Below, piece after piece: positions 1 through 64,000 of a stretch of DNA of 64,000 bases; position 1 is the first letter of the stretch, and every line of letters starts with the position of its first letter. This stretch comes from an uncultured Gammaproteobacteria bacterium. Lineage in GTDB: Bacteria > Patescibacteriota > Patescibacteriia > S139-126. The position numbers were made by a program, and so were the translations under genes. A model generated the notes under the pieces. The model saw only the letters and a program-made list of their open reading frames with translations, had not been told where the DNA came from and made no database searches. The DNA is taken from positions 519,646-583,645 of the forward strand of contig CAZUKA010000001.1 of assembly GCA_964620905.1 (NCBI GenBank). Reading direction: 5' to 3'.

Positions 1-7
1 CAATCGC

Positions 8-205
8 ATGAGTAGCGGAATTGCTTTGGATGCTATGTGGGCAGCAGTAGTATTGATAATTTTTATCTTTATTGAAATTAAAAATATCAGAGTTAAACAT
101 TTTTGGGTACCGATTGTGGGTATTTTTTTAATTGGTTTGTCTTTTGCTTTTCCTTTTTATCTATATTTACGAGCCTTAGCAAAAGAAAAAAACCTCGCTA
201 GTTAG
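8..205 (+). CDS. Small hydrophobic membrane protein, hypothetical.
   Basis: 65 aa ORF that is mostly transmembrane residues. Its stop codon lies inside a terminator hairpin. No recognisable motif. Confidence 0.35.
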   Translation: MSSGIALDAMWAAVVLIIFIFIEIKNIRVKHFWVPIVGIFLIGLSFAFPFYLYLRALAKEKNLAS

Positions 206-216
206 CGAGGTTTTAA
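185..216. terminator. Bidirectional rho-independent terminator.
   Basis: Perfect 8-bp stem cctcgcta/tagcgagg with a 2-nt loop. An A-run precedes it and TTTT follows. It lies between convergent genes. Confidence 0.6.
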
Positions 217-218
217 AT

Positions 219-1145
219 TTATTCAACTTGAGCACAATCTGCTTGAAAATCTTCCGGAAAATTGTATTCAATCAATAAATCACAAGGGATAATACCATTG
301 CCATCAAAAACCAACTGCCACTCATCATCAACTAGGGCTGCAAAAAATATTCCGCCCTCGCCAGGTTCATCTGCTATACCAAACTTTACACTTCCTCGCA
401 TATGAGTGGGTGTGCTGGTGGTAATATTGATACTTATTTCATCCAAATTCCGCTCATACTTCTGAGCAAATTTTTCCTTGATTGCTTGATTGATGGCTAA
501 ATTGTCAGTTAAGTTGGGATTAAAATAACCACAAGAAAGCTCAATATTCAAATCATCACCCACTGGTTGTAATGAACCGTCAGCTTTTTCTTCAAGTTCT
601 GCGTGACGAAAATCATAAAGACATACCATATAATTGAAATAATATCCTCGCTGCCCGCCTTCGAAACCATCAGCTAAATTGTAGGAGTCACCCGGTGATA
701 AATTATTCAAAAAATTTTCTACTGCCAAAACACCATTCATGGTCAAATTTTCTGCCTGGTAAGATAATCCATCGATACTGACATCCACTTGGCTCTGTTC
801 ATCACCAACTATCCAGTTGAAAGATTTATTTACAGGCCCACTAAACACAATGCCCATATTTTGATTTATCACTCGCACTAAATTGGACACCACATCAGGA
901 CAAAATTCTTCAAAAAGACGTTGACATTTTTGACTTGATTCACACCAGCTATAACCAGCCGAGTTTAAACAGCCATACTCATCACGGTCAGCTCCTAGTA
1001 GCGGCACTGTTTGATCAGAAGAAGTTTCTGCCGGAGGGGGTAATTGTTTTTGATCCCAAATACGCAAAGCCCAAATGCCACCACCAACTATCAACATAGC
1101 CAGCAATATTATCATAATAATAGGAAATATCTTATAACGATTCAT
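219..1145 (-). CDS. Membrane-anchored secreted protein, hypothetical.
   Basis: 308 aa. N-terminal transmembrane anchor followed by a hydrophilic domain with several Cys. No recognised catalytic motif. Confidence 0.55.
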   Translation of the reverse strand: MNRYKIFPIIMIILLAMLIVGGGIWALRIWDQKQLPPPAETSSDQTVPLLGADRDEYGCLNSAGYSWCESSQKCQRLFEEFCPDVVSNLVRVINQNMGIVFSGPVNKSFNWIVGDEQSQVDVSIDGLSYQAENLTMNGVLAVENFLNNLSPGDSYNLADGFEGGQRGYYFNYMVCLYDFRHAELEEKADGSLQPVGDDLNIELSCGYFNPNLTDNLAINQAIKEKFAQKYERNLDEISINITTSTPTHMRGSVKFGIADEPGEGGIFFAALVDDEWQLVFDGNGIIPCDLLIEYNFPEDFQADCAQVE

Positions 1146-1190
1146 AATATATAAATGAATGATTAGTATCAGTATTTATTATAACTCAAT

Positions 1191-2384
1191 TCAACCAAAC
1201 ATCAACGCTGCGGGTTTAAATATTAAAAGTAATCCAATTATCAACATCAGTATTCCTCCAATTAAATGCGAATAGCGGGAATATTTACTAGTTAAACCAG
1301 TAATTTGTAAAGTGGTCATCGCAATAAAAAAAACCAACAAATCATCTAGCATAAATACAAAAATATAAAGCAAAATATATAAATAATACTGCCACTGGTC
1401 CAAATTGTTTAGAGCAAGTACTTGCGTATAAACAGCAGGTAGTCCGGCTGAACAAATAAGCTCCACTAAATTGACAGCCATTGCCAGTAGGATTATCCCG
1501 CCCAAGGCCAAATAAAAACTGTTTTGCTGGGTTATTTCTTTTAATCGGCCAAAAATTTGTTGTCTCTTTGTAGAACCGGTTACCTTACATGCACCGGTTG
1601 GATTGGTAAAATATTCTTTCAAGTTATAACCACCACCAAACAAAGCCAAAAGTCCTATCAATACCCTCACCCAAACGATAAATCCAAGAAAAATTATTAA
1701 ATTGAGCCAAGCGGCCATAAACAAAAAATAAACCAGGGCTGAAGCTACAATAAATGCACTACCCAAAATCCACATCCGTTTTTTGTCTTTCATCCCCAAA
1801 AGTAAGCTGATCAAAAACAACAGCACCCACATGGCGCAAGGATTAAAACCATCCAGTGCTCCTAAAATAATAGTGAGTATTGGCAGGGAAAAATTTTTTA
1901 TTTCAATTTCACCTAGCCAGGGTACTTTGATTTTATCAGAATCAACTGATACAGCGACTGAATCTGAAATATCATTTGGCTCTGCTTGGGCAATGCCTAA
2001 AATTTCACCAGTTTTATCCGAACAACCTAGTTGTAAACACGCATCAACCCGGCGCTCAATCTCATCAGGCGTGATAGTTTCACTAAAACCCACCAACGGT
2101 TGATCGCCAATAATAGTAATCGGCACACCTTGAATAGAAAAACCTAAAGACTGACCGATAGCTTGCAGTGATTTTTGATTGTCTTGATTGTAATAGACTT
2201 CATAATCATAAAGTGTCAAGGCCGAATTTTCTTTAACAAATTTCTCCAAAAATGATTTCTCTTTGGCACAATGTGGGCACCCCTGCCCCCAGAAAAAATA
2301 TATATTGGTTGTATTGGCCAAAATTCTAGCTGGAGTCAAAGACAAGAATAAAAATACAAATAAACCAAAAACAAATTTTTTCAT
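1191..2384 (-). CDS. Thiol:disulfide interchange protein. Thioredoxin-like domain (CPHC) fused to a CcdA/DsbD-type membrane domain.
   Basis: Signal peptide. WGQGCPHCAKEK thioredoxin active-site motif. C-terminal multi-transmembrane region with a GFNPCAMW motif typical of the CcdA/DsbD electron-transfer domain. Confidence 0.7.
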   Translation of the reverse strand: MKKFVFGLFVFLFLSLTPARILANTTNIYFFWGQGCPHCAKEKSFLEKFVKENSALTLYDYEVYYNQDNQKSLQAIGQSLGFSIQGVPITIIGDQPLVGFSETITPDEIERRVDACLQLGCSDKTGEILGIAQAEPNDISDSVAVSVDSDKIKVPWLGEIEIKNFSLPILTIILGALDGFNPCAMWVLLFLISLLLGMKDKKRMWILGSAFIVASALVYFLFMAAWLNLIIFLGFIVWVRVLIGLLALFGGGYNLKEYFTNPTGACKVTGSTKRQQIFGRLKEITQQNSFYLALGGIILLAMAVNLVELICSAGLPAVYTQVLALNNLDQWQYYLYILLYIFVFMLDDLLVFFIAMTTLQITGLTSKYSRYSHLIGGILMLIIGLLLIFKPAALMFG

Positions 2385-2419
2385 AAAGATTAATTTAGTA
2401 ATATTTAATTATACAACAA

Positions 2420-2455
2420 AATAAAAGAGTCGTCTTTAACAGACGACTCGAATTT
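2420..2455 (-). terminator. Rho-independent terminator.
   Basis: 9-bp stem gagtcgtct/agacgactc with a 5-nt loop. On the minus strand it is followed by a T-run. Confidence 0.5.
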
Positions 2456-2491
2456 TTACCTCCTTTCTTTTTGAAAGTTGGAAAATATTTT

Positions 2492-3298
2492 TTATTGGAA
2501 ATAGATCCAAAAGTAAATTTTGACTATTTTTTTTGAAGTATCATAACCTGCTCCAATCAAACCCTTAAAGTAAGATGCCATGAAATCTTTAGTTAAGCCA
2601 ACTTCAACTCTTTCAGGATTCTTTTCTCGATAATCATAGATAGAGGCAAAATAAAGATCTACTGGTCCATTGATAGACAAAAAATTTGTCAGAAGCGAAT
2701 CTGATTCAAAAAAAGTCATAAATTTAAAAAAAGAATGACCAACAATTTCCCCGGCTACTCCATGTTGGAACTTATTGTAAAAAGTCCCCAATCTTATTTC
2801 AAAATTTTCATTTTTGAAGCCCATTCCCAAATTGGCTTCGCCCACTTGTTTTTGAGAATAAGTATAACCAATACCAACTGATAAGTTATTTCCATTTAAG
2901 GAAACATCAATACCGGGGACTACACCTGGGATTTTGCCATATGGAAATGGCTCAAAATGCGAGGCAGGACTTATAGGGGTGGGCCTGATCAGAGTAATTT
3001 GTCTCGGAATGAGACCAATTTTTGTTTTTAATCCGCAACTATTATTTTCAAACCAAAAGCTACCAAAGTACTGTTCCGGGTTTGAATACCGCACACGATA
3101 AATAAAAAAATTTTCTGAGCTGATAGAATATTTGGTTTCTAAACCAAACATGTAATCAAAATCATTGATTACATTTATTTTCTCGTCTATATTACCAGTA
3201 TAAAGGATACCGGCATATTTTTTAGTAATTTCCAAATCCTGACCAAAAATTACTACTGGAGAGTAGACAACCAACAACAAGAATAACAGGGATTTCAT
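2492..3298 (-). CDS. Secreted protein with a signal peptide, hypothetical.
   Basis: 268 aa. N-terminal signal peptide MKSLLFLLLVVYSPVVIFGQ. The remainder is beta-rich with Gly and Tyr. Confidence 0.55.
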   Translation of the reverse strand: MKSLLFLLLVVYSPVVIFGQDLEITKKYAGILYTGNIDEKINVINDFDYMFGLETKYSISSENFFIYRVRYSNPEQYFGSFWFENNSCGLKTKIGLIPRQITLIRPTPISPASHFEPFPYGKIPGVVPGIDVSLNGNNLSVGIGYTYSQKQVGEANLGMGFKNENFEIRLGTFYNKFQHGVAGEIVGHSFFKFMTFFESDSLLTNFLSINGPVDLYFASIYDYREKNPERVEVGLTKDFMASYFKGLIGAGYDTSKKIVKIYFWIYFQ

Positions 3299-3372
3299 TT
3301 TTTCTTCCTTTTTTTGATGAATATTTATTTAATTTTCAATGACCAAATTTATAGATAATTTTATCTATAACC

Positions 3373-3410
3373 GATCAGTATAGCACATTTTTTGGATTTT
3401 GTCAATAATA
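3373..3410 (-). promoter_or_regulatory. Sigma-70-type promoter (TTGACA-17-TATACT), read on the minus strand.
   Basis: The minus strand reads attgacaaaatccaaaaaatgtgctatact. A 27-nt core is identical to the element at 7068-7094. Confidence 0.5.
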
Positions 3411-3437
3411 AAAATCGTCACTTAAGACGATTTTAGA
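3411..3437 (-). terminator. Rho-independent terminator.
   Basis: Stem aatcgtc/gacgatt followed by a T-run on the minus strand. It lies downstream of the 3455-4933 gene. Confidence 0.5.
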
Positions 3438-3454
3438 AAATACTACTTCAATTA

Positions 3455-4933
3455 CTATTTTTTCAAAATCCTTACTATTCCTTTATTAGCATCAACCTCT
3501 ACTCTATCACCATCTTTCAATACTTGAGTGGCAATTTTTGTGCCGATAATGCAGGGTTTATTCATTTCCCTAGATACGATTGAGGCGTGAGAAGTTATAC
3601 CTCCCTCGTTGGTTACAAAAGCTAATGCTACTTCCATCAAAGGCACAAAATCAACAGAAGTCATAGGCGCCACCAAAATATCTCCTTGTTTGAATTTACT
3701 AAAATCTTTTTTATTTATTATTACTTTTACACTACCTAAAACTTTACCTGGGTTGGCAATCGTACCTTGTAGAAACCTAGTTGATTTAACTTTATTTTTT
3801 TTAATATATAATTTATTAATTTCTCTAATAAACGGTTTTAATTCTGACTCATTTAATAAATGGTATCTTGTGTTATTATTAGCAGCAATAACACCTCGCC
3901 AGATATTGGTTGTATATTCCAATACACTATCATCATTATCATAATAAAGATGACCAATCTCGTCCGGAGTCAGTTTCAACAACAATTTCCAATCTTCTAA
4001 ACCATAATCTTTGGCTATATGATGATATAAATAACGCAAAGACAAACTAGCCCGACTAAAAATATTTTTTCGGTATTCATTTAAATAAGTGCCTATTTGT
4101 AAGGCTTTGGCTTGTATAGATATTTCTTGATTATCTATATCTCTCAATAACCTTTTTCTTTTAATTAATTTCTGTCTATGAGACTTGATTAAATCATCAA
4201 TCTGATGAGCACAATCATGATGTAAAACCTGCTTTAATTGATTTATAATATCTTTTATAAACCAAGGATCTTCATTAAAATTAACTGGAATAACTTGGTA
4301 CATATTTAAATGCTTCCTTATCATTGAATTAAATTTTTTATTATTTTCTAATTGATTTATTTTTAGTCTATTCTGCTGTATATATTTACCTAGTCTTAGA
4401 ATAGATAATTGAGAATTAAATAAAGGTGTGTGTTGGTTTGGGTAAGTTATATTTCCTATCAATAAATCTATTTCACTGATCGATTTTTGTTGGTATAAAT
4501 TCTTTAAATTTTTATAAATTTTTTCATGTATTCGTCTACCTATGGCTGTTGTCAAATATAAACCTGGGGTTAAATGCTTATAAGCTTCCACAAAACTAAA
4601 ATAAGAATCCTTACTAAAATCTTTTTGTAAAACTTTACTAGCTGCCAATAGATTAGCACCATGCTTATAATAAATCTTTATTAATCTATTGATCCATTTT
4701 TGTGAAGAACAATTTTTTTCTATCTGTTTATTGTAATTTTGAGTATCTAAAACATGATCAAATATGCTACCTTCTTTACCTTTTTTATTTATAAAAACTG
4801 TCCTTCTTGCTAATATGTTAAATTTTTTTAAATAAACTTCATCAATATCAGCAACAACATCCAATACAGAATGAAAAAATGAAACATTCCTAGTAACTGA
4901 TATATTCCAATTAGATTTTTTAAATTTGATCAT
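3455..4933 (-). CDS. PEP-utilising-enzyme mobile-domain protein (PpsA-like paralogue). K/N-rich N-terminal region.
   Basis: The C-terminal ~80 aa carry the phosphohistidine swivel-domain signature GGITSHASIVSREMNKPCIIG. The last ~40 aa are nearly identical to the neighbouring paralogue. Confidence 0.65.
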   Translation of the reverse strand: MIKFKKSNWNISVTRNVSFFHSVLDVVADIDEVYLKKFNILARRTVFINKKGKEGSIFDHVLDTQNYNKQIEKNCSSQKWINRLIKIYYKHGANLLAASKVLQKDFSKDSYFSFVEAYKHLTPGLYLTTAIGRRIHEKIYKNLKNLYQQKSISEIDLLIGNITYPNQHTPLFNSQLSILRLGKYIQQNRLKINQLENNKKFNSMIRKHLNMYQVIPVNFNEDPWFIKDIINQLKQVLHHDCAHQIDDLIKSHRQKLIKRKRLLRDIDNQEISIQAKALQIGTYLNEYRKNIFSRASLSLRYLYHHIAKDYGLEDWKLLLKLTPDEIGHLYYDNDDSVLEYTTNIWRGVIAANNNTRYHLLNESELKPFIREINKLYIKKNKVKSTRFLQGTIANPGKVLGSVKVIINKKDFSKFKQGDILVAPMTSVDFVPLMEVALAFVTNEGGITSHASIVSREMNKPCIIGTKIATQVLKDGDRVEVDANKGIVRILKK

Positions 4934-4941
4934 TTATTTTA

Positions 4942-6414
4942 TTATTTCTTTAAAATCCTCACTACTCCTTTATTAGCATCGACTTCCACCAAATCGCCAT
5001 CCTTTAAAACCTGGGTGGCGATTTTTGTCCCAATGATACAGGGTTTTTTCATTTCCCTCGAAACAATGGCTGCGTGACATAATATACCTCCTTCATCGGT
5101 TATAAAACTTGATGCTTTTTCCATAGCTGGAACAAAGTCAGGTGTAGTCATACTGGTTACTAAAATATTTCCTTTTTTTACCTTTTTTAAATCTTTTGTA
5201 GTATTTACAATCCGAGCTATTCCTTTGACTTTTCCTAGATAAGCAGTTGTCCCTATAATAATCTCAGTTTTGTTGATTATTTCTCTTTCTTTAAATTTAT
5301 TTACTGCTAACTGTCCACTATAAATTTTTAGTTTCCCTTTTTTTAATATTAAAACGCTATTTAAAATTCTTTTTTTAATAATATTTTTTGCCTGAAGTAT
5401 TGAAATTTTATTATTTAATAATAAATTAATTTCTATTGGTGTCAGGTATAAAAACTTTTTTGCTTTAATATTAAATTTTTTTTCCAGATCAATAAACAAT
5501 GGCCATACTTTATACAAAGAAATAAACAATACATCTAATCGATAAGTCCTTAAATAAACAAATTCTCTGGTAATTTCAATCAATTTTATTTCAGCACTGT
5601 TTAATTGCAATTTTCTAATTGCTTTTTTATATTTTAATTCTGTTTGCTTTTCAGAGATGATGATGTCATTCTTTTCTTGTTGACCATCTCTTTTTATTTG
5701 TTTAGATAATCTGACAATCAAATCTTTTTGCGACCAAAAATTACCTTTAAAGTTATGGTCGCCAAGCCATGCCCATCTGTTTAAATGGCTGTTTATTAAA
5801 TTTGATAAGTCAGATTTATTTTTACCAAGAATATTGTATAATTTGAATTCTTTTTTAAATTTTTTATTATTTTTAATTTTTTGTGCCAAATTTAAAAATT
5901 CAATTTTTTCTTGTTGAACTGCACTACGTTTTTTTGCAGAGGTAAATAAAAGATAAACTTCTTGATACTTATTATGATTCTTTTTAAAATCAATTTTGGA
6001 TGAAACTATCTCATTGATTTTATTAGTTAAATATTTTTCTATGACTAAAGGCAAGTGTAGGTATGCCATGATTTTGTATAATCCCGACAAATAAATATCT
6101 AACTGTTGACCAATATCTTGGTTAATTAATTTTGTTTTGGAAAAATTGTCACTAAGTAAAATAAAATTATAAATATCCTGATAGCACTTATCAATAATTT
6201 TTTTAAAATAATTTGGATCTTTTTCTAACTTTTTGTTCAACCTTTTTCCCAATAATTCATAGGCATTGGTTATAAAATTGTCTCCATTTACAATTTTATA
6301 ATCAACAATTGTATAATCAATACCTATCTTATTATAAATTCTAGATCCACCCAACAATTTTGTGGCATCCATAAAAATTGAATTATTTCTTGATAATGTT
6401 TTTTGCCATTTCAT
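4942..6414 (-). CDS. PEP-utilising-enzyme mobile-domain protein, tandem paralogue of 3455-4933.
   Basis: C-terminal GGILCHAAIVSREMKKPCIIGTKIATQVLKDGDLVEVDANKGVVRILKK. The N-terminal ~400 aa are lysine-rich and divergent. Confidence 0.65.
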   Translation of the reverse strand: MKWQKTLSRNNSIFMDATKLLGGSRIYNKIGIDYTIVDYKIVNGDNFITNAYELLGKRLNKKLEKDPNYFKKIIDKCYQDIYNFILLSDNFSKTKLINQDIGQQLDIYLSGLYKIMAYLHLPLVIEKYLTNKINEIVSSKIDFKKNHNKYQEVYLLFTSAKKRSAVQQEKIEFLNLAQKIKNNKKFKKEFKLYNILGKNKSDLSNLINSHLNRWAWLGDHNFKGNFWSQKDLIVRLSKQIKRDGQQEKNDIIISEKQTELKYKKAIRKLQLNSAEIKLIEITREFVYLRTYRLDVLFISLYKVWPLFIDLEKKFNIKAKKFLYLTPIEINLLLNNKISILQAKNIIKKRILNSVLILKKGKLKIYSGQLAVNKFKEREIINKTEIIIGTTAYLGKVKGIARIVNTTKDLKKVKKGNILVTSMTTPDFVPAMEKASSFITDEGGILCHAAIVSREMKKPCIIGTKIATQVLKDGDLVEVDANKGVVRILKK

Positions 6415-6450
6415 ATAAAAAATATACTATTTTATTAATAATCTGTCGAA

Positions 6451-6487
6451 TAAAAAAGCCGAACTTATTTGTTCGGCTTAAAAAAAT
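6451..6487. terminator. Bidirectional rho-independent terminator.
   Basis: 9-bp stem aagccgaac/gttcggctt flanked by A- and T-runs. Confidence 0.55.
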
Positions 6488-6500
6488 TAATTAGTTGGTA

Positions 6501-7004
6501 CTAAACAGTACCCTTTTCAGCAACTCCAGTTGCTACGACTTCTTCAATACTGATAATTTCATTTTCTTCAATAATTACTTTGTATACGGCAGCTGATTTG
6601 GCATCAGCAAAGCCTAACATGATCATTGATGGTCTGCCAGCGCAGACAACGAAATTATCAGGTAGCGAAGCTACCAATGTTTTTGCAGCAGAAGAAGTAT
6701 CATCTAAGGAAGTATATTTATCTGGATCAACGGCAATTCCGCTGGTTAAAAGAATAACCTTTTTTTCATCAATTACTTCCAAAGAATTACCATCCCCAAT
6801 AGTACTAGAATAACGAGTTGGCTCAAGTTCAAGTGCCAATGCAACATCAATATGACGTTTCCCGGTACCAGATAAAACTATGGAGGGATTTTTTGGAACT
6901 AAATTTTTTAAAGCATTTACTTCTATAAAACCTTCTGGTGTCATTCCTGGATCAGGAATATTAGAAAGTTTCCTTCCATGAGTAACAATATAACCGGTTT
7001 TCAC
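6501..7004 (-). CDS. Hypothetical protein, possibly a histidine-phosphatase-like fold.
   Basis: 167 aa. N-terminal IVTHGRK resembles an RHG-type motif, but the match is weak. Confidence 0.35.
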   Translation of the reverse strand: MKTGYIVTHGRKLSNIPDPGMTPEGFIEVNALKNLVPKNPSIVLSGTGKRHIDVALALELEPTRYSSTIGDGNSLEVIDEKKVILLTSGIAVDPDKYTSLDDTSSAAKTLVASLPDNFVVCAGRPSMIMLGFADAKSAAVYKVIIEENEIISIEEVVATGVAEKGTV

Positions 7005-7060
7005 TACTAACTCCTATAATTTATTTATGATTATTTATTTAATTGTTCATTTACCAAACA

Positions 7061-7098
7061 TATTATGATAGCACATTTTTTGGATTTTGTCAATCCTT
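7061..7098 (-). promoter_or_regulatory. Sigma-70-type promoter (TTGACA-17-TATCAT), a duplicate of the promoter at 3373-3410.
   Basis: The minus strand reads ggattgacaaaatccaaaaaatgtgctatcat. The 27 nt atagcacattttttggattttgtcaat match 3380-3406 exactly. Confidence 0.5.
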
Positions 7099-7162
7099 TT
7101 GAAAAACAACCAAAATTAAAAAACAACGGATTTTTAGCCGTTGTTTTTACTAAAATATATTA

Positions 7163-7621
7163 TTACTTCTTTACTTTCTTTTTAGCCACTTTTTTAGATT
7201 TGGTCACTGGTAATTCCTTTACTATTTTTTTAACTTTGGGAATAGCAACTATTGGTTGCGGTTGATTGCTTAACTCAACTACTTTAATCAGTCGTTCCAT
7301 TTTCTCATTTAACAACACCAACTGCTTTTTTACTTCATCATTTGACCCACTACTGACAGCTGGTTTATTGGAAAAGCTTTTTTGAGCAAACCTATATCCC
7401 CCGCGATTGTCGCCACCACTTTTTTTACTGGCAAAACAATTATCACAATAAACTGGTTTATCACCACTGGGGCGAAAAGGTACTTGGCATGTTTTACCAC
7501 ATTGATCGCAAACGGCCTGATGCATAGAAACCGGACCACGGTCTCTTCCTCGTCTATCATCACGACCTCTAAAACCTCCTCCGCCAAAACGTTTCCCGCC
7601 ACCTCTTTTAAAATCTCCCAT
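7163..7621 (-). CDS. RGG-rich CxxC-x17-CxxC zinc-ribbon protein with a lysine-rich tail. Putative nucleic-acid binding.
   Basis: N-terminal GGGKRFGGGGFRGRDDRRGRDRG. CDQCGK-x17-CDNC. C-terminal KKVAKKKVKK. Confidence 0.6.
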   Translation of the reverse strand: MGDFKRGGGKRFGGGGFRGRDDRRGRDRGPVSMHQAVCDQCGKTCQVPFRPSGDKPVYCDNCFASKKSGGDNRGGYRFAQKSFSNKPAVSSGSNDEVKKQLVLLNEKMERLIKVVELSNQPQPIVAIPKVKKIVKELPVTKSKKVAKKKVKK

Positions 7622-7885
7622 AAATTAATGTTAATTATTATAGTATATTGAGTATGCGCGTATTTTTTATAAAAAGCAATGATTAATTCTACTACATATG
7701 TTGACGGTTTTATATAAAAATAGTAGCATATTTATATTGTTCATTTATTATATTATTCCGCAGGTTTCTTCAGTCGGTAGAGGTCAGGTTGGACTGGATG
7801 TCCAAACTGACGGCTGTGTCAGCCAGTTGCTCACTGATATGAAGTTGCCTCGCGGTAATTTGTTCTTTGCTTATTTTAATATTAT

Positions 7886-7961
7886 TCCGCGGTAGCTCAG
7901 TCGGTAGAGCAACTGGCTGTTAACCAGTGGGTCGTCGGTTCGAGTCCGACCCGCGGAGCCA
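7886..7961 (+). tRNA. tRNA-Asn (GTT), CCA encoded.
   Basis: 7-bp acceptor tccgcgg/ccgcgga. D-loop agctcagtcggtagagc. Anticodon stem actgg/ccagt with loop ctGTTaa. T-arm ggttcgagtcc. Confidence 0.9.
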
Positions 7962-9560
7962 TATGGGATGAACGGACGCAAAACGTCCGTTTTTCTCTTT
8001 ATTCACGGGCTGAACCAGATGTTCGAAAATCTTATTTGGGTCTATTTTCTCTCCTATCAGTTCTCCCACGTGGTCAAAGATGATCTTGAACGCTTTGTGA
8101 TACGAAACCTGGGCGATTTTGCCGTTTAACGTGGCGTTCGAAAATACGAGCGACAGTAAAAGTCTTTTATCGTCCACCATCTCCTCCGTGTCACGGTTGA
8201 TGTAAATTCTCCATGCCTTTTTGGCCACCTGCAAAACCGTGACGCCCATTTCGTAATATTTCAGGTTGGCGTCCTTGTGCTTATTCAGCGTATCGAGTAT
8301 CTGTTCCTGCTCGACTTTGTATTGCTCGAATTTCTTTTTATAAAAGTCCTCGCTGATTTTGTCGTCGATCTTGTCGTCATAGAGCTTATCCAGCCTTTGC
8401 GTGGCTACTTCATAGCGGCGGTTAAGCTCGCCGGTGGCTTTATTGCGGAATTCTATCTCCTCGCTATGGCTTTCTTTCAAAGCTTCTTGCACCCAGTTGA
8501 GCATATTCTCTACGGCTTGCTCGTTTTTCGGGTTGAGCGAGTTGATTTTCTCAAGCATCTGTACGTCCACCGCTTCCTGCCGCACAAATTCGCGTTTGGT
8601 GCAGTTTTTATAATGATTGCAATGGCCGTACCAGTGACCTCGCTGTATCTCCCAAGTGATCCGGCCTTTGCATTCATCGCACCGGAAGACGTTTTTAAAG
8701 AGCGGATTGTGCTTGAAGTATCTTGGCGTGCCGTTTGTATGCATGATTTCCTGGCACCGGTCGAATAATTCTTTCTTGATCAAGGGTTCGTGTCCGGCTT
8801 TGGTTACTTTGCCATCCCAACGGTTCATGCCGTAATAAAACGGATCGCCCAGAAGCTGGTGGACTCTTGAGTGGCTCACTTTGTTGCCTCCCCGGGACCG
8901 CAATCCTTCCTCGTAGATGACATCGGCCAGCTTCTTGGTCGAGTAGCGGTTCGTGGCATACAGATCAAACATCCGTTTGACGAGCGGCGCTTTATCCGGA
9001 TCAAGCACGTGGATTTTGTGTCCCTTCTCGCCGATGGTTTTATATCCGAGCGGCGGCTTGGCCGGAAGCCATCCTTGAGAGAGTTTTTCCTTTTGACCTT
9101 TCTTTACGTTTTCGGAAAGAAGCCGGATGTAATACTCGGCCGTAGCCACTTTGACGCGCCACATAAACCATTCGTGCGATTTGGAGTCTTTGTGAAGCGT
9201 GCAGTTTTCTTTTACCAGATGGATTTTGTGATCGTCGCTCTCCAATATCCAATTATCGATCACCGGCACATCGGCAAAGTTTCTGGTCAGCCGATCGGTG
9301 GTTTCCACGAACACGGTGCTGATCTTAGCTTTGCTTACGAACGCCATCATTTCGTGGAAGATTTTGCGCTGAACCTTACCGGCGGCCGACTCTTGGATAG
9401 CAAAAACCTTCATGAGCTCGTAGCCGTTGCGGTCGGCATAATCACGAAGGAGTTTTTCCTGGGCTGGAAGCGAGTATCCGGTATCCTCCTGATCCTTGGA
9501 TGAGACACGGGCATATCCTACGGCTTTCGGCGGTTGATTTTCATTCATTGTCATAGTCAT
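7920..9560 (-). CDS. Large serine recombinase (serine integrase).
   Basis: N-terminal resolvase-type catalytic motif VGYARVSSKDQ. Central recombinase domain. C-terminal Cys-rich zinc ribbon (CDECKG...HCNHYKNC). The annotated C-terminus reads through the tRNA-Asn 3' half, so the true stop may differ. Confidence 0.85.
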   Translation of the reverse strand: MTMTMNENQPPKAVGYARVSSKDQEDTGYSLPAQEKLLRDYADRNGYELMKVFAIQESAAGKVQRKIFHEMMAFVSKAKISTVFVETTDRLTRNFADVPVIDNWILESDDHKIHLVKENCTLHKDSKSHEWFMWRVKVATAEYYIRLLSENVKKGQKEKLSQGWLPAKPPLGYKTIGEKGHKIHVLDPDKAPLVKRMFDLYATNRYSTKKLADVIYEEGLRSRGGNKVSHSRVHQLLGDPFYYGMNRWDGKVTKAGHEPLIKKELFDRCQEIMHTNGTPRYFKHNPLFKNVFRCDECKGRITWEIQRGHWYGHCNHYKNCTKREFVRQEAVDVQMLEKINSLNPKNEQAVENMLNWVQEALKESHSEEIEFRNKATGELNRRYEVATQRLDKLYDDKIDDKISEDFYKKKFEQYKVEQEQILDTLNKHKDANLKYYEMGVTVLQVAKKAWRIYINRDTEEMVDDKRLLLSLVFSNATLNGKIAQVSYHKAFKIIFDHVGELIGEKIDPNKIFEHLVQPVNKEKNGRFASVHPIWLRGSDSNRRPTG

Positions 9561-9699
9561 TTTTTGTTAATAATTATTTGTTCGAATACGACCTTTGGTA
9601 CCCAACACCCTATACTAATTTTTATGACAAGCTAAGCGGCAGTTGCCCACATTCTCTAAAAACACCGCAGTTAACTGTAAAATCCTGTAATTATTCTGT

Positions 9700-9862
9700 T
9701 TTTTGCTCATTTTGTTGGGTTTTACCGGGTTTTGTCGGGTTTATTTTTTCCATTTTTGGTGTTAGTTAGTGTCAGTTAGTGTTAGTTACTTTTGTTCAAA
9801 ACGTTGCCGTTTATTGCCGAATCTTGCCGAAAACCGGTGGTATCTGGTGGGTTCTGGTGAGA
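9700..9862. repeat. Cluster of short tandem direct repeats (iteron-like).
   Basis: The cluster contains gggttttaccgggttttgtcgggttt. It contains gttagttagtgtcagttagtgttagttac. It contains ttgccg three times. It contains ggtggtatctggtgggttctggtg. It lies between the integrase start and the 3' end of gene 9866-10438. Confidence 0.5.
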
Positions 9863-9865
9863 TGT

Positions 9866-10438
9866 TTATTTGCCTCGCATCGTCATTTTATCCAGTAAAT
9901 CGGCCTTCATCCGGCGGATTTCCTGTAATTTCTGCGAGCCACCGTTATTTTCTTTATAATTTTCTTTAATTTCTTTTAAACCCTTAACTTCTATATCACC
10001 GCCGTCCGAGGCAGTCTGCTTCCCAAGCCGATCGGTTTTAGATGCAGATTGGCTTCCGTCCTGCATGAGATGTAGGACGGAAAGCAGAGTGATACTCCGA
10101 GGTTTGAACTTGGCATCCTTGCCCCGGACTTTCGTGATCGCGATAAAGCACCACTCCTCGAGCTTAGTGAGGCACTTCTTAATTGTCCGCCAATCTTTGA
10201 GGCCGGAGTACGTGAGAAGCGTTTTGTTGGATGCTTCTATGGTTTGGCTCGCCTTGTTGGAAGCAATCTCGGTTAAGGCGCAATAAACATTCCGCAGGTT
10301 GCGGTAAGCATCATCGCTGATATGTTTATCGAGCCACTGCTTCCGCATATACCGCAAAGCCGGCTTATCCTGATAAGCAAACGGCGCTTCGCGGTAGTCG
10401 CGGACTTTATGATTTTTATTTTGCTGGTTCATCGTCAT
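9866..10438 (-). CDS. Hypothetical protein on the island, possibly replication or regulatory.
   Basis: 190 aa, basic, GC-rich. No conserved motif recognised. The function is suggested only by the adjacent iteron-like repeats. Confidence 0.45.
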   Translation of the reverse strand: MTMNQQNKNHKVRDYREAPFAYQDKPALRYMRKQWLDKHISDDAYRNLRNVYCALTEIASNKASQTIEASNKTLLTYSGLKDWRTIKKCLTKLEEWCFIAITKVRGKDAKFKPRSITLLSVLHLMQDGSQSASKTDRLGKQTASDGGDIEVKGLKEIKENYKENNGGSQKLQEIRRMKADLLDKMTMRGK

Positions 10439-10706
10439 ATGGCACTAAAAGCTTCCGGCCGCTCGTGATGTCCTCGACGTAGAAGCGCATCAAGGCATCG
10501 TAAAAGCCAAGCAGGTTGAAAGCGATATCGTGCAAATCGCGGTCATCGACCTCCTGGCCGAAGTCTTTTTTGAGGATAGCGCGGAGTTTTTCCAGCGTTT
10601 CCGGTTGTAAGTTCACAGGTCTTAGTCCTCGGCATAAATCCGTACTTTGACCTGCTTCAACTGGTTGAAAAACGCTTGAGGCTCGACTTGAAGTTCGCGG
10701 CTCCAA
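10416..10706 (-). CDS. Hypothetical protein. Overlaps the next ORF in another frame.
   Basis: 96 aa ORF. It overlaps 10622-10864 by about 85 nt, so it may be a frameshifted single gene or have a later start. Confidence 0.3.
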   Translation of the reverse strand: MEPRTSSRASSVFQPVEAGQSTDLCRGLRPVNLQPETLEKLRAILKKDFGQEVDDRDLHDIAFNLLGFYDALMRFYVEDITSGRKLLVPYDDEPAK

Positions 10707-10864
10707 TATCGCTTCACCAGAGAATCCAGCTCATGGCTCTTGCCGAAGCAGAAGAGCACCTTGTGCGGATTTCCCCGATCCACGACCTCAAGAGAATCAG
10801 GAATAAATAATAAAAGCACCGCGACCAATGCCAGATCGGCGGTTTTGTAATAATTGTTTTCCAT
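10622..10864 (-). CDS. Hypothetical protein.
   Basis: 80 aa ORF in the GC-rich island. Confidence 0.3.
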   Translation of the reverse strand: MENNYYKTADLALVAVLLLFIPDSLEVVDRGNPHKVLFCFGKSHELDSLVKRYWSRELQVEPQAFFNQLKQVKVRIYAED

Positions 10865-11016
10865 ATGCTGGCATTTTCATCGTCATTAACTTCCTCTCAC
10901 ACACTTTTATTTTTGCAAACGGGATCGGGCTTCTTGAATACTGCGAGCGTATAGTTGCAAAACAAAAAAGCGGCTGTTTCTGCCGCTGATCTTGAGACTT
11001 ATTAACTACACTAGAA

Positions 11017-11682
11017 CTACACCTGTTTTATTTTGTACTCCGGATTGATTTTGTAACCGCTCACGGACCGGCCGGTTATGAAATTATCAACGCCAAGATT
11101 GTACTTTGCTTTGCGATTGATCATGAGCTTGGCATTGTGCAATGCTTTCCGGTTTTTGCTTCCGGTAAGCTCTACCAGCTCGTCTGTCGGCACGAATGTT
11201 TTACGCTCAAGTAAAATCCGGACGATCTTTTGTCTTTGCTTTTCTTTGCCCATTTCATAGCAATGTTTGGCTTTCGGCTCTCGGTATAAGTCGCCGTCGC
11301 TGGAGAAATAGATGACTTTCTTTTTATCTGTCGGTTTCGCTTTCTTGGCGGCTAGTCCGTAGGCCGCGCCCTCGGCCGCCATGCGAGCAATGCTCTTTTC
11401 CAAGTCTGCAACTTTGTTTATGGCCGTCTGATACGCTCGGGTCATAGCTTCCACGCTTTGCGTATTACGGTTCAATGCTTTGGTCAGGTCTACAATAGCC
11501 GGATCACCAGTCTTTACGATGTCCTGCGGATTCTCTATATTCGCAAAATCTTTGAGAGCAGACCGTAGCTCGCTAACGACAGCAGAAATGGTAAATGGAT
11601 AGGTGCTCGTCTTGGCGACAGTCCGTTTGATATTGAATTTGTACTTGGTAGCCAGCGCGGCCTTTTTCATTTTCATAGTCAT
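11017..11682 (-). CDS. Hypothetical protein on the island.
   Basis: 221 aa. Ala/Lys-rich central region. No recognised motif. Confidence 0.5.
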   Translation of the reverse strand: MTMKMKKAALATKYKFNIKRTVAKTSTYPFTISAVVSELRSALKDFANIENPQDIVKTGDPAIVDLTKALNRNTQSVEAMTRAYQTAINKVADLEKSIARMAAEGAAYGLAAKKAKPTDKKKVIYFSSDGDLYREPKAKHCYEMGKEKQRQKIVRILLERKTFVPTDELVELTGSKNRKALHNAKLMINRKAKYNLGVDNFITGRSVSGYKINPEYKIKQV

Positions 11683-11713
11683 CTTTCTATTATTATGACA
11701 AAACGCGGCGATT

Positions 11714-11742
11714 TTGACAATGAAAAATGAAAGCGGTAAAAT
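11714..11742 (+). promoter_or_regulatory. Candidate sigma-70 promoter (TTGACA-17-TAAAAT) for the xis-mod-res operon.
   Basis: ttgacaatgaaaaatgaaagcggtaaaat lies in the divergent intergenic region, about 25 nt upstream of the 11767 start. Confidence 0.45.
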
Positions 11743-11766
11743 GGTATCAACGGCTAAAATAATTTT

Positions 11767-11958
11767 ATGAGTGACATCGAAAAACTTTTCACCATTGAGG
11801 AAGTCGCCGAGATTTTAAGAGTCCATACCCGGACCGTTACCCGGTATATTGAGGCTGGCCGACTTAAGGCGTCAAAGCTTGGGGTCTGGCGGATCAAGCA
11901 GTCTGATTTAGACGCATTTTTGGAAGAAACGAGTAACGTTAAGAAAAAGAAGAAATAA
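11767..11958 (+). CDS. Excisionase-family (MerR-like) HTH DNA-binding protein.
   Basis: LFTIEEVAEILRVHTRTVTRYIEAGRLKASKLGVWRIKQSDLDAFLEE matches the excisionase-family HTH pattern. It lies 2 nt upstream of mod. Confidence 0.7.
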   Translation: MSDIEKLFTIEEVAEILRVHTRTVTRYIEAGRLKASKLGVWRIKQSDLDAFLEETSNVKKKKK

Positions 11959-11960
11959 AT

Positions 11961-13493
11961 ATGGCATCACTAAATTGGATTGGAAAAGAGGCAGTCTCAA
12001 ACCACGATAAGGAGGTGCCTTTTAAGTTGCTCAAAAAAGTTAAGACAGCTTCAGTTGGCGACAACTCTCAAAATCTAATAATCCACGGAGATAATCTTGA
12101 GGCTCTTAAGGCACTCATGCCTCATTATGTTGGGAAAATAAAATGTATCTATATCGATCCTCCGTACAACACCGGAAATGAAGGTTGGGTATATAACGAT
12201 AAAGTAAACTCGCCGAAAATTAAGCAGTGGCTTGGTAAAGTTGTCGGCCGAGAATCCGAAGACCTAACTCGCCATGATAAATGGTTATGCATGATGTATC
12301 CGCGTCTCAAGCTCATGCGAGACTTACTTGCAGATAACGGATTTATTTTTGTCTCCGTAGATGACAATGAACACTGCAATCTTCGTGGTGCAATGGACGA
12401 GATCTTTCTTGAGAAAAATCATATTACGACTATTGCGTGGCAAAGAAAAAAAGAGAGTTCAAATGATAGCAGAAACATCTCTGTGAAAGCAGAATATATT
12501 GTGGTATACGCACGGTCAGAAATTGCCCAGTTAAACTTACTTTCTTTAAGTGAATCCTATATTGAGACCGCTTATAAATTACCCACCAAAGAATTCCCTC
12601 ATGGGAAGTGGAGGCCTGTTCCTATAGCCACGACAAAAGGACATAAAAGTGGTGGATATACTTATGAGATTGTCACGCCTTCCGGTAAAAAGCATAAAAG
12701 AGAATGGGCTTATCCCGAGGAAAGTTATAAGCGTCTCTTAGGTGAAGGAAAAATATATTTCGGAAAAAGCGGTGATGGGGTTCCTCAGCGTGTTATTTAC
12801 GCGCACGAAAGCACGGGCATACCAGCAAGCAATATTTGGACGGATGTAGCGACAAACAAAGAAGGAAAAAATGAGATAGTAAATTTATTTGGAGATGGTA
12901 CTTTCGAAACGCCAAAGCCCGTAGGGTTAATTAGAAGAATTTTGGAACTCGCAACGGAAAAAGATTCGTTAATCTTAGATTCCTTTGCTGGCTCTGGCAC
13001 AACCGGTCATGCGGTGTTGGATTTGAATAAGGAAGATAACGGAACTCGTAAATTTATTATGGTTGAAATGGAAGACAAAGTTGCAAAGGACATTACCGCT
13101 GAACGGGTTAAGAGAGCGATTAAGAAATACGATTATAAGGATGGCTTCGAGTATTGCGAATTAGATAAGCCGCTCTTTAATGAGCACGGCCAGATTGAGG
13201 AAACATGTGATTTCCGGCAATTCGCAACGTATATTTACTTTACTGAAACGCAAACCAACATTGATCCAAAACTGATTAATGAGAATTATATCGGAGAACT
13301 CGGTACGACTGAGTACTACCTGCTTTATCAAGGAAAGAATAAGAACGATCTCAATAAATCTTTCCTGAAGAAAATCAGAAAAACCGATAATAAGAAGGTC
13401 ATTTATGCGGACCGGTGCTTGATCGACGACGAAACGCTTGCTAAGCATAACGTCGTGTTCAAGCAGATACCTTATGAAGTAAAAGTCTATTAA
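11961..13493 (+). CDS. mod: Type III restriction-modification methyltransferase (Mod), beta-class N6A/N4C MTase.
   Basis: Motif IV IYIDPPYNTGNEGW precedes motif I LDSFAGSGTTGHAV, which is the beta-class order. Res follows 4 nt downstream. Confidence 0.85.
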   Translation: MASLNWIGKEAVSNHDKEVPFKLLKKVKTASVGDNSQNLIIHGDNLEALKALMPHYVGKIKCIYIDPPYNTGNEGWVYNDKVNSPKIKQWLGKVVGRESEDLTRHDKWLCMMYPRLKLMRDLLADNGFIFVSVDDNEHCNLRGAMDEIFLEKNHITTIAWQRKKESSNDSRNISVKAEYIVVYARSEIAQLNLLSLSESYIETAYKLPTKEFPHGKWRPVPIATTKGHKSGGYTYEIVTPSGKKHKREWAYPEESYKRLLGEGKIYFGKSGDGVPQRVIYAHESTGIPASNIWTDVATNKEGKNEIVNLFGDGTFETPKPVGLIRRILELATEKDSLILDSFAGSGTTGHAVLDLNKEDNGTRKFIMVEMEDKVAKDITAERVKRAIKKYDYKDGFEYCELDKPLFNEHGQIEETCDFRQFATYIYFTETQTNIDPKLINENYIGELGTTEYYLLYQGKNKNDLNKSFLKKIRKTDNKKVIYADRCLIDDETLAKHNVVFKQIPYEVKVY

Positions 13494-13497
13494 TACT

Positions 13498-15753
13498 ATG
13501 GAACTAAAACGCTACCAAAAAAATACATTAGAGACGCTCGAGCAATTCTTGAAGGAATTGCATAAAGCTGGCTTGAAGTACGCCTTCATGGGCATTACGG
13601 AAAAGCCGTACAGAGCTGAAGCTTTTGGCGAAGTTCCATTTGTCTGCATTAAAATTCCTACCGGGGGTGGCAAGACATTGGTTGGCTGTCATGCCGTAGA
13701 AAAAATAATGAGCGGTGCCCTACAGAACAAATTGGATCGTGGCATAGTTCTTTGGTTTACACCGTCCGAAGCCATCAAGACACAAACACTTAAGAAATTT
13801 AAAGATCGCAAAGATTGGCATCGCAGGGCGTTGGACGAAGCCTTTGATAATAACGTTAAGGTGTTTTCAAACGAGGAGGCTCTTACCATTCGCAAAGAAG
13901 ACGTAAACGGAAACCTTTGTATTATTGTTGCCAGCCTTGAGGCATTCAGAAAAGAAAAAACACTCCAAAATAAATATAAAGTCTATCAGGAGAATGGTGC
14001 GCTCTTAGATCACTTTGAGCATATCGAGGAATCAGATTATCTCGAACGAGATAGTGAAGGAACCGTTGTTAATTCTCTTGCTAATGTCGTCCGGTTAAGC
14101 AACCCACTTGTGGTTATCGATGAGGGTCATAAAACGGCTACTAAACTTTCGATTGATTTCCTCAAAGACCTTAATCCCAGCTTTATTATTGAATATACCG
14201 CTACTCCACGGGATAACAGCAACATTCTCGTTGAGGTTCATGCTTCCGAGCTGAAAGAAGAACAAATGGTGAAGATCCCCATCGTTCTCGAGAGCGCCGC
14301 GCAGTGGCAGAACGCCATTATCCGCGGTGTTGAAAAGCGCATTGAGCTAGAGAAGGATGCAAAGAAAATTAAAGGCGAGTATATACGGCCTATTGCATTG
14401 CTTCAGGCACAGCCAAAAGATGAAAATATCACTGTTGAGAAAATAAAAGAATTTTTACTCGAACGGAAGATACCTGCTGAACAGATCGCAATAAAAATCT
14501 CAGGAAAAAACGAACTCGAGAGAGTAGACCTCTTCGACAGAAAATGTCCGATACGTTACATCATTACAGTAAATGCCCTAGCCGAAGGATGGGATTGTTC
14601 CTTCGCTTATATTCTTGTTTCGGTTGCGAACCTTGGCTCAAAAATTGCTGTTGAGCAGATCATCGGGCGCATCATTCGTTTACCGTACGCCAAGAAAAAA
14701 GCCAATGAAGACTTTAATAGAAGTTATGTCTTTGCTTCTGCTAGGAACTTTAATGAGGCAGCAAGCCAAATTATTTCAGGCCTTGAGACTAACGGCTACA
14801 GTAAGGCAGATATCATAGGTGCGGATAAAAAGGACGCTTCGTATGAGTTGGAAACCAAAAAGGCGGTTTCTGACACGCTCAAAATGCCGATGGTGGCTTT
14901 GGATGGTGAACTGTTGTCATTTGAAGACTTGATTGGTAGTGATTTTGAGTTGTCAAAGCAGGATTACAAATTTGAGTTCCAGATCCATTACGATAACGAC
15001 GGCCGAGCGATCATTGATATCAAAGAGGATGAATGGATGCGCGGCAAGCAGATGTTTTTGAAGCTAAGTTATTCAGACAAAAACTTCACTAAGAATGAGT
15101 TGGTGCAATGGCTTGATAAAAAGCTACGTTTCCCGCTTTTAGAAAAATCAGACAAGGTTGGTTTTCTCGATAAAGCTATTGAGCACCAGCTTAAAACTCA
15201 TACACTTTCCGAACTTTCAGTAAATCGCTACGTCTTAGCTGATCGCTTGAGCGAGGTTATCAACGGCATCCTTGAGGAATATGCCAAGAAAAAATTTGAT
15301 GCTCTGTTGCAGAAAAAGAAAATCGTCACTGAACAGTTCGAGGCATTTCCGGCTGTTATTACTCTCAAGCGACCAGAGCCGAAGGAGTTTAACAAATGCT
15401 ATTACGAGAAAATCGATAAATTGAATGGTGAAGAGCGTGAGTTCGTTGATCGTCTCGATCTCGACACCTTACCCAATGTTAAATATTGGGTTCGTAGCCG
15501 CGAGAAAACCGATCCGTTTTATATTCAGGGTTGGAAGCGAGGAAAGTTTTATCCGGACTTCATTGCGGTCACTAAGAAGGGCGCAATCGTAGCTCTTGAA
15601 TGGAAGGGTGCGGACCGGATAAGCAACGAAGATACGGCATACAAAGTTGAGATCGGTGGAATGTGGTCGAAGCTTGGCAAAGGAAAACTATACTTTTTCT
15701 TGGTGCATACGGGGAATGTTGAAGAAGTGCTGAAGGAAGTTAAAGAATTGTAA
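13498..15753 (+). CDS. res: Type III restriction endonuclease Res subunit (SF2 helicase-like).
   Basis: Walker A KIPTGGGKT. Motif II VVIDEGHK. Helicase C-terminal motifs. 751 aa, immediately downstream of mod. Confidence 0.85.
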   Translation: MELKRYQKNTLETLEQFLKELHKAGLKYAFMGITEKPYRAEAFGEVPFVCIKIPTGGGKTLVGCHAVEKIMSGALQNKLDRGIVLWFTPSEAIKTQTLKKFKDRKDWHRRALDEAFDNNVKVFSNEEALTIRKEDVNGNLCIIVASLEAFRKEKTLQNKYKVYQENGALLDHFEHIEESDYLERDSEGTVVNSLANVVRLSNPLVVIDEGHKTATKLSIDFLKDLNPSFIIEYTATPRDNSNILVEVHASELKEEQMVKIPIVLESAAQWQNAIIRGVEKRIELEKDAKKIKGEYIRPIALLQAQPKDENITVEKIKEFLLERKIPAEQIAIKISGKNELERVDLFDRKCPIRYIITVNALAEGWDCSFAYILVSVANLGSKIAVEQIIGRIIRLPYAKKKANEDFNRSYVFASARNFNEAASQIISGLETNGYSKADIIGADKKDASYELETKKAVSDTLKMPMVALDGELLSFEDLIGSDFELSKQDYKFEFQIHYDNDGRAIIDIKEDEWMRGKQMFLKLSYSDKNFTKNELVQWLDKKLRFPLLEKSDKVGFLDKAIEHQLKTHTLSELSVNRYVLADRLSEVINGILEEYAKKKFDALLQKKKIVTEQFEAFPAVITLKRPEPKEFNKCYYEKIDKLNGEEREFVDRLDLDTLPNVKYWVRSREKTDPFYIQGWKRGKFYPDFIAVTKKGAIVALEWKGADRISNEDTAYKVEIGGMWSKLGKGKLYFFLVHTGNVEEVLKEVKEL

Positions 15754-15765
15754 ATCCTGTAATAA

Positions 15766-16680
15766 ATGGCTAATGAGAATCTTGCAACAAAAGGACCTTC
15801 TCCAAGTGACCTGATAGAACAAAATTCTAAGCAGATCTTTGAGTCAAAGTTACCGCTGACAGGTAGAATATTTATCTGGTATCCAGACAAAAATCCTAAT
15901 ACTGACGGTCACATTGAATTTCTAGGAGAACATGGTTCTACAACTGTTAAACTGTTTTTCCAATTGAAAAGCAGTGAGCAGGATATTGCATATCATGATT
16001 GCGATCGTTCCTTTTTAAATTATTGTTATCAATCTGCTGAACCAACTTTTATAGTTTTTGTTAATATTCCCCAAAAAAAAGTTTACTGGGAGCACATTAC
16101 TCAGTCTTACATTGAGGATGTGCTTGGCGTAAAAAATTTGACCGATTTTAATCAACAAACTAAAAGGATAAGTTTTTCAGAAGAAAAACTCATAGATAAT
16201 AATGCACAAAAACTTATTGAGGAATGTAGGAAACATTATCAAGATAAGTCAAAAGTAGAGGCAGAAGTACAAAGCAATATTTCCGCAGAGCAAAAGCAGA
16301 TCGATATTTTAACCGATGGGGCGCAAAAAGAAGAGGGTGTTGATTACGACATAATAAGAAAAAAGTTCGCCTCGTTGCTTGGTAACATGACCGATAAGAT
16401 GATGTTATATTTTGCTCTGGTTCATATTCTCAAGCCATTTTATTTAGATCAAAGAGGAGAGAAAAAACGCAGAATACTCCTGAGATTCTTGCAAATAACT
16501 GATTCTCAAGAACGATTTCTAATAGAAAGCCTGATAAATGCGAATTTGCTAGGGAGAGTTGGCGAGTTAATTTTTCCAATACGCAAAGAAGAAGCAGTTT
16601 CCGTTATTGAACGTTACATTGATAATGGCCAAGTTGATCTAGCAGAAATAACGCAATTATTCTCTCAAAATGAAGATTAA
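15766..16680 (+). CDS. Uncharacterised protein (304 aa). The N-terminal domain may be restriction-endonuclease-like. Candidate defence-associated.
   Basis: Lies 12 nt after the res stop. Its stop overlaps the next gene's start by 11 nt. No NTPase or MTase motifs. The N-terminal region GRIFIWYPDKNPNTDGHIEFLGEHG...KLFFQLK is reminiscent of DUF4365-type domains found in defence islands, but the assignment is uncertain. Confidence 0.5.
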   Translation: MANENLATKGPSPSDLIEQNSKQIFESKLPLTGRIFIWYPDKNPNTDGHIEFLGEHGSTTVKLFFQLKSSEQDIAYHDCDRSFLNYCYQSAEPTFIVFVNIPQKKVYWEHITQSYIEDVLGVKNLTDFNQQTKRISFSEEKLIDNNAQKLIEECRKHYQDKSKVEAEVQSNISAEQKQIDILTDGAQKEEGVDYDIIRKKFASLLGNMTDKMMLYFALVHILKPFYLDQRGEKKRRILLRFLQITDSQERFLIESLINANLLGRVGELIFPIRKEEAVSVIERYIDNGQVDLAEITQLFSQNED

Positions 16681-19108
16681 ACCAGACAAAAACTTAATAG
16701 CGACATACATGTCGCTCAGTAGCAAGAAGGCCGATGAATATCTGGCTAATTTAGCGAATCAAATAAAAACAGAAATTCAGAACTCATCAGATTATGATGA
16801 AATTTTTGAGTATTTGGAATTACTTGGAGAATTTGTTTATAAAGCACCTAACGAAACTACTCGGATCGTAAGCCACATTGTGGATAAAAAACCCAATCCT
16901 CCAGCCACTCACAAATCTCCATTCGGTGAGTTTGAAGGAAAGTCATACAAGGACTTGATATTGAAGTGTATCGAACTACTTGGTCATATCAGATATATTG
17001 CTCCGGATGATGTCTTGAAATTAATTGCGCAGCTTTCGCTATCAGAAGACCAAAATATAAAAAGCAAAACTCTAGAAGCCTTAAAAAAGTTTGCTCAATA
17101 CGATTTTAATGTCCTTACCAAGAGTAAAATTGGTTATGGAGCACAGAGAAAGGCTCTTGATTTCATCCTTGCATGGACCCGTGATGAGCAATTTCAACAT
17201 ATTGATTTTGTTGAAAAAGTATTAAGAGAGTTGCTTAGCGCTTCTGTAGAAGGAACCACGTCAGGATTAAACGATGAAGCACAGTATACAATAACGATGC
17301 ATTTTGGTGCTGTCTCGCCAACAGATTTTTTGAAGAAATTGCGCCGTGAGGTAATAGATCTTGTATATGAGTTATATTCAACAACCAAAGATTCAAAATT
17401 AAAATTAAAACTTGTAGAGATTCTTGATGAAACAACACGGACTCCCTCAAATGTAGCTTATGGAGATGATGTAGCTCAAATGATTGTTGATGATCTTAAA
17501 TATCTAACTGGAATTTATCGTAAAATCATCTTCCCAGAAACCGGAAAGATGAATGATCATTTAGGCATCATTGCCACTGTTGAGGAGCGACTCTATTGGA
17601 TTAACAGAAGCGAGAAAAGGCGTGCTGAAGAATCGGAACAACTACGTCAAGATATTTTGAATGACGAACTGTATCATCTTTTCAGGTTACTTGTTGGGGA
17701 CCCTGTTACATATCAGGAACAGGAAGGTTGGAATACGGCTGAAAAAAATAGAGCCGAAGAGACTGAGCAAGTCATAAGCTCAATTGAGGAAACTGAAATT
17801 GAAAAATGGCTTGAAAAATTTAATAAAATTGCTTCTCAGCATGTGCTTGTTGATGAGTGGAAATTTAACCCCTTTAAAGGACTTTTAAGAAAGCTTGCTG
17901 AAACAAAACCTATTGTAGCTGAGAAAATCTTAGAAAGTGTGTTCGTAAGCAATGCCCCTCTCAAGCATTTTACTAGCAGCTTCTTGGATGGTTTTAGAAT
18001 GGGTTCCCATTTCAAACAATGGGATAAATTTATATCGAAAATCATTGAGAATAAAGATACTTCTTTGATAAGTGGGATAGTTTTCTCTCTTAATCTTCCC
18101 GCTGATGCAGACTTACAGAAGCTTATGAGAGAAGAGGATATTGATTTACTTAAAAAAATAGCAAATCGAGTTGACCAATTTTCATTCCTTGATCAGGAAG
18201 ATGACCGGGTCCTGTTATATGCCCTCTTTAATACTTTGTCTCGTAATTTCCAGCGCGCCCCTCAAAGCATTGAGCCGCTAATTGTAGAGCAGATAAAGAA
18301 ACACCCTAAATATTTGGGTATGTTTTTCTCTGAGTTATCAATGATTACTCATAGGAAGTGGATCGATATCAAAAATCTACAACCCGAAACCATTGCTTTT
18401 CTTGAGGAGAAAATTGTTGAGCTTCCTGATGTTGATTGGCACGTTCAAGAGCTGTTGTTAGAAATCGGACAACAATATGGTCTTGGCAAAGTACTGGACG
18501 TGTTTATGAATAGAATTAAAAAAGATGCAGAGAAAGATAAAAAGAAGCCACGACGTATTGGTGACGATAGGTATGAAGTGATTCCTTACCATTTCAACCC
18601 AGACTTAAGTGCGTTTATTACTGAGCACGAAGACTACATAAAAATTGCTGGCAGTTGGGTTGCTGAAATGACTACCGACTGGAGTGGCTACAATTGGCAC
18701 GTTAGTCATTTTCTACAAAGGAATGGTAAAGGGTTTGATGAAATCTTGGCCTCTCTTATAGAGAAAGGTGATGACGAGAGCTTATTGAAAGCAGCTCGTG
18801 CTATGCATTCTATTGAAGGAACTAATTTTGATTTGTGTATTGAAATAGTACGCCAAACTGATAATAAAAGAGTTTTAAGTCAGGTCGACAGCAATATGTA
18901 CACAACTGGTGTCGTGTCAGGTGAGTATGGACTAGCGGAAGCCTATGAGGCTAAAGCAAAAGCACTAGAAAAATATAAAAATGATGAAAGTAAACGAGTT
19001 ATGAAATTTGCGGAAAGAATGATAGTAAGTTTTCTTGATAGTGCAAAAAGAGAACGCCAGCGCACGGACGAAGAAAAACAGCTAAGAAAAATTGAATTTG
19101 AGGAATAA
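16670..19108 (+). CDS. Uncharacterised large alpha-helical protein (812 aa), partner of 15766-16680.
   Basis: Translationally coupled to the upstream gene. Helical-repeat-like composition. No Walker A (only GEFEGKS, which is one residue short). No recognisable catalytic motif. Confidence 0.5.
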   Translation: MKIKPDKNLIATYMSLSSKKADEYLANLANQIKTEIQNSSDYDEIFEYLELLGEFVYKAPNETTRIVSHIVDKKPNPPATHKSPFGEFEGKSYKDLILKCIELLGHIRYIAPDDVLKLIAQLSLSEDQNIKSKTLEALKKFAQYDFNVLTKSKIGYGAQRKALDFILAWTRDEQFQHIDFVEKVLRELLSASVEGTTSGLNDEAQYTITMHFGAVSPTDFLKKLRREVIDLVYELYSTTKDSKLKLKLVEILDETTRTPSNVAYGDDVAQMIVDDLKYLTGIYRKIIFPETGKMNDHLGIIATVEERLYWINRSEKRRAEESEQLRQDILNDELYHLFRLLVGDPVTYQEQEGWNTAEKNRAEETEQVISSIEETEIEKWLEKFNKIASQHVLVDEWKFNPFKGLLRKLAETKPIVAEKILESVFVSNAPLKHFTSSFLDGFRMGSHFKQWDKFISKIIENKDTSLISGIVFSLNLPADADLQKLMREEDIDLLKKIANRVDQFSFLDQEDDRVLLYALFNTLSRNFQRAPQSIEPLIVEQIKKHPKYLGMFFSELSMITHRKWIDIKNLQPETIAFLEEKIVELPDVDWHVQELLLEIGQQYGLGKVLDVFMNRIKKDAEKDKKKPRRIGDDRYEVIPYHFNPDLSAFITEHEDYIKIAGSWVAEMTTDWSGYNWHVSHFLQRNGKGFDEILASLIEKGDDESLLKAARAMHSIEGTNFDLCIEIVRQTDNKRVLSQVDSNMYTTGVVSGEYGLAEAYEAKAKALEKYKNDESKRVMKFAERMIVSFLDSAKRERQRTDEEKQLRKIEFEE

Positions 19109-19112
19109 AAGT

Positions 19113-19445
19113 ATGGAAATCGAATCAAAAAAACAAATTCTTGAACGGCGGAAAGAGATTGAGCAGGAACTCGTGGAAAAGCTCAAAGAGACCGAGAGTG
19201 ATTTTACTTTGGATCATGTCCGGGATGCTATTTATAACGAGGAAGAAAGCGACGACATGATGAAAGTTGTTGCTATGTTTGATGGTTCGACTTCGCTCAC
19301 CACAGGTCGCGGTGGTGATGCCACCGAGCTTGAAAATGTGCTCGAGTTGGTCAGCGATGCGTGGAATTATTTTCCGCACAAAGTACTCGGTGGCATCTCT
19401 CCGGCCGAGAAATTATTAGAGCATCACAATAAAACTAAAAAATAA
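19113..19445 (+). CDS. Small acidic hypothetical protein.
   Basis: About 110 aa. A GAGGA Shine-Dalgarno sits 8 nt upstream of ATG at 19113. Begins 4 nt after the stop of the 812 aa gene. Confidence 0.45.
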   Translation: MEIESKKQILERRKEIEQELVEKLKETESDFTLDHVRDAIYNEEESDDMMKVVAMFDGSTSLTTGRGGDATELENVLELVSDAWNYFPHKVLGGISPAEKLLEHHNKTKK

Positions 19446-19447
19446 AT

Positions 19448-19924
19448 ATGAAAATCAACAACACATTCAAACTCATCATCGCAATAGTTGTTTCTGAGCT
19501 GGCAGGTATCATCGGTTCGGTGTTTACGACTCCGTCTATTGATGGCTGGTACTCGACGCTTGTTAGGCCAGCACTTAATCCTCCGGCATGGGTATTCGGA
19601 CCCGTCTGGACGACCCTCTTTGCCCTTATGGGCATTGCGGCGTTTCTTGTTTGGAAAAAAGGATTGGATCGCAGGGATGTAAAAATCGCTCTCGGCATAT
19701 TTCTCGGCCAGCTAGTGCTCAATACACTCTGGTCAATCATCTTTTTCGGCCTGCATTCTCCGGGCGGCGCGTTTATTGAGATCATATTCCTCTGGCTTGC
19801 CATTCTTACTACGATCATCGCTTTTGCACGTATCTCGAAACCGGCCGCCTGGCTTCTTGTGCCATATATCCTCTGGGTCAGCTTTGCCGCGTATCTTAAT
19901 TACTCTATTTGGATGTTGAATTAA
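19448..19924 (+). CDS. tspO: TspO/MBR family tryptophan-rich sensory (translocator) protein.
   Basis: 158 aa with five transmembrane segments. WYSTLVRPALNPPAWVFGPVWTTLFALMGIAAFLVW and Trp-rich helices are characteristic of TspO. Confidence 0.8.
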   Translation: MKINNTFKLIIAIVVSELAGIIGSVFTTPSIDGWYSTLVRPALNPPAWVFGPVWTTLFALMGIAAFLVWKKGLDRRDVKIALGIFLGQLVLNTLWSIIFFGLHSPGGAFIEIIFLWLAILTTIIAFARISKPAAWLLVPYILWVSFAAYLNYSIWMLN

Positions 19925-19928
19925 ACAT

Positions 19929-20396
19929 ATGGAACACTACAAACACACTCAAATTGGTTATCTGATGATCTTTATAACGCTCATGGTGCTGGTCTTTTTC
20001 GCATGGCTTCAGATTACGGCTAGAGCCGAGCCGCCCTCTGTTGATTCAGGTGCAAATTTTGCTATGACAGCCGTCATGGTACTGGTAGTGCTTATTCTTG
20101 CATCTTTCGGCTGGCTTACCGTGAGAGTTGACGAACAACATGTGGCAATCAAGTTTGGCTGGGGAATATTCCGCAAAAAATTCTCAACAAGTGAGATTGC
20201 TTCGGTCGCGCAGGTAAAAAATCATTGGTATTACGGATGGGGCATCCGATTGTGGTTTTGGCCGAAAATGTGGATTTATAATGTCTCCGGCTTTGATGCC
20301 ATAGAGCTGACTATGAAAAACGGAAAAATCTATCGCATCGGCACTGACGAGACAGAAAAACTTGAGTCCGCAATCAAGCGAGTCATATTTGCTTAA
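19929..20396 (+). CDS. Membrane protein with two N-terminal transmembrane helices and a PH-like soluble domain, hypothetical.
   Basis: 155 aa. The C-terminal region resembles bacterial PH (YdbS/T-like) domains. Last gene of the island operon. Confidence 0.45.
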   Translation: MEHYKHTQIGYLMIFITLMVLVFFAWLQITARAEPPSVDSGANFAMTAVMVLVVLILASFGWLTVRVDEQHVAIKFGWGIFRKKFSTSEIASVAQVKNHWYYGWGIRLWFWPKMWIYNVSGFDAIELTMKNGKIYRIGTDETEKLESAIKRVIFA

Positions 20397-20723
20397 CTTT
20401 TCAGAAATTAAGCAAATCGTCCCAGGCTCTCAAATTTCGTCCAATGGCTTGGTGAGTCTGCAACATGGGTCAAACGTCTAGCCCGGGGACAAAGCTCGCC
20501 CCCGGGGCAAACAAACGGCAATTCCGGTGGGTTCTAAACGTGTTCGTATTTGGCGAGTAAACCTTTCATCTGGTCGAGCATAACCGTCGGGTATTTGTAC
20601 TCTTTGATCCAGTCAAACGCTCGAAAGTCACGGAGAAGGGCGAGCCATGAAAATTGCGTCACCATTAGGTGGCGCTATTTTCATATCTGGGAGGATGAGA
20701 AGTTTATCCCGCCAACGGCGGGA

Positions 20724-20744
20724 AGTCCGACCCGCGGAGCCATA
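20724..20744 (+). repeat. attR-side direct repeat, a copy of the tRNA-Asn 3' end.
   Basis: The 21 nt agtccgacccgcggagccata are identical to 7943-7963. A hairpin cccgccaacggcggg lies just upstream. Confidence 0.7.
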
Positions 20745-22016
20745 ACAAAGAACACCACATTTATTGGTGTTTTTTGTATAGGGCAAGTGAAGGTTATAAT
20801 CAAACTTTATAATTTTGTGTATAATTATACATAGACCTTAAATTTAATAATTAAGTTGTATAATTATGTGGGAATTATTTATTGATATTTTAGCTAGTTT
20901 ATGCTCATTTGTGCTCTCAATATCTATTTTTATTATTTTGCCGATCGCATTATATAGAGGTATTAAGAAAAAGAATTGGAAATTATTAAGAATTGTTTTA
21001 TTCACGATCATTTCATCTGCCGGTATTTATACTTTACTCATCTTTTCTATATTACCATCATTAATAAATGAGCCTATTAAAACCCAAAGTAGTGTAGATA
21101 ATTTGTTACCTATGTACGGTGGAGAAAATCGAATAAAAACATCTTCTCAAATAGAAGCAGACGAAAAATTTATATCAGAAATGATTGACATTGCAGGAAG
21201 TAGAGAGGAAGCGGCAGAGGGTATCGTAAACGGAGCTTGGGAATTTTTTGAGCAGGGTGATATTGATATAGCGATGAAAAGATTTAATCAAGCTTGGCTA
21301 CTAGACCCACAGAATATAGAAGCTTATAAGGGCTTCGCCGCAATTTTAGAAAAGAGAGGTCAGCCTGAAGAAGCACGAAAGATGCTACAAAAAGCTCAAG
21401 ACGTTAGTACTGCAAAGTAAAATATAATATATATTAATAAAAACTATTGTTATATGGAGAGTAGGGTAGACTAGAAAGTATATATTACACCACACCGCTG
21501 GTTCTAATTTTCTCCACATTATGAAATATACCTAATGAAGGTAGTTAAATTTTTTAGTTCCTAGCGACCGTGTTGTTTAGTAATAGTTTGTCAGTTATAA
21601 TATAGAATACTCCACTAAGGGGTATTTTTGTGAAAATGTTTTTTTATTGACAAAACAGTAAAAGTGTAACGTTTTTTAAATAACTGCCCATTATATAAAT
21701 GTATAATTGTGTTAATAATTAACAATAAAAATATGGATAAAAAAATGTATATAAATAGCACCATAGGTCTTGCTATTTTGACCATATTTATCCCAAGAGT
21801 TCTTTTATAGTAACTTTTTCTCAATCTGTTACAATTACTAATATATACACATCCTATCCAGACATTCTAAACTAATATAATTTATTTCAATTATCACCTA
21901 AAGGCTTAACTATTTGTTAAGCCTTTTTAATTATTTAAGTTATATTTATTTAACTCTTTCTTACTAATTTTTATGGATAAATATATCCTAGTAAGTTCGG
22001 TAAGTATGTAATCTGT
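20745..22016. mobile_element. Degenerate second islet (remnant element or satellite) of about 1.3 kb.
   Basis: Bounded by 45-nt direct repeats (20736-20780 and 22017-22061) that consist of the tRNA 3' tail plus a terminator-like hairpin. It contains a single TPR gene and no recombinase. Confidence 0.45.
20866..21420 (+). CDS. Membrane-anchored TPR-repeat protein.
   Basis: Two N-terminal transmembrane helices. C-terminal TPR-like repeats (AWEFFEQGDIDIAMKRFNQAWLLDPQNIEAYKGFAAILEKRGQPEEA). Confidence 0.55.
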   Translation: MWELFIDILASLCSFVLSISIFIILPIALYRGIKKKNWKLLRIVLFTIISSAGIYTLLIFSILPSLINEPIKTQSSVDNLLPMYGGENRIKTSSQIEADEKFISEMIDIAGSREEAAEGIVNGAWEFFEQGDIDIAMKRFNQAWLLDPQNIEAYKGFAAILEKRGQPEEARKMLQKAQDVSTAK

Positions 22017-22061
22017 GGAGCCATACAAAAACCACCAATCTTTATTGGTGTTTTTTGTATA
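22017..22061 (+). repeat. Direct repeat: tRNA-Asn 3' tail plus terminator hairpin. Likely the original host sequence downstream of the tRNA.
   Basis: ggagccatacaaaaaccaccaatctttattggtgttttttgtata matches 20736-20780 with a few mismatches. It contains the hairpin caccaat/attggtg followed by a T-run. Confidence 0.55.
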
Positions 22062-22185
22062 TCTGGATTACCATTTCAAATTTCATAATATGTTTGACGA
22101 ATTATAAATATATGTTAGTATAATTTATTACATAAAAAGCTATTTAACAATTCAAAAAATATATTTATTTAAAGAGGAGGTTCTT

Positions 22186-22974
22186 ATGTGGTATTTAATC
22201 TATAAATTGCTACGCCCTATCTTACCAATCTCAAGTGGTCTAGCTGCTTGGATAGTTTCTCAAGCTTGTGGTGCTAATATTCAATCATCCATAGCTGCTG
22301 CCGCATCTATTGGAACTGGTACAATCGGAGCTAGTTTTTATCATTATGGTGGGGCAAACTGGATGTATGCTCGCAAATCCGAACGATTAAAATTTTCTGA
22401 TCCTCAAATCATTATGTTGATCGGACTAGCTATTTGTTGTTTATCTATTGCTATTGCGATTCAATGGTTACCGAAACATTGTGTGTATATTGCTTTATTC
22501 AATACTATTGCAGTTGCTGCCTACTCAGCCAAACTTTCTTCACATTGGATTACTAAAAATCTCACTATGAGCTTAGTTTGTGCTACCCCTGTAGCCATAG
22601 GCTGGCAAGCAGGAAATGTCACCCACCCGATAGTACCTTGGGCACTTGGGATAGCAATACTAGCTCATCTGGCAAGAGAGATGATTAAAGACGTCAAAGA
22701 TATTATTGCCAATAATGGAAAACGTATTACATTACCTATGGTATTAGGGACAAGTAGAGTACTTCAAATTTCCGGCAGTTTGCTGATAGCGGCTGGGGTA
22801 ATGATTATTTCCTTACTACAGTTTACTGGGAGTATATTTCAACAGTTTATGATAGCTTTATCAGTAATAATATTTCTCTTCACCGCTAGTCATCTCATAA
22901 TTCATAAACAGGCGATGCAAAGTGAAACTGCGATTACTATAGGTATATTTTTTATCTTGCTGGCATTAATATAG
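22186..22974 (+). CDS. Polytopic membrane protein, UbiA-prenyltransferase-like (divergent).
   Basis: About 8 transmembrane segments. A second Asp-rich motif KDVKDIIANNGKRITLPMVLG resembles the UbiA DxxDxxx...GxRTLP motif. A first NDxxDxxxD motif is not evident. A strong SD ggagg is present. Confidence 0.4.
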   Translation: MWYLIYKLLRPILPISSGLAAWIVSQACGANIQSSIAAAASIGTGTIGASFYHYGGANWMYARKSERLKFSDPQIIMLIGLAICCLSIAIAIQWLPKHCVYIALFNTIAVAAYSAKLSSHWITKNLTMSLVCATPVAIGWQAGNVTHPIVPWALGIAILAHLAREMIKDVKDIIANNGKRITLPMVLGTSRVLQISGSLLIAAGVMIISLLQFTGSIFQQFMIALSVIIFLFTASHLIIHKQAMQSETAITIGIFFILLALI

Positions 22975-23134
22975 ATTATATTTATATATTTAGACTGTCT
23001 ATCAAGGCAGTCTTTTTATTTAGTTAAGTAAACAAATTCCTATAATTAATAAGATAATTGACAATTATTGAAACTATAATTAAAATAGTTTATTAGTCCT
23101 TTATATAAAATATATAAACAAATCAGGAGAAAAA

Positions 23135-23359
23135 ATGAACTGCCAAAAAAAAGATTGTCTAGGGACAATAAATACTGATATCAACATAAATTTACAAACT
23201 GGCTGCAACTGCTGCTTTGGCCGAGCTTTAGCTCACCCCTGTAACCAGTGTGGTCGTCTGCACTGGTCAGAAAGTGGTAATCTGGTTTTCAACCGAGCAG
23301 AAGAAGCTGCTTATCTTGAAAACGGACAAATAGTCCATAAACAACAATCACAAAAATAG
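23135..23359 (+). CDS. Small cysteine-rich protein (7 Cys), hypothetical.
   Basis: 74 aa: MNCQKKDCLG...GCNCCFGRALAHPCNQCGRLHW. Own SD (aggag). A rho-independent terminator follows directly. Confidence 0.5.
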   Translation: MNCQKKDCLGTINTDININLQTGCNCCFGRALAHPCNQCGRLHWSESGNLVFNRAEEAAYLENGQIVHKQQSQK

Positions 23360-23364
23360 TTTAA

Positions 23365-23395
23365 CAAAACCAAGCAAATACTTGGTTTTTTTATT
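23365..23395 (+). terminator. Rho-independent terminator.
   Basis: Stem accaag/cttggt followed by a T7 run. Confidence 0.5.
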
Positions 23396-23480
23396 TTCTT
23401 TTCTACAAAACTATTTACAAAAAAAACAATAACTGCTAGAATAATAAATCTTTCATTAACAATAAACAAAGGAAATAATA

Positions 23481-24200
23481 ATGGAAAAAAACAACCAACC
23501 TATTGTTTTTCCGTCACTGTCAATCGACTTTCCCAAAAAGATCTATCATGAGATATATGAATTGACAAACAGACAAAACAGTTCCTACCAACATCCCACT
23601 TTTCGTGGTTCCTTTACCACCTTGCATGTCTGGCATGCGCTTCGGAGTGCTTATATCCATTTCAAAACATTTTATCCAAACTTTAAATATCTTTATGATT
23701 TTAAAGATTATGATGAATATCAACCGCTGGAAATAGTTGAACACTTAAGAGGCATGTTAACTAAAACCGATATACAAACTGATGGTCAGTATGCCAAACT
23801 TCTCAACTGGGAACATTTGGGTGAATGCCATACCCATTTTGAATTTTTTATCCAACTAGTTGATTCTTTTTTGGAAGCAGTCCAAGGTTTATCTTTTGGA
23901 GTTAAATTCGATCAGCGAATGGAAAAATTTTTAGAAAAAATCAAATCTTTTTCTGTTATTCAACAACAGATTATCAACGACTACTTACAAAAAAATAATC
24001 ACAAACCAATCACCTATGCTTTTTCTAAGGAACATTCAAAAATAATCTATTTCCATTCTACCGAATGGGGTGAGAAAAAAACTTCAGAATTTTTGGTAAA
24101 TTATATCGTGCCGCTTCTTATAGAAAACAACAATCTTCAGCTAACAACTGAAAAACTCCTGGCGCTAATCACCAGATTTGAGAATTCATACACCAACTAA
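23481..24200 (+). CDS. Hypothetical protein.
   Basis: 239 aa. No recognised motif. Confidence 0.45.
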   Translation: MEKNNQPIVFPSLSIDFPKKIYHEIYELTNRQNSSYQHPTFRGSFTTLHVWHALRSAYIHFKTFYPNFKYLYDFKDYDEYQPLEIVEHLRGMLTKTDIQTDGQYAKLLNWEHLGECHTHFEFFIQLVDSFLEAVQGLSFGVKFDQRMEKFLEKIKSFSVIQQQIINDYLQKNNHKPITYAFSKEHSKIIYFHSTEWGEKKTSEFLVNYIVPLLIENNNLQLTTEKLLALITRFENSYTN

Positions 24201-24250
24201 CAAAAAAGAGCAGTTTTTAGCTGCTCTTATTTTATTTTCTAATTTCTAAA

Positions 24251-25534
24251 CTAATAATCCTTCAACTTTTTCATTTGCAAATTCTGTTGAATCTTTTCTA
24301 GGGCTTTGGCTTCAATTTGTCGAATGCGTTCTCTTGTGACACCAAATTCTTGTCCCACTTCTTCCAGGGTATGAGCCACCCCATCAGTCAAACCAAAACG
24401 CATTTCCAAAATTTTTTGCTCTCGGGGAGTAAGCTGACTGATAATTTCTGTCACATGATCTTTCAGTAATCGCAGGGCTGCTACTCGATCCGGGGTAATG
24501 GTTTTTTGGTCTTCAATAAAATCACCCAGTTTGGAATCACCATCATCATCATCACCAACTGATGTCTCTAGTGAAACTGTTTCTTGGGATATTTTCATAA
24601 TATGTAAAATCTTTTCCATCGGCTCGCCCATTTCTGAGGCAATCTCTTCCGGCAAGGGTTCCCTACCTAAATCTTGTATTAATCTACGTTCTACTTGCTG
24701 AAATTTATTGATTGTTTCCACCATATGAACCGGGATTCTGATGGTACGAGACTGATCAGCCAAAGCTCTAGTGATAGCTTGCCTGATCCACCAAGTAGCA
24801 TAAGTAGAAAATTTAAAACCTTTGCGATAATCATATTTTTCAACTGCTCGAAACAGTCCAATATTTCCCTCTTGAATCAAATCAAGCAGTGATAAAGAAC
24901 GGCCGGTAAATTTCTTGGCGATTGATACTACCAAACGCAAATTTGCCTCAATCAAGCGCCGCATAGCTTCTTTGTCATTTTTTTCTTTGCGTTTAGCCAG
25001 TTGTAGCTCTTCTTCACTGGATAAAAGTGGCACTTTACCGATTTCTCGTAAATACATTTGGATGGAATCAGCAGAAATGTCTGTCAAATCCAATCTTTTT
25101 TTATCAATGCCAAAACCAGCTTGTTTTAAAACTTCTTCCCGATTTTCTTTTTGCGACAATAAACCACCACTATATTCAATCACCTGTACAGCAGCCAAAT
25201 CAAGTTTATCCAAAAAAATATAAAATTCCGAAAGGTAATCTTCTACTTCCGGAAAAACAAACATAATTTCGTGCTCAGTCACGAAACCGCGTTGTCGGCC
25301 TTTATGCAACAAACGCTCTATTTGTGTTAGTGGTGGTGGCAAAGCTTTGACACGACGAATAATTTTTGTTTTTTTTGAAATTTTACCCACTAAGGTAATT
25401 TTATCAGCCTTTTTCTTGGCTGTATTTTTTTTCGCACGGCTAGGAGCGGTGCGTTGAGTAGAGATTTTTTTAGTCTGCTTTTTTGAAGCAGGTTTTTTTG
25501 ACGAACCTAATTTTTTTGCCTTTTTAGGGGGCAT
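24251..25534 (-). CDS. rpoD: RNA polymerase sigma factor RpoD (sigma-70) with a Lys-rich N-terminal extension.
   Basis: Region 2 [16 protein letters not shown]. Region 4 [26 protein letters not shown]. Lies downstream of dnaG. Confidence 0.9.
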
Positions 25535-25567
25535 ATTAATTTTCTTTTTTATTTTTAAATTGTAATT

Positions 25568-27352
25568 TTATTGCAATTTAGCCAAACGCATCAATATCTG
25601 ATTTACTTCCTGGGTTAACTTTTCCAAACCATCCTGGTCGTTGGATTTTTCTGCTGTAACGATCTTATGTTTTAAAGATTGTAATTTTTCGCGATAAAAA
25701 TTACGCTGCAGATTTTTCAAAACTTGTTCCCAATCACGAACAGCATCTGCTTCGGAAGAAAAATTCTTCAAATCGTCAGCCAACAACTGAATTGCCTGTA
25801 AAATTTTTATTTGTGCTGGCGAGAGGTTACTAACTTTATGAAAATCGGTCGCCAATAAAAAATCTTGCGACCAATGTGAAGTGTTATTAGTATAATACAC
25901 GATTAACTGACTGTAAAGGTCAACCTCATCTTTACCTTGTAACATCTCAGGTAAGATTACCTCTACTCCATTCACCCACCAATTAGCCCTGGACAAGAGC
26001 CAAGCTAAATAGCGCTGACTCATTCTCTGTTGCTGGGATATTTCCCGCCAAGCAATAGTCTGATTGTTGGTTTGATCGGTTGATTTCTGATTGGGCAAAC
26101 TATCCCGCAAAGCACTCTCCGAAATATTTACCAAGTTTGCCAACTTCTGCAAATAAAAATCTCGTTCAATTGGATCAGGGAGTTTGGCAATCAAAGACAA
26201 TAAATCTTGTGCTATTTTCTTTTTGCCAGCTAAAGTATCTAAATTATTGTTTTGCGAATAATAAGAAAAAAAATATTCCATAAATTCAGGTGCGCCAACA
26301 ACCATTTTTTTCCACTGACCAGGATTTTTTTGTACAAAAGAATCAGGATCCTCACCCAACGGTAAAATCAAAACATAAATATGCCAACCAGATTTAAGTG
26401 CCAACTCAGTGCTACGTAAAATTGCTTTGACACCGGCATTATCAGCATCAAAAGCAAAGACTATTTCCGCGGCATACCTTTTTAATAAAGATAATTGTTC
26501 TACAGTCAGAGCAGTTCCTGAAGTAGCTACCACATTGGTAAAACCAGCTTGGTGACAAGTCAAAACATCCATTTGTCCTTCCACCAAGACTACTCTTCCC
26601 AATGATTTTATATCTTCTTTTCCTTGAAACAAGCCATACAACACCTGACTTTTATTGTATAGAGGTGTTTCCGGGGAATTGACATATTTACCTTGATCTT
26701 TTACTGGAAAAATTAGACGGCCAGTAAAAGCTATAATCTGCCCGTGTCCATCAAACAATGGAAACATTATCCGTGACCGAAACCGATCATAAAAATCTCC
26801 TCGATCTTTTACAAACACCAGACCCGATTGTTTGATTTCATACTCACTATAACCTTTGGCCAGTAAGTGTAGTCGCAATTTATCAAAACTATCAGGTGCC
26901 CAACCAATTTTCCAAGCTTGCACAGTTTCATCTTGCAACCCACGTTGTCGTAAATAATCAAGTGCTTGCCCGCCTGTTTTAGTTTGCCATAAGTGAGCCA
27001 CAAAAAATTTTGCTGCTTCTTGCTGCAAATCTAATAGTCTAGCTTTTAAATCCAAAAGTTTAGGATCTTGTTTTTTTAATACTACCCCAGCTTTCTGGGC
27101 CAACATCCGCAAACTTTCCGGAAAATCAACATTTTCAATTTTTTTTATAAACTCATAAACATCACCGCCCTCATTACAACCAAAACAGTGCCAGAATTGC
27201 TTATCCTCTGACACCATAAATGACGGGGTTTTTTCATTGTGGAAAGGGCATAATCCTTTCCAATTACTCCCAGACTGTTTTAGTTGAGGTAAATATTCCT
27301 TGACTACCTCAACAATATTTAACTTATTTTTTATTTCCTGAATTTGGTCCAT
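25568..27352 (-). CDS. dnaG: DNA primase DnaG.
   Basis: Zinc-binding CPFHNEKTPSF...HCFGC. Toprim VLVEGQMDV and DxD. Classic dnaG-rpoD arrangement. Confidence 0.9.
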   Translation of the reverse strand: MDQIQEIKNKLNIVEVVKEYLPQLKQSGSNWKGLCPFHNEKTPSFMVSEDKQFWHCFGCNEGGDVYEFIKKIENVDFPESLRMLAQKAGVVLKKQDPKLLDLKARLLDLQQEAAKFFVAHLWQTKTGGQALDYLRQRGLQDETVQAWKIGWAPDSFDKLRLHLLAKGYSEYEIKQSGLVFVKDRGDFYDRFRSRIMFPLFDGHGQIIAFTGRLIFPVKDQGKYVNSPETPLYNKSQVLYGLFQGKEDIKSLGRVVLVEGQMDVLTCHQAGFTNVVATSGTALTVEQLSLLKRYAAEIVFAFDADNAGVKAILRSTELALKSGWHIYVLILPLGEDPDSFVQKNPGQWKKMVVGAPEFMEYFFSYYSQNNNLDTLAGKKKIAQDLLSLIAKLPDPIERDFYLQKLANLVNISESALRDSLPNQKSTDQTNNQTIAWREISQQQRMSQRYLAWLLSRANWWVNGVEVILPEMLQGKDEVDLYSQLIVYYTNNTSHWSQDFLLATDFHKVSNLSPAQIKILQAIQLLADDLKNFSSEADAVRDWEQVLKNLQRNFYREKLQSLKHKIVTAEKSNDQDGLEKLTQEVNQILMRLAKLQ

Positions 27353-27453
27353 CTTGGAATATAAATTAACTCAGCTACTTACTAAATCTTACCTTATATA
27401 TATGATAAAGGTCTAGGTTTTACTATCGACAGTTATTCCACACCAATATTAGT

Positions 27454-27482
27454 TTTGACATGTTTGTTGATATTGTCTAAGA
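27454..27482 (+). promoter_or_regulatory. Candidate sigma-70 promoter (TTGACA-17-TAAGAT).
   Basis: ttgacatgtttgttgatattgtctaagat lies about 35 nt upstream of the AAGGAG SD of ORF 27517-27711. Confidence 0.4.
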
Positions 27483-27516
27483 TAATTAAAATTTCATTTA
27501 CAATCAAGGAGAAGTT

Positions 27517-27711
27517 ATGTTACCAAAAATAAAACTTGCGAGATTCCAACGCTGGTATTATGAATTTATTTATAAATTACCTAAACCCAAACTAATGCCA
27601 CAAAAGAAAATTTGGCTGATTAAATCAGCAAGTATAGGTATCCTAATAATTTTATTTCTTTTATTTTTTTATTTTGTTGCCGATCTGTTGGTTAGAAGAT
27701 TTTTTTATTAA
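27517..27711 (+). CDS. Small membrane protein, hypothetical.
   Basis: 64 aa. Strong SD aaggag 7 nt upstream. Single transmembrane helix. Followed by a perfect terminator. Confidence 0.45.
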   Translation: MLPKIKLARFQRWYYEFIYKLPKPKLMPQKKIWLIKSASIGILIILFLLFFYFVADLLVRRFFY

Positions 27712-27713
27712 AC

Positions 27714-27741
27714 AAAGTCCCGAAAATTTCGGGACTTTTTT
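27714..27741. terminator. Rho-independent terminator.
   Basis: aaagtcccgaaaatttcgggactttttt: a 9-bp perfect stem followed by T6. Confidence 0.6.
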
Positions 27742-27767
27742 CAAACTATAAACTGTAAAATATTAAA

Positions 27768-28346
27768 TTACAATAATTTTAGCACTTGCCACCAATTGGT
27801 CACGTACTCCAGCCGACGATTTTGGTATTTGAGATAATAAGCATGCTCCCAAACATCAATTCCAAAAACTGGTATATGCCCTTGGAGATACGGCGAATCT
27901 TGATTGGCAGTAGAATAAACTTCCAATTTACCAACACTGTTTTTCACTAACCACGCCCAACCGCTACCAAATCGAGTCAGGGCACTTTGGGTAAATTTTT
28001 CTTTAAATTCTTCAACTGAACCAAAAGTAGCGATAATTTCTTTTGCTAATTTTTCATCAACTGATTTCTCGGGCGACATAATTTCCCAAAATAAGCTGTG
28101 ATTGGCATGTCCCCCGCCATTATTCCTGATTGCTACTTTATCAGCTTCATCAATTGGCAAACTTATCAACTCTCTCAACAAATCAGCCAAAGGTTTATTT
28201 AATAATTCGGGATATTTCTCCAAAACAGAATTTAGTTTATCAATATAAGTCTGGTGATGCTTAGTATGATGGATTTCCATAGTAGTTTTATCAATGTATG
28301 GTTCCAACGCATCATATTTATATGATAAATCTGGTAGTGTATACAT
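27768..28346 (-). CDS. sodA: Fe/Mn superoxide dismutase.
   Basis: LPDLSYKYDALEPYIDKTTMEIHHTKHHQTY. C-terminal DVWEHAYYL metal-binding signature. Confidence 0.9.
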   Translation of the reverse strand: MYTLPDLSYKYDALEPYIDKTTMEIHHTKHHQTYIDKLNSVLEKYPELLNKPLADLLRELISLPIDEADKVAIRNNGGGHANHSLFWEIMSPEKSVDEKLAKEIIATFGSVEEFKEKFTQSALTRFGSGWAWLVKNSVGKLEVYSTANQDSPYLQGHIPVFGIDVWEHAYYLKYQNRRLEYVTNWWQVLKLL

Positions 28347-28398
28347 ATATTAATAATTATTAATTATAAATTATAAATTTTTAATTAATTTAATTATA

Positions 28399-29256
28399 TC
28401 AAACTTGACAATTGGGGCAAAAATGTGTGCCCCGGCCGGCCAGTTTTATTTTTTTAATATTGGTTTTACAAATCTTGCACTTATCTTTGCCTCGTCCGTA
28501 TACTTGCAAATACTGAACAAAATTCCCCCGCCGTCCAAAAGTATCTACATAATTGTTAAAAGTGGTACCACGTTTAGCGATGGCTTGCTTGATAATTTTT
28601 TTAGTCTGCTTAAACAATATCTTAACCTCTTGCTTGGTCAATTTATTTACTGTTCGCATCGGTCTTACCTTGGCAGCAAAACATATCTCATCAGCATAGA
28701 TATTGCCTATACCAGCTATTAACTGCTGATTCAGTAATAATGCTTTGAGGGTGGTTTTTCTGTTCTTAAATAATTTTACCCAATTGGTGATAGTAAAATC
28801 CTTGGTCAAGGGTTCGATGCCAAATCTTTCTTTAATAAGTTGCAAATCTTTATTATCTACAATCTGCATATAACCAAAAGTGCGTATGTCATTGAAATAT
28901 AAATTACTGCCATCAGCAAAGCCAATCATGATATAAGTATATTGATTGGGGTAATCCATTTTATCTGATGTAAAACTGTGTCCGCCGACAGTTCTATTCT
29001 TATCATTTATATAAATCAATTGTCCGGTCATCTTAAGATGAGTCAATAGATATAAATTATTTTTCAGCACAAAAATTATCAGCTTACCGACGCGATCAAT
29101 CTTGACAATTTTATTATCTACCAAAGTTCTAATAAAATATTTATTTGGATTTTTTACCAATCTTGATTTTTTTATTGTGACTTTTATTATTTTTTTACCT
29201 ATTACTTGTTTGATTAAGTCACGCCGAATAGTCTCTACTTCAGGAAGTTCAGGCAT
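28399..29256 (-). CDS. mutM: Formamidopyrimidine-DNA glycosylase (Fpg/Nei family).
   Basis: N-terminal MPELPEVE catalytic Pro/Glu. C-terminal zinc finger CKICK...HFCPNCQ. Confidence 0.85.
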   Translation of the reverse strand: MPELPEVETIRRDLIKQVIGKKIIKVTIKKSRLVKNPNKYFIRTLVDNKIVKIDRVGKLIIFVLKNNLYLLTHLKMTGQLIYINDKNRTVGGHSFTSDKMDYPNQYTYIMIGFADGSNLYFNDIRTFGYMQIVDNKDLQLIKERFGIEPLTKDFTITNWVKLFKNRKTTLKALLLNQQLIAGIGNIYADEICFAAKVRPMRTVNKLTKQEVKILFKQTKKIIKQAIAKRGTTFNNYVDTFGRRGNFVQYLQVYGRGKDKCKICKTNIKKIKLAGRGTHFCPNCQV

Positions 29257-29304
29257 AGGATTAGGATTAAGGATATGGGATTAAGAAAATAGGATTAAGA
29301 ATGA

Positions 29305-30606
29305 TTATGGTTGATAAGTTACGCGGTAAACTACCCCAGCTTTGTCATCAGTAATATACATCACGCCACCAGGCTGAATCAGTATATCAACCGGCCGACC
29401 TAAAACATCTCCATTATTTAACCAACCACTAATAAAATCTTCCTCACTTTGATAATTACCTTGAGCATCAAGCCGGTAACGGACAATTTTATAACCAGTG
29501 GGCGTTGACCTGTTCCAAGAACCATGGTAAGCCACCAACAAATCATACCACATGTCTTCTGGCCAACCTTCTTCCGGAATAAATGCCAGCCCCAAAGGTG
29601 CGCTGTGAGCGGGGATATCAATCTGAGCTGGAATCTTGTCACTACAAGGATCTTGGATATATTGATTTTTATCAAAATCAGTGTCGTGTATATTTTGACC
29701 ATAACAGATAGGCCAGCCATAGTCTTTACCAGGTTGCAAAATATTTATTTCATCGGGTGGTAAATTGTCGCCCAACCAATCACGACCCATCTCGGTGGCC
29801 CAAATTTTCCCATCAACAGGATGGATAGACAGAAATGGTGCATTGCGCAGCCCCGTGGTATATTCCTGTAAATTACTACCATCCAAATCTGCTACCAAAA
29901 CTTTTGCACGACGCCAATCATCTTCATAACAAACATTGCAGGTTGAGCCAACGGCTATAAGTAGTTGAGTTTTTTCCTGCCCGTCTAGGGGAGTTTCTAT
30001 AATACTTCTGGTCCAGTGCCCACCACCAGTTGGCAAGTCAATAATTTTCTTTTTATTTATTGCCAGATCAGAGGTAAAATCATAATCAAACAATGTCACT
30101 TGGTTGGTTTCGGCTACATATAATTTACATTCGTTTTCGCTATAACATTTAACCAACAAACCGTGTGGGCGATTTAGGCCACCAACGACGGTTTTTATCT
30201 CTTCGGCTTTTCCATCACCGTCTTTATCTCGGATTTTAATTATCTTTCCTTGATTGGGCACGCTCACCAAGAAACCACCGTTAGGTGCGTGCGCTATTAC
30301 TCTGGGGTTGCCCAAATTTTCTGCAAATACAGAGATGGAAAAACTTTTAGGTAAATTTAGTGGACCTTGTTGATAATATTCTGTCTTAATAGCTTCAGAT
30401 TTGTTGTCAGTAGTTAATTCTTTTTCAATTCGTTGATTATAATTTGTTACCTGTTCTTTTAGATTTTCACTAGTATCCAACAGCCGCACAATGTTGTCAG
30501 CCGGTGGAAAAAAACCAGGAGTTATTTTTTTTAGACGTTGTATACCCAGACCAACTAAAAGAAAAAATAAAATAATTACAACTGCCCAAATTAATTTTTT
30601 GCTCAT
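29305..30606 (-). CDS. Soluble quinoprotein glucose/sorbosone dehydrogenase-like beta-propeller protein.
   Basis: N-terminal transmembrane anchor. Motifs typical of the PQQ-dependent sugar dehydrogenase (GSDH) family: GLAFIPEEGW and HGSWNRSTPTGYKIVRY. Confidence 0.6.
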   Translation of the reverse strand: MSKKLIWAVVIILFFLLVGLGIQRLKKITPGFFPPADNIVRLLDTSENLKEQVTNYNQRIEKELTTDNKSEAIKTEYYQQGPLNLPKSFSISVFAENLGNPRVIAHAPNGGFLVSVPNQGKIIKIRDKDGDGKAEEIKTVVGGLNRPHGLLVKCYSENECKLYVAETNQVTLFDYDFTSDLAINKKKIIDLPTGGGHWTRSIIETPLDGQEKTQLLIAVGSTCNVCYEDDWRRAKVLVADLDGSNLQEYTTGLRNAPFLSIHPVDGKIWATEMGRDWLGDNLPPDEINILQPGKDYGWPICYGQNIHDTDFDKNQYIQDPCSDKIPAQIDIPAHSAPLGLAFIPEEGWPEDMWYDLLVAYHGSWNRSTPTGYKIVRYRLDAQGNYQSEEDFISGWLNNGDVLGRPVDILIQPGGVMYITDDKAGVVYRVTYQP

Positions 30607-30610
30607 ATGT

Positions 30611-30922
30611 TTATTTAATTAAATTTGATTTAAGCCACTGATTGTAAGCCACATTGACCGAAGCGATATTGAGAGTCATAAGACAAGGTATTTGGTAAGG
30701 ATGATTCTTGGCTAAAAAATTTTTTACTTGTCCAGCCAATTTTTTTTCCGTCTTAAAAAACACAGCAACTTCCTTATTGTTTACAATTTTTCCTTTCCAA
30801 TTATAAATTGACCCTATAACAAATAAATTAGCACAAGCTATCAATTTACGTTTGAGTAACTTTTTTGTTAAATTGCTAGCACTAGTTTTATTGGGAAATG
30901 TTGAATAAATAATTATCATCAT
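30611..30922 (-). CDS. cutA: Divalent-cation tolerance protein CutA.
   Basis: 103 aa with the CutA1 signature: ACANL, SIYNWKGKI, KT, HPYQIPC. Confidence 0.75.
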   Translation of the reverse strand: MMIIIYSTFPNKTSASNLTKKLLKRKLIACANLFVIGSIYNWKGKIVNNKEVAVFFKTEKKLAGQVKNFLAKNHPYQIPCLMTLNIASVNVAYNQWLKSNLIK

Positions 30923-30928
30923 AATGGT

Positions 30929-31705
30929 TTATAAATAATCAAGTAAACTTTCATAATTTATAAAACTAAATAGTTGATAAAAATAAGATATCCAAGCAGC
31001 AAAACCATCGGTCAGTAAAAGCAAGCCAATAATTATCAAAAACGCCCCACCTACAATGCTTACTATTTTGAAAAATAGTTGTTTGTTTCGCAGAGCGTAA
31101 AAACCATTTCCGAGTCCGGCCGCCACCAATAAAAACGGAATGGCATGCCCTAGAGAAAAAACTGTCAGCAAAAAAGCTCCCATACTAAGGGTGGCACTTT
31201 GGGAGGCTAATAATAAAACCGTTCCTAAAATAGGACCAATACATGGTGTCCAACCAAAAGCAAATACTGCACCGAATAAAAAAGAGCTAATTGGTCGACC
31301 AGGCTTTAGCTGTTTAGTAATTTTTAAATGCCAATCATTATTTAAAAAATTCCATTTATTCAAGCTAAATTTGCCAAGTTCACTGAGTAACAGATAAAGA
31401 CCAAAAATAATAATTACTATTCCACCTAGACGTGCCAATACTAAACGATACTTGATAAGTCCTACCCCACCCAAACCAAATAAAAGTCCCAAAAAAATAA
31501 ATATTGTACTAAACCCAACCACATACAATAAACCGTTCAACAATATCCTCCGCCGAGCCGAGCTGAATAAATTTTTATCCGCCAACTCTTTAACCGATAC
31601 CCCACTGATAAAGCCCAAATATCCTGGCACTAAAGGCAAAGTACAGGGTGCAAAAAAAGTCAAAAGTCCGGCAATAAAAGCAGAAATTATCAATGCTGTA
31701 TCCAT
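30929..31705 (-). CDS. ccdA: Cytochrome c-type biogenesis / thiol-disulfide transporter CcdA (DsbD family).
   Basis: FFAPCTLPLVPGY and a second conserved Cys (GWTPCIGPILG). About 6 transmembrane segments. Confidence 0.75.
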   Translation of the reverse strand: MDTALIISAFIAGLLTFFAPCTLPLVPGYLGFISGVSVKELADKNLFSSARRRILLNGLLYVVGFSTIFIFLGLLFGLGGVGLIKYRLVLARLGGIVIIIFGLYLLLSELGKFSLNKWNFLNNDWHLKITKQLKPGRPISSFLFGAVFAFGWTPCIGPILGTVLLLASQSATLSMGAFLLTVFSLGHAIPFLLVAAGLGNGFYALRNKQLFFKIVSIVGGAFLIIIGLLLLTDGFAAWISYFYQLFSFINYESLLDYL

Positions 31706-31757
31706 AAATACTATTTTATCATTAAATTAAAAAAGACGGAAAAATCCGTCTTATTTT

Positions 31758-32291
31758 TTATAGATCAAAAGCTTTGATTAGATTGTCAGTAAAATTTTCC
31801 TGTTCCCAGCCAAGTAGATTTAGCCCGTCAGCTAAAATATCACTAGTGTAAGTTCCTTTACTTTTTAGCATCACGGCTAAATCACTTTTTTCTTGGGGCA
31901 AATTAACAGCAATATTGTATTTTGGCTTGTACCAATATACGCCACTTTGGCGAAAAGAAATATAGTGTACACAGGTTGAAATTCGGCGATCACTATGTTT
32001 GGAAACTTTAATATTATCCGGACAAGTGGTGATAGGGATATTGACAAATTGATTAGACAAAACTTTACGAAAATATTTTTTTACTGTCGGCAATGACCAA
32101 AAATTGATTATCTGCCAATAACGTTCACCAATTTCAATTAATTTTTCTTCACTATATTTATAATCTGCCAAATAATAGCATAACTTTTTTTTAAAAACTG
32201 GTATTTTTTGTCCGCCCTGATGATCAATCAATTCATTGAGTTTCAGTAAAATATTTTCCGGATCAATTAAGATTGCTTCACTTATTTCCAT
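31758..32291 (-). CDS. Hypothetical protein.
   Basis: 177 aa. No recognised motif. Confidence 0.45.
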   Translation of the reverse strand: MEISEAILIDPENILLKLNELIDHQGGQKIPVFKKKLCYYLADYKYSEEKLIEIGERYWQIINFWSLPTVKKYFRKVLSNQFVNIPITTCPDNIKVSKHSDRRISTCVHYISFRQSGVYWYKPKYNIAVNLPQEKSDLAVMLKSKGTYTSDILADGLNLLGWEQENFTDNLIKAFDL

Positions 32292-32400
32292 AGCTATTCT
32301 CCTTTATTTTTATTTGATTGTTAATGTTGTTGATAATTATTTTTAAAACCAAACAATAAAAAAGTCAACCCCAAAGTTGACTTGACAGTAAACTATTTTT

Positions 32401-33066
32401 CTAGTAAATAATATTTGTCGCCGGCAACTGCTCACGTAGTTCGGCTATCTCTACTGGCTTTAGTCGATTACCTACCAAATTTAGAGTGGTTAAATTTGGT
32501 AATTCTTTTAACACCGCGGGCAAACGTAAAAAGCTATTGCTAGATAAAAACAAATAACGTAAATTATTTAAATTGGCGAATTCCTCTGGCAGTGAAGTCA
32601 ATTGGTTGTGACTTAAATCGAGCGTGATTAAATTGGTCAAACTACCAATTTCTGTAGGTAAAGCAGTTAAATTATTACCGCTGACATCGAAAACTTTCAA
32701 TTTTTGCCAAGCGCTAATATTGTTTGGCAAAGAACCACTTAACTGATTGTTTTCTATTTTCACTTCTACTACTGCTGTCAACCGATCAATCTCCGAGGGT
32801 AAAATAGTGAGTTGATTGTTGGCTAAATTAATTTTTTGCAAATTCACCAGTTTAAAAACTTCCTTTGGGAACTCAGTTAAATTTTGACTAGATAAATCCA
32901 GAGTGTTTATATTTTCTGGGTATTTTAATTTTTTTAAATCACCCACTTTGTTTATATTTGTAATATCTGATAGTAATCGGTCTTGACTATTTAAATAATA
33001 ATAAACATACCAACCAGTAGCAATAAAAAATAAAACGATTAGAAAAATTATTATTTTTTTATTCAT
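32401..33066 (-). CDS. Leucine-rich-repeat (LRR) protein with an N-terminal transmembrane anchor.
   Basis: Tandem LxxLxLxxNxLxxLPxEI repeats (LDLSSQNLTEFPKEV, LANNQLTILPSEI, and others). Confidence 0.7.
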   Translation of the reverse strand: MNKKIIIFLIVLFFIATGWYVYYYLNSQDRLLSDITNINKVGDLKKLKYPENINTLDLSSQNLTEFPKEVFKLVNLQKINLANNQLTILPSEIDRLTAVVEVKIENNQLSGSLPNNISAWQKLKVFDVSGNNLTALPTEIGSLTNLITLDLSHNQLTSLPEEFANLNNLRYLFLSSNSFLRLPAVLKELPNLTTLNLVGNRLKPVEIAELREQLPATNIIY

Positions 33067-33069
33067 GAA

Positions 33070-33291
33070 TTATAATTTTTCAATTTCTTTTAAATCTTTA
33101 TCCGGTAAATACAATAGTAACAACCCTATCATAATCCCGCCTAGTGCTGTCCAAACATGCCCACCAGCAAATAATACTTTATCGATATAATCCAAGGTGT
33201 ACCAAATCCCTCGCCAAATCAAAACTATCCCTACTACAATATAAAGATTTTTCAAAAAATATTTTAATAAATTTCTTTTGTGGAAAAACAT
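33070..33291 (-). CDS. Small membrane protein, hypothetical.
   Basis: 73 aa with two transmembrane helices. Adjacent to the LRR gene. Confidence 0.35.
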   Translation of the reverse strand: MFFHKRNLLKYFLKNLYIVVGIVLIWRGIWYTLDYIDKVLFAGGHVWTALGGIMIGLLLLYLPDKDLKEIEKL

Positions 33292-33381
33292 ATTTTTATT
33301 TTAATCCTACGACTAAAGCTTAGAATTGAACACTTCACTAGACATAGGTGGTAATAAGCCACACGAAGCCTTAGCAAAGTG

Positions 33382-33472
33382 TGGCGGAGAGGGAGGGATT
33401 CGAACCCTCGAACAGCTATTAACCGTTACTTGCTTTCCAAGCAAGCGCACTAGACCACTATGCGACCTCTCC
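33382..33472 (-). tRNA. tRNA-Ser (GGA), long variable arm, CCA encoded.
   Basis: 91 nt. Acceptor ggagagg/cctctcc. Anticodon stem cttgc/gcaag with loop ttGGAaa. T-arm gagggttcgaatccctc. Confidence 0.85.
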
Positions 33473-33723
33473 GTAATCAGAATATTGGATTAAGAATCTA
33501 GAATATTGAATTTAGAATTATTTTTTTAATAATCTCTTATTTCTATCGGCATGCTCCCGCTTACGCGAGATTATTCTGTCCTGAGCAGCATTGAATGTCC
33601 ACCGGACATTCAATGTCATCTCGCTGCGTCCCGACCTTGTCGGGACTTGCTCATTCCTGCCCGTTCGAATCCCAACATCCGCACTCACCATTCCTAAATT
33701 CGTGACTAACGTCACAAATTTAG

Positions 33724-33814
<91 letters not shown>

Positions 33815-33907
33815 AAATTTAAATGCCTACACATATTATTATAAACTATAAATAAAATCAAGAAAAAAGCCCAGAATAAATCTGGGCTATAAAAAACAAA
33901 TGGTGTC

Positions 33908-34159
33908 TTATCTAACTTGAAAACTCAAGTCATTAACAGAAAATCTCTGTCCTGGAATAACATCAGCGGTAACGCTGCAACAAATATGTTTCTTTTTACC
34001 ATTTTTATTTATTACTACATCTGAAGCAATATTTTTAATTCTGACAGAATCATCAAAAATTTTTATTGAGACCAAATCACTTTGATCTGCCAAAGCTTGT
34101 TTCAGAATTTCTTCCGCTTGTTTATTTTCACCAATAGGTACCACAGAGATTTTTGACAT
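33908..34159 (-). CDS. Small hypothetical protein.
   Basis: 83 aa ORF. No recognised motif. Confidence 0.4.
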   Translation of the reverse strand: MSKISVVPIGENKQAEEILKQALADQSDLVSIKIFDDSVRIKNIASDVVINKNGKKKHICCSVTADVIPGQRFSVNDLSFQVR

Positions 34160-34306
34160 AATATCCTCCGAAATAAATTTTAGTTTGAGTTAAAAAAACA
34201 ATTTAAGGAACAAGGCTTTAATATTAGCATAAAAATTACTTTTTGTCAATGTAAATAAAACCCCAGACAATAGGTCTGGGGGTTTTAAAGAATAAATTCT
34301 TAAATA

Positions 34307-36697
34307 TCAAAGCTTCTTTTTATTTAGCATGATCATAGTCTTTATCACTGAGTCGGGATTTAGACTTATTGAATCAATTCCCGCTCTCACTAAAAATTCA
34401 GCAAAATCAGGAAAGTCTGATGGCCCTTGTCCACAAATACCAATTTTTGTTCTTGATTTTTTAGCTACCTTGATAGCTTCAGCAATCAATTTCTTAACTG
34501 CTTCGTTGCGCTCATTACCAATGTGTGCCAAAGTTCCAGCATCGCGATCAAGTCCCAAAGTTAGCTGTGTCAAATCATTGGAACCAATAGAAAAACCATC
34601 AAACATCCGAGCAAACTCTTTAGCCAGTATCACATTGGAAGGTATCTCTACCATCATATATAGTTGCAATTTATTCACTCCGCGCTTAAGTCCTTGACTA
34701 CTCATTATCTCGATAACTTTTTTTGCTTCATCCAAAGTCCTGACAAAAGGAATCATAATTTTCACATTTATTAACCCCATTTCCTCTCGGACTTTTTTCA
34801 AAGCCACACATTCCATTCTAAATACCTCCACAAACTTGGGATCGTAATACCTGGAAGCTCCGCGCCAACCTAGCATGGGGTTATCTTCTTTAGGTTCATA
34901 ACTAAGACCACCAATCAAGTTGGCGTATTCGTTGGTTTTAAAATCAGACAATCTGACAATAACATCTTTGGGATAAAAAGCAGCAGCAATTCTGGCTATA
35001 CCTTCAGCCAATTTTTCAATATAAAACTTTTTTTTGTCAGCATAACCAACCGTGATCTTATCGATTTGGGTTAAAACTTTTTTATCTGGCAATTTTTTAT
35101 AATCAAGTAACGCCTGGGGGTGAATTTTGATATAGGTATTGACGATAAACTCTTCCCGCGCTAGCCCGACGCCACTATTGGGGATAAAGGAAAAATTAAA
35201 TGCTTGATCCGGTTCGCCCACATTCATCATCACTTTGACTTTACGGGGTGTTTTTAAATTTTTTATATTGGTGCGTTTTACTTCATACTTTATACTCCCC
35301 TCATAAACCCGCCCGACTTCTCCCTCCGCACAAGATACGGTTACTTTTTGACCGGTTTTTAAAACTGAACTAGCAGTGCCGGTACCAACTACAGCTGGAA
35401 TCCCCAACTCCCTGGAAACAATCGCCGCGTGACAAGTACGTCCACCGGCATCAGTGACAATAGCAGCAGCTTTTTTCATTACTGGCACCCAATCAGGATC
35501 AGTCATGTCAGTTACTAATATATCACCGGCTTTAAATTTATGAATATCTTTAACATCCATTATTACACTTACTTGGCCAGCGCCAACTTTATTTCCAACC
35601 GCCGAACCAGTAGTCAAAATTTTACCTTTTTGCAATAACTTAAACTCTTCAACTACTGCCATATTTTTTTGCGATTGAACTGTTTCCGGTCTAGCTTGTA
35701 CGATATAAAGTTTATTTGATTTTCCATCTTTGGCCCATTCCATATCCATGGGCTTTTGATAATGCATTTCAATAATCACTGCCCACCGCGCTAACTGCAT
35801 AACTTCTTTATCAGTTAGAGCAAATTTATTGGCAGCAGATTTTGACACAGACATATCTTGTACAGGCTCAGGACCGGTTAAATTGTAAACCAATTTTCTT
35901 GTCTTGGGTCCAAGAGTTTTGGAAATAATTGCGTTCTTGCCTTGTTTTAAAGTAGGTTTAAAAACAAAATATTCATCTGGCGTAACCATACCCTGTACAA
36001 TATACTCACCTAGTCCATAAATCGCGTTGATAAGTACAGTATCTTTGAAACCAGATTCTGTATCAATAGAAAACATCACTCCGGAAGCGGCTAAGTCAGA
36101 TCTCACCATTTTTTGAATGCCAACGGTCAAAGAAATTTTGAAATGATCAAACTTTTTTTCCACACGATAAGCAATTGCCCGATCGGTAAATAAAGAGGCA
36201 ATGCATTTTTTAACTGCAAGCAACAACTCCTTCTCACCTTTGATATTAAGATAGGTTTCCTGCTGACCAGCAAAAGAAGCATCAGGTAGATCTTCGGCTG
36301 TGGCTGATGAGCGTACCGCTACATCAACATCTTTTACTTTAAAGTCTTTGGATAATTCGTGATAATAAGTAATTATTTCTTGCTCCAATTCAACTGGTAA
36401 CTGACAACGCAAAATCAAATTACGCACTTGCCTACCCCTGGCTTGTAAGTTTCTAATATCATTTACATCCAAATCGGATAAAATTCTTTTGATTTCTTTT
36501 TTAATTCCGGCTTTGTCTAAAAAATATTTATAAGCAAAAGCAGTAGTAGCAAAACCGTTCGGAATATTTACTCCTTTCTTGGTGAGTAACGAATACATCT
36601 CACCTAGTGAGGCATTTTTACCACCAACAATTTCTACATCGGTATTTCTGATTTCCCGAAAACGCAAAACAAATTTTTTCTTTTTGTTCATATTCAT
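34307..36697 (-). CDS. ppsA: Phosphoenolpyruvate synthase (pyruvate, water dikinase).
   Basis: 796 aa. N-terminal PEP/pyruvate-binding ATP-grasp region. Swivel-domain signature GGRTCHAAIVSRELGIPAVVG. C-terminal PEP-utilising TIM-barrel region. Confidence 0.85.
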   Translation of the reverse strand: MNMNKKKKFVLRFREIRNTDVEIVGGKNASLGEMYSLLTKKGVNIPNGFATTAFAYKYFLDKAGIKKEIKRILSDLDVNDIRNLQARGRQVRNLILRCQLPVELEQEIITYYHELSKDFKVKDVDVAVRSSATAEDLPDASFAGQQETYLNIKGEKELLLAVKKCIASLFTDRAIAYRVEKKFDHFKISLTVGIQKMVRSDLAASGVMFSIDTESGFKDTVLINAIYGLGEYIVQGMVTPDEYFVFKPTLKQGKNAIISKTLGPKTRKLVYNLTGPEPVQDMSVSKSAANKFALTDKEVMQLARWAVIIEMHYQKPMDMEWAKDGKSNKLYIVQARPETVQSQKNMAVVEEFKLLQKGKILTTGSAVGNKVGAGQVSVIMDVKDIHKFKAGDILVTDMTDPDWVPVMKKAAAIVTDAGGRTCHAAIVSRELGIPAVVGTGTASSVLKTGQKVTVSCAEGEVGRVYEGSIKYEVKRTNIKNLKTPRKVKVMMNVGEPDQAFNFSFIPNSGVGLAREEFIVNTYIKIHPQALLDYKKLPDKKVLTQIDKITVGYADKKKFYIEKLAEGIARIAAAFYPKDVIVRLSDFKTNEYANLIGGLSYEPKEDNPMLGWRGASRYYDPKFVEVFRMECVALKKVREEMGLINVKIMIPFVRTLDEAKKVIEIMSSQGLKRGVNKLQLYMMVEIPSNVILAKEFARMFDGFSIGSNDLTQLTLGLDRDAGTLAHIGNERNEAVKKLIAEAIKVAKKSRTKIGICGQGPSDFPDFAEFLVRAGIDSISLNPDSVIKTMIMLNKKKL

Positions 36698-36775
36698 TTT
36701 TATTAATAATAACTCATTTTATTATACCATAAACAAACTACCCCACCTAAAAGGTGGGGTAGTTGAATAAATAAA

Positions 36776-37105
36776 TTAGAGTTTAAATTTTTCAGCAAAC
36801 TGACCAATCAGAGGCAATGGTGTCATTTTGTTATTTACCACGTTCATAATACCAATTATAGCCATCACTAAACAAAACAAATAAGCCAGTGGTGCTAAAA
36901 ACATGGTCAATGGTGCAATAAACCAACAAATTGTCAGTACCAATCCTTGTTTAGCATGGTACTGGGCAAAAGCCGAATCTTTCTTGGTCAAAAGTGGGAT
37001 TAAAAAAAGTAGAAATAAATAAGACAAAATCACCACTGGTTTATCATCATTGGACACGGGGGGCATATTGTCAGGGTTAGGTACATTGTTTTGGTTATTT
37101 TCCAT
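36776..37105 (-). CDS. DUF4870-like small membrane protein.
   Basis: LSYLFLLFLIPLLTKKDSAFAQYHAKQGLVL motif with two transmembrane helices. Confidence 0.5.
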   Translation of the reverse strand: MENNQNNVPNPDNMPPVSNDDKPVVILSYLFLLFLIPLLTKKDSAFAQYHAKQGLVLTICWFIAPLTMFLAPLAYLFCLVMAIIGIMNVVNNKMTPLPLIGQFAEKFKL

Positions 37106-37342
37106 ATAGTATTATTTATTATTTAGCAGTATTTATTCTAGCAAAAAAATTAATAAAAAGAAAATAGAAGCTGGGGTCTAGAATTTAGAATAAAAAGATG
37201 GGGAATAATTTTATAATTTTTAAATAAATCAAAATTTTTAAAAATTAATAATTTAAAATTAAAAATTGAGTAAATATGAATACACAAACGACCTTATTCA
37301 CTTGGAACAAGGTCGTTTCTAAACTAAATAAATAAAATGAAA

Positions 37343-39010
<1,668 letters not shown>

Positions 39011-39109
39011 TTATGATTTAAAAAAATTTTTAATTTTTGAATTTTATAATTTTTTAAATAATTTTTAATCTCTAATTTTTAAAAATTAAAAATTACAAAA
39101 TTAAAAATT

Positions 39110-39385
39110 CTACTCAAGGACCGCTAAAATATCATCTTCCCCTACAACCTTGTACTCCACTTCATCAATTTTCACTTCTGTGCCACCGTATTTGGAACAC
39201 AACACTTGATCACCGGGTTTGATACCAAGTTTGGCAATTTTTTCACCAGTTCCCACTGCTACCACTTCTGCTTGTTCTGGTTTTTCCTTATCAACCGTAT
39301 CAGGTAAAACTATACCTGACTTAGTCACTTCTTCAGCTTTAGCAGGTTTTAATACAGCTCTATCTCCTAAAGGTTTTATTTTCAT
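39110..39385 (-). CDS. groES: Co-chaperonin GroES.
   Basis: 91 aa. MKIKPLGDRAVLKP. Mobile loop. Immediately upstream of groEL. Confidence 0.9.
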   Translation of the reverse strand: MKIKPLGDRAVLKPAKAEEVTKSGIVLPDTVDKEKPEQAEVVAVGTGEKIAKLGIKPGDQVLCSKYGGTEVKIDEVEYKVVGEDDILAVLE

Positions 39386-39506
39386 AGATTTTACTATTAA
39401 TTATTAAATATTTAAAATTTAGCTTACCCTAATATTTTAAAATTGTCCAATTTTATAGGATTTATGGGTAAATTTAAGATAACGACCAAAATCAATTTTA
39501 ACAAAA

Positions 39507-39533
39507 TTAGCACTCTACCGTCAAGAGTGCTAA
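39507..39533. promoter_or_regulatory. CIRCE operator (HrcA binding site) upstream of groES-groEL.
   Basis: Perfect consensus TTAGCACTC-N9-GAGTGCTAA, about 120 nt upstream of the groES start. Confidence 0.8.
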
Positions 39534-39549
39534 TTATCCACAACCTATA

Positions 39550-40875
39550 TTATTCCCTAACGGATTTAGCTACAGTAATAATACCTAAAATCAAAAAAAA
39601 TAAATAAATACCAAAATTCAAACTCCACCACCAATGATCAAATAAAAACAGAAAAGAAGCAATCAGAAAAAACAACCAACTCTTGGGTGATAAAAAATTA
39701 ATTACTTGTAATAAAAAAACAAAAAGCAGCAGCGCCAGTCCAATAATTCCCAATTCCACTAAAATAAGTAAAAAGGTATTGTGGGGTGGCTGCAACTGCC
39801 AAACATAACGCTCCGGGTGTTGCTGCTGCAAACTATAAGTATAAACGCCAAGACCAGTGCCTAAAATTGGTTTTTGTTCAAACGTTTGCCAGGCATCAAT
39901 AAAACTATCTATACGCTGAGAATAAGATAATACCTCTAGCCGTTCACTAGCTTTGACTCTGGTAAAAAAAGGTTCACTATAAATTCCAACCCAGAGACCA
40001 GCCGTAAATATTGCCAATATTAATACCAAAATATAAGTTTTCCAATTAATAAATGATTTTTTAAAAACCAATTGCCCCAACATCACCAAAAACAAAAATA
40101 TTGTTGCCAGCCAAGCAGCGCGAGAAAAACTCAAAACAATACCAGAGATAATAATAATTATTCCGAAAAGTAATGTCATCTCAAATATCTGTATTTGCTT
40201 GGCTTTTGTCTGGGACCACAAAACTTCCGCCCGCTGCAATAGATCAATTGCCCAAACTAATACTATCACCAAGAAACCACCCAAAATATTTGGATGGGGA
40301 AAAGAGCCGTAAGCTCTAAGCCAACGTCTAAGACCTGTATCCACCACTGATACACCTAAATTTTGTGGGTCTTGCGTCGCCATCCCCAACCATTTACTAC
40401 CAGTGACAAATTGATTTAAAAATTGCCCTATAGATAACAGCCCTTGCATTAATCCAGCCGAAATAAAAATTATTCCTAGTTTAATGAAAGAAATTTGATT
40501 GGTTTTAACCAACCAAAAAACACCCAGGGCTAAAAATAATTTCACGGCATAATAAATACTCAAAGCCGGAAAAACCGACCACTGGACGCTGAAAAATGCC
40601 AGCAAAACAAAAACTACCAACCAAAAAATAGGTGAAAAAAAATCAATACTTTTGTAGTTAAAATTGTTTTTATTTTTGATCCACAAAATGAAATTTATAA
40701 CCAATAATAAAATAAGTAAAATTTCGCTAATATAAATACTAACACTGCCAGCTTCCCAAACACCGCCTTTTAATTTTGCCTCATAAAAATACCTTATCTG
40801 CCAGGGCAACAAAAATACCCACAAATATATACCATACTCTAAAATTTTCTCTAATTTTTTTTGCAACATAAACAT
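39550..40875 (-). CDS. Polytopic membrane protein, O-antigen ligase/polymerase-like.
   Basis: 441 aa with about 10-12 transmembrane segments and a central periplasmic loop. The assignment rests on fold class and is weak. Confidence 0.45.
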   Translation of the reverse strand: MFMLQKKLEKILEYGIYLWVFLLPWQIRYFYEAKLKGGVWEAGSVSIYISEILLILLLVINFILWIKNKNNFNYKSIDFFSPIFWLVVFVLLAFFSVQWSVFPALSIYYAVKLFLALGVFWLVKTNQISFIKLGIIFISAGLMQGLLSIGQFLNQFVTGSKWLGMATQDPQNLGVSVVDTGLRRWLRAYGSFPHPNILGGFLVIVLVWAIDLLQRAEVLWSQTKAKQIQIFEMTLLFGIIIIISGIVLSFSRAAWLATIFLFLVMLGQLVFKKSFINWKTYILVLILAIFTAGLWVGIYSEPFFTRVKASERLEVLSYSQRIDSFIDAWQTFEQKPILGTGLGVYTYSLQQQHPERYVWQLQPPHNTFLLILVELGIIGLALLLFVFLLQVINFLSPKSWLFFLIASFLFLFDHWWWSLNFGIYLFFLILGIITVAKSVRE

Positions 40876-40881
40876 TTACTC

Positions 40882-41775
40882 TTAATACTTAATACTATAT
40901 TCTTTTATACATCTTTCCTCCCATAACTTTTGATAATATTCGCGCTTGTCTGCTTGGCCGTGAAATTTCAAAACCTCATCTGTCAGCATTACCCGACTAT
41001 CTTGATTGGCTAGCTGCTGTAAATTATCGGGTAACAATTTGAGTTGAATTTTTTTAAGTGGCTGTTCCCAAACCCGCCAGGTCAACCAACTAAACAACCG
41101 ACTAAAAAAAGTTCTACGGATCACCCAAGGACCAACCAAATCAATTGGTTGCGCCAACGGCAAATTCTTTTGTAACCAATCATTACTTAGAAAAAATTTT
41201 TCATAAAGCTTGTCTGGATTATAAATCGGTAATAGTTTAGTCAACCAATAAGTCAAATACACATCGTCTTGATTGATCTTTAAATTGGCTATATTCAAAC
41301 TGTCTGTTGTCAAAAAAAAGGTTAAACAAATCATATCTTGTTTGCCACCCCGATCATAAGGTCGTAAACGTCTTATCTTCAAAAAACTCTGCAACCAAAA
41401 CCTAGTCAGCCAAATCCGATTCGGGCTAGTGATGATAAATAAATCAATATCACTACCACTAGCAGCGTTAAGATATCCCAGAGAGTTACATACTGCTATC
41501 AATCTGACACTAGGGAGTAGCCGCAACCACCTTGCCACTCGAATAGCCAAATGCATTTTGGCAATACTAGATAAATAATTATTATGACGCTTTTGTAAAT
41601 CAAGAGGTTGTGATTTTATAAAATATAAACCTTGCGTAAAGGCAATTTGGTCAGTAAAAGAATCCAACACTTTTTTTTCACCAGACCAAGAATTTTTATT
41701 TGCTTCCCATTCGGTTAAAGGATAAGAAAAAATGCTATGAAAAATCAAACTTTTGTAAGTCGACGAATTGATCAT
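40882..41775 (-). CDS. Hypothetical protein with a minimal nucleotidyltransferase-like motif.
   Basis: AASGSDIDLFIITSP resembles the GS-x-D-x-D polymerase-beta nucleotidyltransferase motif. Confidence 0.4.
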   Translation of the reverse strand: MINSSTYKSLIFHSIFSYPLTEWEANKNSWSGEKKVLDSFTDQIAFTQGLYFIKSQPLDLQKRHNNYLSSIAKMHLAIRVARWLRLLPSVRLIAVCNSLGYLNAASGSDIDLFIITSPNRIWLTRFWLQSFLKIRRLRPYDRGGKQDMICLTFFLTTDSLNIANLKINQDDVYLTYWLTKLLPIYNPDKLYEKFFLSNDWLQKNLPLAQPIDLVGPWVIRRTFFSRLFSWLTWRVWEQPLKKIQLKLLPDNLQQLANQDSRVMLTDEVLKFHGQADKREYYQKLWEERCIKEYSIKY

Positions 41776-41832
41776 AGATATATTGTAGCAAATTAAAAAA
41801 ATTTACGCTCTCAAAAGAAAAGCGTAAAAATT

Positions 41833-44727
41833 TTATAATACTTTCTTTAAATACTGACCAGTATAACTTTGCTTAATTTTTGCCACCTCTCGCGGTGTAC
41901 CGCAGGCCACAACTCGCCCACCTTGACTACCACCATCAGGTCCTAAATCAATAATATAATCACACGATTTTATCACGTCTAAATTATGTTCAATAATCAA
42001 AACACTATTCCCTTTCTCTACCAATTGATCTAACACCGCCAATAGTCGTCTAACATCAGCAAAATGCAAACCAGTTGTCGGTTCATCTAAAATATACAAA
42101 GTTTTGCCGGTAGCACGACGAGAAAGCTCAGTAGCCAATTTTATCCGCTGAGCTTCGCCGCCGGATAAAGTAGTGGCGGATTGACCGAGGTGAATATACC
42201 CTAGCCCCACTTGATTTAAAGTTTCCAGTTTGTCGTGAATAGCCGGTACGTTGCTAAAAAAAATTGCCGCTTCTTCCACATTCATATTCAAAATATCAGA
42301 AATGTTTTTATTGCGATAATGTATTTCCAAGGCTTGTTGGTTGTACCGCTTGCCATGACACTCTTCACATTCTACGTAAACGTCCGGCAAAAAATTCATC
42401 TCTATCCGTACCATACCATCTCCCTGACAAGCCTCACAACGACCACCCTTAACATTGAAAGAAAATCGTCCGGGACTATAGCCACGCATTTTTGCTTCCG
42501 GCAATTCTGCGTATAACTCTCTAATTGGTGTAAATAAACCAGTGTAGGTAGCTGGGTTAGAACGCGGCGTACGGCCAATCGGTGATTGATCAATATTTAT
42601 TACTTTATCTAAATTTTCCAAACCTTTGATGGCTTGGTGTGCGCCTGGTAAATCTTTAGCACGATAAAAATGTTGCGACAAAGCCTTAGCTAATATATCG
42701 GTCATCAAAGTGGATTTACCACTACCAGAAACACCAGTGATGGCAACCAATTTGCCGAGTGGAATTTCCACATCAATATTTTGTAAATTATGTTCAGTAG
42801 CACCAATTACTTTTATGCTCTTGCCATTGCCAGTATGATATTTTTTTGGCGATTCAATTTTTTCTCGCCCAGAAATAAACTTACCAGTCAAAGAATCCTT
42901 ATGTCTTTTTATTTGTTCTGGCGTACCACAAGCGACTATTTTGCCACCATGTTCACCCGCGCCAGGACCAATATCAACTACATAATCAGCGGCTAAAATT
43001 GTATCTTCATCGTGTTCAACTACAATTACGGTATTACCTAGATCACGCAGATGCTGCAAAGTTTTTATTAATTTATGGTTGTCTTTTTGGTGTAAGCCAA
43101 TTGAAGGTTCATCCAAAATATAAAGTACCCCAACCAAAGCCGATCCAATCTGAGTAGCTAGTCTAATCCGTTGAGCTTCCCCCCCTGACAAAGTGGCGGC
43201 CGCCCGGTCCAAAGTCAAATAATCAAGTCCAACGTCCTGCAAAAACTGAAGACGTGACACAATCTCTTTAAGTATCTGCTTGGCAATTTTTTGTTCTCGT
43301 TCAGTCAGTGATTCATTATGATTGGTACTAGCTAATTTTTTAAAAAAAGGAATAGCTTCGTTGACAGTCAAAGTTGTAACTAGATAAATATTCTTATCAG
43401 CCACGGTCACGGCTAGTGATTGCGGGTTTAGTCGCTTGCCTAAGCAAACTGGGCATTCCAAAACCCGCATATATCTTTCAATCTCACTGCGCACATAATC
43501 TGATTCTGTATCTTTATAACGTCTTTCCAAATTTGGTATTACACCTTCAAAATGAGTAGCATATTCCCCAGAAAAACTAGCACTCTCAATATCCATAGTA
43601 TAACGCTTATCACCTGTACCATATAATAAAATATTCAACTGCTTTGTACTAAATTTTTCCAATGGTTCATTGACGGAAAAACCGTGCTTTTTACCAACCT
43701 GCTCTAAAATACGAACATACCAACTTTGGTTAGCTCGAGTACGCGCCCAAGGACGAATCGCCCCTTGAGCGATAGTTAATTTTTTGTTGGGAATTACTAA
43801 ATCTTTATCAATTTCCAATTTTGTTCCTAACCCGCTACAAGCACTACAAGCACCGTGAGGAGAATTAAAAGAAAAATTCCTCGGTTCTATCGGCAATAAA
43901 CTGGTATTGCATTTGGGACAAGCAAAATGCTCACTAAAAATAAAATCTTCACCGCTGCCTACCAATGAAATCATTATAAAACCATCACCCAAATCAAGAG
44001 CCGTTTCCAAACTTTCCGATAATCTTTGTTTATCGTCGTTATCAGCACTCACCGAAATTCTATCAATCACAACTTCAATATTGTGATTTTTTTGTTTATC
44101 AATATTTTTATCCAAAGCCTCTTCAATCGGCACTATCTCGCCATCCAAACGCACGCGAACATAACCAGCTTTTTGTATTTTCTCCAACAACCCTTTGTGC
44201 TCACCTTTTTTGTCTTTTATCACTGGGGCCATCAACACCAACTGCGTATCCTCCGGTAGGGTCACTATTTTTTCAAAAATTTGCTGCTTAGTCTGTCTGA
44301 CTACCAACTGACCACACTGAGGACAGTGCGGTTTACCAATCCGAGCATAAAGTAGACGCAAATAATCATATATTTCCGTCACCGTACCAACGGTAGAACG
44401 AGGATTGTGCGAAACCGAACGCTGATCAATAGAAATAGCTGGAGACAATCCTTCAATCATATCAACATCCGGTTTATCCATCAGTCCTAAAAATTGTCGC
44501 GCATAAGATGATAAACTCTCTACATAACGTCTTTGTCCCTCGGCATAAATAGTATCAAAGGCCAAAGAAGACTTGCCACTGCCAGAAAGACCGGTAATTA
44601 CCACCAACTTATCGCGAGGAATATCAACATCAATATTTTTTAAGTTGTGGACTCTAGCACCTCTAATAATTATCATTTTATCCGATATTTTATTTGTCTT
44701 TTTAGTGGCAGTAACTTTAGTAGGCAT
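41833..44727 (-). CDS. uvrA: Excinuclease ABC subunit A (UvrA).
   Basis: 964 aa. Two ABC ATPase modules ([26 protein letters not shown] signatures) and zinc-finger Cys clusters. Confidence 0.95.
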
Positions 44728-44794
44728 ATATTTTATAAATGGATATTAAAAATCAGCACTTAGTATACAGTAAAAATAAAAAAGGGTCAAGCTT

Positions 44795-45028
44795 TTAACT
44801 TGACCGGATATTTGGCTGATTTGATTTTAGAAAATATTCTGGTTCTAACATTAAAAATTCTCTATTCTCCTCAGAAAATGAGGGAATTTTACTAAAATCA
44901 AAGTCAGTTTGGTGAAAGGTTGAATGCTTACAATTCGTACATATATATTCAATATATTTACTATTCCCCTGATTGGGTAGTTGGGTGGTATGAGGTGACT
45001 GGCACCAAGCGCATATTACTCTTTCCAT
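44795..45028 (-). CDS. Small zinc-ribbon-like hypothetical protein.
   Basis: 77 aa with CAWC...CTNC. Lies between uvrA and uvrC. Confidence 0.3.
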   Translation of the reverse strand: MERVICAWCQSPHTTQLPNQGNSKYIEYICTNCKHSTFHQTDFDFSKIPSFSEENREFLMLEPEYFLKSNQPNIRSS

Positions 45029-45119
45029 ATCTTCTCCTTTTAATTATTGAGGTTGTCAAAGTGATAATATAAAAAAATACCTTATTTTACTTAGTTAGTT
45101 AATAAGCTATTATTAAGCT

Positions 45120-46649
45120 ATGAATAAAACTACATTAAATAACTTACCCACCAGACCGGGTTGTTATCTTTTTAAAAATCAATCAGAAAAAATAATCTAT
45201 ATTGGCAAGGCAAAAAATATTAAACAACGTGTCAAAAGTTATTTTAACTCCCTAGCAGCACTCTCACCAGCTAAACAACTAATGGTAAAAGAAATTTTTT
45301 CTATCGAAACTGTAATAGTCAACAATGAAACTGAAGCTTTGCTTTTGGAAAATAATCTAATCAAAAAACATCAGCCCAAATACAATATTGATCTCAAAGA
45401 TGATAAAAACTTCTGTTACGTAAAAATTTCCCAGACCACACCACCCACAGTCACTGTAGAGAGACAGATAAAAAAAGATAATGCTACTTATTTTGGACCT
45501 TATCTGTCTGCTTTGGCGGTCAGAAAAACTTTGAACATGTTTTGGCCAATAGGAACAAAAAATTTTCTAAAAAAATTTTCAAACGCCGAACATCAACTAG
45601 CCATCAATCAAATAAAAGACTTCTTTCGAGGCAATAATAAAAAAATTATCAACCAATTACAAACAAAAATGATCCAAGCAGCTAAACAAAAAAATTATGA
45701 GTTGGCTGCTATCTATCGTGACCGTTTATCAGCAATTGAAAAAATTTCCCGTCGCCAAAAGATTATTGGTACTAAACTGACCAACCAAGACATTGTCAGT
45801 ATTTTTTCTTGGCGCGATTGGCATGCAATCAATCTATTTCGGTTGCGTCAAGGAAAAATTATTGACAAACTTAACTTTACTATCGCTAGTCAGATCAGTG
45901 ATAAAAAATTTATCTTAGCCGAGTTTATTCAGAATTATTATCAACAAACCTTTGATTGGCCTAAAGAAATTGTTACTCCTGTTTTGCTACCAAAAATAAA
46001 AATTACCGATACCACAAAAAAAATAATTTTATCTTATAAAAAAAGTGGGCGTTTAGGAAATATTCTCAAACTCGGACAACTAAATGCTCAGGACTATCTA
46101 GCTAAAAAAATTCCGTCTTTTCTCCGTGATGATAAAAAAAATTTAGTTGCTTCTATTAATCTAGCCGAAAAATTACCGCTGCCCAATTTACCTCAAAGAA
46201 TAGAATGTTATGATATTTCCAACATCCAGGGTCACTTTGCAGTCGGAGCTATGGTGGTATTTAAACACGGTCAACCAGACAAATCACAGTATCGTAAATT
46301 TAAAATCAAATATACCCCCAGTAACAATGATTTTGCTATGATAGCGGAAATTATTGCCCGTCGCTTTACTGGCCATAATGATTGGCCGCAGCCAGATCTA
46401 ATTATTATTGATGGTGGTAAAGGTCAGCTATCAAGCGCTACTAAAACCCTGCGCCGATTAAAAATTAATTTACCAATCATTGCTTTGGCCAAAAAAAATG
46501 AGGATATTTTTTTTCCTGGGAAAAAGCATCCCCACAAATTTAAAAACAACAGTCCCGAATTAAAACTTTTACAAAGAATAAGAGACGAAGCCCATCGATT
46601 TGCTATTAATTATTATCGTCAGATGCATCAAAAAAATAACTTTTCATGA
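45120..46649 (+). CDS. uvrC: Excinuclease ABC subunit C (UvrC), short form.
   Basis: N-terminal GIY-YIG (GCYLFKNQSEKIIYIGKAKNIKQRVKSYF). UvrBC-interaction domain. RNase H-like endonuclease domain. The C-terminal HhH region appears to be absent. Confidence 0.8.
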   Translation: MNKTTLNNLPTRPGCYLFKNQSEKIIYIGKAKNIKQRVKSYFNSLAALSPAKQLMVKEIFSIETVIVNNETEALLLENNLIKKHQPKYNIDLKDDKNFCYVKISQTTPPTVTVERQIKKDNATYFGPYLSALAVRKTLNMFWPIGTKNFLKKFSNAEHQLAINQIKDFFRGNNKKIINQLQTKMIQAAKQKNYELAAIYRDRLSAIEKISRRQKIIGTKLTNQDIVSIFSWRDWHAINLFRLRQGKIIDKLNFTIASQISDKKFILAEFIQNYYQQTFDWPKEIVTPVLLPKIKITDTTKKIILSYKKSGRLGNILKLGQLNAQDYLAKKIPSFLRDDKKNLVASINLAEKLPLPNLPQRIECYDISNIQGHFAVGAMVVFKHGQPDKSQYRKFKIKYTPSNNDFAMIAEIIARRFTGHNDWPQPDLIIIDGGKGQLSSATKTLRRLKINLPIIALAKKNEDIFFPGKKHPHKFKNNSPELKLLQRIRDEAHRFAINYYRQMHQKNNFS

Positions 46650-46710
46650 TCAGGTGTTTAAACCAATTTATAGCTAAAAAGCTTGGTATTATTGACAAAA
46701 TAAATATTAT

Positions 46711-46986
46711 TTGATATACTTATCCCACTGGTTAGCAAACCATCTTTTTTATTGCAATTACATGATAAAAACATTCTTAATTGTGCAGATGATAGTTGCT
46801 GCCCTACTAGTTTTGGCAGTAATTATGCAAAACAGAGGTAGTGGCACGGGAGCTATTTTTGGCGGAGGCAATCAAGTTTTTAGAGCTAAACGCGGCGCAG
46901 AAAAAACTTTATTTTATATTACTATATTTTTAGGCATAGTATTTTTCGCATTAAGCCTATATATTTCAGTATTTCTAGCTGAATAA
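46711..46986 (+). CDS. secG: Preprotein translocase subunit SecG.
   Basis: Two transmembrane helices and a Gly-rich loop (MQNRGSGTGAIFGGGNQVF) typical of SecG. Confidence 0.6.
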   Translation: MIYLSHWLANHLFYCNYMIKTFLIVQMIVAALLVLAVIMQNRGSGTGAIFGGGNQVFRAKRGAEKTLFYITIFLGIVFFALSLYISVFLAE

Positions 46987-47034
46987 TTTCCCTATTTTCG
47001 CAATACTTTAGAAAACTATTTATTGTAATCAGTT

Positions 47035-48876
47035 GTGAATTTTTCGTGGTTAACAAAAATCACCAGCTTAGTTAAGTACTGGTTGAAAAAATTATTTTAT
47101 CGCAAAAAAGCTGAGGATATAAACCAAGTGGCCAATTTAGAAGCTTATGACCAAAATCTGGTTTTACGTTTCTCACCGAGCCGCTTACCTGGTTGGCAGC
47201 AATTAAAATATTTGCCTCGCTTTTTGAATAATAAAGAAAAAAAACAAGCTTGGTTTTTATTATCTACCAGTATTATAGCTCTGCTAATTCTAGCTTTTAG
47301 TATAGCTTGGCGACAAACTGTAGTCATAGCAAAAGTCGGTGGCAGCTACACTGAGGCTTTAATAGGAACTCCTCAATATATCAATCCGATTTTTGGCACC
47401 AGTGATGTTGATGCAGATATTAGCAAATTAATTTATGCTGGTTTACTCCGCTATAATGAACAGCTAGAATTGGTAAATGATTTAGCAGAAAATTATGAAA
47501 TATCGCCTGATGGAAAAACTTATACCTTTACACTTAAACAAAACTTACACTGGCATGACGGTCAGGAAATAACTGCCAAAGACATAGCTTTTACCATGAC
47601 AATGATTCAAGACATTCGAAATAATTCTCCCCTAGAACCATCCTTTCGCGGTGTTAAAATAAACCAACTGGATGACTTTAAAATTCAATTTGTTTTGGAA
47701 AAACCATTTGCTCCTTTTTTGCATAGTTTAACTGTCGGAATACTACCAGCACACGCTTGGGAAAATATTTCAACTACTAGCTATAAATTAGCTGAACTTA
47801 ATTTGAAACCAATCGGTGCTGGTCCCTGGAAATTTGCTGGGCTGAAAAAAAACAAAGATGGGAATTTAATATCCTATGCCTTAGTTCCATTCGCTGATTA
47901 TTACGGACAAAAACCCTATTTAAAAAATCTAAATTTCAAATTTTATCCAAATTATGACTCGGCTTGGCAATCATTTCAGGAACAAAATGTTGATGGTATT
48001 AGTTACATCACCAAAGAAAAAAAATCTTTACTGGCCAAAAATAAAATGGCTGTGTTGTATGAACTACAACTACCCCAATACACTGCAATCTTTATCAACG
48101 AAGCAAATAACGAAGTTTTACGAGAAATAAAAATTAGATTAGCACTTGAACTAGCAATTGATAAAAATAAAATTTTAGCTGAGGTTTTTGGTGAAAATGC
48201 TAAACCCTTATTGGGCCCATTGTTACCAGGTATTCCGGGATATAACCCCGAACTTAATCCCAATCCATTCAATCAAGATCAAGCCAAACAAATATTGACC
48301 GAATTGGGCTGGCAAACCAAAGAGGGTGAACAATTTTTGAGCAAAGAAGATAAAATTTTACAATTTACCATCACCACCGTTGATTTTGTTGACAATACAA
48401 AAATTGCCAATATCATTAAGCAACAATGGGAGGAAATTGGCATTAAAACCAACATAAATATTGTCAGCGCCAGTTCCATACAAAGAGAAATAATTCGACC
48501 GCGCCAATATGAACTTTTATTGTTTGGTGAAATTTTGGGATCAGATCCTGATTATTTTCCTTTCTGGCATTCTTCACAACTAAAAGATCCGGGGTTTAAC
48601 CTTACATCCTTCAATAATAAAAGAGCCGATGCCATTTTAGAAAAATCTAGAGCCACTATGGATTCTATTGAAAGAGAAGAATTGCTTAAACAATTTGAAA
48701 ATATTATTTTAGAATATAAACCTGCTATCTTTTTATTTCAACCAACTTACAGTTATCTACTACCAAAAAAAATAAAAGGTGTCGCCACTGACAGAATAAA
48801 CATTCCCAATGATCGCTTCAACAATATAGTCAATTGGTATATAAAAACCAAACGACGTTTTACCGAAGTAAAATAA
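47035..48876 (+). CDS. ABC transporter substrate-binding protein, family 5 (peptide/nickel), membrane-anchored.
   Basis: N-terminal transmembrane anchor. SBP_bac_5-type motifs (PDGKTYTFTLKQNLHWHDG and others). Confidence 0.75.
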   Translation: MNFSWLTKITSLVKYWLKKLFYRKKAEDINQVANLEAYDQNLVLRFSPSRLPGWQQLKYLPRFLNNKEKKQAWFLLSTSIIALLILAFSIAWRQTVVIAKVGGSYTEALIGTPQYINPIFGTSDVDADISKLIYAGLLRYNEQLELVNDLAENYEISPDGKTYTFTLKQNLHWHDGQEITAKDIAFTMTMIQDIRNNSPLEPSFRGVKINQLDDFKIQFVLEKPFAPFLHSLTVGILPAHAWENISTTSYKLAELNLKPIGAGPWKFAGLKKNKDGNLISYALVPFADYYGQKPYLKNLNFKFYPNYDSAWQSFQEQNVDGISYITKEKKSLLAKNKMAVLYELQLPQYTAIFINEANNEVLREIKIRLALELAIDKNKILAEVFGENAKPLLGPLLPGIPGYNPELNPNPFNQDQAKQILTELGWQTKEGEQFLSKEDKILQFTITTVDFVDNTKIANIIKQQWEEIGIKTNINIVSASSIQREIIRPRQYELLLFGEILGSDPDYFPFWHSSQLKDPGFNLTSFNNKRADAILEKSRATMDSIEREELLKQFENIILEYKPAIFLFQPTYSYLLPKKIKGVATDRINIPNDRFNNIVNWYIKTKRRFTEVK

Positions 48877-48890
48877 ATTTGAACAAAACT

Positions 48891-48977
48891 GCCGGAGTGG
48901 TGAAATTGGCAGACACGCATGGTTCAGGGCCATGTAGCCGCAAGGCTGTAGGAGTTCAAATCTCCTCTCCGGCACCA
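48891..48977 (+). tRNA. tRNA-Leu (CAG), long variable arm, CCA encoded.
   Basis: 87 nt. Acceptor gccggag/ctccggc. Anticodon stem catgg/ccatg with loop ttCAGgg. T-arm aggagttcaaatctcct. Confidence 0.85.
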
Positions 48978-49141
48978 AACTAGATTTGGCCATTGAGATA
49001 TTAGCTTCTCACCAACGAAATTGACTCATCAATAGATACACCTTGGCATATCACCTTAAATACAATAAAGATAAAACATTATCTTTTAATAAATGCCAAT
49101 CAACTGGCATAAAATAATAATTAAAAATTAAATTTATATTT

Positions 49142-51019
49142 ATGAATCCGAATGCAGTAGCTGATACCACGAGCAACTTGCTTGAAAGTATAGCGAAAAA
49201 AACAAAAAATCATTCAAACAAAAACAGAAGGAATCGTGATCAAAAAACACACTCCAAACAAAGATTTTCCCGATCAAAACATTATCACCAACCTCTAACC
49301 CATGCGGCTAGTAAAAAACCAACTAAAATCTTGGATACTAAACTAGTCAAATCAGAAAAAAAATTGAGAATTATCCCGCTAGGAGGACAAGAAGAAGTTG
49401 GCCGTAATATGACAGTTTTTGAATACGGGCAAGATATTGTAATTCTGGATATGGGACTACAATTTCCCGAAGAAGATATGCCGGGAATTGATTATATTAT
49501 TCCCAATATTTCTTATCTTAAAGGTAAAGAAAAAAATATCCGCGGGGTAATACTTAGTCACGGACATCTTGATCACATCGGTGCAGCGCCAATTTTATTG
49601 GAACAACTTGGTAATCCTTTAATTATTGGTCGTGATCTGACTTTAGCATTAGTTAAACACCGACAAGAAGACTACAAGAAAGGTTCAGCGCAAAAACTTA
49701 AAACCTTAGCAATAAAAAATCTAAATCAAACCCTAGCTTTGGGAGGATTTCGGGTTGGTTTTTTTCAGGTAGAGCACTCTATCATGGATGCGATGGGAGT
49801 AATTTTAGAAACACCCCAAGGCACAGTACTACATCCAGGTGACTGGGCGCTGGAAAAAGATCCCATGCGCGGACAACCAATCACTTATCATCAACTTGCC
49901 AAAGTAAAAAGGCCATCTATCTTGATGTTGGAAAGTCTTGGTTCTACTTCCCAAAAACAACGTGTACCAGAAAAGGTTATGCATGAAAACTTACAAAAAA
50001 TTGTCTCCACTGCACCGGGACGGACAATTATTGCTACCTTTTCTTCACAAATTCAAAGGATCAAAGAAATCTTGGAGTACGCGGAAAAAATCGGAAAAAA
50101 AGTTGCCCTTGATGGCTATAGCATGCGACTAAATGTGGAAGTAGCAAAGGAACTTGGTTATATAAAAATAAAAAGAGATACTCTAATTACTATTGACCGG
50201 ATCGCAGATTATCCCGACAAACGTATAATTGTCATCTGTACTGGTGCTCAAGGCGAAAGCCAAGCGGTTTTACATCGTATTATTCAAGGATCACATAAAC
50301 ACATAAAAATACAAAAAACTGATACGATTGTATTTTCTTCATCAGTAATCCCTGGTAATGAAAGATCCATTCAAAGATTAAAAGACAATCTCTACCGCCT
50401 GAGCGACAACGTGATTCATTCTGATATTATGGATGTACACTCATCTGGCCACAGTTCAATCTCCGACATTAGAGAAATGCTCAAAGAAATAAAACCAGAT
50501 TACTTTTTGCCGGTTTATGCCAATCATTACTTTTTGAAAGAAGCGGCTAAACTAGCTTATCAAGAAGGTATGTCCAAAGATAAAGTCGCAGTACTTGATA
50601 ATGGTTCTATTTTTGAAATTTATAACCATAAAACCAATCTAATTCATGGTTCCATCAATACTGATTACGTATTCGTTGATGGCTTGGGAATTGGTGATAT
50701 CTCCAATGTAGTCCTTAGAGACCGACAAGTAATGGCCGGCGAAGGCATGCTAGTAATTATTGCTACGGTGGATAGTAAAACTGGAATGCTTATAGGAAAT
50801 CCCGACATTATCTCCCGTGGTTTTATCTATATGAAAGAAAACAAAAAATTGGTGGAAGATACGCGCAAAAAAGCCAAGGAAATTTTGAAAGACAAAGATC
50901 CCCGAACCAGTGCCAATCAAACTTTCCTCAAAGAAAAATTGCGCAATGATTTGGGTAAATTTTTATTTCAAAAAACTGAAAGAAGACCATTGATACTTCC
51001 AGTTATTATTGAAGTATAA
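49142..51019 (+). CDS. rnj: Ribonuclease J (metallo-beta-lactamase/beta-CASP) with a basic N-terminal extension.
   Basis: VILSHGHLDHIGAAP metal-binding motif. Beta-CASP motifs. 625 aa including an ~80 aa K/R-rich N-terminus. Confidence 0.85.
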   Translation: MNPNAVADTTSNLLESIAKKTKNHSNKNRRNRDQKTHSKQRFSRSKHYHQPLTHAASKKPTKILDTKLVKSEKKLRIIPLGGQEEVGRNMTVFEYGQDIVILDMGLQFPEEDMPGIDYIIPNISYLKGKEKNIRGVILSHGHLDHIGAAPILLEQLGNPLIIGRDLTLALVKHRQEDYKKGSAQKLKTLAIKNLNQTLALGGFRVGFFQVEHSIMDAMGVILETPQGTVLHPGDWALEKDPMRGQPITYHQLAKVKRPSILMLESLGSTSQKQRVPEKVMHENLQKIVSTAPGRTIIATFSSQIQRIKEILEYAEKIGKKVALDGYSMRLNVEVAKELGYIKIKRDTLITIDRIADYPDKRIIVICTGAQGESQAVLHRIIQGSHKHIKIQKTDTIVFSSSVIPGNERSIQRLKDNLYRLSDNVIHSDIMDVHSSGHSSISDIREMLKEIKPDYFLPVYANHYFLKEAAKLAYQEGMSKDKVAVLDNGSIFEIYNHKTNLIHGSINTDYVFVDGLGIGDISNVVLRDRQVMAGEGMLVIIATVDSKTGMLIGNPDIISRGFIYMKENKKLVEDTRKKAKEILKDKDPRTSANQTFLKEKLRNDLGKFLFQKTERRPLILPVIIEV

Positions 51020-51090
51020 TTCGATCAAAATTCCCGCTAAACAGCGGGTTTTTGATTGAAAAAAAATATAAAAGGTGTTAAGTTATCTTT

Positions 51091-52071
51091 ATGAAACAAT
51101 CAACAATACTTTTTTCTGGAATTAAACCAACGGGTATTCCTCACCTCGGCAATTACCTCGGGGCGCTAAAAAACTGGGTAGCTTTGCAAAACGACTACCA
51201 GGCTATCTATGCCTTGGTTGATTATCACGCTTTGACTATAGACATAAAACCAACTGAACTAAATACCAACTCTTATACTTTGGCAAAACTATTAGTGGCT
51301 ATTGGTTTAGATCCTGACAAAGTTATTTTATTTGTCCAATCACATGTGCCGGAACACACGGAACTGGCTTGGATTTTCAACTGCCTAGTGCCAGTTGCAG
51401 AAATGGAACGCATGACCCAATACAAAGATAAGGCAACAACGCACAAAAAAAATATCAATATGGGACTGTTTGATTACCCAGCATTGATGGCAGCTGATAT
51501 TTTACTTTATCACGCACAAGCTGTACCGGTCGGAGAAGATCAACTGCAACATTTAGAGTTAACCAGACTTATCGCGAAAAAATTTAATCAGCGCTACGGA
51601 CAATACTTCATTGAACCACAAGCACTAGTAACTCCAGCCAAACGTATTATGTCATTACACCTACCTGATAAAAAAATGAGTAAAGAACTGGGTGAGTCAA
51701 GTTATATTTCTTTACTTGATACACCGGATACAGTTGTCAAAAAAGTTGCCCGCGCGGTTACTGATACTGGACCACAAACTACTGCCATGTCGGCGGGAGT
51801 AAAAAATCTATTTGCTTTACTTGAATATCTAGATAAAACGGACACCTATAATCAACAAATTAGTGAATATAAACGAGGTACCTTAAAATATGTTGATTTA
51901 AAAACTGCTGTAAGTACTGCAATTAATCAAACCTTAAAACCAATTCAAATAAATTATAAAAAAATTTCTGATCAGGCCATAAAATCAATTTTGCATACTG
52001 GGGCACAAAAAGCCCAAATAATTGCCCGTAAAAATTTAAGTGAGATCAAGAAATTGGTTGGTTTGATATAA
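51091..52071 (+). CDS. trpS: Tryptophanyl-tRNA synthetase.
   Basis: Class I HIGH-region GIKPTGIPHLGNYLG. KMSKS-like KMSKEL. 326 aa. Confidence 0.9.
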   Translation: MKQSTILFSGIKPTGIPHLGNYLGALKNWVALQNDYQAIYALVDYHALTIDIKPTELNTNSYTLAKLLVAIGLDPDKVILFVQSHVPEHTELAWIFNCLVPVAEMERMTQYKDKATTHKKNINMGLFDYPALMAADILLYHAQAVPVGEDQLQHLELTRLIAKKFNQRYGQYFIEPQALVTPAKRIMSLHLPDKKMSKELGESSYISLLDTPDTVVKKVARAVTDTGPQTTAMSAGVKNLFALLEYLDKTDTYNQQISEYKRGTLKYVDLKTAVSTAINQTLKPIQINYKKISDQAIKSILHTGAQKAQIIARKNLSEIKKLVGLI

Positions 52072-52171
52072 TATTAATAAACAAAAATAACCCCACTTTT
52101 TGGTGGGCTTTTTATTTCCAATTAAAACCCTTTCATTTTTATGAAAGGGTTAAAGAGAGAAAAGAAAAGAG

Positions 52172-52846
52172 TTAGACCACTGCTACACGGCAACGGAGAC
52201 GGCCGTCCTGAGCGTCAGGGAGAAACCAGAAGACCTCGAGCTTACTACCGTCCCAGAAGACGTCCGGGACGAAGTCGTCGCCAAAGCGAGAACCAGCACA
52301 TAAGGTAATGTTAGCAACATCCAGATGTTGACCAGTCTCTTGATAGAACTTAAGTTCCATTAAAAGCCGCTCTTCTAGAGTAATACCAACAATTTTCTGT
52401 TGCTTAATTTGATTGGCGGAGATGTTTTTCATCTCCTCATCTGCTTCCAGGCGATCTCTAAGCCAAATGGCATAAGCGCCGTTTGCAGAAGTACGGTCAG
52501 AGGTTATTACCTCATCCAAAGATTTATCAGTGTATTTCCAAGTTGAAAACAACTCGGAACATTTATTGAATAAGACTTGGGGTGTCATGCCGGGAGCAAC
52601 AATTATTAATCTGTCAAAACCTGATTTTTTATCAGGAATAGAGATTTCAGAAAAATCAAATTCCAGATTGAATAGATTTTTGTAGAAATTTTGCCAATCG
52701 ATCAATTGAAAAAAAATTATTCCTAGAAAATGCTGTAAGCTTTGTTTTGTTATTCGCCCTGATTCAATCTGAGCAAAAAATTCTTTAAGCTGGGCGGGTG
52801 TTGGTGATTCCTCACTCCAACCAGCGACATGCGATTTTGACATCAC
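52172..52846 (-). CDS. Hypothetical protein. The 3' ~150 nt are anomalously GC-rich.
   Basis: 224 aa. No recognised motif. The coding 3' end at 52172-52330 is about 55-60% GC against an ~33% background. Confidence 0.4.
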   Translation of the reverse strand: MMSKSHVAGWSEESPTPAQLKEFFAQIESGRITKQSLQHFLGIIFFQLIDWQNFYKNLFNLEFDFSEISIPDKKSGFDRLIIVAPGMTPQVLFNKCSELFSTWKYTDKSLDEVITSDRTSANGAYAIWLRDRLEADEEMKNISANQIKQQKIVGITLEERLLMELKFYQETGQHLDVANITLCAGSRFGDDFVPDVFWDGSKLEVFWFLPDAQDGRLRCRVAVV

Positions 52847-53041
52847 ACACCTCCTAATGGTTTATATTTTATTGGTAAAGTGCCTGAGCTAACAAAAAAC
52901 ATTTATTTATTTTGTTAGCCATTTATCATATTCTTTCTTTGCTAAATTGTCAAGATTAAAATATAAATATTCACTGACTTTAAAAAATAACCCCGCGGAT
53001 GCGGGATTATTTTTTTATATCTAAAAAGATCAAAATCTATT

Positions 53042-56000
53042 TTATTCTATACGCTTGGGTTTAGCATATTTACCAAAACCAGTACCGGCTGGAATCAAGC
53101 GCCCGATAATTACATTTTCCTTCAGACCCCGCAAATAATCAACTTGACCGGTGATAGCTGCACTGATTAAAACTCTGGCTGTTTCCTGAAAGGAAGCTGC
53201 TGATAACCAAGATTCAACTGTAAGAGAAGATTTGGTAATGCCCAACAATAGTTCTTCACCTTTGGCGGGATTTTTACCTTTTTTTAAATTGCTATTGGCT
53301 TGTCTAAACACCCAACTTTCCACCACTTCCCCAGTCAATAGATTGGTATCACCCGGATCTTTGACAATAATCCGCGAAAACATTTGCCGAATAATTATCT
53401 CAATATGTTTATCATTCAAATTCTGTCCTTGAGAGGTATAGATAAACTGAATTTCTTTCAATATATATTTTTGAACTGCTTCTTTTCCTTTTAAGCGATA
53501 CAAATCGTGCAAATCAAGTGATCCTTCAGTAATAGCATCACCAATATTGATCAATTGACCATCTTCTACTACCAAATTGTAAGTATTGGGTATAATCCAC
53601 TCTTTGACGCTACCCTTATCACCAACCAAAATTACTTCTTCTTTAGATACTTTCACCTGACCAGAAAAATCAGCCTTTACTTTACGATCACTACTGACCA
53701 AAACTGTATCTCCGGCTGATACTTCATCTTTATCTTTGACGCGCAATTTTACATTTTGAAAATCTTCCAACTTATAAGTAACTACCTGTGGCTCATCAAA
53801 AGTTACCCTGACAACTCTCTGTTTGGGCTGCCTTTCGATTTTTACTTTTCCTCGCACGTCGCTCATAAAAGCTTTTTTCTTGGGATTTCTACCTTCAAAA
53901 ATTTCTTCTACCCTTGGTAAACCTTGGGTTACATCAGATTCACCAGCAACACCACCAGTATGAAAGGTACGCATGGTCAACTGTGTTCCCGGCTCACCGA
54001 TTGATTGAGCGGCCATAATACCTACCGCGGCACCAATTTTTACCGGCTGATTATACGCTAAATCAAAACCATAACATTTGGCACAAATACCATGTAAGGA
54101 ACGACAACTATAAACCGAACGAATAGTAATCTTGTCTAAATTCAAATTCATAATTTCTTTGACTTGGGCTTTACCAACAGCTTCTCCTTTTTTGACAATT
54201 ATTTTACCAGTTTTATCTTTAATATTCTCCAATACCACCCGACCAAACAAGCGATTGGCTATGTTTTCACCCATATTTTCTGAATCCTCTTTGGTTAGTA
54301 ATGTTCCTTGCTCATCACCACAGTCTTCTTCTTGGACTACAATATCTTGAGCTACATCAATCAAACGTCTGGTTAAATAACCAGCATTGGCTGTACGTAG
54401 AGCAGTATCGGATAAACCTTTGCGCGCGCCGTGTGTAGAAATGAAATATTCCAAAACATCAAAACCTTCCTTAAAGTTTGATTTCACCGGCAATTCAATA
54501 ATATCACCAGCTGGGTTGATCACTAAACCCTTCATACCTACAATCTGTGTCAGCTGTCCCCAGGAACCTCTAGCACCTGATTCAATCATTGAGCTCACTG
54601 AACCATTGATATCAATTACTTTTTTACTAGCTACGGTTATTTTATTTTTTACTTCAGTCCAAACATCAATAACTTTTTCTCGTCTTTCCTCATTGGTCAA
54701 TAATCCTTGTTCATACTGAGAAAAAATTTGTTTAACTTGCAGCTCAGCCTCCTGTAGAATTTCAGCTTTTTCTGAGGTTATATTTAAATCATCCATTCCC
54801 CACGACCAACCAGACAAAGTTATATAATTGAAAGCTAAATTCTTTATATCGTCAAAAGCCTTAGCAGCCACAGTAAAACCGTAAGAATCAATAATATCAC
54901 TAACAATTCCTCGAATTACCTTTTTATCAACCAATTGATTGATGAAAGGTAAACCTGTGGGCATAACTTCATTGAATAGCACCCTACCTACCGAAGTAAT
55001 AACAAATTTATCATCAATTTTTATTTTAACGGGAGCGCGTAAGCCAATTTTACCAAAATCGTAAGCCATTTTAGCTTCAGCAGTTGAAGCATAATATTTT
55101 ACTTTTTTTTCATCATAATTTCCATCAATATATGTCATATAATAAGCCCCCCAAACAATATCTTGGTTGGGTGTGACCACTGGATCTCCAGTGGCTGGTT
55201 TCAATAAGTTCTGCGCTGACAACATCATTTCCGCTGCTTCTTTTTTTGCTTCTTCGGTCAAAGGTACATGAACGGCCATTTGATCACCATCAAAATCAGC
55301 ATTGAAAGCTGTGCAAACCAAAGGATGTAATTGTATAGCCTTACCTTCAATCAGCACCGGTTGAAATGCTTGAATGCCCAGGCGATGCAAAGTTGGTGCG
55401 CGATTCAACATCACATGACTGTGATTGGTAATATCTTCCAAAATATCCCACACTTCCGCATGTCCGGCTTCAATATAGCGATTAGCGCTACGCACATTAT
55501 GAACGTATTCCTGTTTTATCAATCGGGAAATCACAAATGGTTTAAACAGTTCCAAGGCCATCATCTTTGGAATACCACACTGATTTATCTGTAGATGCGA
55601 TCCGGCAACAATCACGCTTCGACCAGAATAATCAACACGCTTACCCAATAAATTTTGCCGAAATCTACCCTGTTTTCCTTTTAACATATCAGCAATTGAT
55701 TTGAGCTGACGTTTTTGTCCGGTGGAAGCAGTGACAGTTTTGCCATGACGAGCTGAATTGTCAATCAAAGCATCCACCGCCTCTTGTAACATACGCTTTT
55801 CATTGCGTTGAATTACTTCTGGTGCGTTTAAATCAATCAATCTTTTTAAACGATTGTTGCGATTGATAACACGACGATACAAATCATTTAAATCAGAAGT
55901 GGCAAACCGACCACCATCAAGTGGTACCATAGGTCTCAGATCGGGCGGGATAACCGGCACGACTGTTAAGACCATATCTTCGGGACGAATATGATTGCGT

Positions 56001-56956
56001 ATCAAACTCTTAACCAATTGCAATCGACGATGTATTTTTTTACGTTTAGCACCATGAGATTCAATTACCTCTTTCTCCAAATCATTGACCATACCATCCA
56101 AATCAATAGCTGACAATAGTTTGTGAATTGCTTCCGCGCCGATATAAGCTTCAAAAATATGACCGTACTTAAGAGATAAATCTTGGTAAGTATGTTCGGA
56201 AATAACTTGTTTGACAGCTAAATCTTCAAGTTCGCGTTTAGCAATCTTGACTGCCTTTTCCAATTCTTTTACCTTTTTAGTTTTATTTTCCAAAATTATG
56301 GCTTCCCGGGAAGTAAAATCGTCAGCCAATTTTTTATATTTGGCACTATTCTTATCTAAATCAATAAAAACTTTGGCTTTTTCTTTATTTAAATTATCAA
56401 TAGCCTGTCTAGTTTCTGCTTCAATACTTTTTTGCCTCCCCTTAAATTCACCATCAATCTGACTAATTAGTTCCGCTTTTTGTGTTTCGTCAACATCAGT
56501 AATAATAAAATTGGCAAAGTAAACAACTTTTTCTAATTCTTGAGCAGACATATCTAGCATCAAACCAACGCGTGACGGGATACCGCGTAAAAACCATATA
56601 TGAGCAACCGGTGCGGCCAAACTGATATGACCCATACGTTCGCGGCGGACAAAACTTCTAGTTACTTCTACACCGCATTTATCACAGATAATACCTTTAT
56701 ACCGAATTTTTTTGTATTTACCACAATAACATTCCCAATCTTTGGTAGGACCAAAAATCCGTTCACAAAACAACCCATCCTTTTCCGGTTTTTGGGTACG
56801 ATAATTAATCGTCTCTGGTTTAGTCACTTCGCCACGCGACCAACGAAGAATATCATGAGGTGAAGCTAACCGTAATCTAATAGCATTGAACTCTAATTCT
56901 TTGCCACCTTCATGAAAAAGAGTTGAAATTGTTTTTGTAGTTGAGGGGTGTGACAT
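53042..56956 (-). CDS. rpoC: DNA-directed RNA polymerase beta' subunit (RpoC).
   Basis: NADFDGDQM catalytic motif. Zinc-binding Cys. Over 1300 aa. The start was trimmed to the MSHPS Met (56956) to remove an artifactual overlap with rpoB. Confidence 0.93.
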
Positions 56957-56966
56957 AAAATCTAAT

Positions 56967-59900
56967 TTATTTTTTTCTTGGCTTTTTGTCTTCGCTTTCA
57001 CTCTCTGATTGGACAATACGACCATCTTTCAATAACTCAACTTCTAAAGCCAAGCCTTTTAATTCGCGTACTAAAACATTAAAGGATTCAGGAATATTTA
57101 ATTTTTCAATTGGTTCACCTTTGATGATTGATTCATAAGCTTTGCTACGACCTGGCACATCATCGGATTTGATGGTCAACATTTCCTGTAAACTATAAGC
57201 TGCTCCATAAGCTTCCAAAGCCCAGACTTCCATTTCACCAAACCGTTGTCCGCCAAATTGAGCTTTGCCACCCAAAGGTTGTTGCGTCACTAGTGAATAG
57301 GGTCCGATTGAACGTTGGTGGATTTTATCTTCCACCAAGTGGTTGAGTTTCAACATATACATAATGCCAACAGTAGTTTTATTTTGAAATGGCTTGCCAT
57401 TACGACCATCGTACAACTGAATCTTGCCATCTTCAGGTAAACTAGCAGCTGCCAATTGTGATTTTATTTCTTCAATAGTAACTCCATCCAATGAGGGTGA
57501 AGCAACATTATAACCCAATTTACTGGCAGCATAACCAAGATGGACCTCCAATAATTGCCCCAGATTCATACGAGAAACAATTCCCAAGGGATTGAGTAAA
57601 ATATCAATTGGCCTACCATCAGGCAAAAATGGCATATCTTCTTCTGGTACAATACGTGAAATCACACCTTTATTACCATGACGACCGGCCATTTTATCTC
57701 CTACCTGCACCTTACGCAAAGAAGCGACTGATACCTGAATAGTCTTAATTACCCCGGCTGGCAACTTATCTCCATTTTCCCGAGAAAATACTTTTATATC
57801 CACCACTTTGCCATGTTCACCGTGTTCCAAATACAAGGATGAATCTCTCACATCCTTGGCTTTTTCACCAAAAATAGCTCGTAATAATTTTTCTTCAGCT
57901 GAGAGTTCAGTTTCACCTTTGGGGGTGATCTTACCTACTAAAATATCTCCCGAAGAGACCTCAGCACCAATTCTAACAACTCCGTCCTCATCCAAATCTT
58001 TCAATTTTTCATCACCCACATTGGGAATATCACGGGTAATAACTTCGGGACCCAATTTGGTATCACGAACATCAATTGTATAGTCTGTAATATGAATAGA
58101 ACTATAACGATCATCGCGTACTACTTTTTCCGAAATCAAAACCGCATCTTCATAATTTCCTCCTTCCCAAGTCATAAAAGCAATCAACATATTCTGACCC
58201 AAGGCCAACTCTCCTCCTTGCGTAGCTGGACCATCCGCTAATATATCACCAGCTTGTACTTTTTGCCCCAAGTCAACAATCACAATTTGATTCATACAAG
58301 TCGAGGCATTGGAACGCAAAAATTTACCCAAACGGTATTCTTTGGTTTTGCCAGATTTATTTTTTACTACAATATGTCCGGCATCAATCTCAACAATTTC
58401 CCCATCTTCTTCGGCTATAATCGTATGACCGGAATCATAGGCTGCCCGTCTTTCTACACCGGTACCGACTACTGGAGCTTGGGGCTTAACTACTGACACA
58501 GCTTGACGTTGCATATTTGTTCCCATCAAAGCTCTTACCGCATCATCATGTTCAACAAAAGGAATTAACGAAGTTGAAACTGACAATATTTGTTTAGGTG
58601 AAACATCCATATAATCTACCGAATCAACTTCCACAATAGTTGGTTTGTGTCCAACTCTAGCTTCTACCCATTGATCCATAAAATATCCGCTTTCATCAAT
58701 TTTGATTGTCGCCGGCACTGTCACCACTCGATCTTCAGAAAATGCATCCAAATAATCAATCTCCGCGCTAACTCGTGGTTTTACTAAAACTTTTTTAATC
58801 CCACTTTTAGCTAACAATTGGGCTGTCTCTTTATTTATCTGTTGCCCTTTTTTAACTATCACTTTGCTAGTTTTAGGATCAACTATATCCTCCCTACTGA
58901 TTTCACCAACTGTAAATTTAGAATCATTATCTACTTCTTTTATCACCCGTCGGTAAGGTGTTTCAATAAAACCAAATTCGTTGACTCTAGCATAACTAGC
59001 TAAATGACCAACTAAACCAATATTAGGTCCTTCTGGAGTGGCAATCGGACAAATTCTCCCATAATGCGTTTGATGTACGTCCCTAACTTCAAAACCAGCT
59101 CTCTCTCTAGATAACCCACCCGGACCCATCGCTGATAAACGACGCTTGTGTTCCAATTCGGCCAAAGGGTTGGTCTGATCCATAAACTGAGATAACTGCG
59201 AAGACATAAAAAATTCTTTAATGGCGCCTATCAATGGTCGAGCGTTGATCAATTGATTCGGTGTTAAAGTATTTATGTCCAAAGTAGACATTCGATCTCT
59301 GACAATACGCTCCATTCGTGCCATTCCAACTCGAAATTTATTTTGTATTAATTCACCAACTGCTCGTACTCGTCGGTTGCCCAAATGATCAATATCATCA
59401 GCCGCTTCTTGTAAAATATTCAACCTAATTATCTCTGTGATGATCATGATCAAATCTTCCCGGCGTAATACCCGATTTTCCGGCGTATTATCTACCTGCA
59501 TGTTGAAACGTTGATTCAATTTATACCTGCCTACCCGACCAAAATCATAACGATCAAAACGAAAAAACATAGCGTGAATCAAACTTTTAGCATTTTCAGC
59601 GGTGGCTAAATCACCTGGACGAATACGCTTATAAACTTCTATCAAACCATCATCTTCGTTTTTAGTTGTATCTTTATCCAAGGTAGCTTGAATAAAATGA
59701 TGATTGGGATCATTATCAATGTCTTTAAATAAATTGATAATCTGTTCATCACTGCTATAACCAAAAGCGCGCAATAAAGCAGTGATAGCAACTTTTCTTT
59801 TTCGATCAATCTTGACGTACAAAACATCATTGAGATCGGTTTCAATTTCCAACCAAGCGCCGCGGTTGGGAATAATTTTGGCTCCATAATATTTTCTGCC

Positions 59901-60347
59901 CCGGATAATACTGGTAGTAAAGAAAACACCTGCACTTCGTATCAACTGTGACACTACCACTCTTTCAATACCGTTGACAATAAAAGTACCCCGATCAGTC
60001 ATCAATGGAAAATCACCCAAATAAATCTCTTGTTCTTTGGTTTCACCAGTCCGTTTATTGATCAATCTGACTTGAGTACGTAAAGGAGCTTCATAAGTAA
60101 CATTTTTTTCTTTGGCTGTTTGTTCGTCAAATTTTGGATCATCTAAATAATAATCTGTAAAATAAAGCTCCAAATCACGTCCAATAAAATCTTTTATTGG
60201 GTTTATCTCGGAAAAGAGTTCTTTTAAACCTTCATCAAAAAACCATTGATAAGACTGTTTTTGCACTTCAATCAAATCAGGCAGTTTTAGGACCTGTTTA
60301 TATTTAGTGAAATATTTACGCTCCAGCGAAGTAGTTTTTACAGACAT
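56967..60347 (-). CDS. rpoB: DNA-directed RNA polymerase beta subunit (RpoB).
   Basis: 1126 aa. Conserved beta-subunit blocks ([32 protein letters not shown]). Immediately upstream of rpoC. Confidence 0.95.
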
Positions 60348-60615
60348 AAAAATGACTCCTTCCGATAAGAAAAGAGTTTTAAATATTTAATTTAAGCTAG
60401 TGAAATTAACACAATTTGTGTAAAATTAGCTAAATATTCAACTTACTAAAACACGATGTCGTAACTTTAACAAAAAACTTGTTGTAAGTCAAGTTTTTGA
60501 TACTAAAATAAAAATAATGTCAACACTATAATTTTTTGGCTATTTTTAGATAAAAAAATTAAATTGCTATAATACCTTTAAAATCTCAACTAACACCTTG
60601 TCCACAACACAAAAG

Positions 60616-61872
60616 TTAAAAATTAGACAATGTTTCTTTAACTACCACTCTATCATCCCAAGGTTGTTTTCCTTGTCTAGTTATTATTGCTTGTTCACTG
60701 CCCTTACCAGTTATCACTACCACATCCCCCGGAAGGGCTAGTTGTAAAGCCTGATTGATTGCTTGCCGGCGATCAATGATTTTATAAATTTCCACACTAG
60801 GAAAACCAACCGTACCCTGAAATATTTCATCAACAATTTTTTCTGGATCTTCATCATACGGATCTTCATTGGTAAGAATAACTACTTGTGCGTATCTTGC
60901 GGCAATTTCACCAAGTAAAGGTCTTTTGGCTTTATCACGTCCACCACCACATGAGCCTAGTACAGCAAGTAAACGTTTAGCTTTGGGTCGTAAGGTAGTA
61001 TAAACTGCCTCTAAACTTTCCGGGGTGTGAGCATAATCAACATAAACAACAAAATCTCGAGGAGAAATAATTTTTTCCATACGACCTGGCATATAATTGA
61101 AATTTTGTAGCGCCTGACTTATATCCGCCCAATTGATATGCAAAGCTTTGGCAGTTGCCACCGCAGCCATAGCATTATAAACATTAAATAAACCTGGCAA
61201 ACTTGTTTGCAACATATGTCCTTTAACTTCAAATTGATAACCATTTTCAGTTTCTTTTAAATTGACTGGAAAATAATCTGTTTCTGTTTGCAGTGCATAA
61301 TAAATATACTGCCTGGCCGGAATATCTTTATAAAAAGAAAAATTTTCATCATCTTTATTTAAAATACTAATAGACAAACCTGTCAGACCTCTAAACAGTT
61401 CAGCCTTAGCCTCACGATAATTGGCAAAACTGCCGTGTGACTCAATATGCTCCGGTGATAAATTGGTAAACACTCCAATCTGATAACGCACTCCCCAGTG
61501 ACGATACTGCTTGATACCTTCGGATGAAGTTTCAATCACTGCAAACCGGCAACCTTGATTAATCATCTGTCGCAATAATTTTTGTAAACGCAATCTTCCA
61601 GGCATAGTCATCTTGGTGTCATTGATCCAGGCCTGATCGCCAATACGAAAGTTGGCAGTAGTAACAAGCCCAACTTTATTACCCGCTTGTGTTAAAATCT
61701 GCCAAATCATATTGGCGGTAGTTGACTTACCTTTAGTACCAGTTACACCAACAACCACCAAGCGTCGTGAGGGAAACCAATAAATAATATTAGCCAGTAC
61801 TGCCAATGACTTATGATAAAAAATAATTATACCTGGGGGTAAAAATTTTTTTATCTTTTTCTTCCAACTCAT
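60616..61872 (-). CDS. Mur ligase family protein (MurE-like, short).
   Basis: P-loop VGVTGTKGKSTT. Middle-domain motif DYAHTPESL. 418 aa. Confidence 0.7.
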   Translation of the reverse strand: MSWKKKIKKFLPPGIIIFYHKSLAVLANIIYWFPSRRLVVVGVTGTKGKSTTANMIWQILTQAGNKVGLVTTANFRIGDQAWINDTKMTMPGRLRLQKLLRQMINQGCRFAVIETSSEGIKQYRHWGVRYQIGVFTNLSPEHIESHGSFANYREAKAELFRGLTGLSISILNKDDENFSFYKDIPARQYIYYALQTETDYFPVNLKETENGYQFEVKGHMLQTSLPGLFNVYNAMAAVATAKALHINWADISQALQNFNYMPGRMEKIISPRDFVVYVDYAHTPESLEAVYTTLRPKAKRLLAVLGSCGGGRDKAKRPLLGEIAARYAQVVILTNEDPYDEDPEKIVDEIFQGTVGFPSVEIYKIIDRRQAINQALQLALPGDVVVITGKGSEQAIITRQGKQPWDDRVVVKETLSNF

Positions 61873-62038
61873 ATTAATTATAAATATTTTAGTCTTAATT
61901 CTTAATTTATTATTCTAAATTCTGAATTCTTAGCAGGAAACTAAATCTTGCATTAACTAAGCTAAGCTTGGTGCTCCCGGCAAGAATAGAATTTGCGACT
62001 CTACTTCTACTCTCTCACCTTTCCCGCCTGCCATAGCC

Positions 62039-62113
62039 TGGTGTCCCCGATAGGAATCGAACCCATATCTCGAGCTCCGGAAGCTCGCATTCTATCCGTT
62101 GAACTACGGGGAC
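62039..62113 (-). tRNA. tRNA-Arg (CCG), CCA encoded.
   Basis: Acceptor gtccccg/cggggac. Anticodon stem cgagc/gctcg with loop ttCCGga. T-loop ttcgatt. Confidence 0.8.
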
Positions 62114-62159
62114 AACGGGTCATGGCAGACAGGTATTTTATTAACTATGTGAGCTATTT

Positions 62160-62918
62160 TTAACTCGGTTTGATACCGTAAACACTAAATAAATTATTGG
62201 TAGAAATAAAATCTTCTACTTTCTGTATATCTTCCGGACGACCAAAATCAAGCCAATATTTTTTTAAATTTTTAATTTTAACTTTTTTTTGTTGAGCTAA
62301 CAAAGAAATCGCATCAGTGATTTGATATTCACCATTGGCTGCTGGACCAATCTGGTCAGTTATGGAATAAATCTCTGGTAAAAATTTATATATGCCAGCA
62401 TTAATAATATTAGATACTGGATTGGCTACTTTTTCATCAATCCGAAGTAAAAAATTATCTGATTCGGAAACCAAAGTACCATACTGACTAGGATCGGTTA
62501 CCTGCAAACCTCCAATATAGTTGTAATCGTCAGTTGCATTTGCGAAATCACGCAAATCTTCCAAGGCGTATAGGTTATCACCCATTACCACTACAAAAGG
62601 CTCATTGTCAATAACACTACGAACTGCTTGCAAGGGAATCAAGGTGCCATACTTATTCTCGCCCATGACTGCAAACTGATTCACCATACAAAAAATAGGA
62701 AATTCATCACGATAAGCAGCCAAAAAATCATCAAACTGATGTGATAAATAGCCAGTCACCATAATTACCTCCTGAAAACCAACGGCTTTAAGATTGGTAA
62801 GTAAATAATACAAAAACGGTTTACCAAAAATCTCAATTAAGTGTTTGGGTTTGGTTTTTGACAAAGTCTGCATTCTGGTACCACGACCAGCCGCAAAAAT
62901 AACCACTTTTTTTATCAT
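62160..62918 (-). CDS. Sugar-phosphate nucleotidyltransferase (NTP_transferase family).
   Basis: N-terminal VIFAAGRGTRMQ (GxGTRx) signature. 252 aa. Confidence 0.75.
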   Translation of the reverse strand: MIKKVVIFAAGRGTRMQTLSKTKPKHLIEIFGKPFLYYLLTNLKAVGFQEVIMVTGYLSHQFDDFLAAYRDEFPIFCMVNQFAVMGENKYGTLIPLQAVRSVIDNEPFVVVMGDNLYALEDLRDFANATDDYNYIGGLQVTDPSQYGTLVSESDNFLLRIDEKVANPVSNIINAGIYKFLPEIYSITDQIGPAANGEYQITDAISLLAQQKKVKIKNLKKYWLDFGRPEDIQKVEDFISTNNLFSVYGIKPS

Positions 62919-63973
62919 AAAAATCGTTTAGCTAACTGATAAATCTTATACCACATCTTATCATAAACCCAATCCCAAGCACCAACATAGTTTACTTCCT
63001 GACCACCAAAACCTTTCTTAAACCGCGTGATACCTTGCCACTGATTCTCCCGATCATGCGCCGTCAATGTTCTTTGAGCTGGTTTAACACCATAGAGATC
63101 ATACTTGGTATAACCATAAGTCCTAATTTGATTCATCACTTGCCAGTGTAATAAATATGGCGCCATTATTTCTTTTTTTTCTTGGCTTGATGCACCATGC
63201 AAATAAACTGCTCGATCACCAAAAAAAGAAAATAGACCGGCCGCCAAAATATTTTTGTTTTGGCAGGCAAAAAACAATTTGATTGTTAGTTTCAACTGAT
63301 CGGCAATATCTGTTTGACCAAATATATTTAACATCTGCCGATAATAATTATCTGAATGAATGCGAAAACCGTCACGACGTGCGGTTATTTTCAATAATTG
63401 TAAAAAATTATCAAGCTCGTCAGGTTGTTCAGCTAGCTTCACTGTAACTCCGTGACGTTCAGCTAAACGAATATTATATCTAGTTTTGGGATGCATGCCT
63501 GACAATAACTCTGCTGGATCTCTATTTAAATCTATTATCTGTGTATCTTGTGGTTGAACGGCATTTGTTTTTTTTAGTCCCAAATTGAAAAAAAAGTTTC
63601 CTAAATCTTCCTTAGTTAAACGCGGTTCCAAACGAAAAAAAAATTCGTGTCTTTGTGCTGTAGCAATTGTAATATCTCTGGCCTTAGATAAAAAAAGTTT
63701 GATAATTTTTTCTTTTCGCTCGTCACTCAACTGCCGAGTAAAAACCGGACCGTGTGGCGCATACAAATAAGCGCGACTAAATGGTAAATTGTGTAAAATA
63801 ATTTGGGCAGAAGCCAATAACTCACTTTGATCATAAACACCAAAACGCCAGACCTTATGTCCTTGACTGGCTTGAAAATCTCCCCACTCCCAACTTTGTA
63901 AAAATTGACCACCCCAAGCAGTCGCGACAAAATTGTTGAGTTCTACCGGTGAAGTGATTAGTCTGACCTCCAT
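62915..63973 (-). CDS. FemAB-family peptidoglycan peptide-bridge aminoacyltransferase-like protein.
   Basis: 352 aa. Conserved FemAB-like C-terminal block (YLHGASSQEKKEIMAPYLLHWQVMNQIRTYGYTKYDLYGV). Adjacent to cell-wall genes. Confidence 0.65.
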   Translation of the reverse strand: MEVRLITSPVELNNFVATAWGGQFLQSWEWGDFQASQGHKVWRFGVYDQSELLASAQIILHNLPFSRAYLYAPHGPVFTRQLSDERKEKIIKLFLSKARDITIATAQRHEFFFRLEPRLTKEDLGNFFFNLGLKKTNAVQPQDTQIIDLNRDPAELLSGMHPKTRYNIRLAERHGVTVKLAEQPDELDNFLQLLKITARRDGFRIHSDNYYRQMLNIFGQTDIADQLKLTIKLFFACQNKNILAAGLFSFFGDRAVYLHGASSQEKKEIMAPYLLHWQVMNQIRTYGYTKYDLYGVKPAQRTLTAHDRENQWQGITRFKKGFGGQEVNYVGAWDWVYDKMWYKIYQLAKRFL

Positions 63974-64000
63974 TTATTTACCCAAAAGTTTAAGAATTTG

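Follow-up and report, generated by a model that had tools for sequence, protein, structure and literature searches.

Two adjacent genes, here called A and B, probably encode two different acceptor-binding and phosphohistidine-carrier subunits of a split dikinase that resembles the resistance enzyme rifampin phosphotransferase (RPH), as judged from sequence, a structural model and analogy with characterised enzymes. Each protein joins an N-terminal domain related to the RIF-binding domain of RPH to a C-terminal swivel domain with a predicted phosphocarrier histidine. The genes lie in a 64-kb stretch of DNA (the window) from a probable ultra-small bacterium of the CPR/Patescibacteria, whose relevant features are collected in Table 1.

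The gene pair and its swivel domains

As the first-pass annotation had described, A and B are two adjacent minus-strand open reading frames of about 490 codons that end in a swivel domain. B is the first gene of the pair, and the gap between the two is 8 nt. The proteins are true homologues and do not resemble each other by chance (BLASTP E 7e-53). Their lysine content is 11% (A) and 15% (B), and the composition of both genes is aberrant (GC 26–28%, GC3 about 0.21 versus 0.30); the 167-aa gene directly upstream of B, with a GC3 of 0.202, is in line with them. A 99%-identical copy is present in another sample. One terminator-like hairpin lies 21 nt past the stop codon of A, and a second one, which follows the 167-aa gene, is succeeded by a promoter-like site ahead of B. 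The hairpin and the promoter-like site between the 167-aa gene and B, identified by a consensus scan and from sequence, weakly suggest that B and A may form a separate two-gene transcription unit; the promoter evidence is weak, as the region has just as many promoter-like sites as would arise by chance.

Table 1. Features of the A/B region and PEP synthase PpsA in the window
Feature	Coordinates	Strand	Length	Remarks
Hairpin after A	3411-3434	-		terminator-like; consensus scan
Gene A	3455-4933	-	492 aa	second gene of pair; ORF, PF00391
A, swivel (aa 386-492)	3458-3778	-
A, His449	codon 3587-3589	-		motif GGITSHASIVSREMNKPCIIG, GGITSHASIVSRE; predicted phosphocarrier
A, N-domain (aa 1-383)	3785-4933	-
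A, Arg288	codon 4070-4072	-		YLNEYRK motif; counterpart of Arg292 of B
Gene B	4942-6414	-	490 aa	first of pair, upstream of A; ORF, PF00391
B, swivel (aa 384-490)	4945-5265	-
B, His447	codon 5074-5076	-		motif GGILCHAAIVSREMKKPCIIG, GGILCHAAIVSRE; predicted phosphocarrier
B, N-domain (aa 1-~380)	5275-6414	-
B, Arg292	codon 5539-5541	-		YLRTYR motif; candidate phosphate-binding residue of acceptor site
Promoter-like site ahead of B	6449-6421	-		consensus scan
Hairpin after 167-aa gene	6479-6456	-		terminator-like; consensus scan
167-aa gene	6501-7004	-	167 aa	directly upstream of B; divergent histidine-phosphatase-superfamily fold
PpsA	34307-36697	-	796 aa	full-length PEP synthase; PPDK_N (E 4e-124), PF00391, PEP-utilizers_C

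The PEP-utilisers mobile domain, PF00391, is the sole Pfam match in A (residues 414–485, E 1.4e-24) and in B (residues 413–483, E 1.2e-24). The earlier description of A and B as proteins with a swivel domain only is therefore correct in terms of Pfam but not otherwise, as the N-terminal part constitutes a conserved and defined domain of its own, though one without a Pfam model. Conservation of the catalytic His, named beforehand as decisive for the phosphotransfer proposal, was confirmed: this residue is kept in 110 of 110 aligned single-module relatives, and in alignments His447 of B falls on the catalytic histidines of PpsA and RPH. Like PEP synthase PpsA and pyruvate phosphate dikinase, A and B combine a swivel with the GGxT[SC]HAAI motif (GGITSHASI in A, GGILCHAAI in B); their best sequence matches are to PpsA, at about 50% identity. 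Their swivels are closest to those of PpsA, as indicated by NCBIfam scores (114–120 bits for PpsA versus 54–62 bits for RPH), PDB matches to PpsA (E 1e-23) and 50–52% identity to the swivel of the window's own PpsA. Unlike PpsA, both proteins lack the ATP-grasp and the PEP/pyruvate TIM-barrel, and their swivel is terminal, not central; the PEP synthase models TIGR01418 and NF005057 align with the swivel only, at 102–120 bits versus cut-offs of 598 and 740.

The near-identity of the two C-termini was reproduced, with 89% identical residues and 79% identical nucleotides over the last 45 residues. Recent duplication or gene conversion had been proposed to explain it. This proposal is refuted: the synonymous sites are saturated, the tail is shared by the whole family, and for A as for B, closer counterparts of the swivel are found in other genomes. 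Within the last 45 codons, the same codon is used at 18 of 39 identical degenerate residues, while 18.7 are expected from codon usage alone. The longest exact nucleotide run common to both genes is an off-register A/T 19-mer. The same C-terminal sequence occurs at 80–89% identity in homologues from other genomes, and when whole swivels are ranked, that of B comes only 41st among 214 for A, and that of A comes 13th among 212 for B. The combination of conserved protein and saturated synonymous sites points to strong purifying selection on the swivel. The view of A and B as self-contained ATP-grasp plus swivel kinases, derived from a recent tandem duplication and homogenised at their 3' ends by gene conversion, draws on the adjacency of the genes, their equal size and the likeness of their C-terminal 45 residues. 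It is refuted by the codon and swivel-ranking results, by the assignment of the strongly diverged N-domains to different subfamilies, and by the lack of an ATP-grasp in Pfam, profile and fold comparisons, and we regard it as hardly conceivable.

N-terminal domains and the acceptor site

The divergence of the N-terminal parts, reported in the first-pass annotation, amounts to 17% identity between A and B over about 380 residues. An ATP-grasp fold had been considered for these parts, but a Pfam search found no PPDK_N (PF01326) in A or B even at E≤1, and no PEP/pyruvate-binding domain (PF02896). The AF2 model of B, computed from a shallow alignment of 16 sequences, is confident (pLDDT 85.5, pTM 0.84), and in Foldseek comparisons its N-terminal region consists of helices matching the RIF-binding domain. 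The six best PDB matches of this model are all the Listeria enzyme RPH-Lm, with whole-query coverage (E 5e-16 to 1e-13, TMq ≤0.64; at the top, E 5e-16 and TMq 0.63; for 5fbu, 5fbt and 5hv1, E 5e-16 to 3e-15 and TMq 0.60–0.64), and the following ones cover the swivel alone. RPH-Lm (5FBS/5FBT/5FBU/5HV1) is the sole solved structure that matches the whole of B, in its RIF-binding domain and swivel. A joint family profile aligns to the same two domains, residues 449–867 of RPH-Lm, with an E of 5.5e-29. Like RPH, A and B have a C-terminal swivel, and a basic/acidic motif may sit at the position of R666/E667/K670; unlike RPH, they lack the N-terminal ATP-grasp and have a swivel closer to that of PpsA, and the overall similarity is remote (14–17% identity, rmsd about 9 Å). 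Model and profile together indicate that the N-domains of A and B are similar to the RIF-binding domain of RPH and are neither ATP-grasp nor another nucleotide-binding fold. The ATP-grasp part of the earlier proposal is thus abandoned, whereas its assignment of A and B to RPH-like phosphotransfer proteins, which probably phosphorylate some substrate, gains from the fold match to RPH-Lm and the invariant His.

The residues R666 and E667 of RPH are essential for the second phosphotransfer (PMC4844700). In the profile alignment, residues 289–293 of B fall on R666-E667-Y-P-K670 of RPH-Lm, an equivalence that comes from a remote HMM alignment and is possibly off by one residue. At the positions that this remote alignment places on R666 and E667, B-type proteins have R-T and A-type proteins N-E, and both residues are retained in neither subfamily. 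The Arg three residues downstream (Arg292 of B) is conserved in 97%, and Glu328 in 99%, of 112 single-module relatives, among which His447 is conserved in 100%. Gene A belongs to the subfamily with the motifs ITYPxxHTPLF, IPVNFNEDPW and GTYLNEYRKN, and its N-domain is 30–45% identical to those of the relatives P0006–P0017; gene B belongs to the subfamily with YLRTYR. Given the low identity of their N-domains, A and B are expected to differ in the acceptors that they use.

The sole structural homologue being a resistance enzyme, A and B might themselves be antibiotic-resistance enzymes in the strict sense, which either phosphorylate rifamycins or, as kinases, inactivate other antibiotics of hosts or competitors. 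The many divergent paralogues per genome are compatible with a detoxification arsenal, and rph-like matches in CPR genomes were listed by an earlier in silico survey (PMC8651080). Nevertheless, this seems rather improbable. Scores against the RPH equivalog models (NF041857 and NF000283) are 54–62 bits versus a cut-off of 999 for one and 39–42 versus 1700 for the other, relatives fused to an ATP-grasp also stay below the cut-off (about 360 versus 999 bits), the N-domain is about 15% identical to RPH, and a histidine-phosphatase partner would reverse an inactivating phosphorylation.

The wider family, the missing ATP-grasp and the neighbouring gene

At 50% identity, the N-domain family falls into about 3,150 clusters, and most of the 150 best among the 3,153 cluster representatives have the form of about 490 aa without ATP-grasp. 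When 185,579 species genomes were scanned for one of the two N-domain subtypes, that of gene A, hardly any occurrence lay outside the CPR bacteria and the DPANN archaea, the two radiations of ultra-small, host-dependent prokaryotes. Some relatives form tandem arrays of 9–11 genes, which are often accompanied by a single stand-alone ATP-grasp gene; others are polyproteins composed of one ATP-grasp and 2–4 modules, such as a 2249-aa protein in locus L022. PPDK_N is present within 10 kb in 23 of 35 related loci (stand-alone in 5, fused in 16, fragmentary in 2) and absent from this range in the other 12. The stand-alone genes encode 313–333 aa, and a separate ATP-grasp subunit gene is seen in L009, L010, L012, L024 and L042. 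In fused proteins PPDK_N either precedes the module (P0024, P0056, P0059, P0067) or follows the swivel (P0061, P0098 and the L017 polyprotein), and it is closer to the ATP-grasp of PEP synthase PpsA than to that of RPH.

No stand-alone ATP-grasp gene was found within the 64-kb window by tblastn with the stand-alone ATP-grasp from L005 as a query; the sole match was PpsA (37% identity), the full-length enzyme that had indeed been located elsewhere in the window. As the only carrier of both an ATP-grasp (PPDK_N) and a PEP-binding domain in the window, PpsA is a possible source of phosphoryl groups, given in trans, for A and B. A different use of PpsA might also be envisaged, in which A and B are charged from PEP through its PEP-binding domain, as in PTS Enzyme I, or serve as phosphorelay proteins or PpsA regulators and not as small-molecule kinases. 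The closeness of their swivels to those of PpsA fits this view, as do the status of PpsA as the sole window protein with a swivel-charging domain and the position of a PpsA gene 2 kb from the array in L005/L009. We find it unlikely, however, since in the 35 related loci and among the fused relatives it is PPDK_N alone to which modules are joined or near which they cluster, and in no case PEP-utilizers_C. Moreover, 12 of the 35 loci have neither domain nearby, so the proximity of PpsA is not general, and a pure relay role would leave the large conserved N-domain with its RPH-like acceptor pocket unexplained.

The lack of a nearby ATP-grasp, together with the aberrant composition of A and B, could also mean that the two are what is left, without function, of fused RPH-like genes which lost this domain, and some genomes indeed contain fragmented copies (L026, L041 and a split gene of 205+257 aa in L005). 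This is very improbable: the ORFs of A and B are full length and have the architecture that prevails among the 150 best cluster representatives, the catalytic His and the motifs are intact, and the swivel bears the marks of purifying selection.

The 167-aa protein is regarded, mainly on the basis of a structural model, as a probable phosphatase partner of A and B. It gave no Pfam or PDB sequence match, PF00300 (His_Phos_1) included, and one of its homologues showed a faint match to His_Phos_1 (E 0.13). The AF2 model (pLDDT 95.1) resembles PGAM-like phosphatases in Foldseek (top match 2p6m, E 8e-8, TM 0.61); there are 237 PDB matches at E≤1e-3, and each of the 50 listed ones is a phosphatase of the superfamily, PGAM-like or other. 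In 36 homologues, T8, H9, G10, R50 and R124 do not vary. The protein shares with histidine phosphatases (PGAM-like, SixA-like) the fold, a near-N-terminal invariant His in an xHG motif and conserved Arg residues, and its size is near that of small members, e.g., the 170-aa TTHB049. It differs in having an invariant T-H-G where the superfamily has R-H-G (hhalign sets the one on the other at a probability of only 3%), and the second His motif appears from the alignment to be replaced by CAGRP. With the first Arg of RHG missing, the protein is possibly not catalytically standard. Its homologues adjoin A-type genes in L014, L024 and L039, and His_Phos_1 proteins are the most recurrent neighbours (6 loci).

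Proposed mechanism and comparison with known systems

For A and B as subunits of a split dikinase, and thereby as functional counterparts of HpeH, CreH and the phenylphosphate synthase PpsA, we infer the following cycle. ATP would be bound by an ATP-grasp (PPDK_N) domain supplied in trans, either by a stand-alone gene elsewhere in the genome or by the N-domain of PpsA. The C-terminal swivel would dock on this domain, and His447 (B) or His449 (A) would take the beta-phosphate with the release of AMP and Pi. The charged swivel would swing back to its own helical N-domain, where a pocket with the conserved [R/N]-[T/E]-Y-R motif and an invariant Glu may position the acceptor hydroxyl, and the phosphate would be passed on. 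The 167-aa protein is probably the matching phosphatase and could act on the product or on the phospho-His.

The swivel-His dikinase mechanism and its two-component form are already known from RPH, HpeHI and PpsAB. In the two-component dikinases HpeHI, CreHI and PpsAB, a subunit for substrate binding with the swivel His cooperates with a separate ATP-grasp protein, and HpeH alone moves phosphate between substrates, while its H581Q mutant is dead (PMC12167813). A and B resemble HpeHI of Rhodococcus, CreHI of Corynebacterium and the phenylphosphate synthase PpsAB of Thauera in that a RIF-binding-like domain is followed by a C-terminal swivel His without an ATP-grasp, and in that their relatives adjoin the stand-alone ATP-grasp genes described above. 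A and B are, however, shorter than HpeH (His581) or the phenylphosphate synthase PpsA (His560), and no ATP-grasp partner gene adjoins them. The known systems have one module per ATP-grasp and serve aromatic catabolism in free-living bacteria, whereas the clade of A and B is characterised by up to 11 modules per array, polyproteins, histidine-phosphatase partners and CPR/DPANN genomes without an aromatic-catabolism context. Prodigiosin-type ligases (PigC/RedH/HapC) follow an RPH-like three-domain logic in which phosphorylation activates the substrate, and their NCBIfam models match the swivel region in part; they are single chains of about 880 aa with an ATP-grasp, and A and B score 70–82 bits versus cut-offs of 1300–1350. 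In plant and algal glucan water dikinase (GWD), a substrate-binding region likewise lies N-terminal to a pivoting His domain, and the ATP-grasp follows the swivel, as it does in some relatives of A and B. GWD consists of one chain only, and its substrate-binding domain, CBM45, is unrelated to those of A and B.

The clade of A and B is still unnamed, none of its members is characterised, and its acceptor domain of about 380 aa is not covered by a Pfam model. Genomes of about 1 Mb spend 10–20 kb on arrays of modules or on polyproteins of 2,000 aa, so the modules must bring an important benefit. A tentative and wider reading, more doubtful than the split dikinase itself, sees here a CPR/DPANN system of one charger and many modules. 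A single PpsA-like ATP-grasp, stand-alone or heading a polyprotein, would load the swivels of up to 11 divergent modules per locus, each module would phosphorylate a small molecule of its own, and proteins of the histidine-phosphatase fold, dedicated to this task, would reverse the reaction and close the cycle. The trio of the THG-phosphatase, B and A would then be a minimal, horizontally acquired cassette with a borrowed ATP-grasp, possibly from PpsA. If this is true, the system could allow these host-dependent cells, whose metabolism is minimal, to phosphorylate and so trap the metabolites that they scavenge from the host, or to neutralise toxins of hosts or competitors. The discovery of the substrates could show how episymbionts capture or detoxify host molecules, and one ATP-grasp with many acceptor domains would be a natural toolbox of small-molecule kinases.

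With the family recognised, several labels attached to these genes in CPR/DPANN surveys can be corrected, among them 'PEP-utilizing enzyme', 'phosphoenolpyruvate synthase', 'phenylphosphate synthase' and 'rph'. PRK08296-type NCBIfam models align with the swivels of A and B only, at 94–97 bits (best 96.5) versus cut-offs of 578 and above.

Architecture and fold of the two module proteins

Genes A and B are adjacent, as the first-pass annotation had described, and encode proteins with a C-terminal swivel (PF00391, E about 1e-24), which is the sole Pfam domain of either protein. The swivel histidine lies in GGITSHASIVSRE in A (His449) and in GGILCHAAIVSRE in B (His447). The two proteins match in BLASTP with an E of 7e-53 and 39% identity across the last 300 residues, the identity being 17% for the N-domains and 89% for the last 45 residues. 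The similarity of the C-termini noted earlier is therefore genuine, and the full-length ppsA reported elsewhere in the window encodes a complete PEP synthase PpsA.

Features of the A/B region, the window and related loci (coordinates are those of the sequence named)
Feature	Sequence	Coordinates	Strand	Remarks
Gene A	window	3455-4933	-	492 aa, intact ORF; start 8 nt past B stop
Gene B	window	4942-6414	-	490 aa, intact ORF
PpsA regulatory Thr position	window	3593-3595 (A); 5080-5082 (B)		Thr447 in A; Leu445 in B
Terminator-like hairpin after A	window	3434-3411
Promoter-like site ahead of B	window	6449-6421
Terminator-like hairpin ahead of B	window	6479-6456
167-aa gene	window	6501-7004		directly upstream of B
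Three ORFs downstream of A (219-3298)	window	219-1145; 1191-2384; 2492-3298
152-aa gene	window	7163-7621		between phosphatase-fold gene and tRNA-Asn
tRNA-Asn	window	7886-7961
Integrated element	window	7886-20744		~12.8 kb, at tRNA-Asn
Direct repeat, 21 nt	window	7943-7963; 20724-20744		first copy at tRNA 3' end
Large serine recombinase	window	7920-9560		overlaps tRNA end
Type III restriction-modification pair	window	11961-13493 (Mod); 13498-15753 (Res)
PEP synthase PpsA	window	34307-36697
GroEL	window	37343-38992
GroES/GroEL-PpsA neighbourhood	window; L005	34307-38992; 1333-6090
Tandem arrays	L006; L010; L012	1-12027; 1-15621; 1264-20366		9-11 module genes
Stand-alone ATP-grasp gene	L009, L010, L012, L024, L042			one, 313-333 aa, in or beside array
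Polyproteins	L011, L018, L020, L025, L022	4709-11458 (L022)		1575, 1599, 1695, 1782, 2249 aa; one ATP-grasp, two to four modules
Fusion, PPDK_N then module (RPH order)	P0024, P0056, P0059, P0067
Fusion, module then PPDK_N	P0061, P0098
Fusion, tandem modules	P0020, P0021, P0029
Fragmented family genes	L026; L041; L005	9110-15334; 9293-10927; 13282-14776
Woesearchaeota locus neighbours	L001/L031	7398-12645
Archaeal locus neighbours	L003	3082-5730

An ATP-grasp N-terminus, which had been considered earlier, finds no support. The ATP-grasp domain PPDK_N (PF01326) was not detected in A or B by Pfam even at E<=1. Upstream of the swivels neither Pfam (E<=1) nor NCBIfam gave a match to an ATP-grasp or RPH (rifampin phosphotransferase) profile, barring one partial alignment of B 274-489 to the RPH-like PRK06241 model. 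PDB sequence searches with A or B singly returned swivel matches alone; it took the family profile to reach the RIF-binding domain.

The AlphaFold2 model of B, built from a 16-sequence family alignment, is confident (pLDDT 85.5, pTM 0.84) and mostly helical with small sheets up to residue ~370, followed by the swivel. Its best six Foldseek matches in PDB were all structures of the Listeria enzyme RPH-Lm (5fbu, 5fbt, 5hv1, 5fbs, 5hv2 and 5hv3; E 5e-16 to 1e-13, TMq up to 0.64, ~550 aligned columns), and later matches (pyruvate kinase, PPDK, Enzyme I) covered the swivel alone. Independently of the fold search, the family HMM aligned to RPH-Lm residues 449-867, that is, the RIF-binding domain and swivel (E 5.5e-29). 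By model and profile alike, the N-domain is thus a homologue of the second-substrate (RIF-binding) domain of RPH and not an ATP-grasp.

Among 112 single-module relatives the swivel histidine is invariant, Glu328 (B numbering) is 99% conserved and Arg292 97%. Positions 289-290 are R-T in B-like and N-E in A-like relatives. In the HMM alignment, which is remote here, positions 289-293 fall on R666-E667-Y-P-K670 of RPH, and their equivalence to the R666-E667...K670 motif is suggestive; the second transfer in RPH requires R666 and E667, which hold the phosphate and His825 (PMC4844700). A retains the regulatory Thr of PpsA (GGxT[SC]H), where B has Leu (table); in 110 relatives this residue is Thr in 56% and Leu in 35%, so the modules may differ in any PSRP-like regulation.

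Relationship between A and B

The near-identical C-termini had been ascribed to recent duplication or gene conversion. The last 45 codons of A and B are 79% identical in nucleotides, and the same codon is used in 18 of the 39 identical degenerate residues, where codon usage alone predicts 18.7 for the two genes; the synonymous sites of the tail are therefore saturated. No gene-conversion tract was present in the nucleotide and codon alignments, and the longest exact run common to both genes was an off-register A/T 19-mer. The tail itself (KPCIIGTKIATxVLKDGDLVEVDAxKGIVKI) recurs in homologues of unrelated genomes, whose identity to A or B across the 45 tail columns is 80-89%. Among 220 swivel domains the nearest relatives of the A swivel were A-type swivels of other genomes (76-82% identity), while B ranked 41st of 214 for A and A 13th of 212 for B. 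The two are consequently not each other's closest relatives, and this nearest-neighbour analysis rules out concerted evolution of their swivels. Saturated synonymous sites, the missing tract and the closer swivels in other genomes all speak against a recent origin of the similarity. The tail is conserved across the family by selection, and A and B are ancient paralogues belonging to different subfamilies. The earlier functional guess, phosphotransfer enzymes, pointed in the right direction, but its ATP-grasp and gene-conversion components did not hold.

Size, layouts and distribution of the family

The A/B pair is a modest instance, and the interest lies in the large unnamed family to which it belongs, with its layout of one ATP-grasp to many modules, its phosphatase partners and, for the scanned subtype, its near-confinement to CPR and DPANN. 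A word-indexed search returned fewer than 20 relatives; an exhaustive profile search with the N-domain alone gave 3,153 cluster representatives at E<=1e-3 and 1,932 at E<=1e-10. The best 150 of the 3,153 are mostly 430-540 aa long, like A and B in architecture, and fused forms also occur (table).

When one genome per GTDB species was scanned for motifs of one subtype, that of gene A, 35 loci were found, labelled as Patescibacteria/CPR (25), archaea (8), 'Gammaproteobacteria' (1) and 'bacterium' (1). The archaeal loci come from Woese-, Nano- and Micrarchaeota, unclassified archaea and two 'Methanosarcinales' MAGs. Members in bins labelled outside CPR and DPANN (L010, a Gammaproteobacteria MAG; L018 and L020, Methanosarcinales MAGs; P0003, Bacteroidota) may reflect mis-binning of epibiont contigs or genuine transfer to hosts.

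A local HMM survey of the 35 loci distinguished three layouts: tandem arrays, arrays with a stand-alone ATP-grasp gene in or beside them, such as the one at 12021-12962 of L009, and polyproteins. The N-domains of the arrays in L006, L010 and L012 are highly divergent, and many score below the family N-domain HMM. Giant polyproteins of 1,188-2,249 aa, each encoded by a single ORF (L011, L018, L019, L020, L022, L025, L030 and L017), carry one PPDK_N followed by two to four units of RPH-like acceptor domain plus swivel, the ATP-grasp of the L017 polyprotein being C-terminal. PPDK_N lies within 10 kb in 23 of the 35 loci. Among the related loci no strict, conserved pairing of B followed by A emerged; the only pair-like cases are L012, with a B-like gene directly before an A-type one, and L014, with B-like, THG-phosphatase and A-type genes within 5 kb, and most other modules represent further subtypes. 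Some family genes are fragmented: there are ATP-grasp remnants of 97-137 aa and short swivel remnants, and one module is divided into parts of 205 and 257 aa. In some genomes of Peribacteria and Patescibacteria this indicates pseudogenisation or frameshifts from assembly.

Fused relatives and stand-alone ATP-grasps reached no NCBIfam cut-off. Their ATP-grasp and swivel were closest to PpsA (455 and 347 bits vs a cut-off of 598), and the RPH model scored ~360 vs 999. The clade therefore joins end domains like those of PpsA to an acceptor domain like that of RPH, and it is distinct from RPH, PigC/RedH and the PRK08296 two-component families. The working principle of RPH-like and two-component small-molecule dikinases is known, and A and B are a variant of it. 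They fall outside RPH proper because the ATP-grasp is absent and their scores (54-62 bits) are far below the cut-off of 999, outside the two-component HpeH/PpsA-type families because only the swivel aligns, and outside PEP synthase PpsA because two of its three domains are missing. Literature searches returned no description of the arrays, polyproteins or phosphatase linkage, only passing annotation-level mentions: a CPR resistome survey counted 'rph' hits (PMC8651080), and a DPANN study listed 'phenylphosphate synthase' without the downstream carboxylase (PMC8091004).

Candidate partners and genomic setting

In the window, tblastn with the stand-alone ATP-grasp of L005 matched solely the PpsA gene (37% identity) and revealed no stand-alone ATP-grasp. 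The ATP-grasp partner may be encoded in another part of the genome; 12 related loci likewise lack one nearby. Alternatively, the ATP-grasp or PEP domain of the window PpsA may act in trans; the identity of its swivel to the A and B swivels is 50-52%, and the GroES-GroEL-PpsA block, present in the window too, directly abuts an array in L005/L009. In RPH and the biochemically characterised two-component dikinases HpeHI, CreHI and PpsAB (whose PpsA is a phenylphosphate synthase subunit), mutation of the His abolishes activity, and the subunit that carries it can by itself shuttle phosphate between substrates (PMC12167813; PMC4844700). A mechanism is proposed by homology with these enzymes; architecture, homology and genomic linkage are observed, whereas catalysis, donor, substrates and phosphatase role are predicted. 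The ATP-grasp would present ATP, the swivel histidine would attack the beta-phosphate, and the gamma-phosphate would be hydrolysed. The swivel would then carry the phosphate to the acceptor domain of its own polypeptide and on to a bound hydroxyl compound, A and B being two acceptor-specific subunits. A partner with a histidine-phosphatase fold would dephosphorylate the product or the phospho-His.

The candidate for this partner is the 167-aa protein. It had no match by sequence in Pfam or PDB; its 41 homologues share invariant T8-H9-G10, R50 and R124. Its AlphaFold model (pLDDT 95.1) best matched the PGAM-like protein TTHB049 (E 8e-8, TM 0.61), followed by Rv3214, Rv2419c and fructose-2,6-bisphosphatase, with 237 matches at E<=1e-3. 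Sequence-level proof of a histidine phosphatase failed, and it is the predicted fold that places the protein in this superfamily. Its homologues directly adjoin A-type modules in L014, L024 and L039. The most recurrent neighbour family, a protein of 260-329 aa bearing an RHG motif, is present at six loci; three of the five members tested exceed the Pfam His_Phos_1 cut-off. A, B and the 167-aa gene have an unusually low GC3 of 0.20-0.22, vs 0.298 +/- 0.031 in 31 other window genes, and the overall GC of A/B is 26-28% vs 36.5%; the three genes make up a compositional islet, which fits joint acquisition. The signals flanking the pair weakly suggest that B and A form a two-gene unit, since the count of promoter-like sites in the region equals the chance expectation.

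The three ORFs downstream of A and the 152-aa gene had no homologues near family members elsewhere, and were rejected as system parts for want of a conserved association. The former, without Pfam match, encode proteins of 268, 397 and 308 aa: the first has a signal-peptide-like N-terminus, the second is a membrane protein whose C-terminal half is hydrophobic and which contains a CPHC thioredoxin-like motif, and the third has a membrane anchor at its N-terminus. The 152-aa protein combines a treble-clef zinc finger (PF23477, E 5e-17) with an N-terminus rich in Gly and Arg and a tail rich in Lys. At other loci, a low-molecular-weight phosphatase (LMWPc) gene lies mid-array in L006 and a HAD-like 208-aa gene at the array of L005/L009. 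The Woesearchaeota locus encodes a YfbR-like HD phosphohydrolase, Peptidase_M29/NicX and an MBL-fold hydrolase, and L003 a purine-nucleoside phosphorylase and a phosphoribosyltransferase; these neighbours, which did not recur when neighbours were clustered, may hint at salvage of nucleosides or metabolites.

The GroES/GroEL-PpsA neighbourhood recurs in the Patescibacteria MAG of L005/L009 and offers the best hint to the taxonomic affinity of the window; a probable CPR assignment draws on the taxonomy of homologues and on the synteny of GroEL-PpsA with L009. The A/B pair lies ~1.5 kb outside the integrated element, which has the exact direct repeat AGTCCGACCCGCGGAGCCATA and also carries DUF4365; several of its genes have a GC3 of 0.40-0.62 vs about 0.30 in host genes. 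The Logan contigs L007 and L008 are two assemblies made independently from the same organism. Position 1 of each corresponds to window ~7993, and these breaks ~30 nt past the tRNA-Asn attachment repeat suggest that those samples carry the element in polymorphic or repeated form.

Follow-up and report, generated by a model that had tools for sequence, protein, structure and literature searches.

Large serine recombinases (LSRs) such as those of phiC31, Bxb1, A118/LI and TP901-1, SCCmec CcrAB and XisF share one domain order, with a resolvase catalytic domain, a recombinase domain and a zinc ribbon with an embedded coiled coil. Their crossover core is very short, and their attP and attB half-sites differ by a 5-bp offset, the outer box lying farther out in attP. 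P4-like tyrosine-integrase islands and prophages encode an integrase beside a tRNA gene, regenerate the tRNA 3' end, have strain-variable and compositionally deviant content that includes defense cargo, and accumulate in tandem at a single tRNA. In classical tyrosine-integrase islands, the element brings its own copy of the tRNA 3' segment, which leaves direct repeats of 15 to 50 nt. In the integration-dependent immunity of mycobacteriophages, reportedly described by Broussard et al. in 2013, attP lies in a coding sequence and integration alters the C terminus of a regulatory protein as a sensor of state; the gene cut there is said to be the repressor and the integrase a tyrosine enzyme. In the SSV-type ("suicidal") tyrosine integrases of archaeal viruses and plasmids, the site lies inside the integrase ORF, and integration into a tRNA partitions the gene to opposite ends of the element, leaving two fragments described as inactive (PMC7253208, PMC8371274).

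We analyzed a 64,000-nt stretch of DNA (the window) with features in common with each of these systems. With good confidence, positions 7956-20648 (12,686 bp) are an integrative element from a family found across Patescibacteria, inserted by an LSR into the 3' end of a tRNA-Asn gene. The LSR family has the domain order, the short core and the half-site offset of the known large serine integrases and differs from them in three respects: it targets a tRNA 3' end where the others use protein-coding genes or intergenic sites, its attP falls within the reading frame of the integrase itself so that integration alters the C terminus, and the P' arm doubles as a transcription terminator. As in the SSV type, the integrase gene holds the recombination site and is split to opposite ends by integration at a tRNA. 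Those enzymes, however, are archaeal tyrosine recombinases, whereas this is a serine recombinase in Patescibacteria that sheds only its last ~35 codons and keeps the catalytic and DNA-binding domains in one ORF. The locus shares all the listed features of P4-like islands, but the LSR family has only GAGC in common with its target, and nearly all of the tRNA stays host sequence. In contrast to the mycobacteriophage system, it is the integrase itself that is cut; a regulatory consequence would be hypothetical.

An inserted element at tRNA-Asn

The tRNA-Asn gene encodes its own CCA, is intact, as a reading of the sequence alone had already proposed (the sequence-only reading), and is 100% identical to the sister-strain tRNA over 7874-7961. 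The host genome is small and of the Patescibacteria type. That reading had also proposed inserted mobile-type DNA at the tRNA 3' end, and the sister strain bears this out: the whole insert is absent there between flanks that are 97.5% identical. In the sister strain, a 50-nt insert follows the tRNA, then comes a terminator with homology to T2 as well as T3 of the window, and the whole unit is inverted. Because the site is rearranged, with the tRNA unit inverted and different flanks, it shows the absence of the insert and not a clean attB, and it resembles only approximately the suggested empty site (the tRNA followed directly by 22017-22061). For this element, we found neither a circular junction nor a free-form contig nor a precise empty site; there were no terminal repeats in 166 loci and no family members in the 2.9 million contigs of IMG/VR.

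The element has a GC content of 42.2%, against 31.7% in the left flank and 36.0% in the right. Along the element, GC was 44-50% between 8 and 11.5 kb, dropped to 40-42% up to 16 kb and to 35-38% up to 19 kb, and rose again to 44-47% between 19 and 20.5 kb; earlier figures were roughly right, apart from one of about 40% that was too high for 16-19 kb.

The minus-strand LSR gene reads into the tRNA, as described before, and ends at a TAA codon (7920-7922) inside the anticodon loop. Residues 1-535 are element derived, and the last 11 (RGSDSNRRPTG) are read off the tRNA. A suggested profile search of the 546-aa protein gave Resolvase (1e-22) and Recombinase (5e-18) matches, together with the phrog_95 integrase (9e-71). 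The zinc-ribbon model was reached by homologues and not by this protein in the Pfam scan of the window. The protein has 1450 homologues, and its catalytic residues R18, S20 and S21 are invariant. The structure model of a homologue fits the Bxb1, phiC31 and LI integrase structures, with full-length fold matches to solved integrase-att complexes. Domains and modeled fold thus support its identification as an LSR. NCBIfam matches were XisF/CcrB-like with scores under the cutoffs; because the XisF and Ccr equivalog scores fall far below them, we place the enzyme in a separate clade.

Our comparison set comprised about 160 LSR relatives, nearly all from Patescibacteria. The neighbor in about 163 relatives was an intron-less tRNA-Asn in 81 and an intron-containing one in 26 (107 together), with tRNA-Gln in only 2 and tRNA-Leu in 1. 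That serine integrases are uncommon at tRNA ends holds in general; in the large Patescibacteria clade studied here, such targets are the rule.

The backbone gene most often conserved with the LSR encodes the DUF5659 protein (104 of 162 loci), a candidate directionality or regulatory factor. The protein p190, with an AF2 core pLDDT of 72-93 and weak fold matches to RepA-N, TFE and MarR (E, 0.01-0.03), may be a regulator or a replication protein; p96 had no family match in Pfam, PHROG and NCBIfam scans. An excisionase-like HTH and defense cargo had been noticed previously and correspond to the HTH_17 gene, conserved in 27 loci, and to type III Mod and Res (Table 1). Homologues of p812 and p117 occur together in locus L113.

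Table 1. Features of the tRNA-Asn locus (window coordinates)
Feature	Position	Strand	Basis
tRNA-Asn(GTT), integration target	7886-7961	+	ARAGORN; Rfam RF00005 at 73 bits
LSR, integrated-state ORF, 546 aa	7920-9560	-	Pfam, PHROG, NCBIfam
21-nt direct repeat, copy 1 (tRNA 3' end plus TA)	7943-7963	+	Exact match
attL core GAGCCAT	7956-7962		Junction alignment; 16 relative attL/attR pairs
P' arm of element	7963-8000	+	Conserved box, hairpin, T-run
p190, winged-helix DNA-binding protein, backbone	9866-10438	-	Conserved in 47 loci
p96, backbone	10416-10706	-	Conserved in 55 loci
DUF5659 protein, 80 aa, backbone	10622-10864	-	Pfam 1e-8
p221, backbone	11017-11682	-	Conserved in 36 loci
Divergent promoter-like pair between p221 and HTH gene	11692-11742		Consensus matches only: 11/12 (+), 10/12 (-)
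HTH_17/excisionase-family protein, 63 aa	11767-11958	+	Pfam 1.6e-17; TIGR01764 3e-12; PHROG excisionase families
Type III R-M methyltransferase (Mod), cargo	11961-13493	+	PADLOC MTase_III 3e-166; Pfam N6_N4_Mtase
Type III R-M restriction subunit (Res), cargo	13498-15753	+	PADLOC REase_III 5e-95; Pfam ResIII
DUF4365 protein, cargo	15766-16680	+	Pfam 4e-11; weak PADLOC REase-like match
p812, 812-aa protein, cargo	16670-19108	+	ORF
p117, 117-aa protein, cargo	19092-19445	+	ORF
TspO/MBR membrane protein, cargo	19448-19924	+	Pfam TspO_MBR 7e-53
155-aa membrane protein, cargo	19929-20396	+	ORF
Detached LSR gene 3' end, WLALLRDFRAFDWIKEYKYPTVMLDQMKGLLAKYEHV then stop, doubling as attP P arm	20534-20647	-	Similarity, reading frame, dN/dS
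attR core GAGCCAT, cognate right end of LSR element	20642-20648		Relative pairs; homology end
75-nt spacer, outside LSR element	20649-20723	+	49% GC; terminator-like hairpin 20656-20675
Displaced native tRNA 3' end (21-nt copy 2, 20724-20744), then native terminator T2	20724-20780	+	Exact repeat; T2 alignment
AT-rich 1.3-kb variable segment, outside LSR element	20745-22061	+	TPR/TM gene at 20866-21420

Attachment cores and half-sites

When junctions were aligned, the tRNA body varied with the host up to G(G)AGCCA, with conserved element DNA beyond; by this comparison, the tRNA side (B arm) is host sequence. The core common to attL and attR here is 7 nt, GAGCCAT. GAGC lies inside the identity block of 16 attL/attR pairs from relatives, and the block is exactly GAGC in 11 of them. 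Crossover probably occurs within GAGC, at tRNA positions 71-74, and recombination at this core would give the junctions GGAGAAGGGCGAGCCATATGGGATGAAC or GACCCGCGGAGCCATGAAAATTGCG. Nucleotide homology to the related elements L005 and L006 stops at 20645. We delimit the LSR element at 7956-20648 because of the GAGC pairs, this end of homology, and the P-arm motif and in-frame tail at 20534-20648.

The P arm imitates the tRNA T-arm, with CTCGAAAGTC as the T-loop mimic. Its TTCGA box lies at -22, against -17 in the B arm, that is, 5 bp farther from the core than in the tRNA, and TCCCA is at -11 in both. The P arm of the window is without the TCCCA box of most relatives and has CGGAG there instead; the box is also missing in L005 (TGGAG) and L006 (TCAGT). 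The outer P-arm box of the family has 8 positions; read from the sequence, 7 of them agree at 20620-20641, compared to 0 or 1 in the arm left of the second 21-nt copy.

The P' arm consists of a conserved (T/G)AT(G/A)GGA box, a hairpin (7970-7992) and a T-run. It is antisense to the LSR codons NGRFASVHPI: one strand encodes the LSR C terminus (...HPIWL) and the other the hairpin and T-run. Hairpin and T-run were present in each of 89 distinct relatives with differing stems, and compensatory changes were seen in all five consensus pairs. A terminator scan put 20656-20675 first and the P' hairpin second. The comparison indicates that the P' arm, with its covarying hairpin, supplies the tRNA with a new terminator.

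A detached 3' end of the integrase gene

The LSR gene extends across attP; therefore, integration cuts off its last ~35 codons. In 22 integrated loci, detached tails lie on the LSR strand 7 to 12.7 kb upstream, each beginning at the GAGC core, and all 22 are in the frame set by the core W-L codons. The tail in the window has 37 codons without a stop or frameshift and is 83% and 78% identical to those of L006 and L005. Its dN/dS was 0.06-0.28 with saturated dS, also at more than 36 nt from the core; by this codon pattern, purifying selection acts on the tail at the protein level.

Joined to the tail, the LSR forms a 570-aa ORF. As attP lies inside the reading frame, this 570-aa protein would be the product of the free form, with a conserved helical tail of about 35 aa at its end. 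Integration swaps the tail for the 11 tRNA-derived residues and leaves its coding sequence in frame at attR, at the far end of the island. Natural in-frame fused ORFs with the same tail subtype exist (P0224 and P0226). Unsplit LSR relatives also exist, and tandem arrays explain such copies in chromosomes. The reconstituted 570-aa protein had no match in a 15-billion-protein collection. The same tail sequence stands behind a different flank in P0231, thus indicating recent mobility of the element type.

Probable older insertions in the right flank

The sequence-only reading had bounded the element by a 21-nt direct repeat, AGTCCGACCCGCGGAGCCATA, taken as the att site of the recombinase. The repeat is real, with exactly two occurrences (7943-7963 and 20724-20744; 0 of 100 shuffles), although the start given for the segment, 7886, is that of the tRNA and not of the repeat. 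At 21 nt, an exact repeat is unusually long to have arisen by chance; its explanation by an older scar is one that we infer. The second copy sits 75 nt beyond attR and is followed by T2, which aligns with the terminator behind the tRNA-Asn of the sister strain. Since this is homologous to the sister's native tRNA terminator, all of 7962-20744 is insert relative to the native tRNA end; to that extent the former bounds stand, whereas the LSR element itself ends at 20648.

The spacer between attR and the second copy has a GC content of 49%, against 29% beyond, and no homologue among the fetched loci besides the window itself and the same-strain contigs L083 and L084. An older insertion probably left it as a scar. 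The native tRNA end and terminator would have been pushed outward first by that insertion, which left the 75 nt, and then by the LSR element. The 21-nt repeat looks like the footprint of a classical tRNA-type event and not of the LSR. A third partial copy, GGAGCCATA, plus the terminator T3 closes the variable segment at 22017-22061; it had been noticed before and is 78% identical to 20736-20780. The sister-strain counterpart of 20745-22061 measures only 79 nt (21441-21518), and the segment is probably an older remnant.

Alternative explanations

If the 21-nt repeat were the LSR att core, the element would measure 12.78 kb, GAGC at 20642 would be a mere relic of an ancestral end, the circle junction would read GGCGGGAAGTCCGACCCGCGGAGCCATATGGGATG, and the empty site would read GGTTCGAGTCCGACCCGCGGAGCCATAACAAAG. 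The exact and nonrandom repeat, the native-type terminator behind copy 2 and the absence from the sister strain of all DNA between the copies fit this model. So does a 97%-identical LSR in L085 that adjoins a 24-nt tRNA fragment instead of a whole tRNA, and tRNA-like left arms do occur. We nevertheless regard it as quite improbable. The identity block of the 16 relative pairs contains GAGC and reaches at most 9 nt when the pair is tRNA-integrated (GAGCAAAAT, L072), and 48 of 50 relatives scanned have no repeat of at least 11 nt within 10 kb, the exceptions (L019 and L067) having single 14-nt repeats. The outer P-arm box favors 20620-20641 over copy 2, as does the end of L005/L006 homology. Finally, the free-form LSR would end in RGSDFPPLAG followed by a stop and lose the conserved tail, yet this tail is intact and in frame. 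It is very unlikely that the tail is not integrase protein and is conserved as an arm of attP at the DNA level or as a small gene of its own. Its first ~25 nt do coincide with the P-arm recognition boxes, some attR sites (L005, L006 and L060) have ATG or TTG as the core codon, and the flank in the window has an ATG in frame 6 codons upstream, so that separate expression is possible. However, the amino acids stay conserved, with synonymous change saturated, as far as codons 13-37, which lie 36-110 nt from the core, past any LSR half-site; the shared W-L frame, the unsplit genes and the natural ORFs connect the tail to LSR C termini, and a start codon supplied by the host flank cannot be a conserved feature.

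The island might instead be a fixed, immobile remnant with a decaying LSR and tail, in a variable hotspot shaped by rearrangement. The lack of an excised form or clean empty site, the inversion relative to the sister strain, the tRNA fragments and scars at the locus and the decayed tandem junctions of relatives such as L176 agree with this. We consider it unlikely, as the LSR ORF has its full length and every invariant residue, the attL and attR cores are identical, the tail is open throughout, an independent element in L085 shares the backbone genes, which are intact here, at 88-100% identity, and the P0231 tail points to recent mobility. A prophage, phage satellite or integrated plasmid is suggested by the phage integrase and excisionase PHROG matches, the weak resemblance of p190 to plasmid RepA N domains, and a distant relative (L167) with Phage_rep_O, ImmA/IrrE-type and HTH_3 genes. 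But Pfam, PHROGs and NCBIfam gave no matches to capsid, portal, terminase, tail, lysis, relaxase or T4SS genes, the family is absent from IMG/VR, the RepA-like matches are above an E value of 0.01, and ~7 kb of only 12.7 kb is R-M and cargo of no known function; such an origin is unlikely in comparison with a simple integrative island.

Proposed excision and persistence of the element

We favor an LSR-inserted integrative element with its attachment core at GAGC. The cargo, type III R-M plus other genes, would serve defense and be passively carried. Excision would need the truncated LSR plus a directionality factor, for which the DUF5659 and HTH_17 proteins are candidates; to our knowledge, no cognate RDF is known for this LSR clade. 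From the purifying selection on the protein sequence of the detached tail, we infer that the element is still cycling between the integrated and free states.

A serine integrase gene ending inside tRNA-Asn

The large serine recombinase (LSR) of the element carries two of the three profiles that the sequence-only reading had proposed searching for in the 546-aa protein: the Resolvase domain (PF00239, 1e-22, residues 13 to 163), which is catalytic, and the downstream Recombinase domain (PF07508, 5e-18, residues 188 to 275). The catalytic domains of TnpX and TP901-1 were among its PDB sequence matches, R18, S20, and S21 were invariant across 20 homologues, and phrog_95, a phage serine-integrase family, matched residues 3 to 495 at 9e-71. 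The cysteine pattern CDEC...CNHYKNC is present in the LSR, with no PF13408 report at an E value of ≤0.01; homologues do score with this profile, e.g., P0045, whose gene is unsplit, at 28.6 bits against the PF13408 cutoff of 25.3. The AF2 model of P0045 (mean pLDDT, 81.5) has beta strands and long helices at residues 318 to 454, and the integrase-att complexes of Bxb1, phiC31, and LI aligned to it over the full length (E values of 1e-17 to 1e-10). Its catalytic and Recombinase domains, together with the att-site geometry described below, make the LSR resemble a phage-type serine integrase system.

We found 1,450 LSR homologues at an E value of ≤1e-20. Those with names belonged to Paceibacterota, Patescibacteria, Roizmanbacteria, or Minisyncoccia. 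Loci were fetched from GTDB species representatives (80 loci; 171 relatives found) and JGI metagenomes (80 loci; at least 507 found). LSR relatives also lie on contigs labeled Methanodesulfokora, Bathyarchaeia, Nanoarchaeia, Simkania, Gammaproteobacteria, or Pseudomonadales (L070, L080/L161, L068, L018, and binchicken MAG loci), reflecting either misbinning or mislabeling or a host range beyond Patescibacteria. The family had no relatives in an IMG/VR scan, and exact-protein lookups with the LSR, UbiA, and p155 gave no match. Genes in the flanks include those for sigma-70, DnaG, Fpg, and a treble-clef zinc-finger protein, an identical LSR protein occurs on an NCBI contig of 716,806 bp, and the window is probably chromosomal DNA of a small Patescibacteria/Candidate Phyla Radiation genome.

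The tRNA gene called in the sequence-only reading was recovered by both ARAGORN and Rfam, and the integrase frame does run into it, taking its last 11 codons and stop codon from tRNA sequence. Scripted tRNA scans of the fetched loci showed that this is a property of the clade and not a peculiarity of the window, since 81 LSR genes end inside an intronless tRNA-Asn on the opposite strand and 26 do so in a tRNA-Asn that contains an intron of 170 to 600 nt, versus two in tRNA-Gln and one in tRNA-Leu. About 20 further LSR genes were unsplit, with a longer tail, and the remaining loci were truncated by contig ends. At L008:11652-12044, the intron belongs to group I (RF00028, 77.9 bits); anticodon-loop introns of 170 to 600 nt also occur in the element-adjacent tRNA-Asn genes of L005, L023, L038, L045, L056, L082, L091, L115, and others, and ARAGORN often miscalled the anticodon of such genes. 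Other tRNAs are targeted in L077 (6566-11623), L107, and L131, namely, tRNA-Leu(CAG), with the core GCACCA, or tRNA-Gln. In L077, too, a tail lies detached and in frame at a distance of 5 kb, so the splitting of the gene survives a change of target. At L085:8440-8520, an LSR 97% identical to that of the window adjoins only a 24-nt 3' fragment of tRNA-Asn, GTTCGAGTCCTACCCGGGGAGCCA, directly preceded by a PG_binding_1 gene instead of a complete tRNA; such fragments may act as secondary targets.

Coordinates of the features at the tRNA-Asn locus
Feature	Coordinates	Strand	Remarks
Stretch replaced by ~640 nt in sister strain	7680-23080		15.4 kb; corresponds to L171:9306-9942
Degenerate tRNA-Asn copy	7745-7860		Upstream region plus 5' half (TATTATTCCGCAGGTTTCTTCAGTCGGTAGAG...)
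tRNA-Asn(GTT)	7886-7961		ARAGORN; Rfam, 73 bits
LSR ORF	7920-9560	minus	546 aa
21-mer, first copy	7943-7963		AGTCCGACCCGCGGAGCCATA
LSR element (concluded from sequence)	7956-20648		12,686 bp
attL core	7956-7962		GAGCCAT
P' hairpin	7970-7992		Second in terminator-scan list
Promoter-like sites, back to back	11692-11742		11/12 and 10/12 matches
Mod and Res, adjacent	11961-15753		Predicted type III R-M
Candidate defense cassette	15766-19445		DUF4365, 812-aa, and 117-aa proteins
Detached tail	20534-20647	minus	WLALLRDFRAFDWIKEYKYPTVMLDQMKGLLAKYEHV*
P arm	20620-20641		Contains CTCGAAAGTC
attR core	20642-20648		GAGCCAT
Spacer hairpin	20656-20675		First in terminator-scan list
21-mer, second copy	20724-20744		AGTCCGACCCGCGGAGCCATA
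AT-rich segment	20745-22016
TPR gene	20866-21420
Third partial tRNA-end copy	22017-22061
UbiA-family gene	22186-22974

A probable crossover at a short GAGC core

To place the crossover, we aligned 96 distinct attL (tRNA-side) junctions, oriented as in the tRNA. Both the T-stem and the acceptor stem varied with the host and were always self-complementary, and beyond G(G)AGCCA the sequence became conserved element DNA, consisting of (T/G)AT(G/A)GGA, a hairpin, and a T-run. The LSR alignment ran through an invariant P-(I)-W-L and then diverged into strings like RGWDSNPRP, i.e., tRNA T-arms in reverse translation. We rejected a T-loop crossover, since at attL the host 5' strands always find their complement in the 3' strands of the T-stem and acceptor stem, even where different elements share identical P' (element-side) arms. 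Direct repeats of the tRNA end of at least 11 nt, sought within 10 kb upstream in 50 relatives, amounted to just two chance-like 14-mers, and the lack of long repeats led us to a short-core model. In the 16 relatives in which both ends could be placed, every block shared by attL and attR (the far junction) included GAGC, and in 11 it was exactly GAGC. The shared core of the window is 7 nt. In L061, attL reads GGAGC|AGAATAGG and attR reads GAGC|CAGGCTT, so the exchange falls at the C of GAGC or to its left; the central dinucleotide may be GA, given a near-palindrome around G-GA-GC.

The two arms left of the core are spaced differently. In the B arms (tRNA sequence; n = 96), TTCGA starts at -17 from GAGC and TCC(C/T)A at -11; in the P arms of the elements (n = 22), TTCGA starts at -22 and TCCCA at -11. 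The P arm is thus a mimic of the T-arm with 5 extra bp between the boxes. The outer motif of the attP half-site of LI and A118 integrase reportedly lies about 5 bp further from the center than that of attB, and the P/B-arm offset appears to be this same attP-versus-attB offset. We predict that the window LSR recombines attP with attB and excises the element with a directionality factor. The tRNA arm alone may suffice for recognition, because the B' arm has no conservation.

The sequence-only reading had bounded the element by a 21-nt direct repeat. The repeat is real, with exactly two copies in the window and none in 100 shuffles, and it encloses the total insert; however, it is most likely not the att site of this recombinase, given the GAGC core of the 16 relative pairs. 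Nucleotide homology with L005 and L006, whose LSRs are 77 to 79% identical to that of the window, reaches position 20645 and stops, and the 75 nt beyond attR had no homologue in any fetched locus except same-strain contigs. Joining the LSR (...HPIWL) to the detached tail via the core gives an uninterrupted 570-aa ORF; joining via the 21-nt repeat gives ...IWLRGSDFPPLAG* and bypasses the conserved tail. By eye against the consensus, the outer P-arm box of the family is found in the arm left of the attR core and is missing from the arm left of the second 21-nt copy. A reading of 20628-20650 as an unrelated ORF (MARPSP*) was rejected, as the core alignment places the in-frame tail there. We conclude from these comparisons that the LSR element probably ends at the GAGCCAT cores. 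The two models predict different products: the GAGCCAT core would yield the attP junction GGAGAAGGGCGAGCCATATGGGATGAACGG and the attB junction GTCCGACCCGCGGAGCCATGAAAATTGCGTC, and the 21-nt repeat would yield the circle junction CGGCGGGAAGTCCGACCCGCGGAGCCATATGGGATG and the empty site GGTTCGAGTCCGACCCGCGGAGCCATAACAAAGAAC. Same-strain Logan contigs (L001, L002, L083, L084, and L170) showed only occupied junctions and no empty site. In both runs, SRR10807626 and SRR10807893, the contigs break at 7993 and 20486/20487, inside the element ends, and an interior contig covers 8679-17954; coverage, variation between strains, or 30-mers shared with related elements could account for the breaks.

A detached tail under purifying selection

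Unsplit LSRs continue after PIWL with a tail of about 35 aa (W-D-D-F-R-T-L-x-W...Y-P-E...Q-x-L-L). With these tails as tblastn queries, 22 integrated loci, the window among them, proved to carry a detached segment coding for the tail, always on the LSR strand and 7 to 12.7 kb upstream. Every one of these segments begins exactly at a GAGC core. The tail of the window shares 83% identity with the detached one of L006 and 78% with that of L005. Between tails, synonymous sites were saturated or dS was about 0.3 to 1.3, with dN of 0.03 to 0.38; where computable, dN/dS was 0.06 to 0.28 for the whole tail and 0.00 to 0.40 for its distal part (codons 13 to 37, 36 to 110 nt from the core and outside any half-site). 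Part of the conservation follows from the TTCGA box, which is read in antisense as the D-F-R codons. The distal constraint indicates that selection acts on the tail as protein, beyond its use as a binding site. Some natural ORFs join an LSR C terminus in frame to a tail of the same subtype (P0224, ...SAHPIWLALLNDFRTFDWASEYKYPTVVLDQMKGLLSKYENV; P0226 is similar). In P0231, the tail matches that of the window from LALLRDF onward behind a different flank, which points to a further insertion of this type of element. In the P0045 model, a disordered linker precedes the tail, which folds into short helices plus a terminal helix of 14 residues (pLDDT of about 65 to 72), and tail peptides had no match in Pfam.

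Purifying selection on a detached segment suggests that the gene is regularly reassembled, and from this we infer that the elements excise. No circular contigs or terminal repeats were found among 166 loci, and the reconstituted free-form LSR, in both junction versions, was absent from the protein collection.

A predicted terminator within the P' arm

On one strand, the 40 nt after the tRNA CCA encode the LSR C terminus (...NGRFASVHPIWL); on the tRNA strand, they form a hairpin and T-run. The P' half-site lies here too, making a triple use of the same DNA. The hairpin folded in 89 of 89 distinct relatives from many different stems (GCAGAGC/GCTCTGC, CATCAGC/GCTGGTG, GGACG/CGTCC, CAGGGG/CCCCTG, and others), and all five consensus pairs showed double compensatory changes. 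Because the P' arm gives the tRNA strand a conserved hairpin and T-run, the element appears to replace the tRNA terminator that it displaces.

Backbone and cargo

We compared the element proteins with 165 loci by tblastn. The backbone comprised the LSR (162 loci), DUF5659 (104), p96 (55), p190 (47), p221 (36), and HTH_17 (27). The cargo was variable: Mod was found in 27 loci, mostly at <40% identity, Res in 11, and the others in 0 to 2. L085 has a 97%-identical LSR and the same backbone with a different type III R-M system. The defense cargo and the excisionase-like HTH of the sequence-only reading held up, as a type III Mod/Res pair (PADLOC MTase_III, 3e-166; REase_III, 5e-95) and an ORF of the HTH_17/excisionase family, respectively, and so did the elevated GC content (35 to 50% inside versus 25 to 36% in the flanks; averages of 42.2% versus 31.7% and 36.0%). 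Further cargo includes a DUF4365 protein, an 812-aa protein, TspO, and small membrane proteins.

The R-M genes are followed by a tight codirectional cassette encoding the DUF4365 protein (restriction-endonuclease-like fold), the 812-aa protein, which has no family, and a 117-aa protein. Homologues of the latter two co-occur in L113, and the cassette is a candidate uncharacterized defense system. The back-to-back promoter-like sites separate the leftward backbone genes from the rightward HTH_17-Mod-Res genes, in an arrangement that resembles a small genetic switch region. Pfam, PHROGs, and NCBIfam searches gave no matches to capsid, portal, terminase, tail, or lysis genes and no clear replication genes, and neither Pfam nor NCBIfam detected relaxase or type IV secretion domains in any ORF. 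In fold searches, p190 appeared to be a winged-helix protein with generic winged-helix and weak RepA-N-like matches; p190, p221, and p812 gave nothing useful against PDB sequences. The feature is a real island of mobile type, with present mobility and any function of the tail as predictions.

The 21-nt repeat and the history of the locus

Through a variant of the flanking 152-aa protein, we reached sister-strain contigs (L171 to L175) from five samples, with flanks 97.5% identical to those of the window. In this close relative, positions corresponding to 7679 and 23081 are about 640 nt apart. Its tRNA-Asn is 100% identical, and the tRNA unit lies in inverted orientation with respect to the genes on either side. 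The LSR element is absent, and since the TPR and UbiA-family genes are missing too, the locus is a multilayer variable hotspot. The sister tRNA is followed by a 50-nt insert and then by TAACAAAAAACATCTCAATTTGAGATGTTTTTTGT, which is homologous to TAACAAAGAACACCACATTTATTGGTGTTTTTTGT after the second 21-nt copy of the window. We therefore take the second copy and its terminator (T2) to be the native end of the tRNA with its own terminator, moved outward.

Between attR and the second copy lie 75 nt of 49% GC, laid out as core, 8 nt, hairpin, and T-run, and this spacer resembles a P' arm. In what we consider the best reading, an older element targeting tRNA-Asn gave rise to the 20/21-nt repeat and later shrank to this 75-nt scar, and the LSR element would then have inserted beside the tRNA. 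Such a history is plausible because relatives show accretion and because, in L067, a further piece of tRNA lies about 100 nt past attR. In L168 (10001-18656), tRNA-Asn is followed by element 2, an in-frame LSR1-tail2 junction, and element 1, and L019, L050, and L176 have similar or decayed tandem arrays at one tRNA-Asn. Each of these arrays combines two different LSR elements, with an in-frame fusion of the inner integrase to the tail of its neighbor; how they form is puzzling if LSRs recombine attP with attB alone. The AT-rich segment beyond the second 21-nt copy, with the third partial copy, looks like a still older layer. The degenerate tRNA copy just upstream of the tRNA may be a scar of rearrangement; ARAGORN did not recognize it, and Rfam found only the tRNA itself in 7600-8100.

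Discussion

We consider the anatomy of the LSR element described here probably correct. The partition of the integrase gene at a tRNA recalls the SSV-type tyrosine integrases of archaea, in which attP lies within the ORF and integration into a tRNA gene splits the integrase gene (PMC7253208, PMC8371274). In contrast to that type, the window enzyme is a serine recombinase and lacks the tyrosine recombinase catalytic fold; because enzyme class, host domain, and extent of the split all differ, the window LSR is an analogue and not a member. Compared with phage-type serine integrases, the tRNA target, the attP site inside the integrase gene, and the dual-use P' arm are its own. A literature search of incomplete coverage returned neither LSRs targeting tRNA-Asn in Patescibacteria nor a self-splitting serine integrase, and novelty is provisional.

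Serine integrases are prized tools for genome engineering, and their direction is normally controlled by separate accessory proteins. A speculative and rather doubtful reading is that the tail serves as a built-in sensor of the state of the element and determines which way recombination runs. In its free form, the element would encode the 570-aa integrase, with the tethered helical tail favoring or being required for attP-by-attB integration. The integrated gene would encode a tailless enzyme that is either silent, locking the element in, or prone to excision with a partner, e.g., DUF5659. If so, a serine integrase would possess a natural directionality switch that rewires itself. The switch would be conserved in hundreds of elements of Patescibacteria, and it would be linked to DNA with three codings, at once protein tail, enzyme binding site, and tRNA terminator.

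A practical outcome is that the boundaries of the island are corrected. Searches for long direct repeats would misdelimit such elements because the true shared core is 4 nt. We know of no genetic tools for the Candidate Phyla Radiation and of little on how such tiny genomes gain defense genes. The GAGC near the end of tRNA-Asn, in genes with introns as well, would offer a near-universal 3'-end landing site in this radiation, and an integrase reading frame remodeled by its own reaction would, if true, be a new way to encode directionality.

Follow-up and report, generated by a model that had tools for sequence, protein, structure and literature searches.

The window analysed here (the whole stretch of 64,000 nucleotides) contains an integrated island of ~12.8 kb, which sits at a tRNA-Asn gene of a CPR (Patescibacteria) bacterium and carries five arrays of short tandem repeats in a non-coding interval between two of its genes (Table 1). 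The island is delimited by a perfect 21-bp direct repeat, and GC content is 0.40-0.49 from about 8 to 21 kb, compared with ~0.35 in the surroundings, and falls after ~21 kb. The mobile-element setting that had been proposed was thus borne out by the boundaries, the target gene and the base composition. The final ~14 codons of the serine recombinase gene run through the att core into the tRNA-Asn gene, so that the C-terminus of the enzyme would change upon excision. A shared core of 21 bp is unusually long for a serine recombinase. At the right end, a segment located behind the tRNA 3′ fragment (20736-20780) recurs with 78% identity 1.3 kb further on (22017-22061); the two copies are separated by a segment of low GC content (0.30) with a 184-aa TPR-like ORF, and the pair may be what is left of a second insertion, in tandem, at this site.

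On the minus strand, the order of the elements is 221-aa gene, DUF5659 gene (80 aa), 96-aa gene, 190-aa gene, arrays and the gene of the 546-aa serine recombinase. The gene of the 63-aa HTH_17 excisionase-family protein is read in the opposite direction, and so is a type III-like restriction-modification pair. The cargo looks like a defence-type load; it varies among related islands, a minority of which carry methylase-like or restriction-like genes at low identity. Among the island ORFs examined, Pfam gave no match to a helicase, primase or loader, and no ParA-, ParM- or TubZ-like ORF was found between 7.9 and 20.7 kb. A partition centromere of the parC/parS type was rejected for lack of partner genes.

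The repeats had been placed between the 5′ end of the integrase gene and the 190-aa gene. This position holds, with the orientation corrected: the two neighboring genes are read from the minus strand, which places the arrays downstream of the stop codon of the 190-aa gene and upstream of the recombinase start. Neither a terminator nor a sigma-70-type promoter was detected between the 190-aa and recombinase genes. The 190-aa gene, the arrays and the recombinase gene probably belong to one transcription unit.

Table 1. Positions of the island boundaries, genes, arrays and neighboring segments in the window.
Feature	Position	Strand	Details
Direct repeat, left copy	7943..7963	+	AGTCCGACCCGCGGAGCCATA (21 bp); 3′ end of tRNA-Asn 7886-7961; island boundary
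Large serine recombinase, 546 aa	7920..9560	-	ORF and family match
Recombinase-proximal block	9580..9652	-	ATGTGGGCAACTnnnGCTTAGCTTGTC...TAGTATAGGGTG...GGTACCAAAGGTCGnATTCGAAC; ~70 bp just upstream of recombinase start
Array E	9665..9694	-	TTACAG at 10-bp spacing; two good copies, third degenerate
Tail behind array A	9700..9714	-	CAAAATGAGCAAAAA; read from sequence
Array A	9716..9745	-	3 x 10-bp units AAAACCCnnn (plus YGGGTTTTRY)
Array B	9759..9788	-	3 x 10-bp units TAACTNACAC (plus GTGTTAGTTA)
Tail/spacer	9790..9803	-	CGTTTTGAACAAAA; near-palindrome TTTTGnnCAAAA, read from sequence
Array C	9804..9833	-	3 x 10-bp units, invariant core CGGCAA (plus TTGCCG)
Array D	9836..9865	-	3 x 10-bp units; minus nnnCCACCAG; plus GGTGGTATCT GGTGGGTTCT GGTGAGATGT
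190-aa winged-helix protein, candidate initiator	9866..10438	-	AlphaFold, fold search, profile search
82% AT segment	9940..9999	.	60 bp, coding, 3′ part of 190-aa gene; weak period-10 repeat (TRF 9945-9979)
221-aa protein, C-terminal OmpR/PhoB-type winged helix (predicted)	11017..11682	-	Fold search on model
63-aa HTH_17 excisionase-family (Xis/MerR-like) winged-helix protein	11767..11958	+	HTH_17 E 1.6e-17
Cargo	11961-19108		Type III-like methylase 510 aa, restriction subunit 751 aa, DUF4365 304 aa, 812-aa protein without Pfam match
Direct repeat, right copy	20724..20744	+	21 bp, perfect; other island boundary

Anatomy of the repeat arrays

Positions 9665-9865, ~200 non-coding bases, are occupied by five arrays (A-E), each with its 10-bp unit repeated head-to-tail three times. 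The four families of short repeats originally reported at 9700-9862 were all recovered there and proved to be more regular than described, and a fifth one, array E, had been missed. TRF yielded period-10 arrays at 9710-9742 (TTTTGTCGGG, 3.3 copies), 9759-9788 (GTGTTAGTTA, 3.0 copies) and 9836-9863 (GGTGGGATCT, 2.8 copies); the plus-strand motif of array C occurs at 9804, 9814 and 9824. On a 10-bp grid laid over 9716-9865, the four strong arrays A, B, C and D fall into a single common register and read YGGGTTTTRY, TTRGTGTYAG, GCCGnnnnnn and GGTGnnnnnT, respectively, three times each. Self-identity within this interval was 0.57 at lag 10 and 0.47 at lag 20 (other lags, ~0.30). Exact 5-6-mers present three times at a lag of 10 were confined to the array region within the 64-kb window, and none was seen in shuffled sequences; the two-letter motif GGGTTT was removed from this count by a filter.

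The arrays differ in detail. Array D, from 9865 downward, follows the 190-aa stop codon without a gap, and array B is the best-conserved triplet with nine of ten columns invariant. The two good copies of array E read CTGTAA on the plus strand (9675 and 9685), and the degenerate copy is located at 9665. An E-array decamer, AATTACAGGA (plus TCCTGTAATT; 9683-9692), recurs once exactly at 9921-9930 in the 3′ part of the 190-aa gene, a second copy that may be due to chance, of low probability by our own rough estimate. The A-tracts of array A are phased, from which intrinsic curvature would be expected at this array. Tails resembling TTTGAGCAAAA come after many arrays in relatives, as read from the sequences.

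An AT-rich segment, of the kind that the original prediction had suggested looking for, was found ~75 bp off the arrays (Table 1) and is a possible unwinding element; a second AT-rich segment (9540-9589) spans the int start. Reading of the sequences revealed no convincing match to a DnaA box in any array family.

Related loci and the variable slot

We fetched 92 related CPR loci, 74 of which hold both the 190-aa and the recombinase genes. The 190-aa protein has 99 close homologs (47-96% identity, full-length hits), none of them with a Pfam domain, and the few from named sources belong to CPR/Paceibacterota assemblies. All loci that are long enough share a core consisting of the 221-aa, DUF5659, 96-aa, 190-aa and recombinase genes. 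The stretch between the 190-aa stop codon and the recombinase-proximal block forms a variable slot. In 15 loci, the slot holds arrays only, as in the window; nine loci combine triplet arrays with a short sigma70_r4-like HTH gene, and three combine them with two genes. The slot of 18 further loci is occupied by a ~150-aa gene that is weakly terminase-small-subunit-like (phrog_2538, E 3e-7), accompanied by two-copy pairs only in 17 and also by a triplet in L046. In the remaining 29, a 68-aa HEAT-like gene and a 178-aa HTH gene are found and triplet arrays are lacking. An intact 190-aa gene occurs without a triplet array in 46 of the 74 loci.

The arrays recur in these relatives and are concentrated in the slot: we counted 75 triplets in 57 kb of slot sequence versus 8 in 802 kb elsewhere (~130-fold enrichment). 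All of them have one orientation, and the copy number is exactly three in 55 of 60 distinct arrays and four in the other five. The families are collinear across loci (D/F, C, B, A, E, G, with subsets absent) in divergent elements from different CPR lineages. The most widespread is the array C family, with 42 in-slot pairs compared with one elsewhere, on the same strand; the array D family is also present in L001, L015 and L017, and a full triplet of array E (ATTACAGGnn) is seen in L015, L010 and L013. One or two other genes lie between the arrays and the 190-aa gene in several relatives.

Recurrence in related elements argues against low-complexity drift, the outcome that the original prediction had set against a functional array. 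Short-period arrays are common in AT-rich genomes, and viral contigs that are unrelated also contain these decamers in three copies. Confinement to a single slot at 130-fold enrichment, a copy number of three in most arrays, a fixed orientation and a family order that is kept between CPR lineages nevertheless make non-functional slippage or drift hardly credible as an origin of the repeats.

The viral contigs came to light in IMG/VR motif scans (AAACCC x3, CGGCAA x3 and AACTNACAC x3), which matched many unrelated contigs. None of the CGGCAA matches was accompanied by other modules or the conserved block, and the motif matches fit chance among the many viral 10-bp arrays. Arrays of the type (AAACCCnnnn)n were seen in contigs L094, L100, L110, L115, L135 and L143, in some of which a second repeat family adjoins. 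Five AAACCC arrays that were translated (L094, L135, L095, L143 and L104) are in frame in coding genes, as KPKETQQNP-type repeats after GGRP(K/A); the C-terminal parts of two of these proteins look DnaD-like or replisome-organiser-like according to our own reading of their motifs.

The arrays of 11 window-type loci can be aligned column by column, and in some of these loci the D position is taken by another family, AACTGACC. Among the 11 close relatives, conservation is 0.90 for core and 0.87 for non-core positions; as the two are about equally conserved, this close group provides no selective footprint. The exact common register seen in the window is lost in relatives, in which the C-to-B distance is 46, 47, 48 or 57 bp and the B-to-A distance stays at 40 or 50 bp. 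Each triplet is therefore probably an independent module, and higher-order phasing across arrays was rejected on the same ground.

The recombinase-proximal block was conserved in each of the related loci displayed, whether or not arrays are present. Its centre varies over 3 nt, many copies contain the palindrome TCGAATTCGA, and no sigma-70-type promoter was found within 9580-9652. The block may be the constant cis site of the element, and it may be the block, not the arrays, that is the constant partner of the constant 190-aa protein.

In all loci, each array family is rich in A+C on one and the same strand, a bias unexplained by DNA-binding models. The array-bearing RNA read from the coding strand contains 44 percent A, 27 percent C, 14 percent G and 15 percent U, and it folds worse than shuffled sequences (z +1.5; 95 of 100 shuffles at least as well folded). 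Such properties would suit an untranslated, unstructured, C-rich and G-poor leader acting in int polarity, either by rut-like Rho loading or as a structure-free spacer. An RNA-level signal of this kind has no rationale for the 10-nt period, the three copies per array or the distinct conserved cores, nor was an Rfam match found, and we consider it very unlikely. The 10-bp period fits recognition of B-DNA, and both this period and the unstructured RNA count for a DNA-level site. A structured RNA was rejected, given the lack of an Rfam match and folding worse than that of shuffles, and so were DNA uptake sequences, because the cores reach at most ~4x their expected count in the 64-kb window and are not over-represented in its host part.

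The genes that share the slot with the arrays, or take their place, suggest another type of site. Small terminases have their binding sites in phased repeats of bent DNA close to the gene that encodes them, as at SPP1 pac (PMC6316719). The slot of relatives contains HTH genes that match the terminase-small-subunit PHROG (phrog_2538, E 3e-7 and 1.5e-4), and also a sigma70_r4-like HTH gene; in one locus group, the arrays lie behind a short HTH gene or overlap with its 3′ end, and variant-specific 2 x 10-bp repeats are located at slot-gene starts (GATAC in 17 of 17 loci of one type, CTCCAC or GTCTAC elsewhere). The arrays could accordingly be pac-like or operator-like docking sites for these TerS-like HTH proteins; the window island would have lost the slot gene and kept the site families, on which co-resident elements or helper phages would act in trans, as in a satellite. 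We regard this as unlikely. Assignment to the terminases is weak (no Pfam match to a terminase above threshold), and among the core genes of the related loci we saw neither a large terminase nor a capsid gene. IMG/VR protein scans yielded no relatives of the 190-aa protein or of the TerS-like slot proteins. The 29 loci with a two-gene slot are devoid of triplet arrays, and the window island has no terS-like gene in or beside its repeats, unlike a phage pac site. The two-copy repeats, moreover, are partly in coding sequence and may be translational features.

In L002, L005, L004, L010, L018 and other loci, the slot contains small HTH genes that are weakly TerS-like, together with the 68-aa HEAT-like gene. 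The slot gene set of the relatives resembles that of a phage satellite, here in CPR bacteria.

Candidate binding proteins

Three proteins of the island were considered as candidate binders. In the AlphaFold model of the 190-aa protein, residues 25-120 form a winged helix (pLDDT ~90), behind which come a disordered linker and a C-terminal helix. Its top PDB fold matches include the N-terminal domains of staphylococcal RepA initiators (4pql, 5kbj and 4pt7); these matches are weak (Foldseek E ~6e-3) and no better than those to MarR, CodY and TFE. The protein's own PHROG matches are likewise weak (E 0.005-0.04). A profile search of 1.8 billion proteins retrieved 333 remote homologs. Of ten long ones, seven gave hits to PHROGs with the annotation DnaD-like helicase loader, replication initiation protein or replication initiation O-like, and their best E-values ranged from 1e-5 to 2e-16. 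In three out of five genes coding for remote homologs, tandem direct repeats are present in the linker just past the winged-helix domain, and a homolog with 47% identity is encoded in a phage-like recombination/replication module beside a DUF1064 Holliday-junction resolvase. At the level of these profile matches, the 190-aa protein is remotely kin to phage O-like/DnaD-like replication initiators. As to the Rep or HTH homology that was to be checked for it, the predicted fold is a winged helix and remote homologs match initiator families, and its own matches are weak. Across loci, the protein is 66-96% identical while array families change or drop out; since it is near-invariant and the window alone displays five unlike cores, one recognition surface cannot explain all of them.

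The 221-aa protein is composed of an N-terminal helical domain and a C-terminal domain, without a receiver or membrane domain. A fold search with the C-terminal model returned almost only OmpR/PhoB-family domains (ToxR with a TM score of 0.61, VanR, YycF, CadC, AdeR, RstA, KdpE and PhoB), with weak E-values of 0.12 or higher and no Pfam Trans_reg_C match. The OmpR/PhoB family binds tandem direct repeats at 10-11 bp, and on the strength of this model the 221-aa protein is a candidate binder of such repeats. By analogy, the 63-aa HTH_17 protein is a candidate head-to-tail binder: winged-helix proteins of its class (RdfS, and also Cox, Pukovnik Xis and BldC) form head-to-tail oligomers with ~10 bp per protomer (PMC11963761).

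The two genes are transcribed divergently, and 11692-11742 contains back-to-back near-consensus promoters, TTGTCA-17-CATAAT (-) for the 221-aa gene and TTGACA-17-TAAAAT (+) for the HTH_17 gene, which are kept in relatives as CATTGTCAAAATCGCCGTCTTTTGTCATAAT. A site shared between the arrays and this promoter was rejected, given that the conserved promoter region has no array-like motif. Relatives with a ~30-40%-identical variant of the 221-aa protein (L005, L009, L021, L023 and others) carry a conserved inverted repeat, TTAGTGAATGG...CCATTCACTAA, in front of the gene of that variant; some of these loci have an extra small Cys-rich ORF there as well, and the window has neither the inverted repeat nor the ORF.

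The original prediction had named repressor operator arrays beside iterons, and this alternative is equally viable. In one form of this alternative, the arrays would be operators or activator sites controlling int, bound head-to-tail by the 221-aa protein, the HTH_17 (Xis/BldC-like) protein or both; binding would bend the DNA upstream of int and set the choice between integration and excision. The arrays lie directly upstream of int and its conserved proximal block, the fold matches of the 221-aa C-terminus point to a family favoring direct repeats of this spacing, and the HTH_17 match (Table 1) points to a class with the corresponding oligomerization. We hold this control function to be possible but doubtful. 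All array-less relatives keep both the 221-aa and HTH_17 proteins. The identity of the 221-aa protein, the most variable of the core proteins (26-86% between loci), does not track the array families present, with no co-variation of clades. The divergent promoter region from which both genes are read is itself free of array-like motifs, no sigma-70-type promoter was found near int, and the fold-search E-values of the 221-aa protein are those given above. The arrays are located 1.7 kb from the att core and are therefore not intasome arm sites.

Comparison with known systems and biological meaning

As our best single reading, held tentatively, the array region would be an iteron-type origin or initiator-assembly region serving the excised circular element. 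The arrays would constitute a cis-acting protein-docking platform of the island, with a module of three head-to-tail 10-bp sites, one per helical turn, and five modules side by side. The 10-bp period, the three copies and the single orientation would place three winged-helix protomers on one face of B-DNA. The layout would run from an initiator-like gene through short iterons to the serine recombinase gene, and the AT-rich segment upstream of the arrays, within the candidate initiator gene, might serve for unwinding. Two points of this reading are our inference: binding of any of the arrays by the 190-aa protein and not by another product of the island, and replication of the element as such.

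The iteron claim of the original prediction thus stood in part. The winged-helix neighbor, its initiator-like remote homologs and the AT-rich segment argue for it, and the array-less relatives and the lack of helicase, primase and loader genes argue against it. The repeats lie beside the gene of a candidate initiator, as expected of an origin, and they neither always accompany nor co-vary with that initiator. Because so many loci with an intact 190-aa gene are array-less, the arrays are not an obligatory origin of this protein. Classical iterons measure 17-22 bp and belong to a single family, which also counts against an origin. Our confidence in the origin reading is limited by the array-less relatives, the five unlike cores, the genes intervening between the arrays and the 190-aa gene, and the missing helicase or loader.

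Among known systems, the putative origin of SCCmec (pattern 2), an intergenic region between cch2 and ccrC with three short AAGTG iterons (PMC7581432), shares with our locus the order of initiator gene, short direct repeats and large serine recombinase gene, the integrative island as its setting and the threefold occurrence of short iterons. It differs in that its initiator is an MCM-/SF3-like helicase with a C-terminal DNA-binding domain, whereas the island encodes a 190-aa winged-helix protein and no helicase; in that it has one iteron family in 23 bp instead of five unlike families of 3 x 10 bp; and in that window-type arrays are dispensable in many relatives. The SaPI origins, in which iterons are found just downstream of rep (PMC7581432), offer a parallel in the position of repeats downstream of a candidate initiator gene within an island.

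The iterons of lambda are ~19 bp long, dyad-symmetric and of a single family. Similarities to lambda O and SPP1 gp38 lie in the O-like/DnaD-like PHROG matches of the 190-aa remote homologs, some of which have repeats past the winged helix, and in the proximity of direct repeats to an AT-rich segment, which in SPP1 and lambda is located in or beside the initiator gene. In SPP1, gp38 binds direct repeats next to an AT-rich unwinding element that lies within the gp38 gene itself (PMC6316719). Unlike these initiators, the 190-aa protein has no C-terminal helicase-loader-binding domain, and its repeats are outside the gene.

The filaments of Xis, Cox, RdfS and BldC resemble what is predicted here in that each ~10 bp of direct repeat takes up one protomer and an array comprises three to six sites (PMC11963761), and the island has an HTH_17 gene of its own. 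The head-to-tail spacing of one helical turn is present in our arrays (exactly 10 bp), and a location at att arms or a promoter is not: the sites of Xis-, Cox-, RdfS- and BldC-type proteins flank attP or overlap promoters in tyrosine-recombinase elements, whereas the present arrays accompany a serine enzyme at a distance from the att core. Similarly, the sites of OmpR, PhoB and ToxR are direct repeats of 10-11 bp upstream of the regulated gene, and the island encodes a predicted OmpR-like domain; the differences are the lack of a receiver or membrane domain and of a recognisable promoter, and three sites per array as opposed to paired half-sites. The array region would work like short-iteron origins and like winged-helix filament sites, and departs from each in one defining respect.

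To our knowledge, the mobile elements of CPR/Patescibacteria are almost uncharacterised, and our literature searches retrieved nothing relevant on DUF5659 or on CPR serine-recombinase elements. Nor did the literature searched contain a multi-family triplet grammar alternating with small HTH genes in one slot. The analysis defines a widespread, conserved island family made up of the 221-aa, DUF5659, 96-aa and 190-aa genes, a variable slot and a serine recombinase gene, the slot being filled by either phased triplet arrays or small HTH genes. A precise and cheap binding assay for five small island proteins follows from the 3 x 10-bp grammar.

If the arrays are an origin, these islands would replicate after excision, like SaPI and SCCmec, with a winged-helix protein as a minimal initiator. 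Should they instead dock trans-acting proteins, this would indicate cross-talk among the elements of organisms whose genomes are very small. It is also conceivable, although quite unlikely, that the triplets are address labels, each family being cognate to a different winged-helix or TerS-like protein of sibling islands or helper phages. Several different helpers could then replicate, package or induce an island that has lost its slot gene, and such islands would be the first satellite-like, multi-helper hitchhikers described in CPR bacteria.

Follow-up and report, generated by a model that had tools for sequence, protein, structure and literature searches.

Does an array of eight tightly packed genes, headed by an excisionase-like protein and a Type III restriction-modification (RM) system and closed by membrane proteins, encode one system or several? 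The array occupies positions 11767-20396 of the window (the whole 64,000-nucleotide stretch of DNA that was analysed), where all eight open reading frames, P1 to P8, lie on the plus strand with gaps of 2, 4, 12, -11, 4, 2, and 4 nt; the ORFs, their coordinates, and the close spacing given by a first-pass annotation of this DNA were all reproduced. The 11-nt overlap between P4 and P5 follows from a P5 start at 16670 that is backed by homologues, in which the first 15 residues are conserved; the deposited P5 gene call (P0001) is 799 aa long and starts 13 codons downstream of the 812-aa version. The longest P6 ORF begins at TTG 19092, and ATG 19113 agrees with the N-termini of homologues. A sigma-70-like site, TTGACA-17-TAAAAT (11714-11742, plus strand, 11/12 consensus match), is present where the annotation placed it and has the top promoter-like score in 7-23 kb; a divergent TTGTCA-17-CATAAT (11720-11692, minus strand) matches consensus at 10/12 positions. 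Promoter-like sites are no commoner than in shuffled sequences (33 observed, 38.2 expected), so the plus-strand site is weak evidence alone. A terminator scan found no strong site inside 11767-20396, as a single transcript would require, and the best plus-strand terminator-like site (20656-20675) is 3′ of the last gene, P8. Co-transcription of all eight genes, raised as a possibility by the annotation, is therefore plausible from these sequence signals.

The array sits on an island, as the annotation had supposed, in what is probably a Patescibacteria (candidate phyla radiation) genome. The attachment repeats, the tRNA gene, and a large serine recombinase mark it as a 12.8 kb mobile island inserted at tRNA-Asn. 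Specifically, i) the integration target, tRNA-Asn (GTT; 7886-7961, plus strand), was found by ARAGORN and by Rfam (RF00005, 73 bits), and its 3′ end is provided by the island-side repeat copy; ii) a repeat search located the 21-bp direct repeat AGTCCGACCCGCGGAGCCATA as attL (7943-7963) at the tRNA-Asn 3′ end and as attR (20724-20744), after which the original tRNA terminator hairpin follows, the two copies being 100% identical and 12,781 nt apart; and iii) the recombinase gene (7920-9560, minus strand, 546 aa; PF00239 Resolvase 1e-22, PF07508 Recombinase 5e-18) crosses attL with its final codons and ends within tRNA-Asn. A direct repeat of 21 bp is long for a serine recombinase. Between recombinase and array, the ORF list gives four minus-strand backbone genes of 190, 96, 80, and 221 aa (9866-11682), whose GC3 of 0.50-0.58 is similar to that of the recombinase gene; the 80-aa protein is a DUF5659 member (PF18903, 1.1e-08), and at the related locus L003 a DUF5659 homologue adjoins the recombinase. 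GC is elevated throughout the island interval. The att core of the window is absent from the 100 loci searched, and the tRNAs beside related loci reveal no shared integration target; recombinases homologous to that of the island adjoin the P5 module in 12 loci, the window included.

P1 (11767-11958, 63 aa) is an excisionase-family (MerR-type) HTH protein (PF12728, 1.6e-17; TIGR01764 'excise', 3.4e-12) that also matches PHROG excisionase families, and could either regulate the operon from its head or serve as a recombination directionality factor. Homologues of P1 head other arrays in L002/L034 only, where one precedes an RM, HNH, and HEAT operon by a 1-nt gap. Identification of the array as MADS was rejected: P1 scores 31 bits against Mad1 (NF047737), where the cut-off is 80, and profile searches for Mad2-8 gave no match. 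P2 (11961-13493, 510 aa) is a Type III Mod methyltransferase (PF01555, 2e-38) which aligns at residues 1-509 with positions 1-541 of the 542 in the PADLOC model MTase_III (PDLC03644, 3e-166), and in which DPPY at residue 66 precedes FxGxG (FAGSG) at 342. P3 (13498-15753, 751 aa) is the Type III Res (PF04851, 1.6e-12; PADLOC REase_III PDLC03650, 5e-95), an SF2 helicase (GGGKT at 56, DEGH at 208) with a C-terminal PD-ExK nuclease motif at 686-703 (PD at 686, EWK at 701). Profiles and motifs thus uphold the HTH, Mod, and Res identities proposed in the annotation, and judged by them the Type III RM is complete. By the same measures it is an ordinary system of the EcoP15I kind, sharing with it the order of mod directly before res on the same strand (here with a 4-nt gap), the beta-class order of Mod motifs, and a Res with SF2 helicase motifs and C-terminal PD-ExK; all that sets it apart is a shorter Res (751 aa compared with about 900 in the PADLOC model, with which only the N-terminal 432 residues align).

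The most novel element of the array is the pair that follows, P4 and P5, whose novelty the annotation had missed. P4 (15766-16680, 304 aa), then regarded as uncharacterised, is identified by profile search as a DUF4365 nuclease (PF14280, 4e-11) and is a putative effector. It consists of an N-terminal DUF4365/DREN-type PD-(D/E)xK nuclease domain, a disordered linker (161-191), and a C-terminal winged helix; residues D47, Q66, and K68 are invariant in the alignment. In the AF2 model of P4 (pLDDT 74.6), the best PDB fold matches of the N-terminal domain by Foldseek are SPARDA DREN chains (E 2e-7), and those of the C-terminal part are MarR/SmtB winged helices; a PDB sequence search with a profile of P4-like partners gave no match. 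P5 (16670-19108, 812 aa) is modelled by AF2 as an all-alpha HEAT/ARM solenoid (pLDDT 87.8), for which the Foldseek matches are SF3B1, CAND1, and karyopherins at TM 0.2-0.34, that is, generic HEAT matches; DSR2 chains are absent among the 50 matches listed. Profile searches with P5 found no meaningful match in Pfam, NCBIfam, PADLOC, or PHROGs, and nothing below E 0.1 among PDB sequences.

P5 belongs to a family of 1,271 cluster representatives at 50% identity (E<=1e-3) in which the HEAT protein is constant and the effector encoded 5′ of it varies. A P4-like gene lies directly 5′ of P5 in 44 aligned unfused loci, at distances ranging from overlap to a 79-nt gap; separate partner genes encode DUF4365 (13), HNH (at least 5), or PIN_12 (4) proteins, and PIN partners occur in Legionella and Pseudanabaena. 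Among 48 long P5 representatives the effector is fused to the HEAT protein as RelA_SpoT (22), DUF4365 (16), TIR (1), or NB-ARC (1), and P0098 and L085 are among the Rosetta-stone fusions of DUF4365 to P5; SIR2 was found in none of P4, P5, the 48 fused members, and the 44 split partners. Across partners with other effectors, conservation is limited to the P4-like C-terminal 100-150 residues, and we infer that the C-terminal winged helix of P4, which is kept ahead of all unfused P5 genes, is a 'docking' domain toward P5. No third gene is conserved 3′ of P5; the position is taken by a small 2-TM protein in 4 loci, by P6 in 2, and by unrelated genes in the others. A constant HEAT protein with a varying effector is what characterises sensor–effector immune systems, and P5, as the constant component, is presumed to be the sensor or scaffold of the module. 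Judged solely from architecture and neighbourhood, P4-P5 is probably a defence system.

The loci that carry the module are diverse. An integrase, SIR2, and VapBC adjoin it on plasmids, the VapBC neighbour being in Rhizobium; a megablast search of plasmids with the cluster and a tblastn search of phages with P5 both gave no match, and scans of viral contigs yielded one remote match for P5 (L101) and none for P8. The negative phage search and the lone viral match indicate that the P5 module is not typically phage-borne. Neither P4-P5 nor P6-TspO-PH was described in the literature searched on DUF4365, on HEAT proteins in anti-phage defence, on toxSAS with HEAT, on defence in Patescibacteria, and on TspO in Patescibacteria; PANGU (10.64898/2026.04.06.716658) is unrelated.

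How such a pair might work can be sketched from its parts (we infer protein functions throughout). The Type III RM would act as the first line of defence by cleaving unmethylated incoming DNA, and P4-P5 as an abortive-infection second line: the P5 solenoid would bind the winged-helix tail of P4 and keep the DREN-type nuclease inactive; P5 would recognise a cue of infection, for which a phage protein, as with DSR2 or CapRel, is the likeliest candidate; and P4, released or oligomerised on that cue, would degrade nucleic acid indiscriminately. This particular route to activation is tentative, and we hold it with distinctly less confidence than a defensive role as such.

The pair might instead guard the RM system itself, in the manner of PrrC-EcoprrI or PARIS, by monitoring, in place of phage structural proteins, the adjacent ATP-dependent RM enzyme or the phage anti-restriction proteins that target it, and unleashing the nuclease when restriction is disabled. 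We consider this rather unlikely, although several observations speak for it: three kinds of helicase-type RM operon carry the module at their 3′ end (Type III, Type I with GmrSD, and PLD-SNF2 with an Eco57I-type enzyme); every linked RM is a translocating, ATP-dependent type; the module follows the RM genes closely (+12 nt in the window, -4 in L002, -23 in L013, -20 in L020, +6 in L008, +8 in L038, and +29 in L065); and most of the evaluable loci with an HNH partner are linked to RM. Yet the pairs in the window and L013, with about 70% nucleotide identity in both genes, follow a Type III and a PLD-SNF2/Eco57I system respectively, and related pairs behind unrelated RM systems argue against a specific physical partner. 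Moreover, an RM gene is present in an operon-like chain 5′ of the module at 13 of 47 evaluable non-redundant loci (20 of 47 within 9 kb), leaving 34 without RM in the chain; a class with a 440-aa partner usually stands alone, across a gap of roughly 120-1,040 nt; and no RM adjoins the pairs of Legionella and Pseudanabaena. Since some 70% of evaluable P5 loci thus lack RM in the chain, the link is a tendency and no rule.

Alternatively, P4-P5 could be a selfish module serving the stabilisation or competition of the island rather than antiviral protection of the host, either through toxin–antitoxin-like addiction or by attacking rival mobile elements. Carriage by recombinase-bearing islands and plasmids, the toxic type of the effector, a large partner that could serve as antitoxin, and the VapBC neighbour in Rhizobium would all fit, but a highly conserved 800-aa HEAT solenoid is atypical as an antitoxin, and effector swapping that extends to TIR and NB-ARC, together with the RM neighbourhood, is typical of immune systems; we regard the selfish reading as improbable, with the proviso that selfish and antiviral roles are not mutually exclusive.

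The last three genes of the array form a cassette of a different kind. P6 (19113-19445, 110 aa) is, as the annotation had it, a small acidic protein (pI 4.8, cytosolic), for which profile searches of Pfam, NCBIfam, PADLOC, and PHROGs gave no meaningful family match. P7 (19448-19924, 158 aa) is the TspO/MBR membrane protein that the annotation recognised, with residues 12-156 covering all 145 positions of PF03073 (7e-53). P8 (19929-20396, 155 aa) had been called a PH-like membrane protein; a TM scan confirms the membrane part with two TM helices, and the PH part is weak, resting on a soluble tail of about 90 aa that is possibly PH-like (bPH_4, E=0.19) and on the NCBI name 'PH domain-containing protein' of one homologue (72% identical). 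P8 has more than 3,300 homologues; identity is 70-85% among the best 120, and those that carry names come nearly all from Patescibacteria. Resemblances of P6 to GajB (4.6e-4) and of P8 to HRG (2.4e-3) reach no cut-off and were treated as chance. The non-coding tail of the cassette (20397-20650) is conserved, being 69-81% identical to what follows the PH gene in L091, L094, and L096, and has no match in Rfam. It contains two hairpins, TTGCTTAA-N12-TTAAGCAA at 20389-20416 and a GC hairpin at about 20484-20507, together with an antisense ORF of 43 aa (20534-20665).

The cassette has a distribution of its own. Of the 86 other P5 loci, 84 lack P6, TspO, and PH, the exceptions being L020, where a P6 copy is found 3′ of a RelA-HEAT fusion, and L016, where TspO lies 1.5 kb 3′ of P5. 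In other Patescibacteria, P6/TspO/PH genes of 60-88% identity end unrelated RM or defence arrays without P4-P5: Dcm/Vsr/GHKL/ResIII, an MvaI-BcnI RM, a Gabija-like AAA_15+UvrD pair, or Eco57I-type methylases. In L088, L089, and L091-93, P6 copies that are 81-83% identical, as in L020, directly precede the PH gene, and TspO copies, 60-88% identical, adjoin the PH gene in L088, L090, L094, L095, and L098-100. The combination of RM with membrane proteins, which the annotation called unusual, therefore recurs in Patescibacteria and is not peculiar to this island. From its GC3 and one attP-like junction (in L091), the cassette would seem to be island backbone that is part of neither defence system and sits at the distal border of a slot that holds differing defence cargos in related elements; most other PH-gene loci have no recombinase within 7 kb, and it is equally possible that TspO-PH is a conserved chromosomal anchor beside a defence hotspot, or has an RM-linked function of its own.

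The array is very probably a mosaic of independent modules, namely the HTH gene, Mod and Res, P4-P5, and P6-TspO-PH, and GC3 changes in blocks along it (0.40-0.46 in Mod/Res, 0.29-0.32 in P4-P5, and 0.46-0.54 in P6-TspO-PH, compared with 0.50-0.62 in the backbone). That all eight genes act as a single system, with membrane sensing coupled to restriction, is hardly credible and, as far as distribution can tell, largely refuted: the common strand, tight gaps, good promoter-like site, and absence of a strong internal terminator speak for it, as do the cassette genes in L020 and L016 and the fact that all 6 of the other contexts that could be evaluated have PH and/or TspO genes 3′ of RM/defence genes, but no other locus among 100 carries all eight genes, each module has its own distribution and GC3, the RM type varies, and the defence genes 5′ of TspO-PH are mutually unrelated, as would be expected of a link by position rather than by mechanism. 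The functional unit of eight genes proposed in the annotation is accordingly not supported, and the independent distribution of the downstream genes, named beforehand as telling against it, is what was found.

On balance we favour a co-oriented, four-module cargo on a tRNA-Asn island that may combine RM, abortive infection by P4-P5, and the P6-TspO-PH cassette. A broader proposal, quite unlikely as a whole, would hold both that the P5 family is a new and widespread defence against phages into which different effectors (DREN, HNH, PIN, RelA/SpoT, TIR) are plugged, enriched in Patescibacteria and DPANN-type genomes and habitually wired to RM operons, and that P6-TspO-PH cooperates at the membrane with the RM/defence arrays of these episymbionts, for example as a gate or sensor for incoming DNA at the envelope. 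If P4-P5 is defensive, it would add a large unnamed family, with a sensor for which Pfam, NCBIfam, and PADLOC have no model; would take its place among immune proteins in which a single constant sensor is combined with exchangeable suicide effectors; and would be one of a small number of such systems that centre on Patescibacteria and DPANN, ultra-small lineages about whose immunity little is known. The attachment of the module to three kinds of RM operon renders layered defence or restriction guarding directly testable, and cultured Legionella, Rhizobium, and Pseudanabaena carry family homologues; the recurrence of TspO-PH at the edge of defence arrays offers a handle on defence-cargo slots in genomes of the candidate phyla radiation.

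Several known systems resemble P4-P5 in part. In DSR2, binding of a phage tail-tube protein in the HEAT/C-terminal cavity turns the effector on (PMC11263360). DSR2 has an N-terminal toxic effector, then HTH or helical elements and a long HEAT-repeat sensor, and the fused P5-family members (about 1,000 aa) are DSR2-like in size and layout, with a predicted HEAT solenoid in the place of the sensor; unlike DSR2, which uses SIR2, the P5 family employs DUF4365, HNH, PIN, RelA/SpoT, and TIR effectors, sequence similarity is undetectable (neither PADLOC nor PDB sequences give a match), and the effector of the window is a separate polypeptide, presumably joined through its winged-helix tail. The DREN of SPARDA is reported to act, once the sensor fires, as a collateral DNase/RNase, with death or dormancy of the cell as the outcome (PMC12205087). 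P4 has the same DUF4365/DREN nuclease, both by Pfam and by best structural match; in contrast to SPARDA, APAZ and Argonaute are absent among the island ORFs, the P4 C-terminus is a winged helix, and the apparent sensor is a HEAT solenoid rather than a guide-loaded pAgo. The 22 of 48 long P5 members with an N-terminal RelA/SpoT domain (matching PADLOC PDC-S33) and a C-terminal sensor resemble fused toxSAS of the CapRel type, but their sensor consists of about 800 aa of HEAT repeats rather than a small pseudo-ZFD antitoxin domain, and the pair in the window uses a nuclease. In PrrC–EcoprrI, an anticodon nuclease gene is embedded in a Type I RM operon. P4-P5 likewise places a candidate suicide effector gene within a co-oriented, ATP-dependent RM operon, but the proteins are unrelated to PrrC, the RM type varies (Type III, Type I, PLD-SNF2/Eco57I, or none), and most members stand alone. 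Set against these systems, P4-P5 looks like an undescribed sensor-plus-nuclease pair and a new anti-phage system.

The eight plus-strand genes at 11767-20396 form a layered defence array carried by a mobile island, in which a standard Type III restriction-modification (RM) system is followed by a candidate sensor-effector system and a recurrent TspO/PH cassette. That they make up one eight-gene functional system is countered by the independent distribution of the downstream genes in other genomes, the criterion set for it in the first-pass annotation. The island spans 12.8 kb and encloses the whole cluster. It is bounded by a perfect 21-bp direct repeat whose left copy (attL, 7943-7963) is the 3′ end of a tRNA-Asn and whose right copy (attR) lies at 20724-20744; a large serine recombinase with Resolvase and Recombinase domains reads across attL, and island GC is 0.40-0.49 versus 0.26-0.38 in the flanks. 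Beyond attR, the tRNA-Asn tail and terminator hairpin (20736-20780) recur 1.28 kb further on at 22017-22061 with 78% identity, and more weakly (60%) at 21591-21635; these repeats may have been left by an insertion, older or in tandem, enclosing the TPR-protein gene at 20866-21420. On the other side of the island, two neighbouring genes of about 490 codons (3455-6414; GC 0.26-0.28, GC3 0.20-0.22, pI 9.7-9.9) are well below the remaining host flank in GC.

An ORF listing recovered all eight genes where they had been placed, with gaps of 2, 4, 12, -11, 4, 2, and 4 nt. We kept the 16670 start of the fifth gene, whose first 15 residues are conserved among homologs, and the 11-nt overlap follows from that start; the start of the sixth gene (19113) likewise agrees with homolog N-termini. 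The TTGACA-17-TAAAAT promoter proposed at 11714 is present and is the top promoter-like site of the region, but is only suggestive because shuffled sequence yields such sites as often. A terminator scan found no strong terminator-like site inside the cluster, and the best plus-strand site (20656) follows the last gene, so that a single transcript carrying all eight genes is plausible as a prediction.

Genes 1 to 3 are the ordinary part of the cluster. Profile matches make gene 1 an HTH protein of the excisionase family, and the Type III assignment of the next two holds: gene 2 matches the PADLOC Mod model over its full length (3e-166), with DPPY at residue 66 preceding FxGxG at 342, and gene 3 (Res) has GGGKT at 56, DEGH at 208, and a C-terminal PD...EWK at 686-703.

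The next two genes, at 15766-19108, which we call P4 (304 aa) and P5 (812 aa), are a candidate new sensor-effector system combining a DREN nuclease (the DUF4365-type nuclease domain of SPARDA) with a HEAT solenoid, as judged from architecture and neighbourhood. P4 has a DUF4365 match (4e-11), and D47, Q66, and K68 are invariant; in the structural model a disordered linker connects a PD-(D/E)xK-type N-terminal domain to a C-terminal winged helix. Among solved structures the N-terminal domain is best matched by DREN nuclease chains from SPARDA (E 2e-7), and structure comparison of the model finds the C-terminal part similar to MarR/SmtB winged helices. Searches of Pfam, NCBIfam, PADLOC, PHROGs, and PDB sequences gave no match to P5; its confident model (pLDDT 87.8) is an all-alpha HEAT/ARM solenoid with generic fold matches (SF3B1, CAND1, karyopherins). 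A word-indexed search returned 98 close relatives, and a full profile scan 1,271 representatives of 50%-identity clusters, 592 of them below 1e-30.

Reading the anatomy of this family from 86 further loci reveals a constant HEAT protein with changing partners. Specifically, i) where P5 is unfused, there is in every case a gene directly upstream, mostly overlapping it; ii) this partner resembles P4 only over its C-terminal 100-150 residues, and its N-terminal domain varies: of 44 separate partners, 13 carry DUF4365, at least 5 HNH, and 4 PIN_12, the remainder having no recognised domain; iii) in 48 long representatives (about 1,000 aa) the effector is fused to P5, as RelA/SpoT (22), DUF4365 (16), TIR (1), or NB-ARC (1), and in these PADLOC detects only the effector domains; and iv) PIN and HEAT pairs annotated as hypothetical are plasmid-borne in Legionella adelaidensis, where the pair is WP_058461130.1 and WP_058461131.1, and in Pseudanabaena galeata. 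A P5-like region, distant at 21% identity over 78% of the query, is found in WP_234913363.1, a 1,310-aa "poly-gamma-glutamate hydrolase family protein" encoded on Rhizobium rhizogenes pC6.5d (L102) beside SIR2, IS256, VapBC, and integrase genes, and may represent another kind of effector joined to the HEAT sensor. The combination of a sensor-like protein that stays constant, toxic effectors that are exchanged, and split as well as fused variants is a classic mark of immune systems of the abortive-infection type. Neither the pair nor the P6-TspO-PH cassette was described in the literature searched, and PADLOC-DB v2 and NCBIfam release 20 hold no model for P5; P5 may be named in another resource.

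Several neighbours of P5 modules deserve record. An 80-86 aa protein with two transmembrane segments lies directly 3′ of P5 in four distinct loci (L002/L012/L034, 10414-10674; L030, 4876-5118; L053, 6630-6881); with no relation to TspO or the PH protein, it represents another type of membrane protein trailing the HEAT module. A conserved trio directly upstream of the module in two distant loci (L004, 3560-7065; L085, 3535-7009) encodes proteins of about 627 and 285 aa, both lacking a Pfam match, and a DUF6339 protein, and may be a further uncharacterised defence-type system. A MORC-like GHKL ATPase to which Sigma70_r4 and DnaA_C HTH domains are joined precedes a RelA/SpoT-HEAT fusion in L069 (1234-3282), and in L009 (3339-6622) a 691-aa protein with no Pfam match and a 399-aa gene with Sigma70_r4/DnaA_C HTH domains lie further upstream of the fusion.

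Among 47 evaluable non-redundant P5 loci, an RM gene lies directly upstream in an operon-like chain (same strand, each gap <150 nt) in 13, and within 9 kb in 20. Three RM kinds adjoin P5 modules, the neighbours being Type III Mod and Res (L008, L038, L022, L033, L062); an Eco57I/TaqI_C-type methylase, either together with a PLD-nuclease/SNF2-helicase gene (L002, L013, and L005, where one small opposite-strand ORF separates RM from pair) or alone (L006, L020, L024, L061); and GmrSD with Type I HsdR/HsdMS (L065). The junctions between RM and pair frequently overlap, and the pattern goes beyond loose defence-island company; it suggests that RM operons of the helicase type have acquired the pair time and again as an addition at their downstream end. 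Yet P4-P5 is not the dedicated partner of any single RM: the pairs of the window and L013 are about 70% identical in nucleotide sequence across both genes but preceded by unrelated RM systems, and for most members of the family the chain contains no RM gene. We therefore prefer an independent second-line module co-packaged with RM; a guard sensing a generic anti-restriction factor is possible, and a guard of one specific RM enzyme is disfavoured by the same two observations.

The last three genes (P6, a small acidic protein; TspO; and the PH protein) have a distribution of their own, being absent from P5 loci except for P6 in L020 and TspO in L016. The PH protein has more than 3,300 homologs, the top 120 of which are 70-85% identical and spread across many Patescibacteria lineages. 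Nearly all named relatives are Patescibacteria, and the window probably comes from a genome of that group (CPR). In all six other evaluable contexts sampled, the PH gene, accompanied by TspO and/or P6, ends a co-oriented defence-type array distally, and the upstream genes vary between contexts: ResIII-Vsr-GHKL-Dcm (L091-93), N4/N6 MTase-MvaI/BcnI-Dcm-GHKL-NOV_C (L096/97), GmrSD-AAA_15-UvrD-PDDEXK (L094), or Eco57I-type methylases (L088, L090, L098-100). The window copies are 81-83% (P6), 60-88% (TspO), and 72-79% (PH) identical to those in these loci. In GC3 the three genes (0.46-0.54) group with the recombinase backbone (0.50-0.62), and Mod/Res (0.40-0.46) and P4-P5 (0.29-0.32) form separate blocks. 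In L094 (5393-6415), L098, and L100, the gene call for the TspO protein beside the PH gene runs to 335-340 aa, double the usual length, which suggests a fusion or extension.

Conservation continues for about 250 nt 3′ of the PH gene (20397-20650), at 69-81% in distant loci (L091, 8866-9250; L094 and L096, 7452-7860). This tail holds a hairpin (TTGCTTAA-N12-TTAAGCAA), a GC-rich hairpin, and a 43-aa antisense ORF, and matches no Rfam family; it may serve as a site for recombination, or be a small RNA or small gene. In L091-L093 (8878-9680) the PH gene is followed by an inserted IS (Transposase_mut), the conserved tail, a 63-nt match (92%) to the attL-side end of the island (window 7946-8008), and a recombinase remnant corresponding to a serine recombinase C-terminus, an arrangement that looks like a junction of attP-like or tandem-island type. 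Read most simply, the cassette would be part of the backbone of an integrative-element family, at the edge of a slot in which defence cargo accumulates; it may instead anchor a chromosomal hotspot, or its membrane proteins may be functionally linked to RM.

We wish to stress that the functions proposed for P4-P5 and P6-P8 (P8 being the PH protein) are inferred from architecture and neighbourhood. DSR2 is the nearest analogue of the P5 family in layout, its effector being accompanied by HTH and helical elements and by a HEAT sensor to which a phage tail-tube protein binds (PMC11263360). P5 has no sequence similarity to it.
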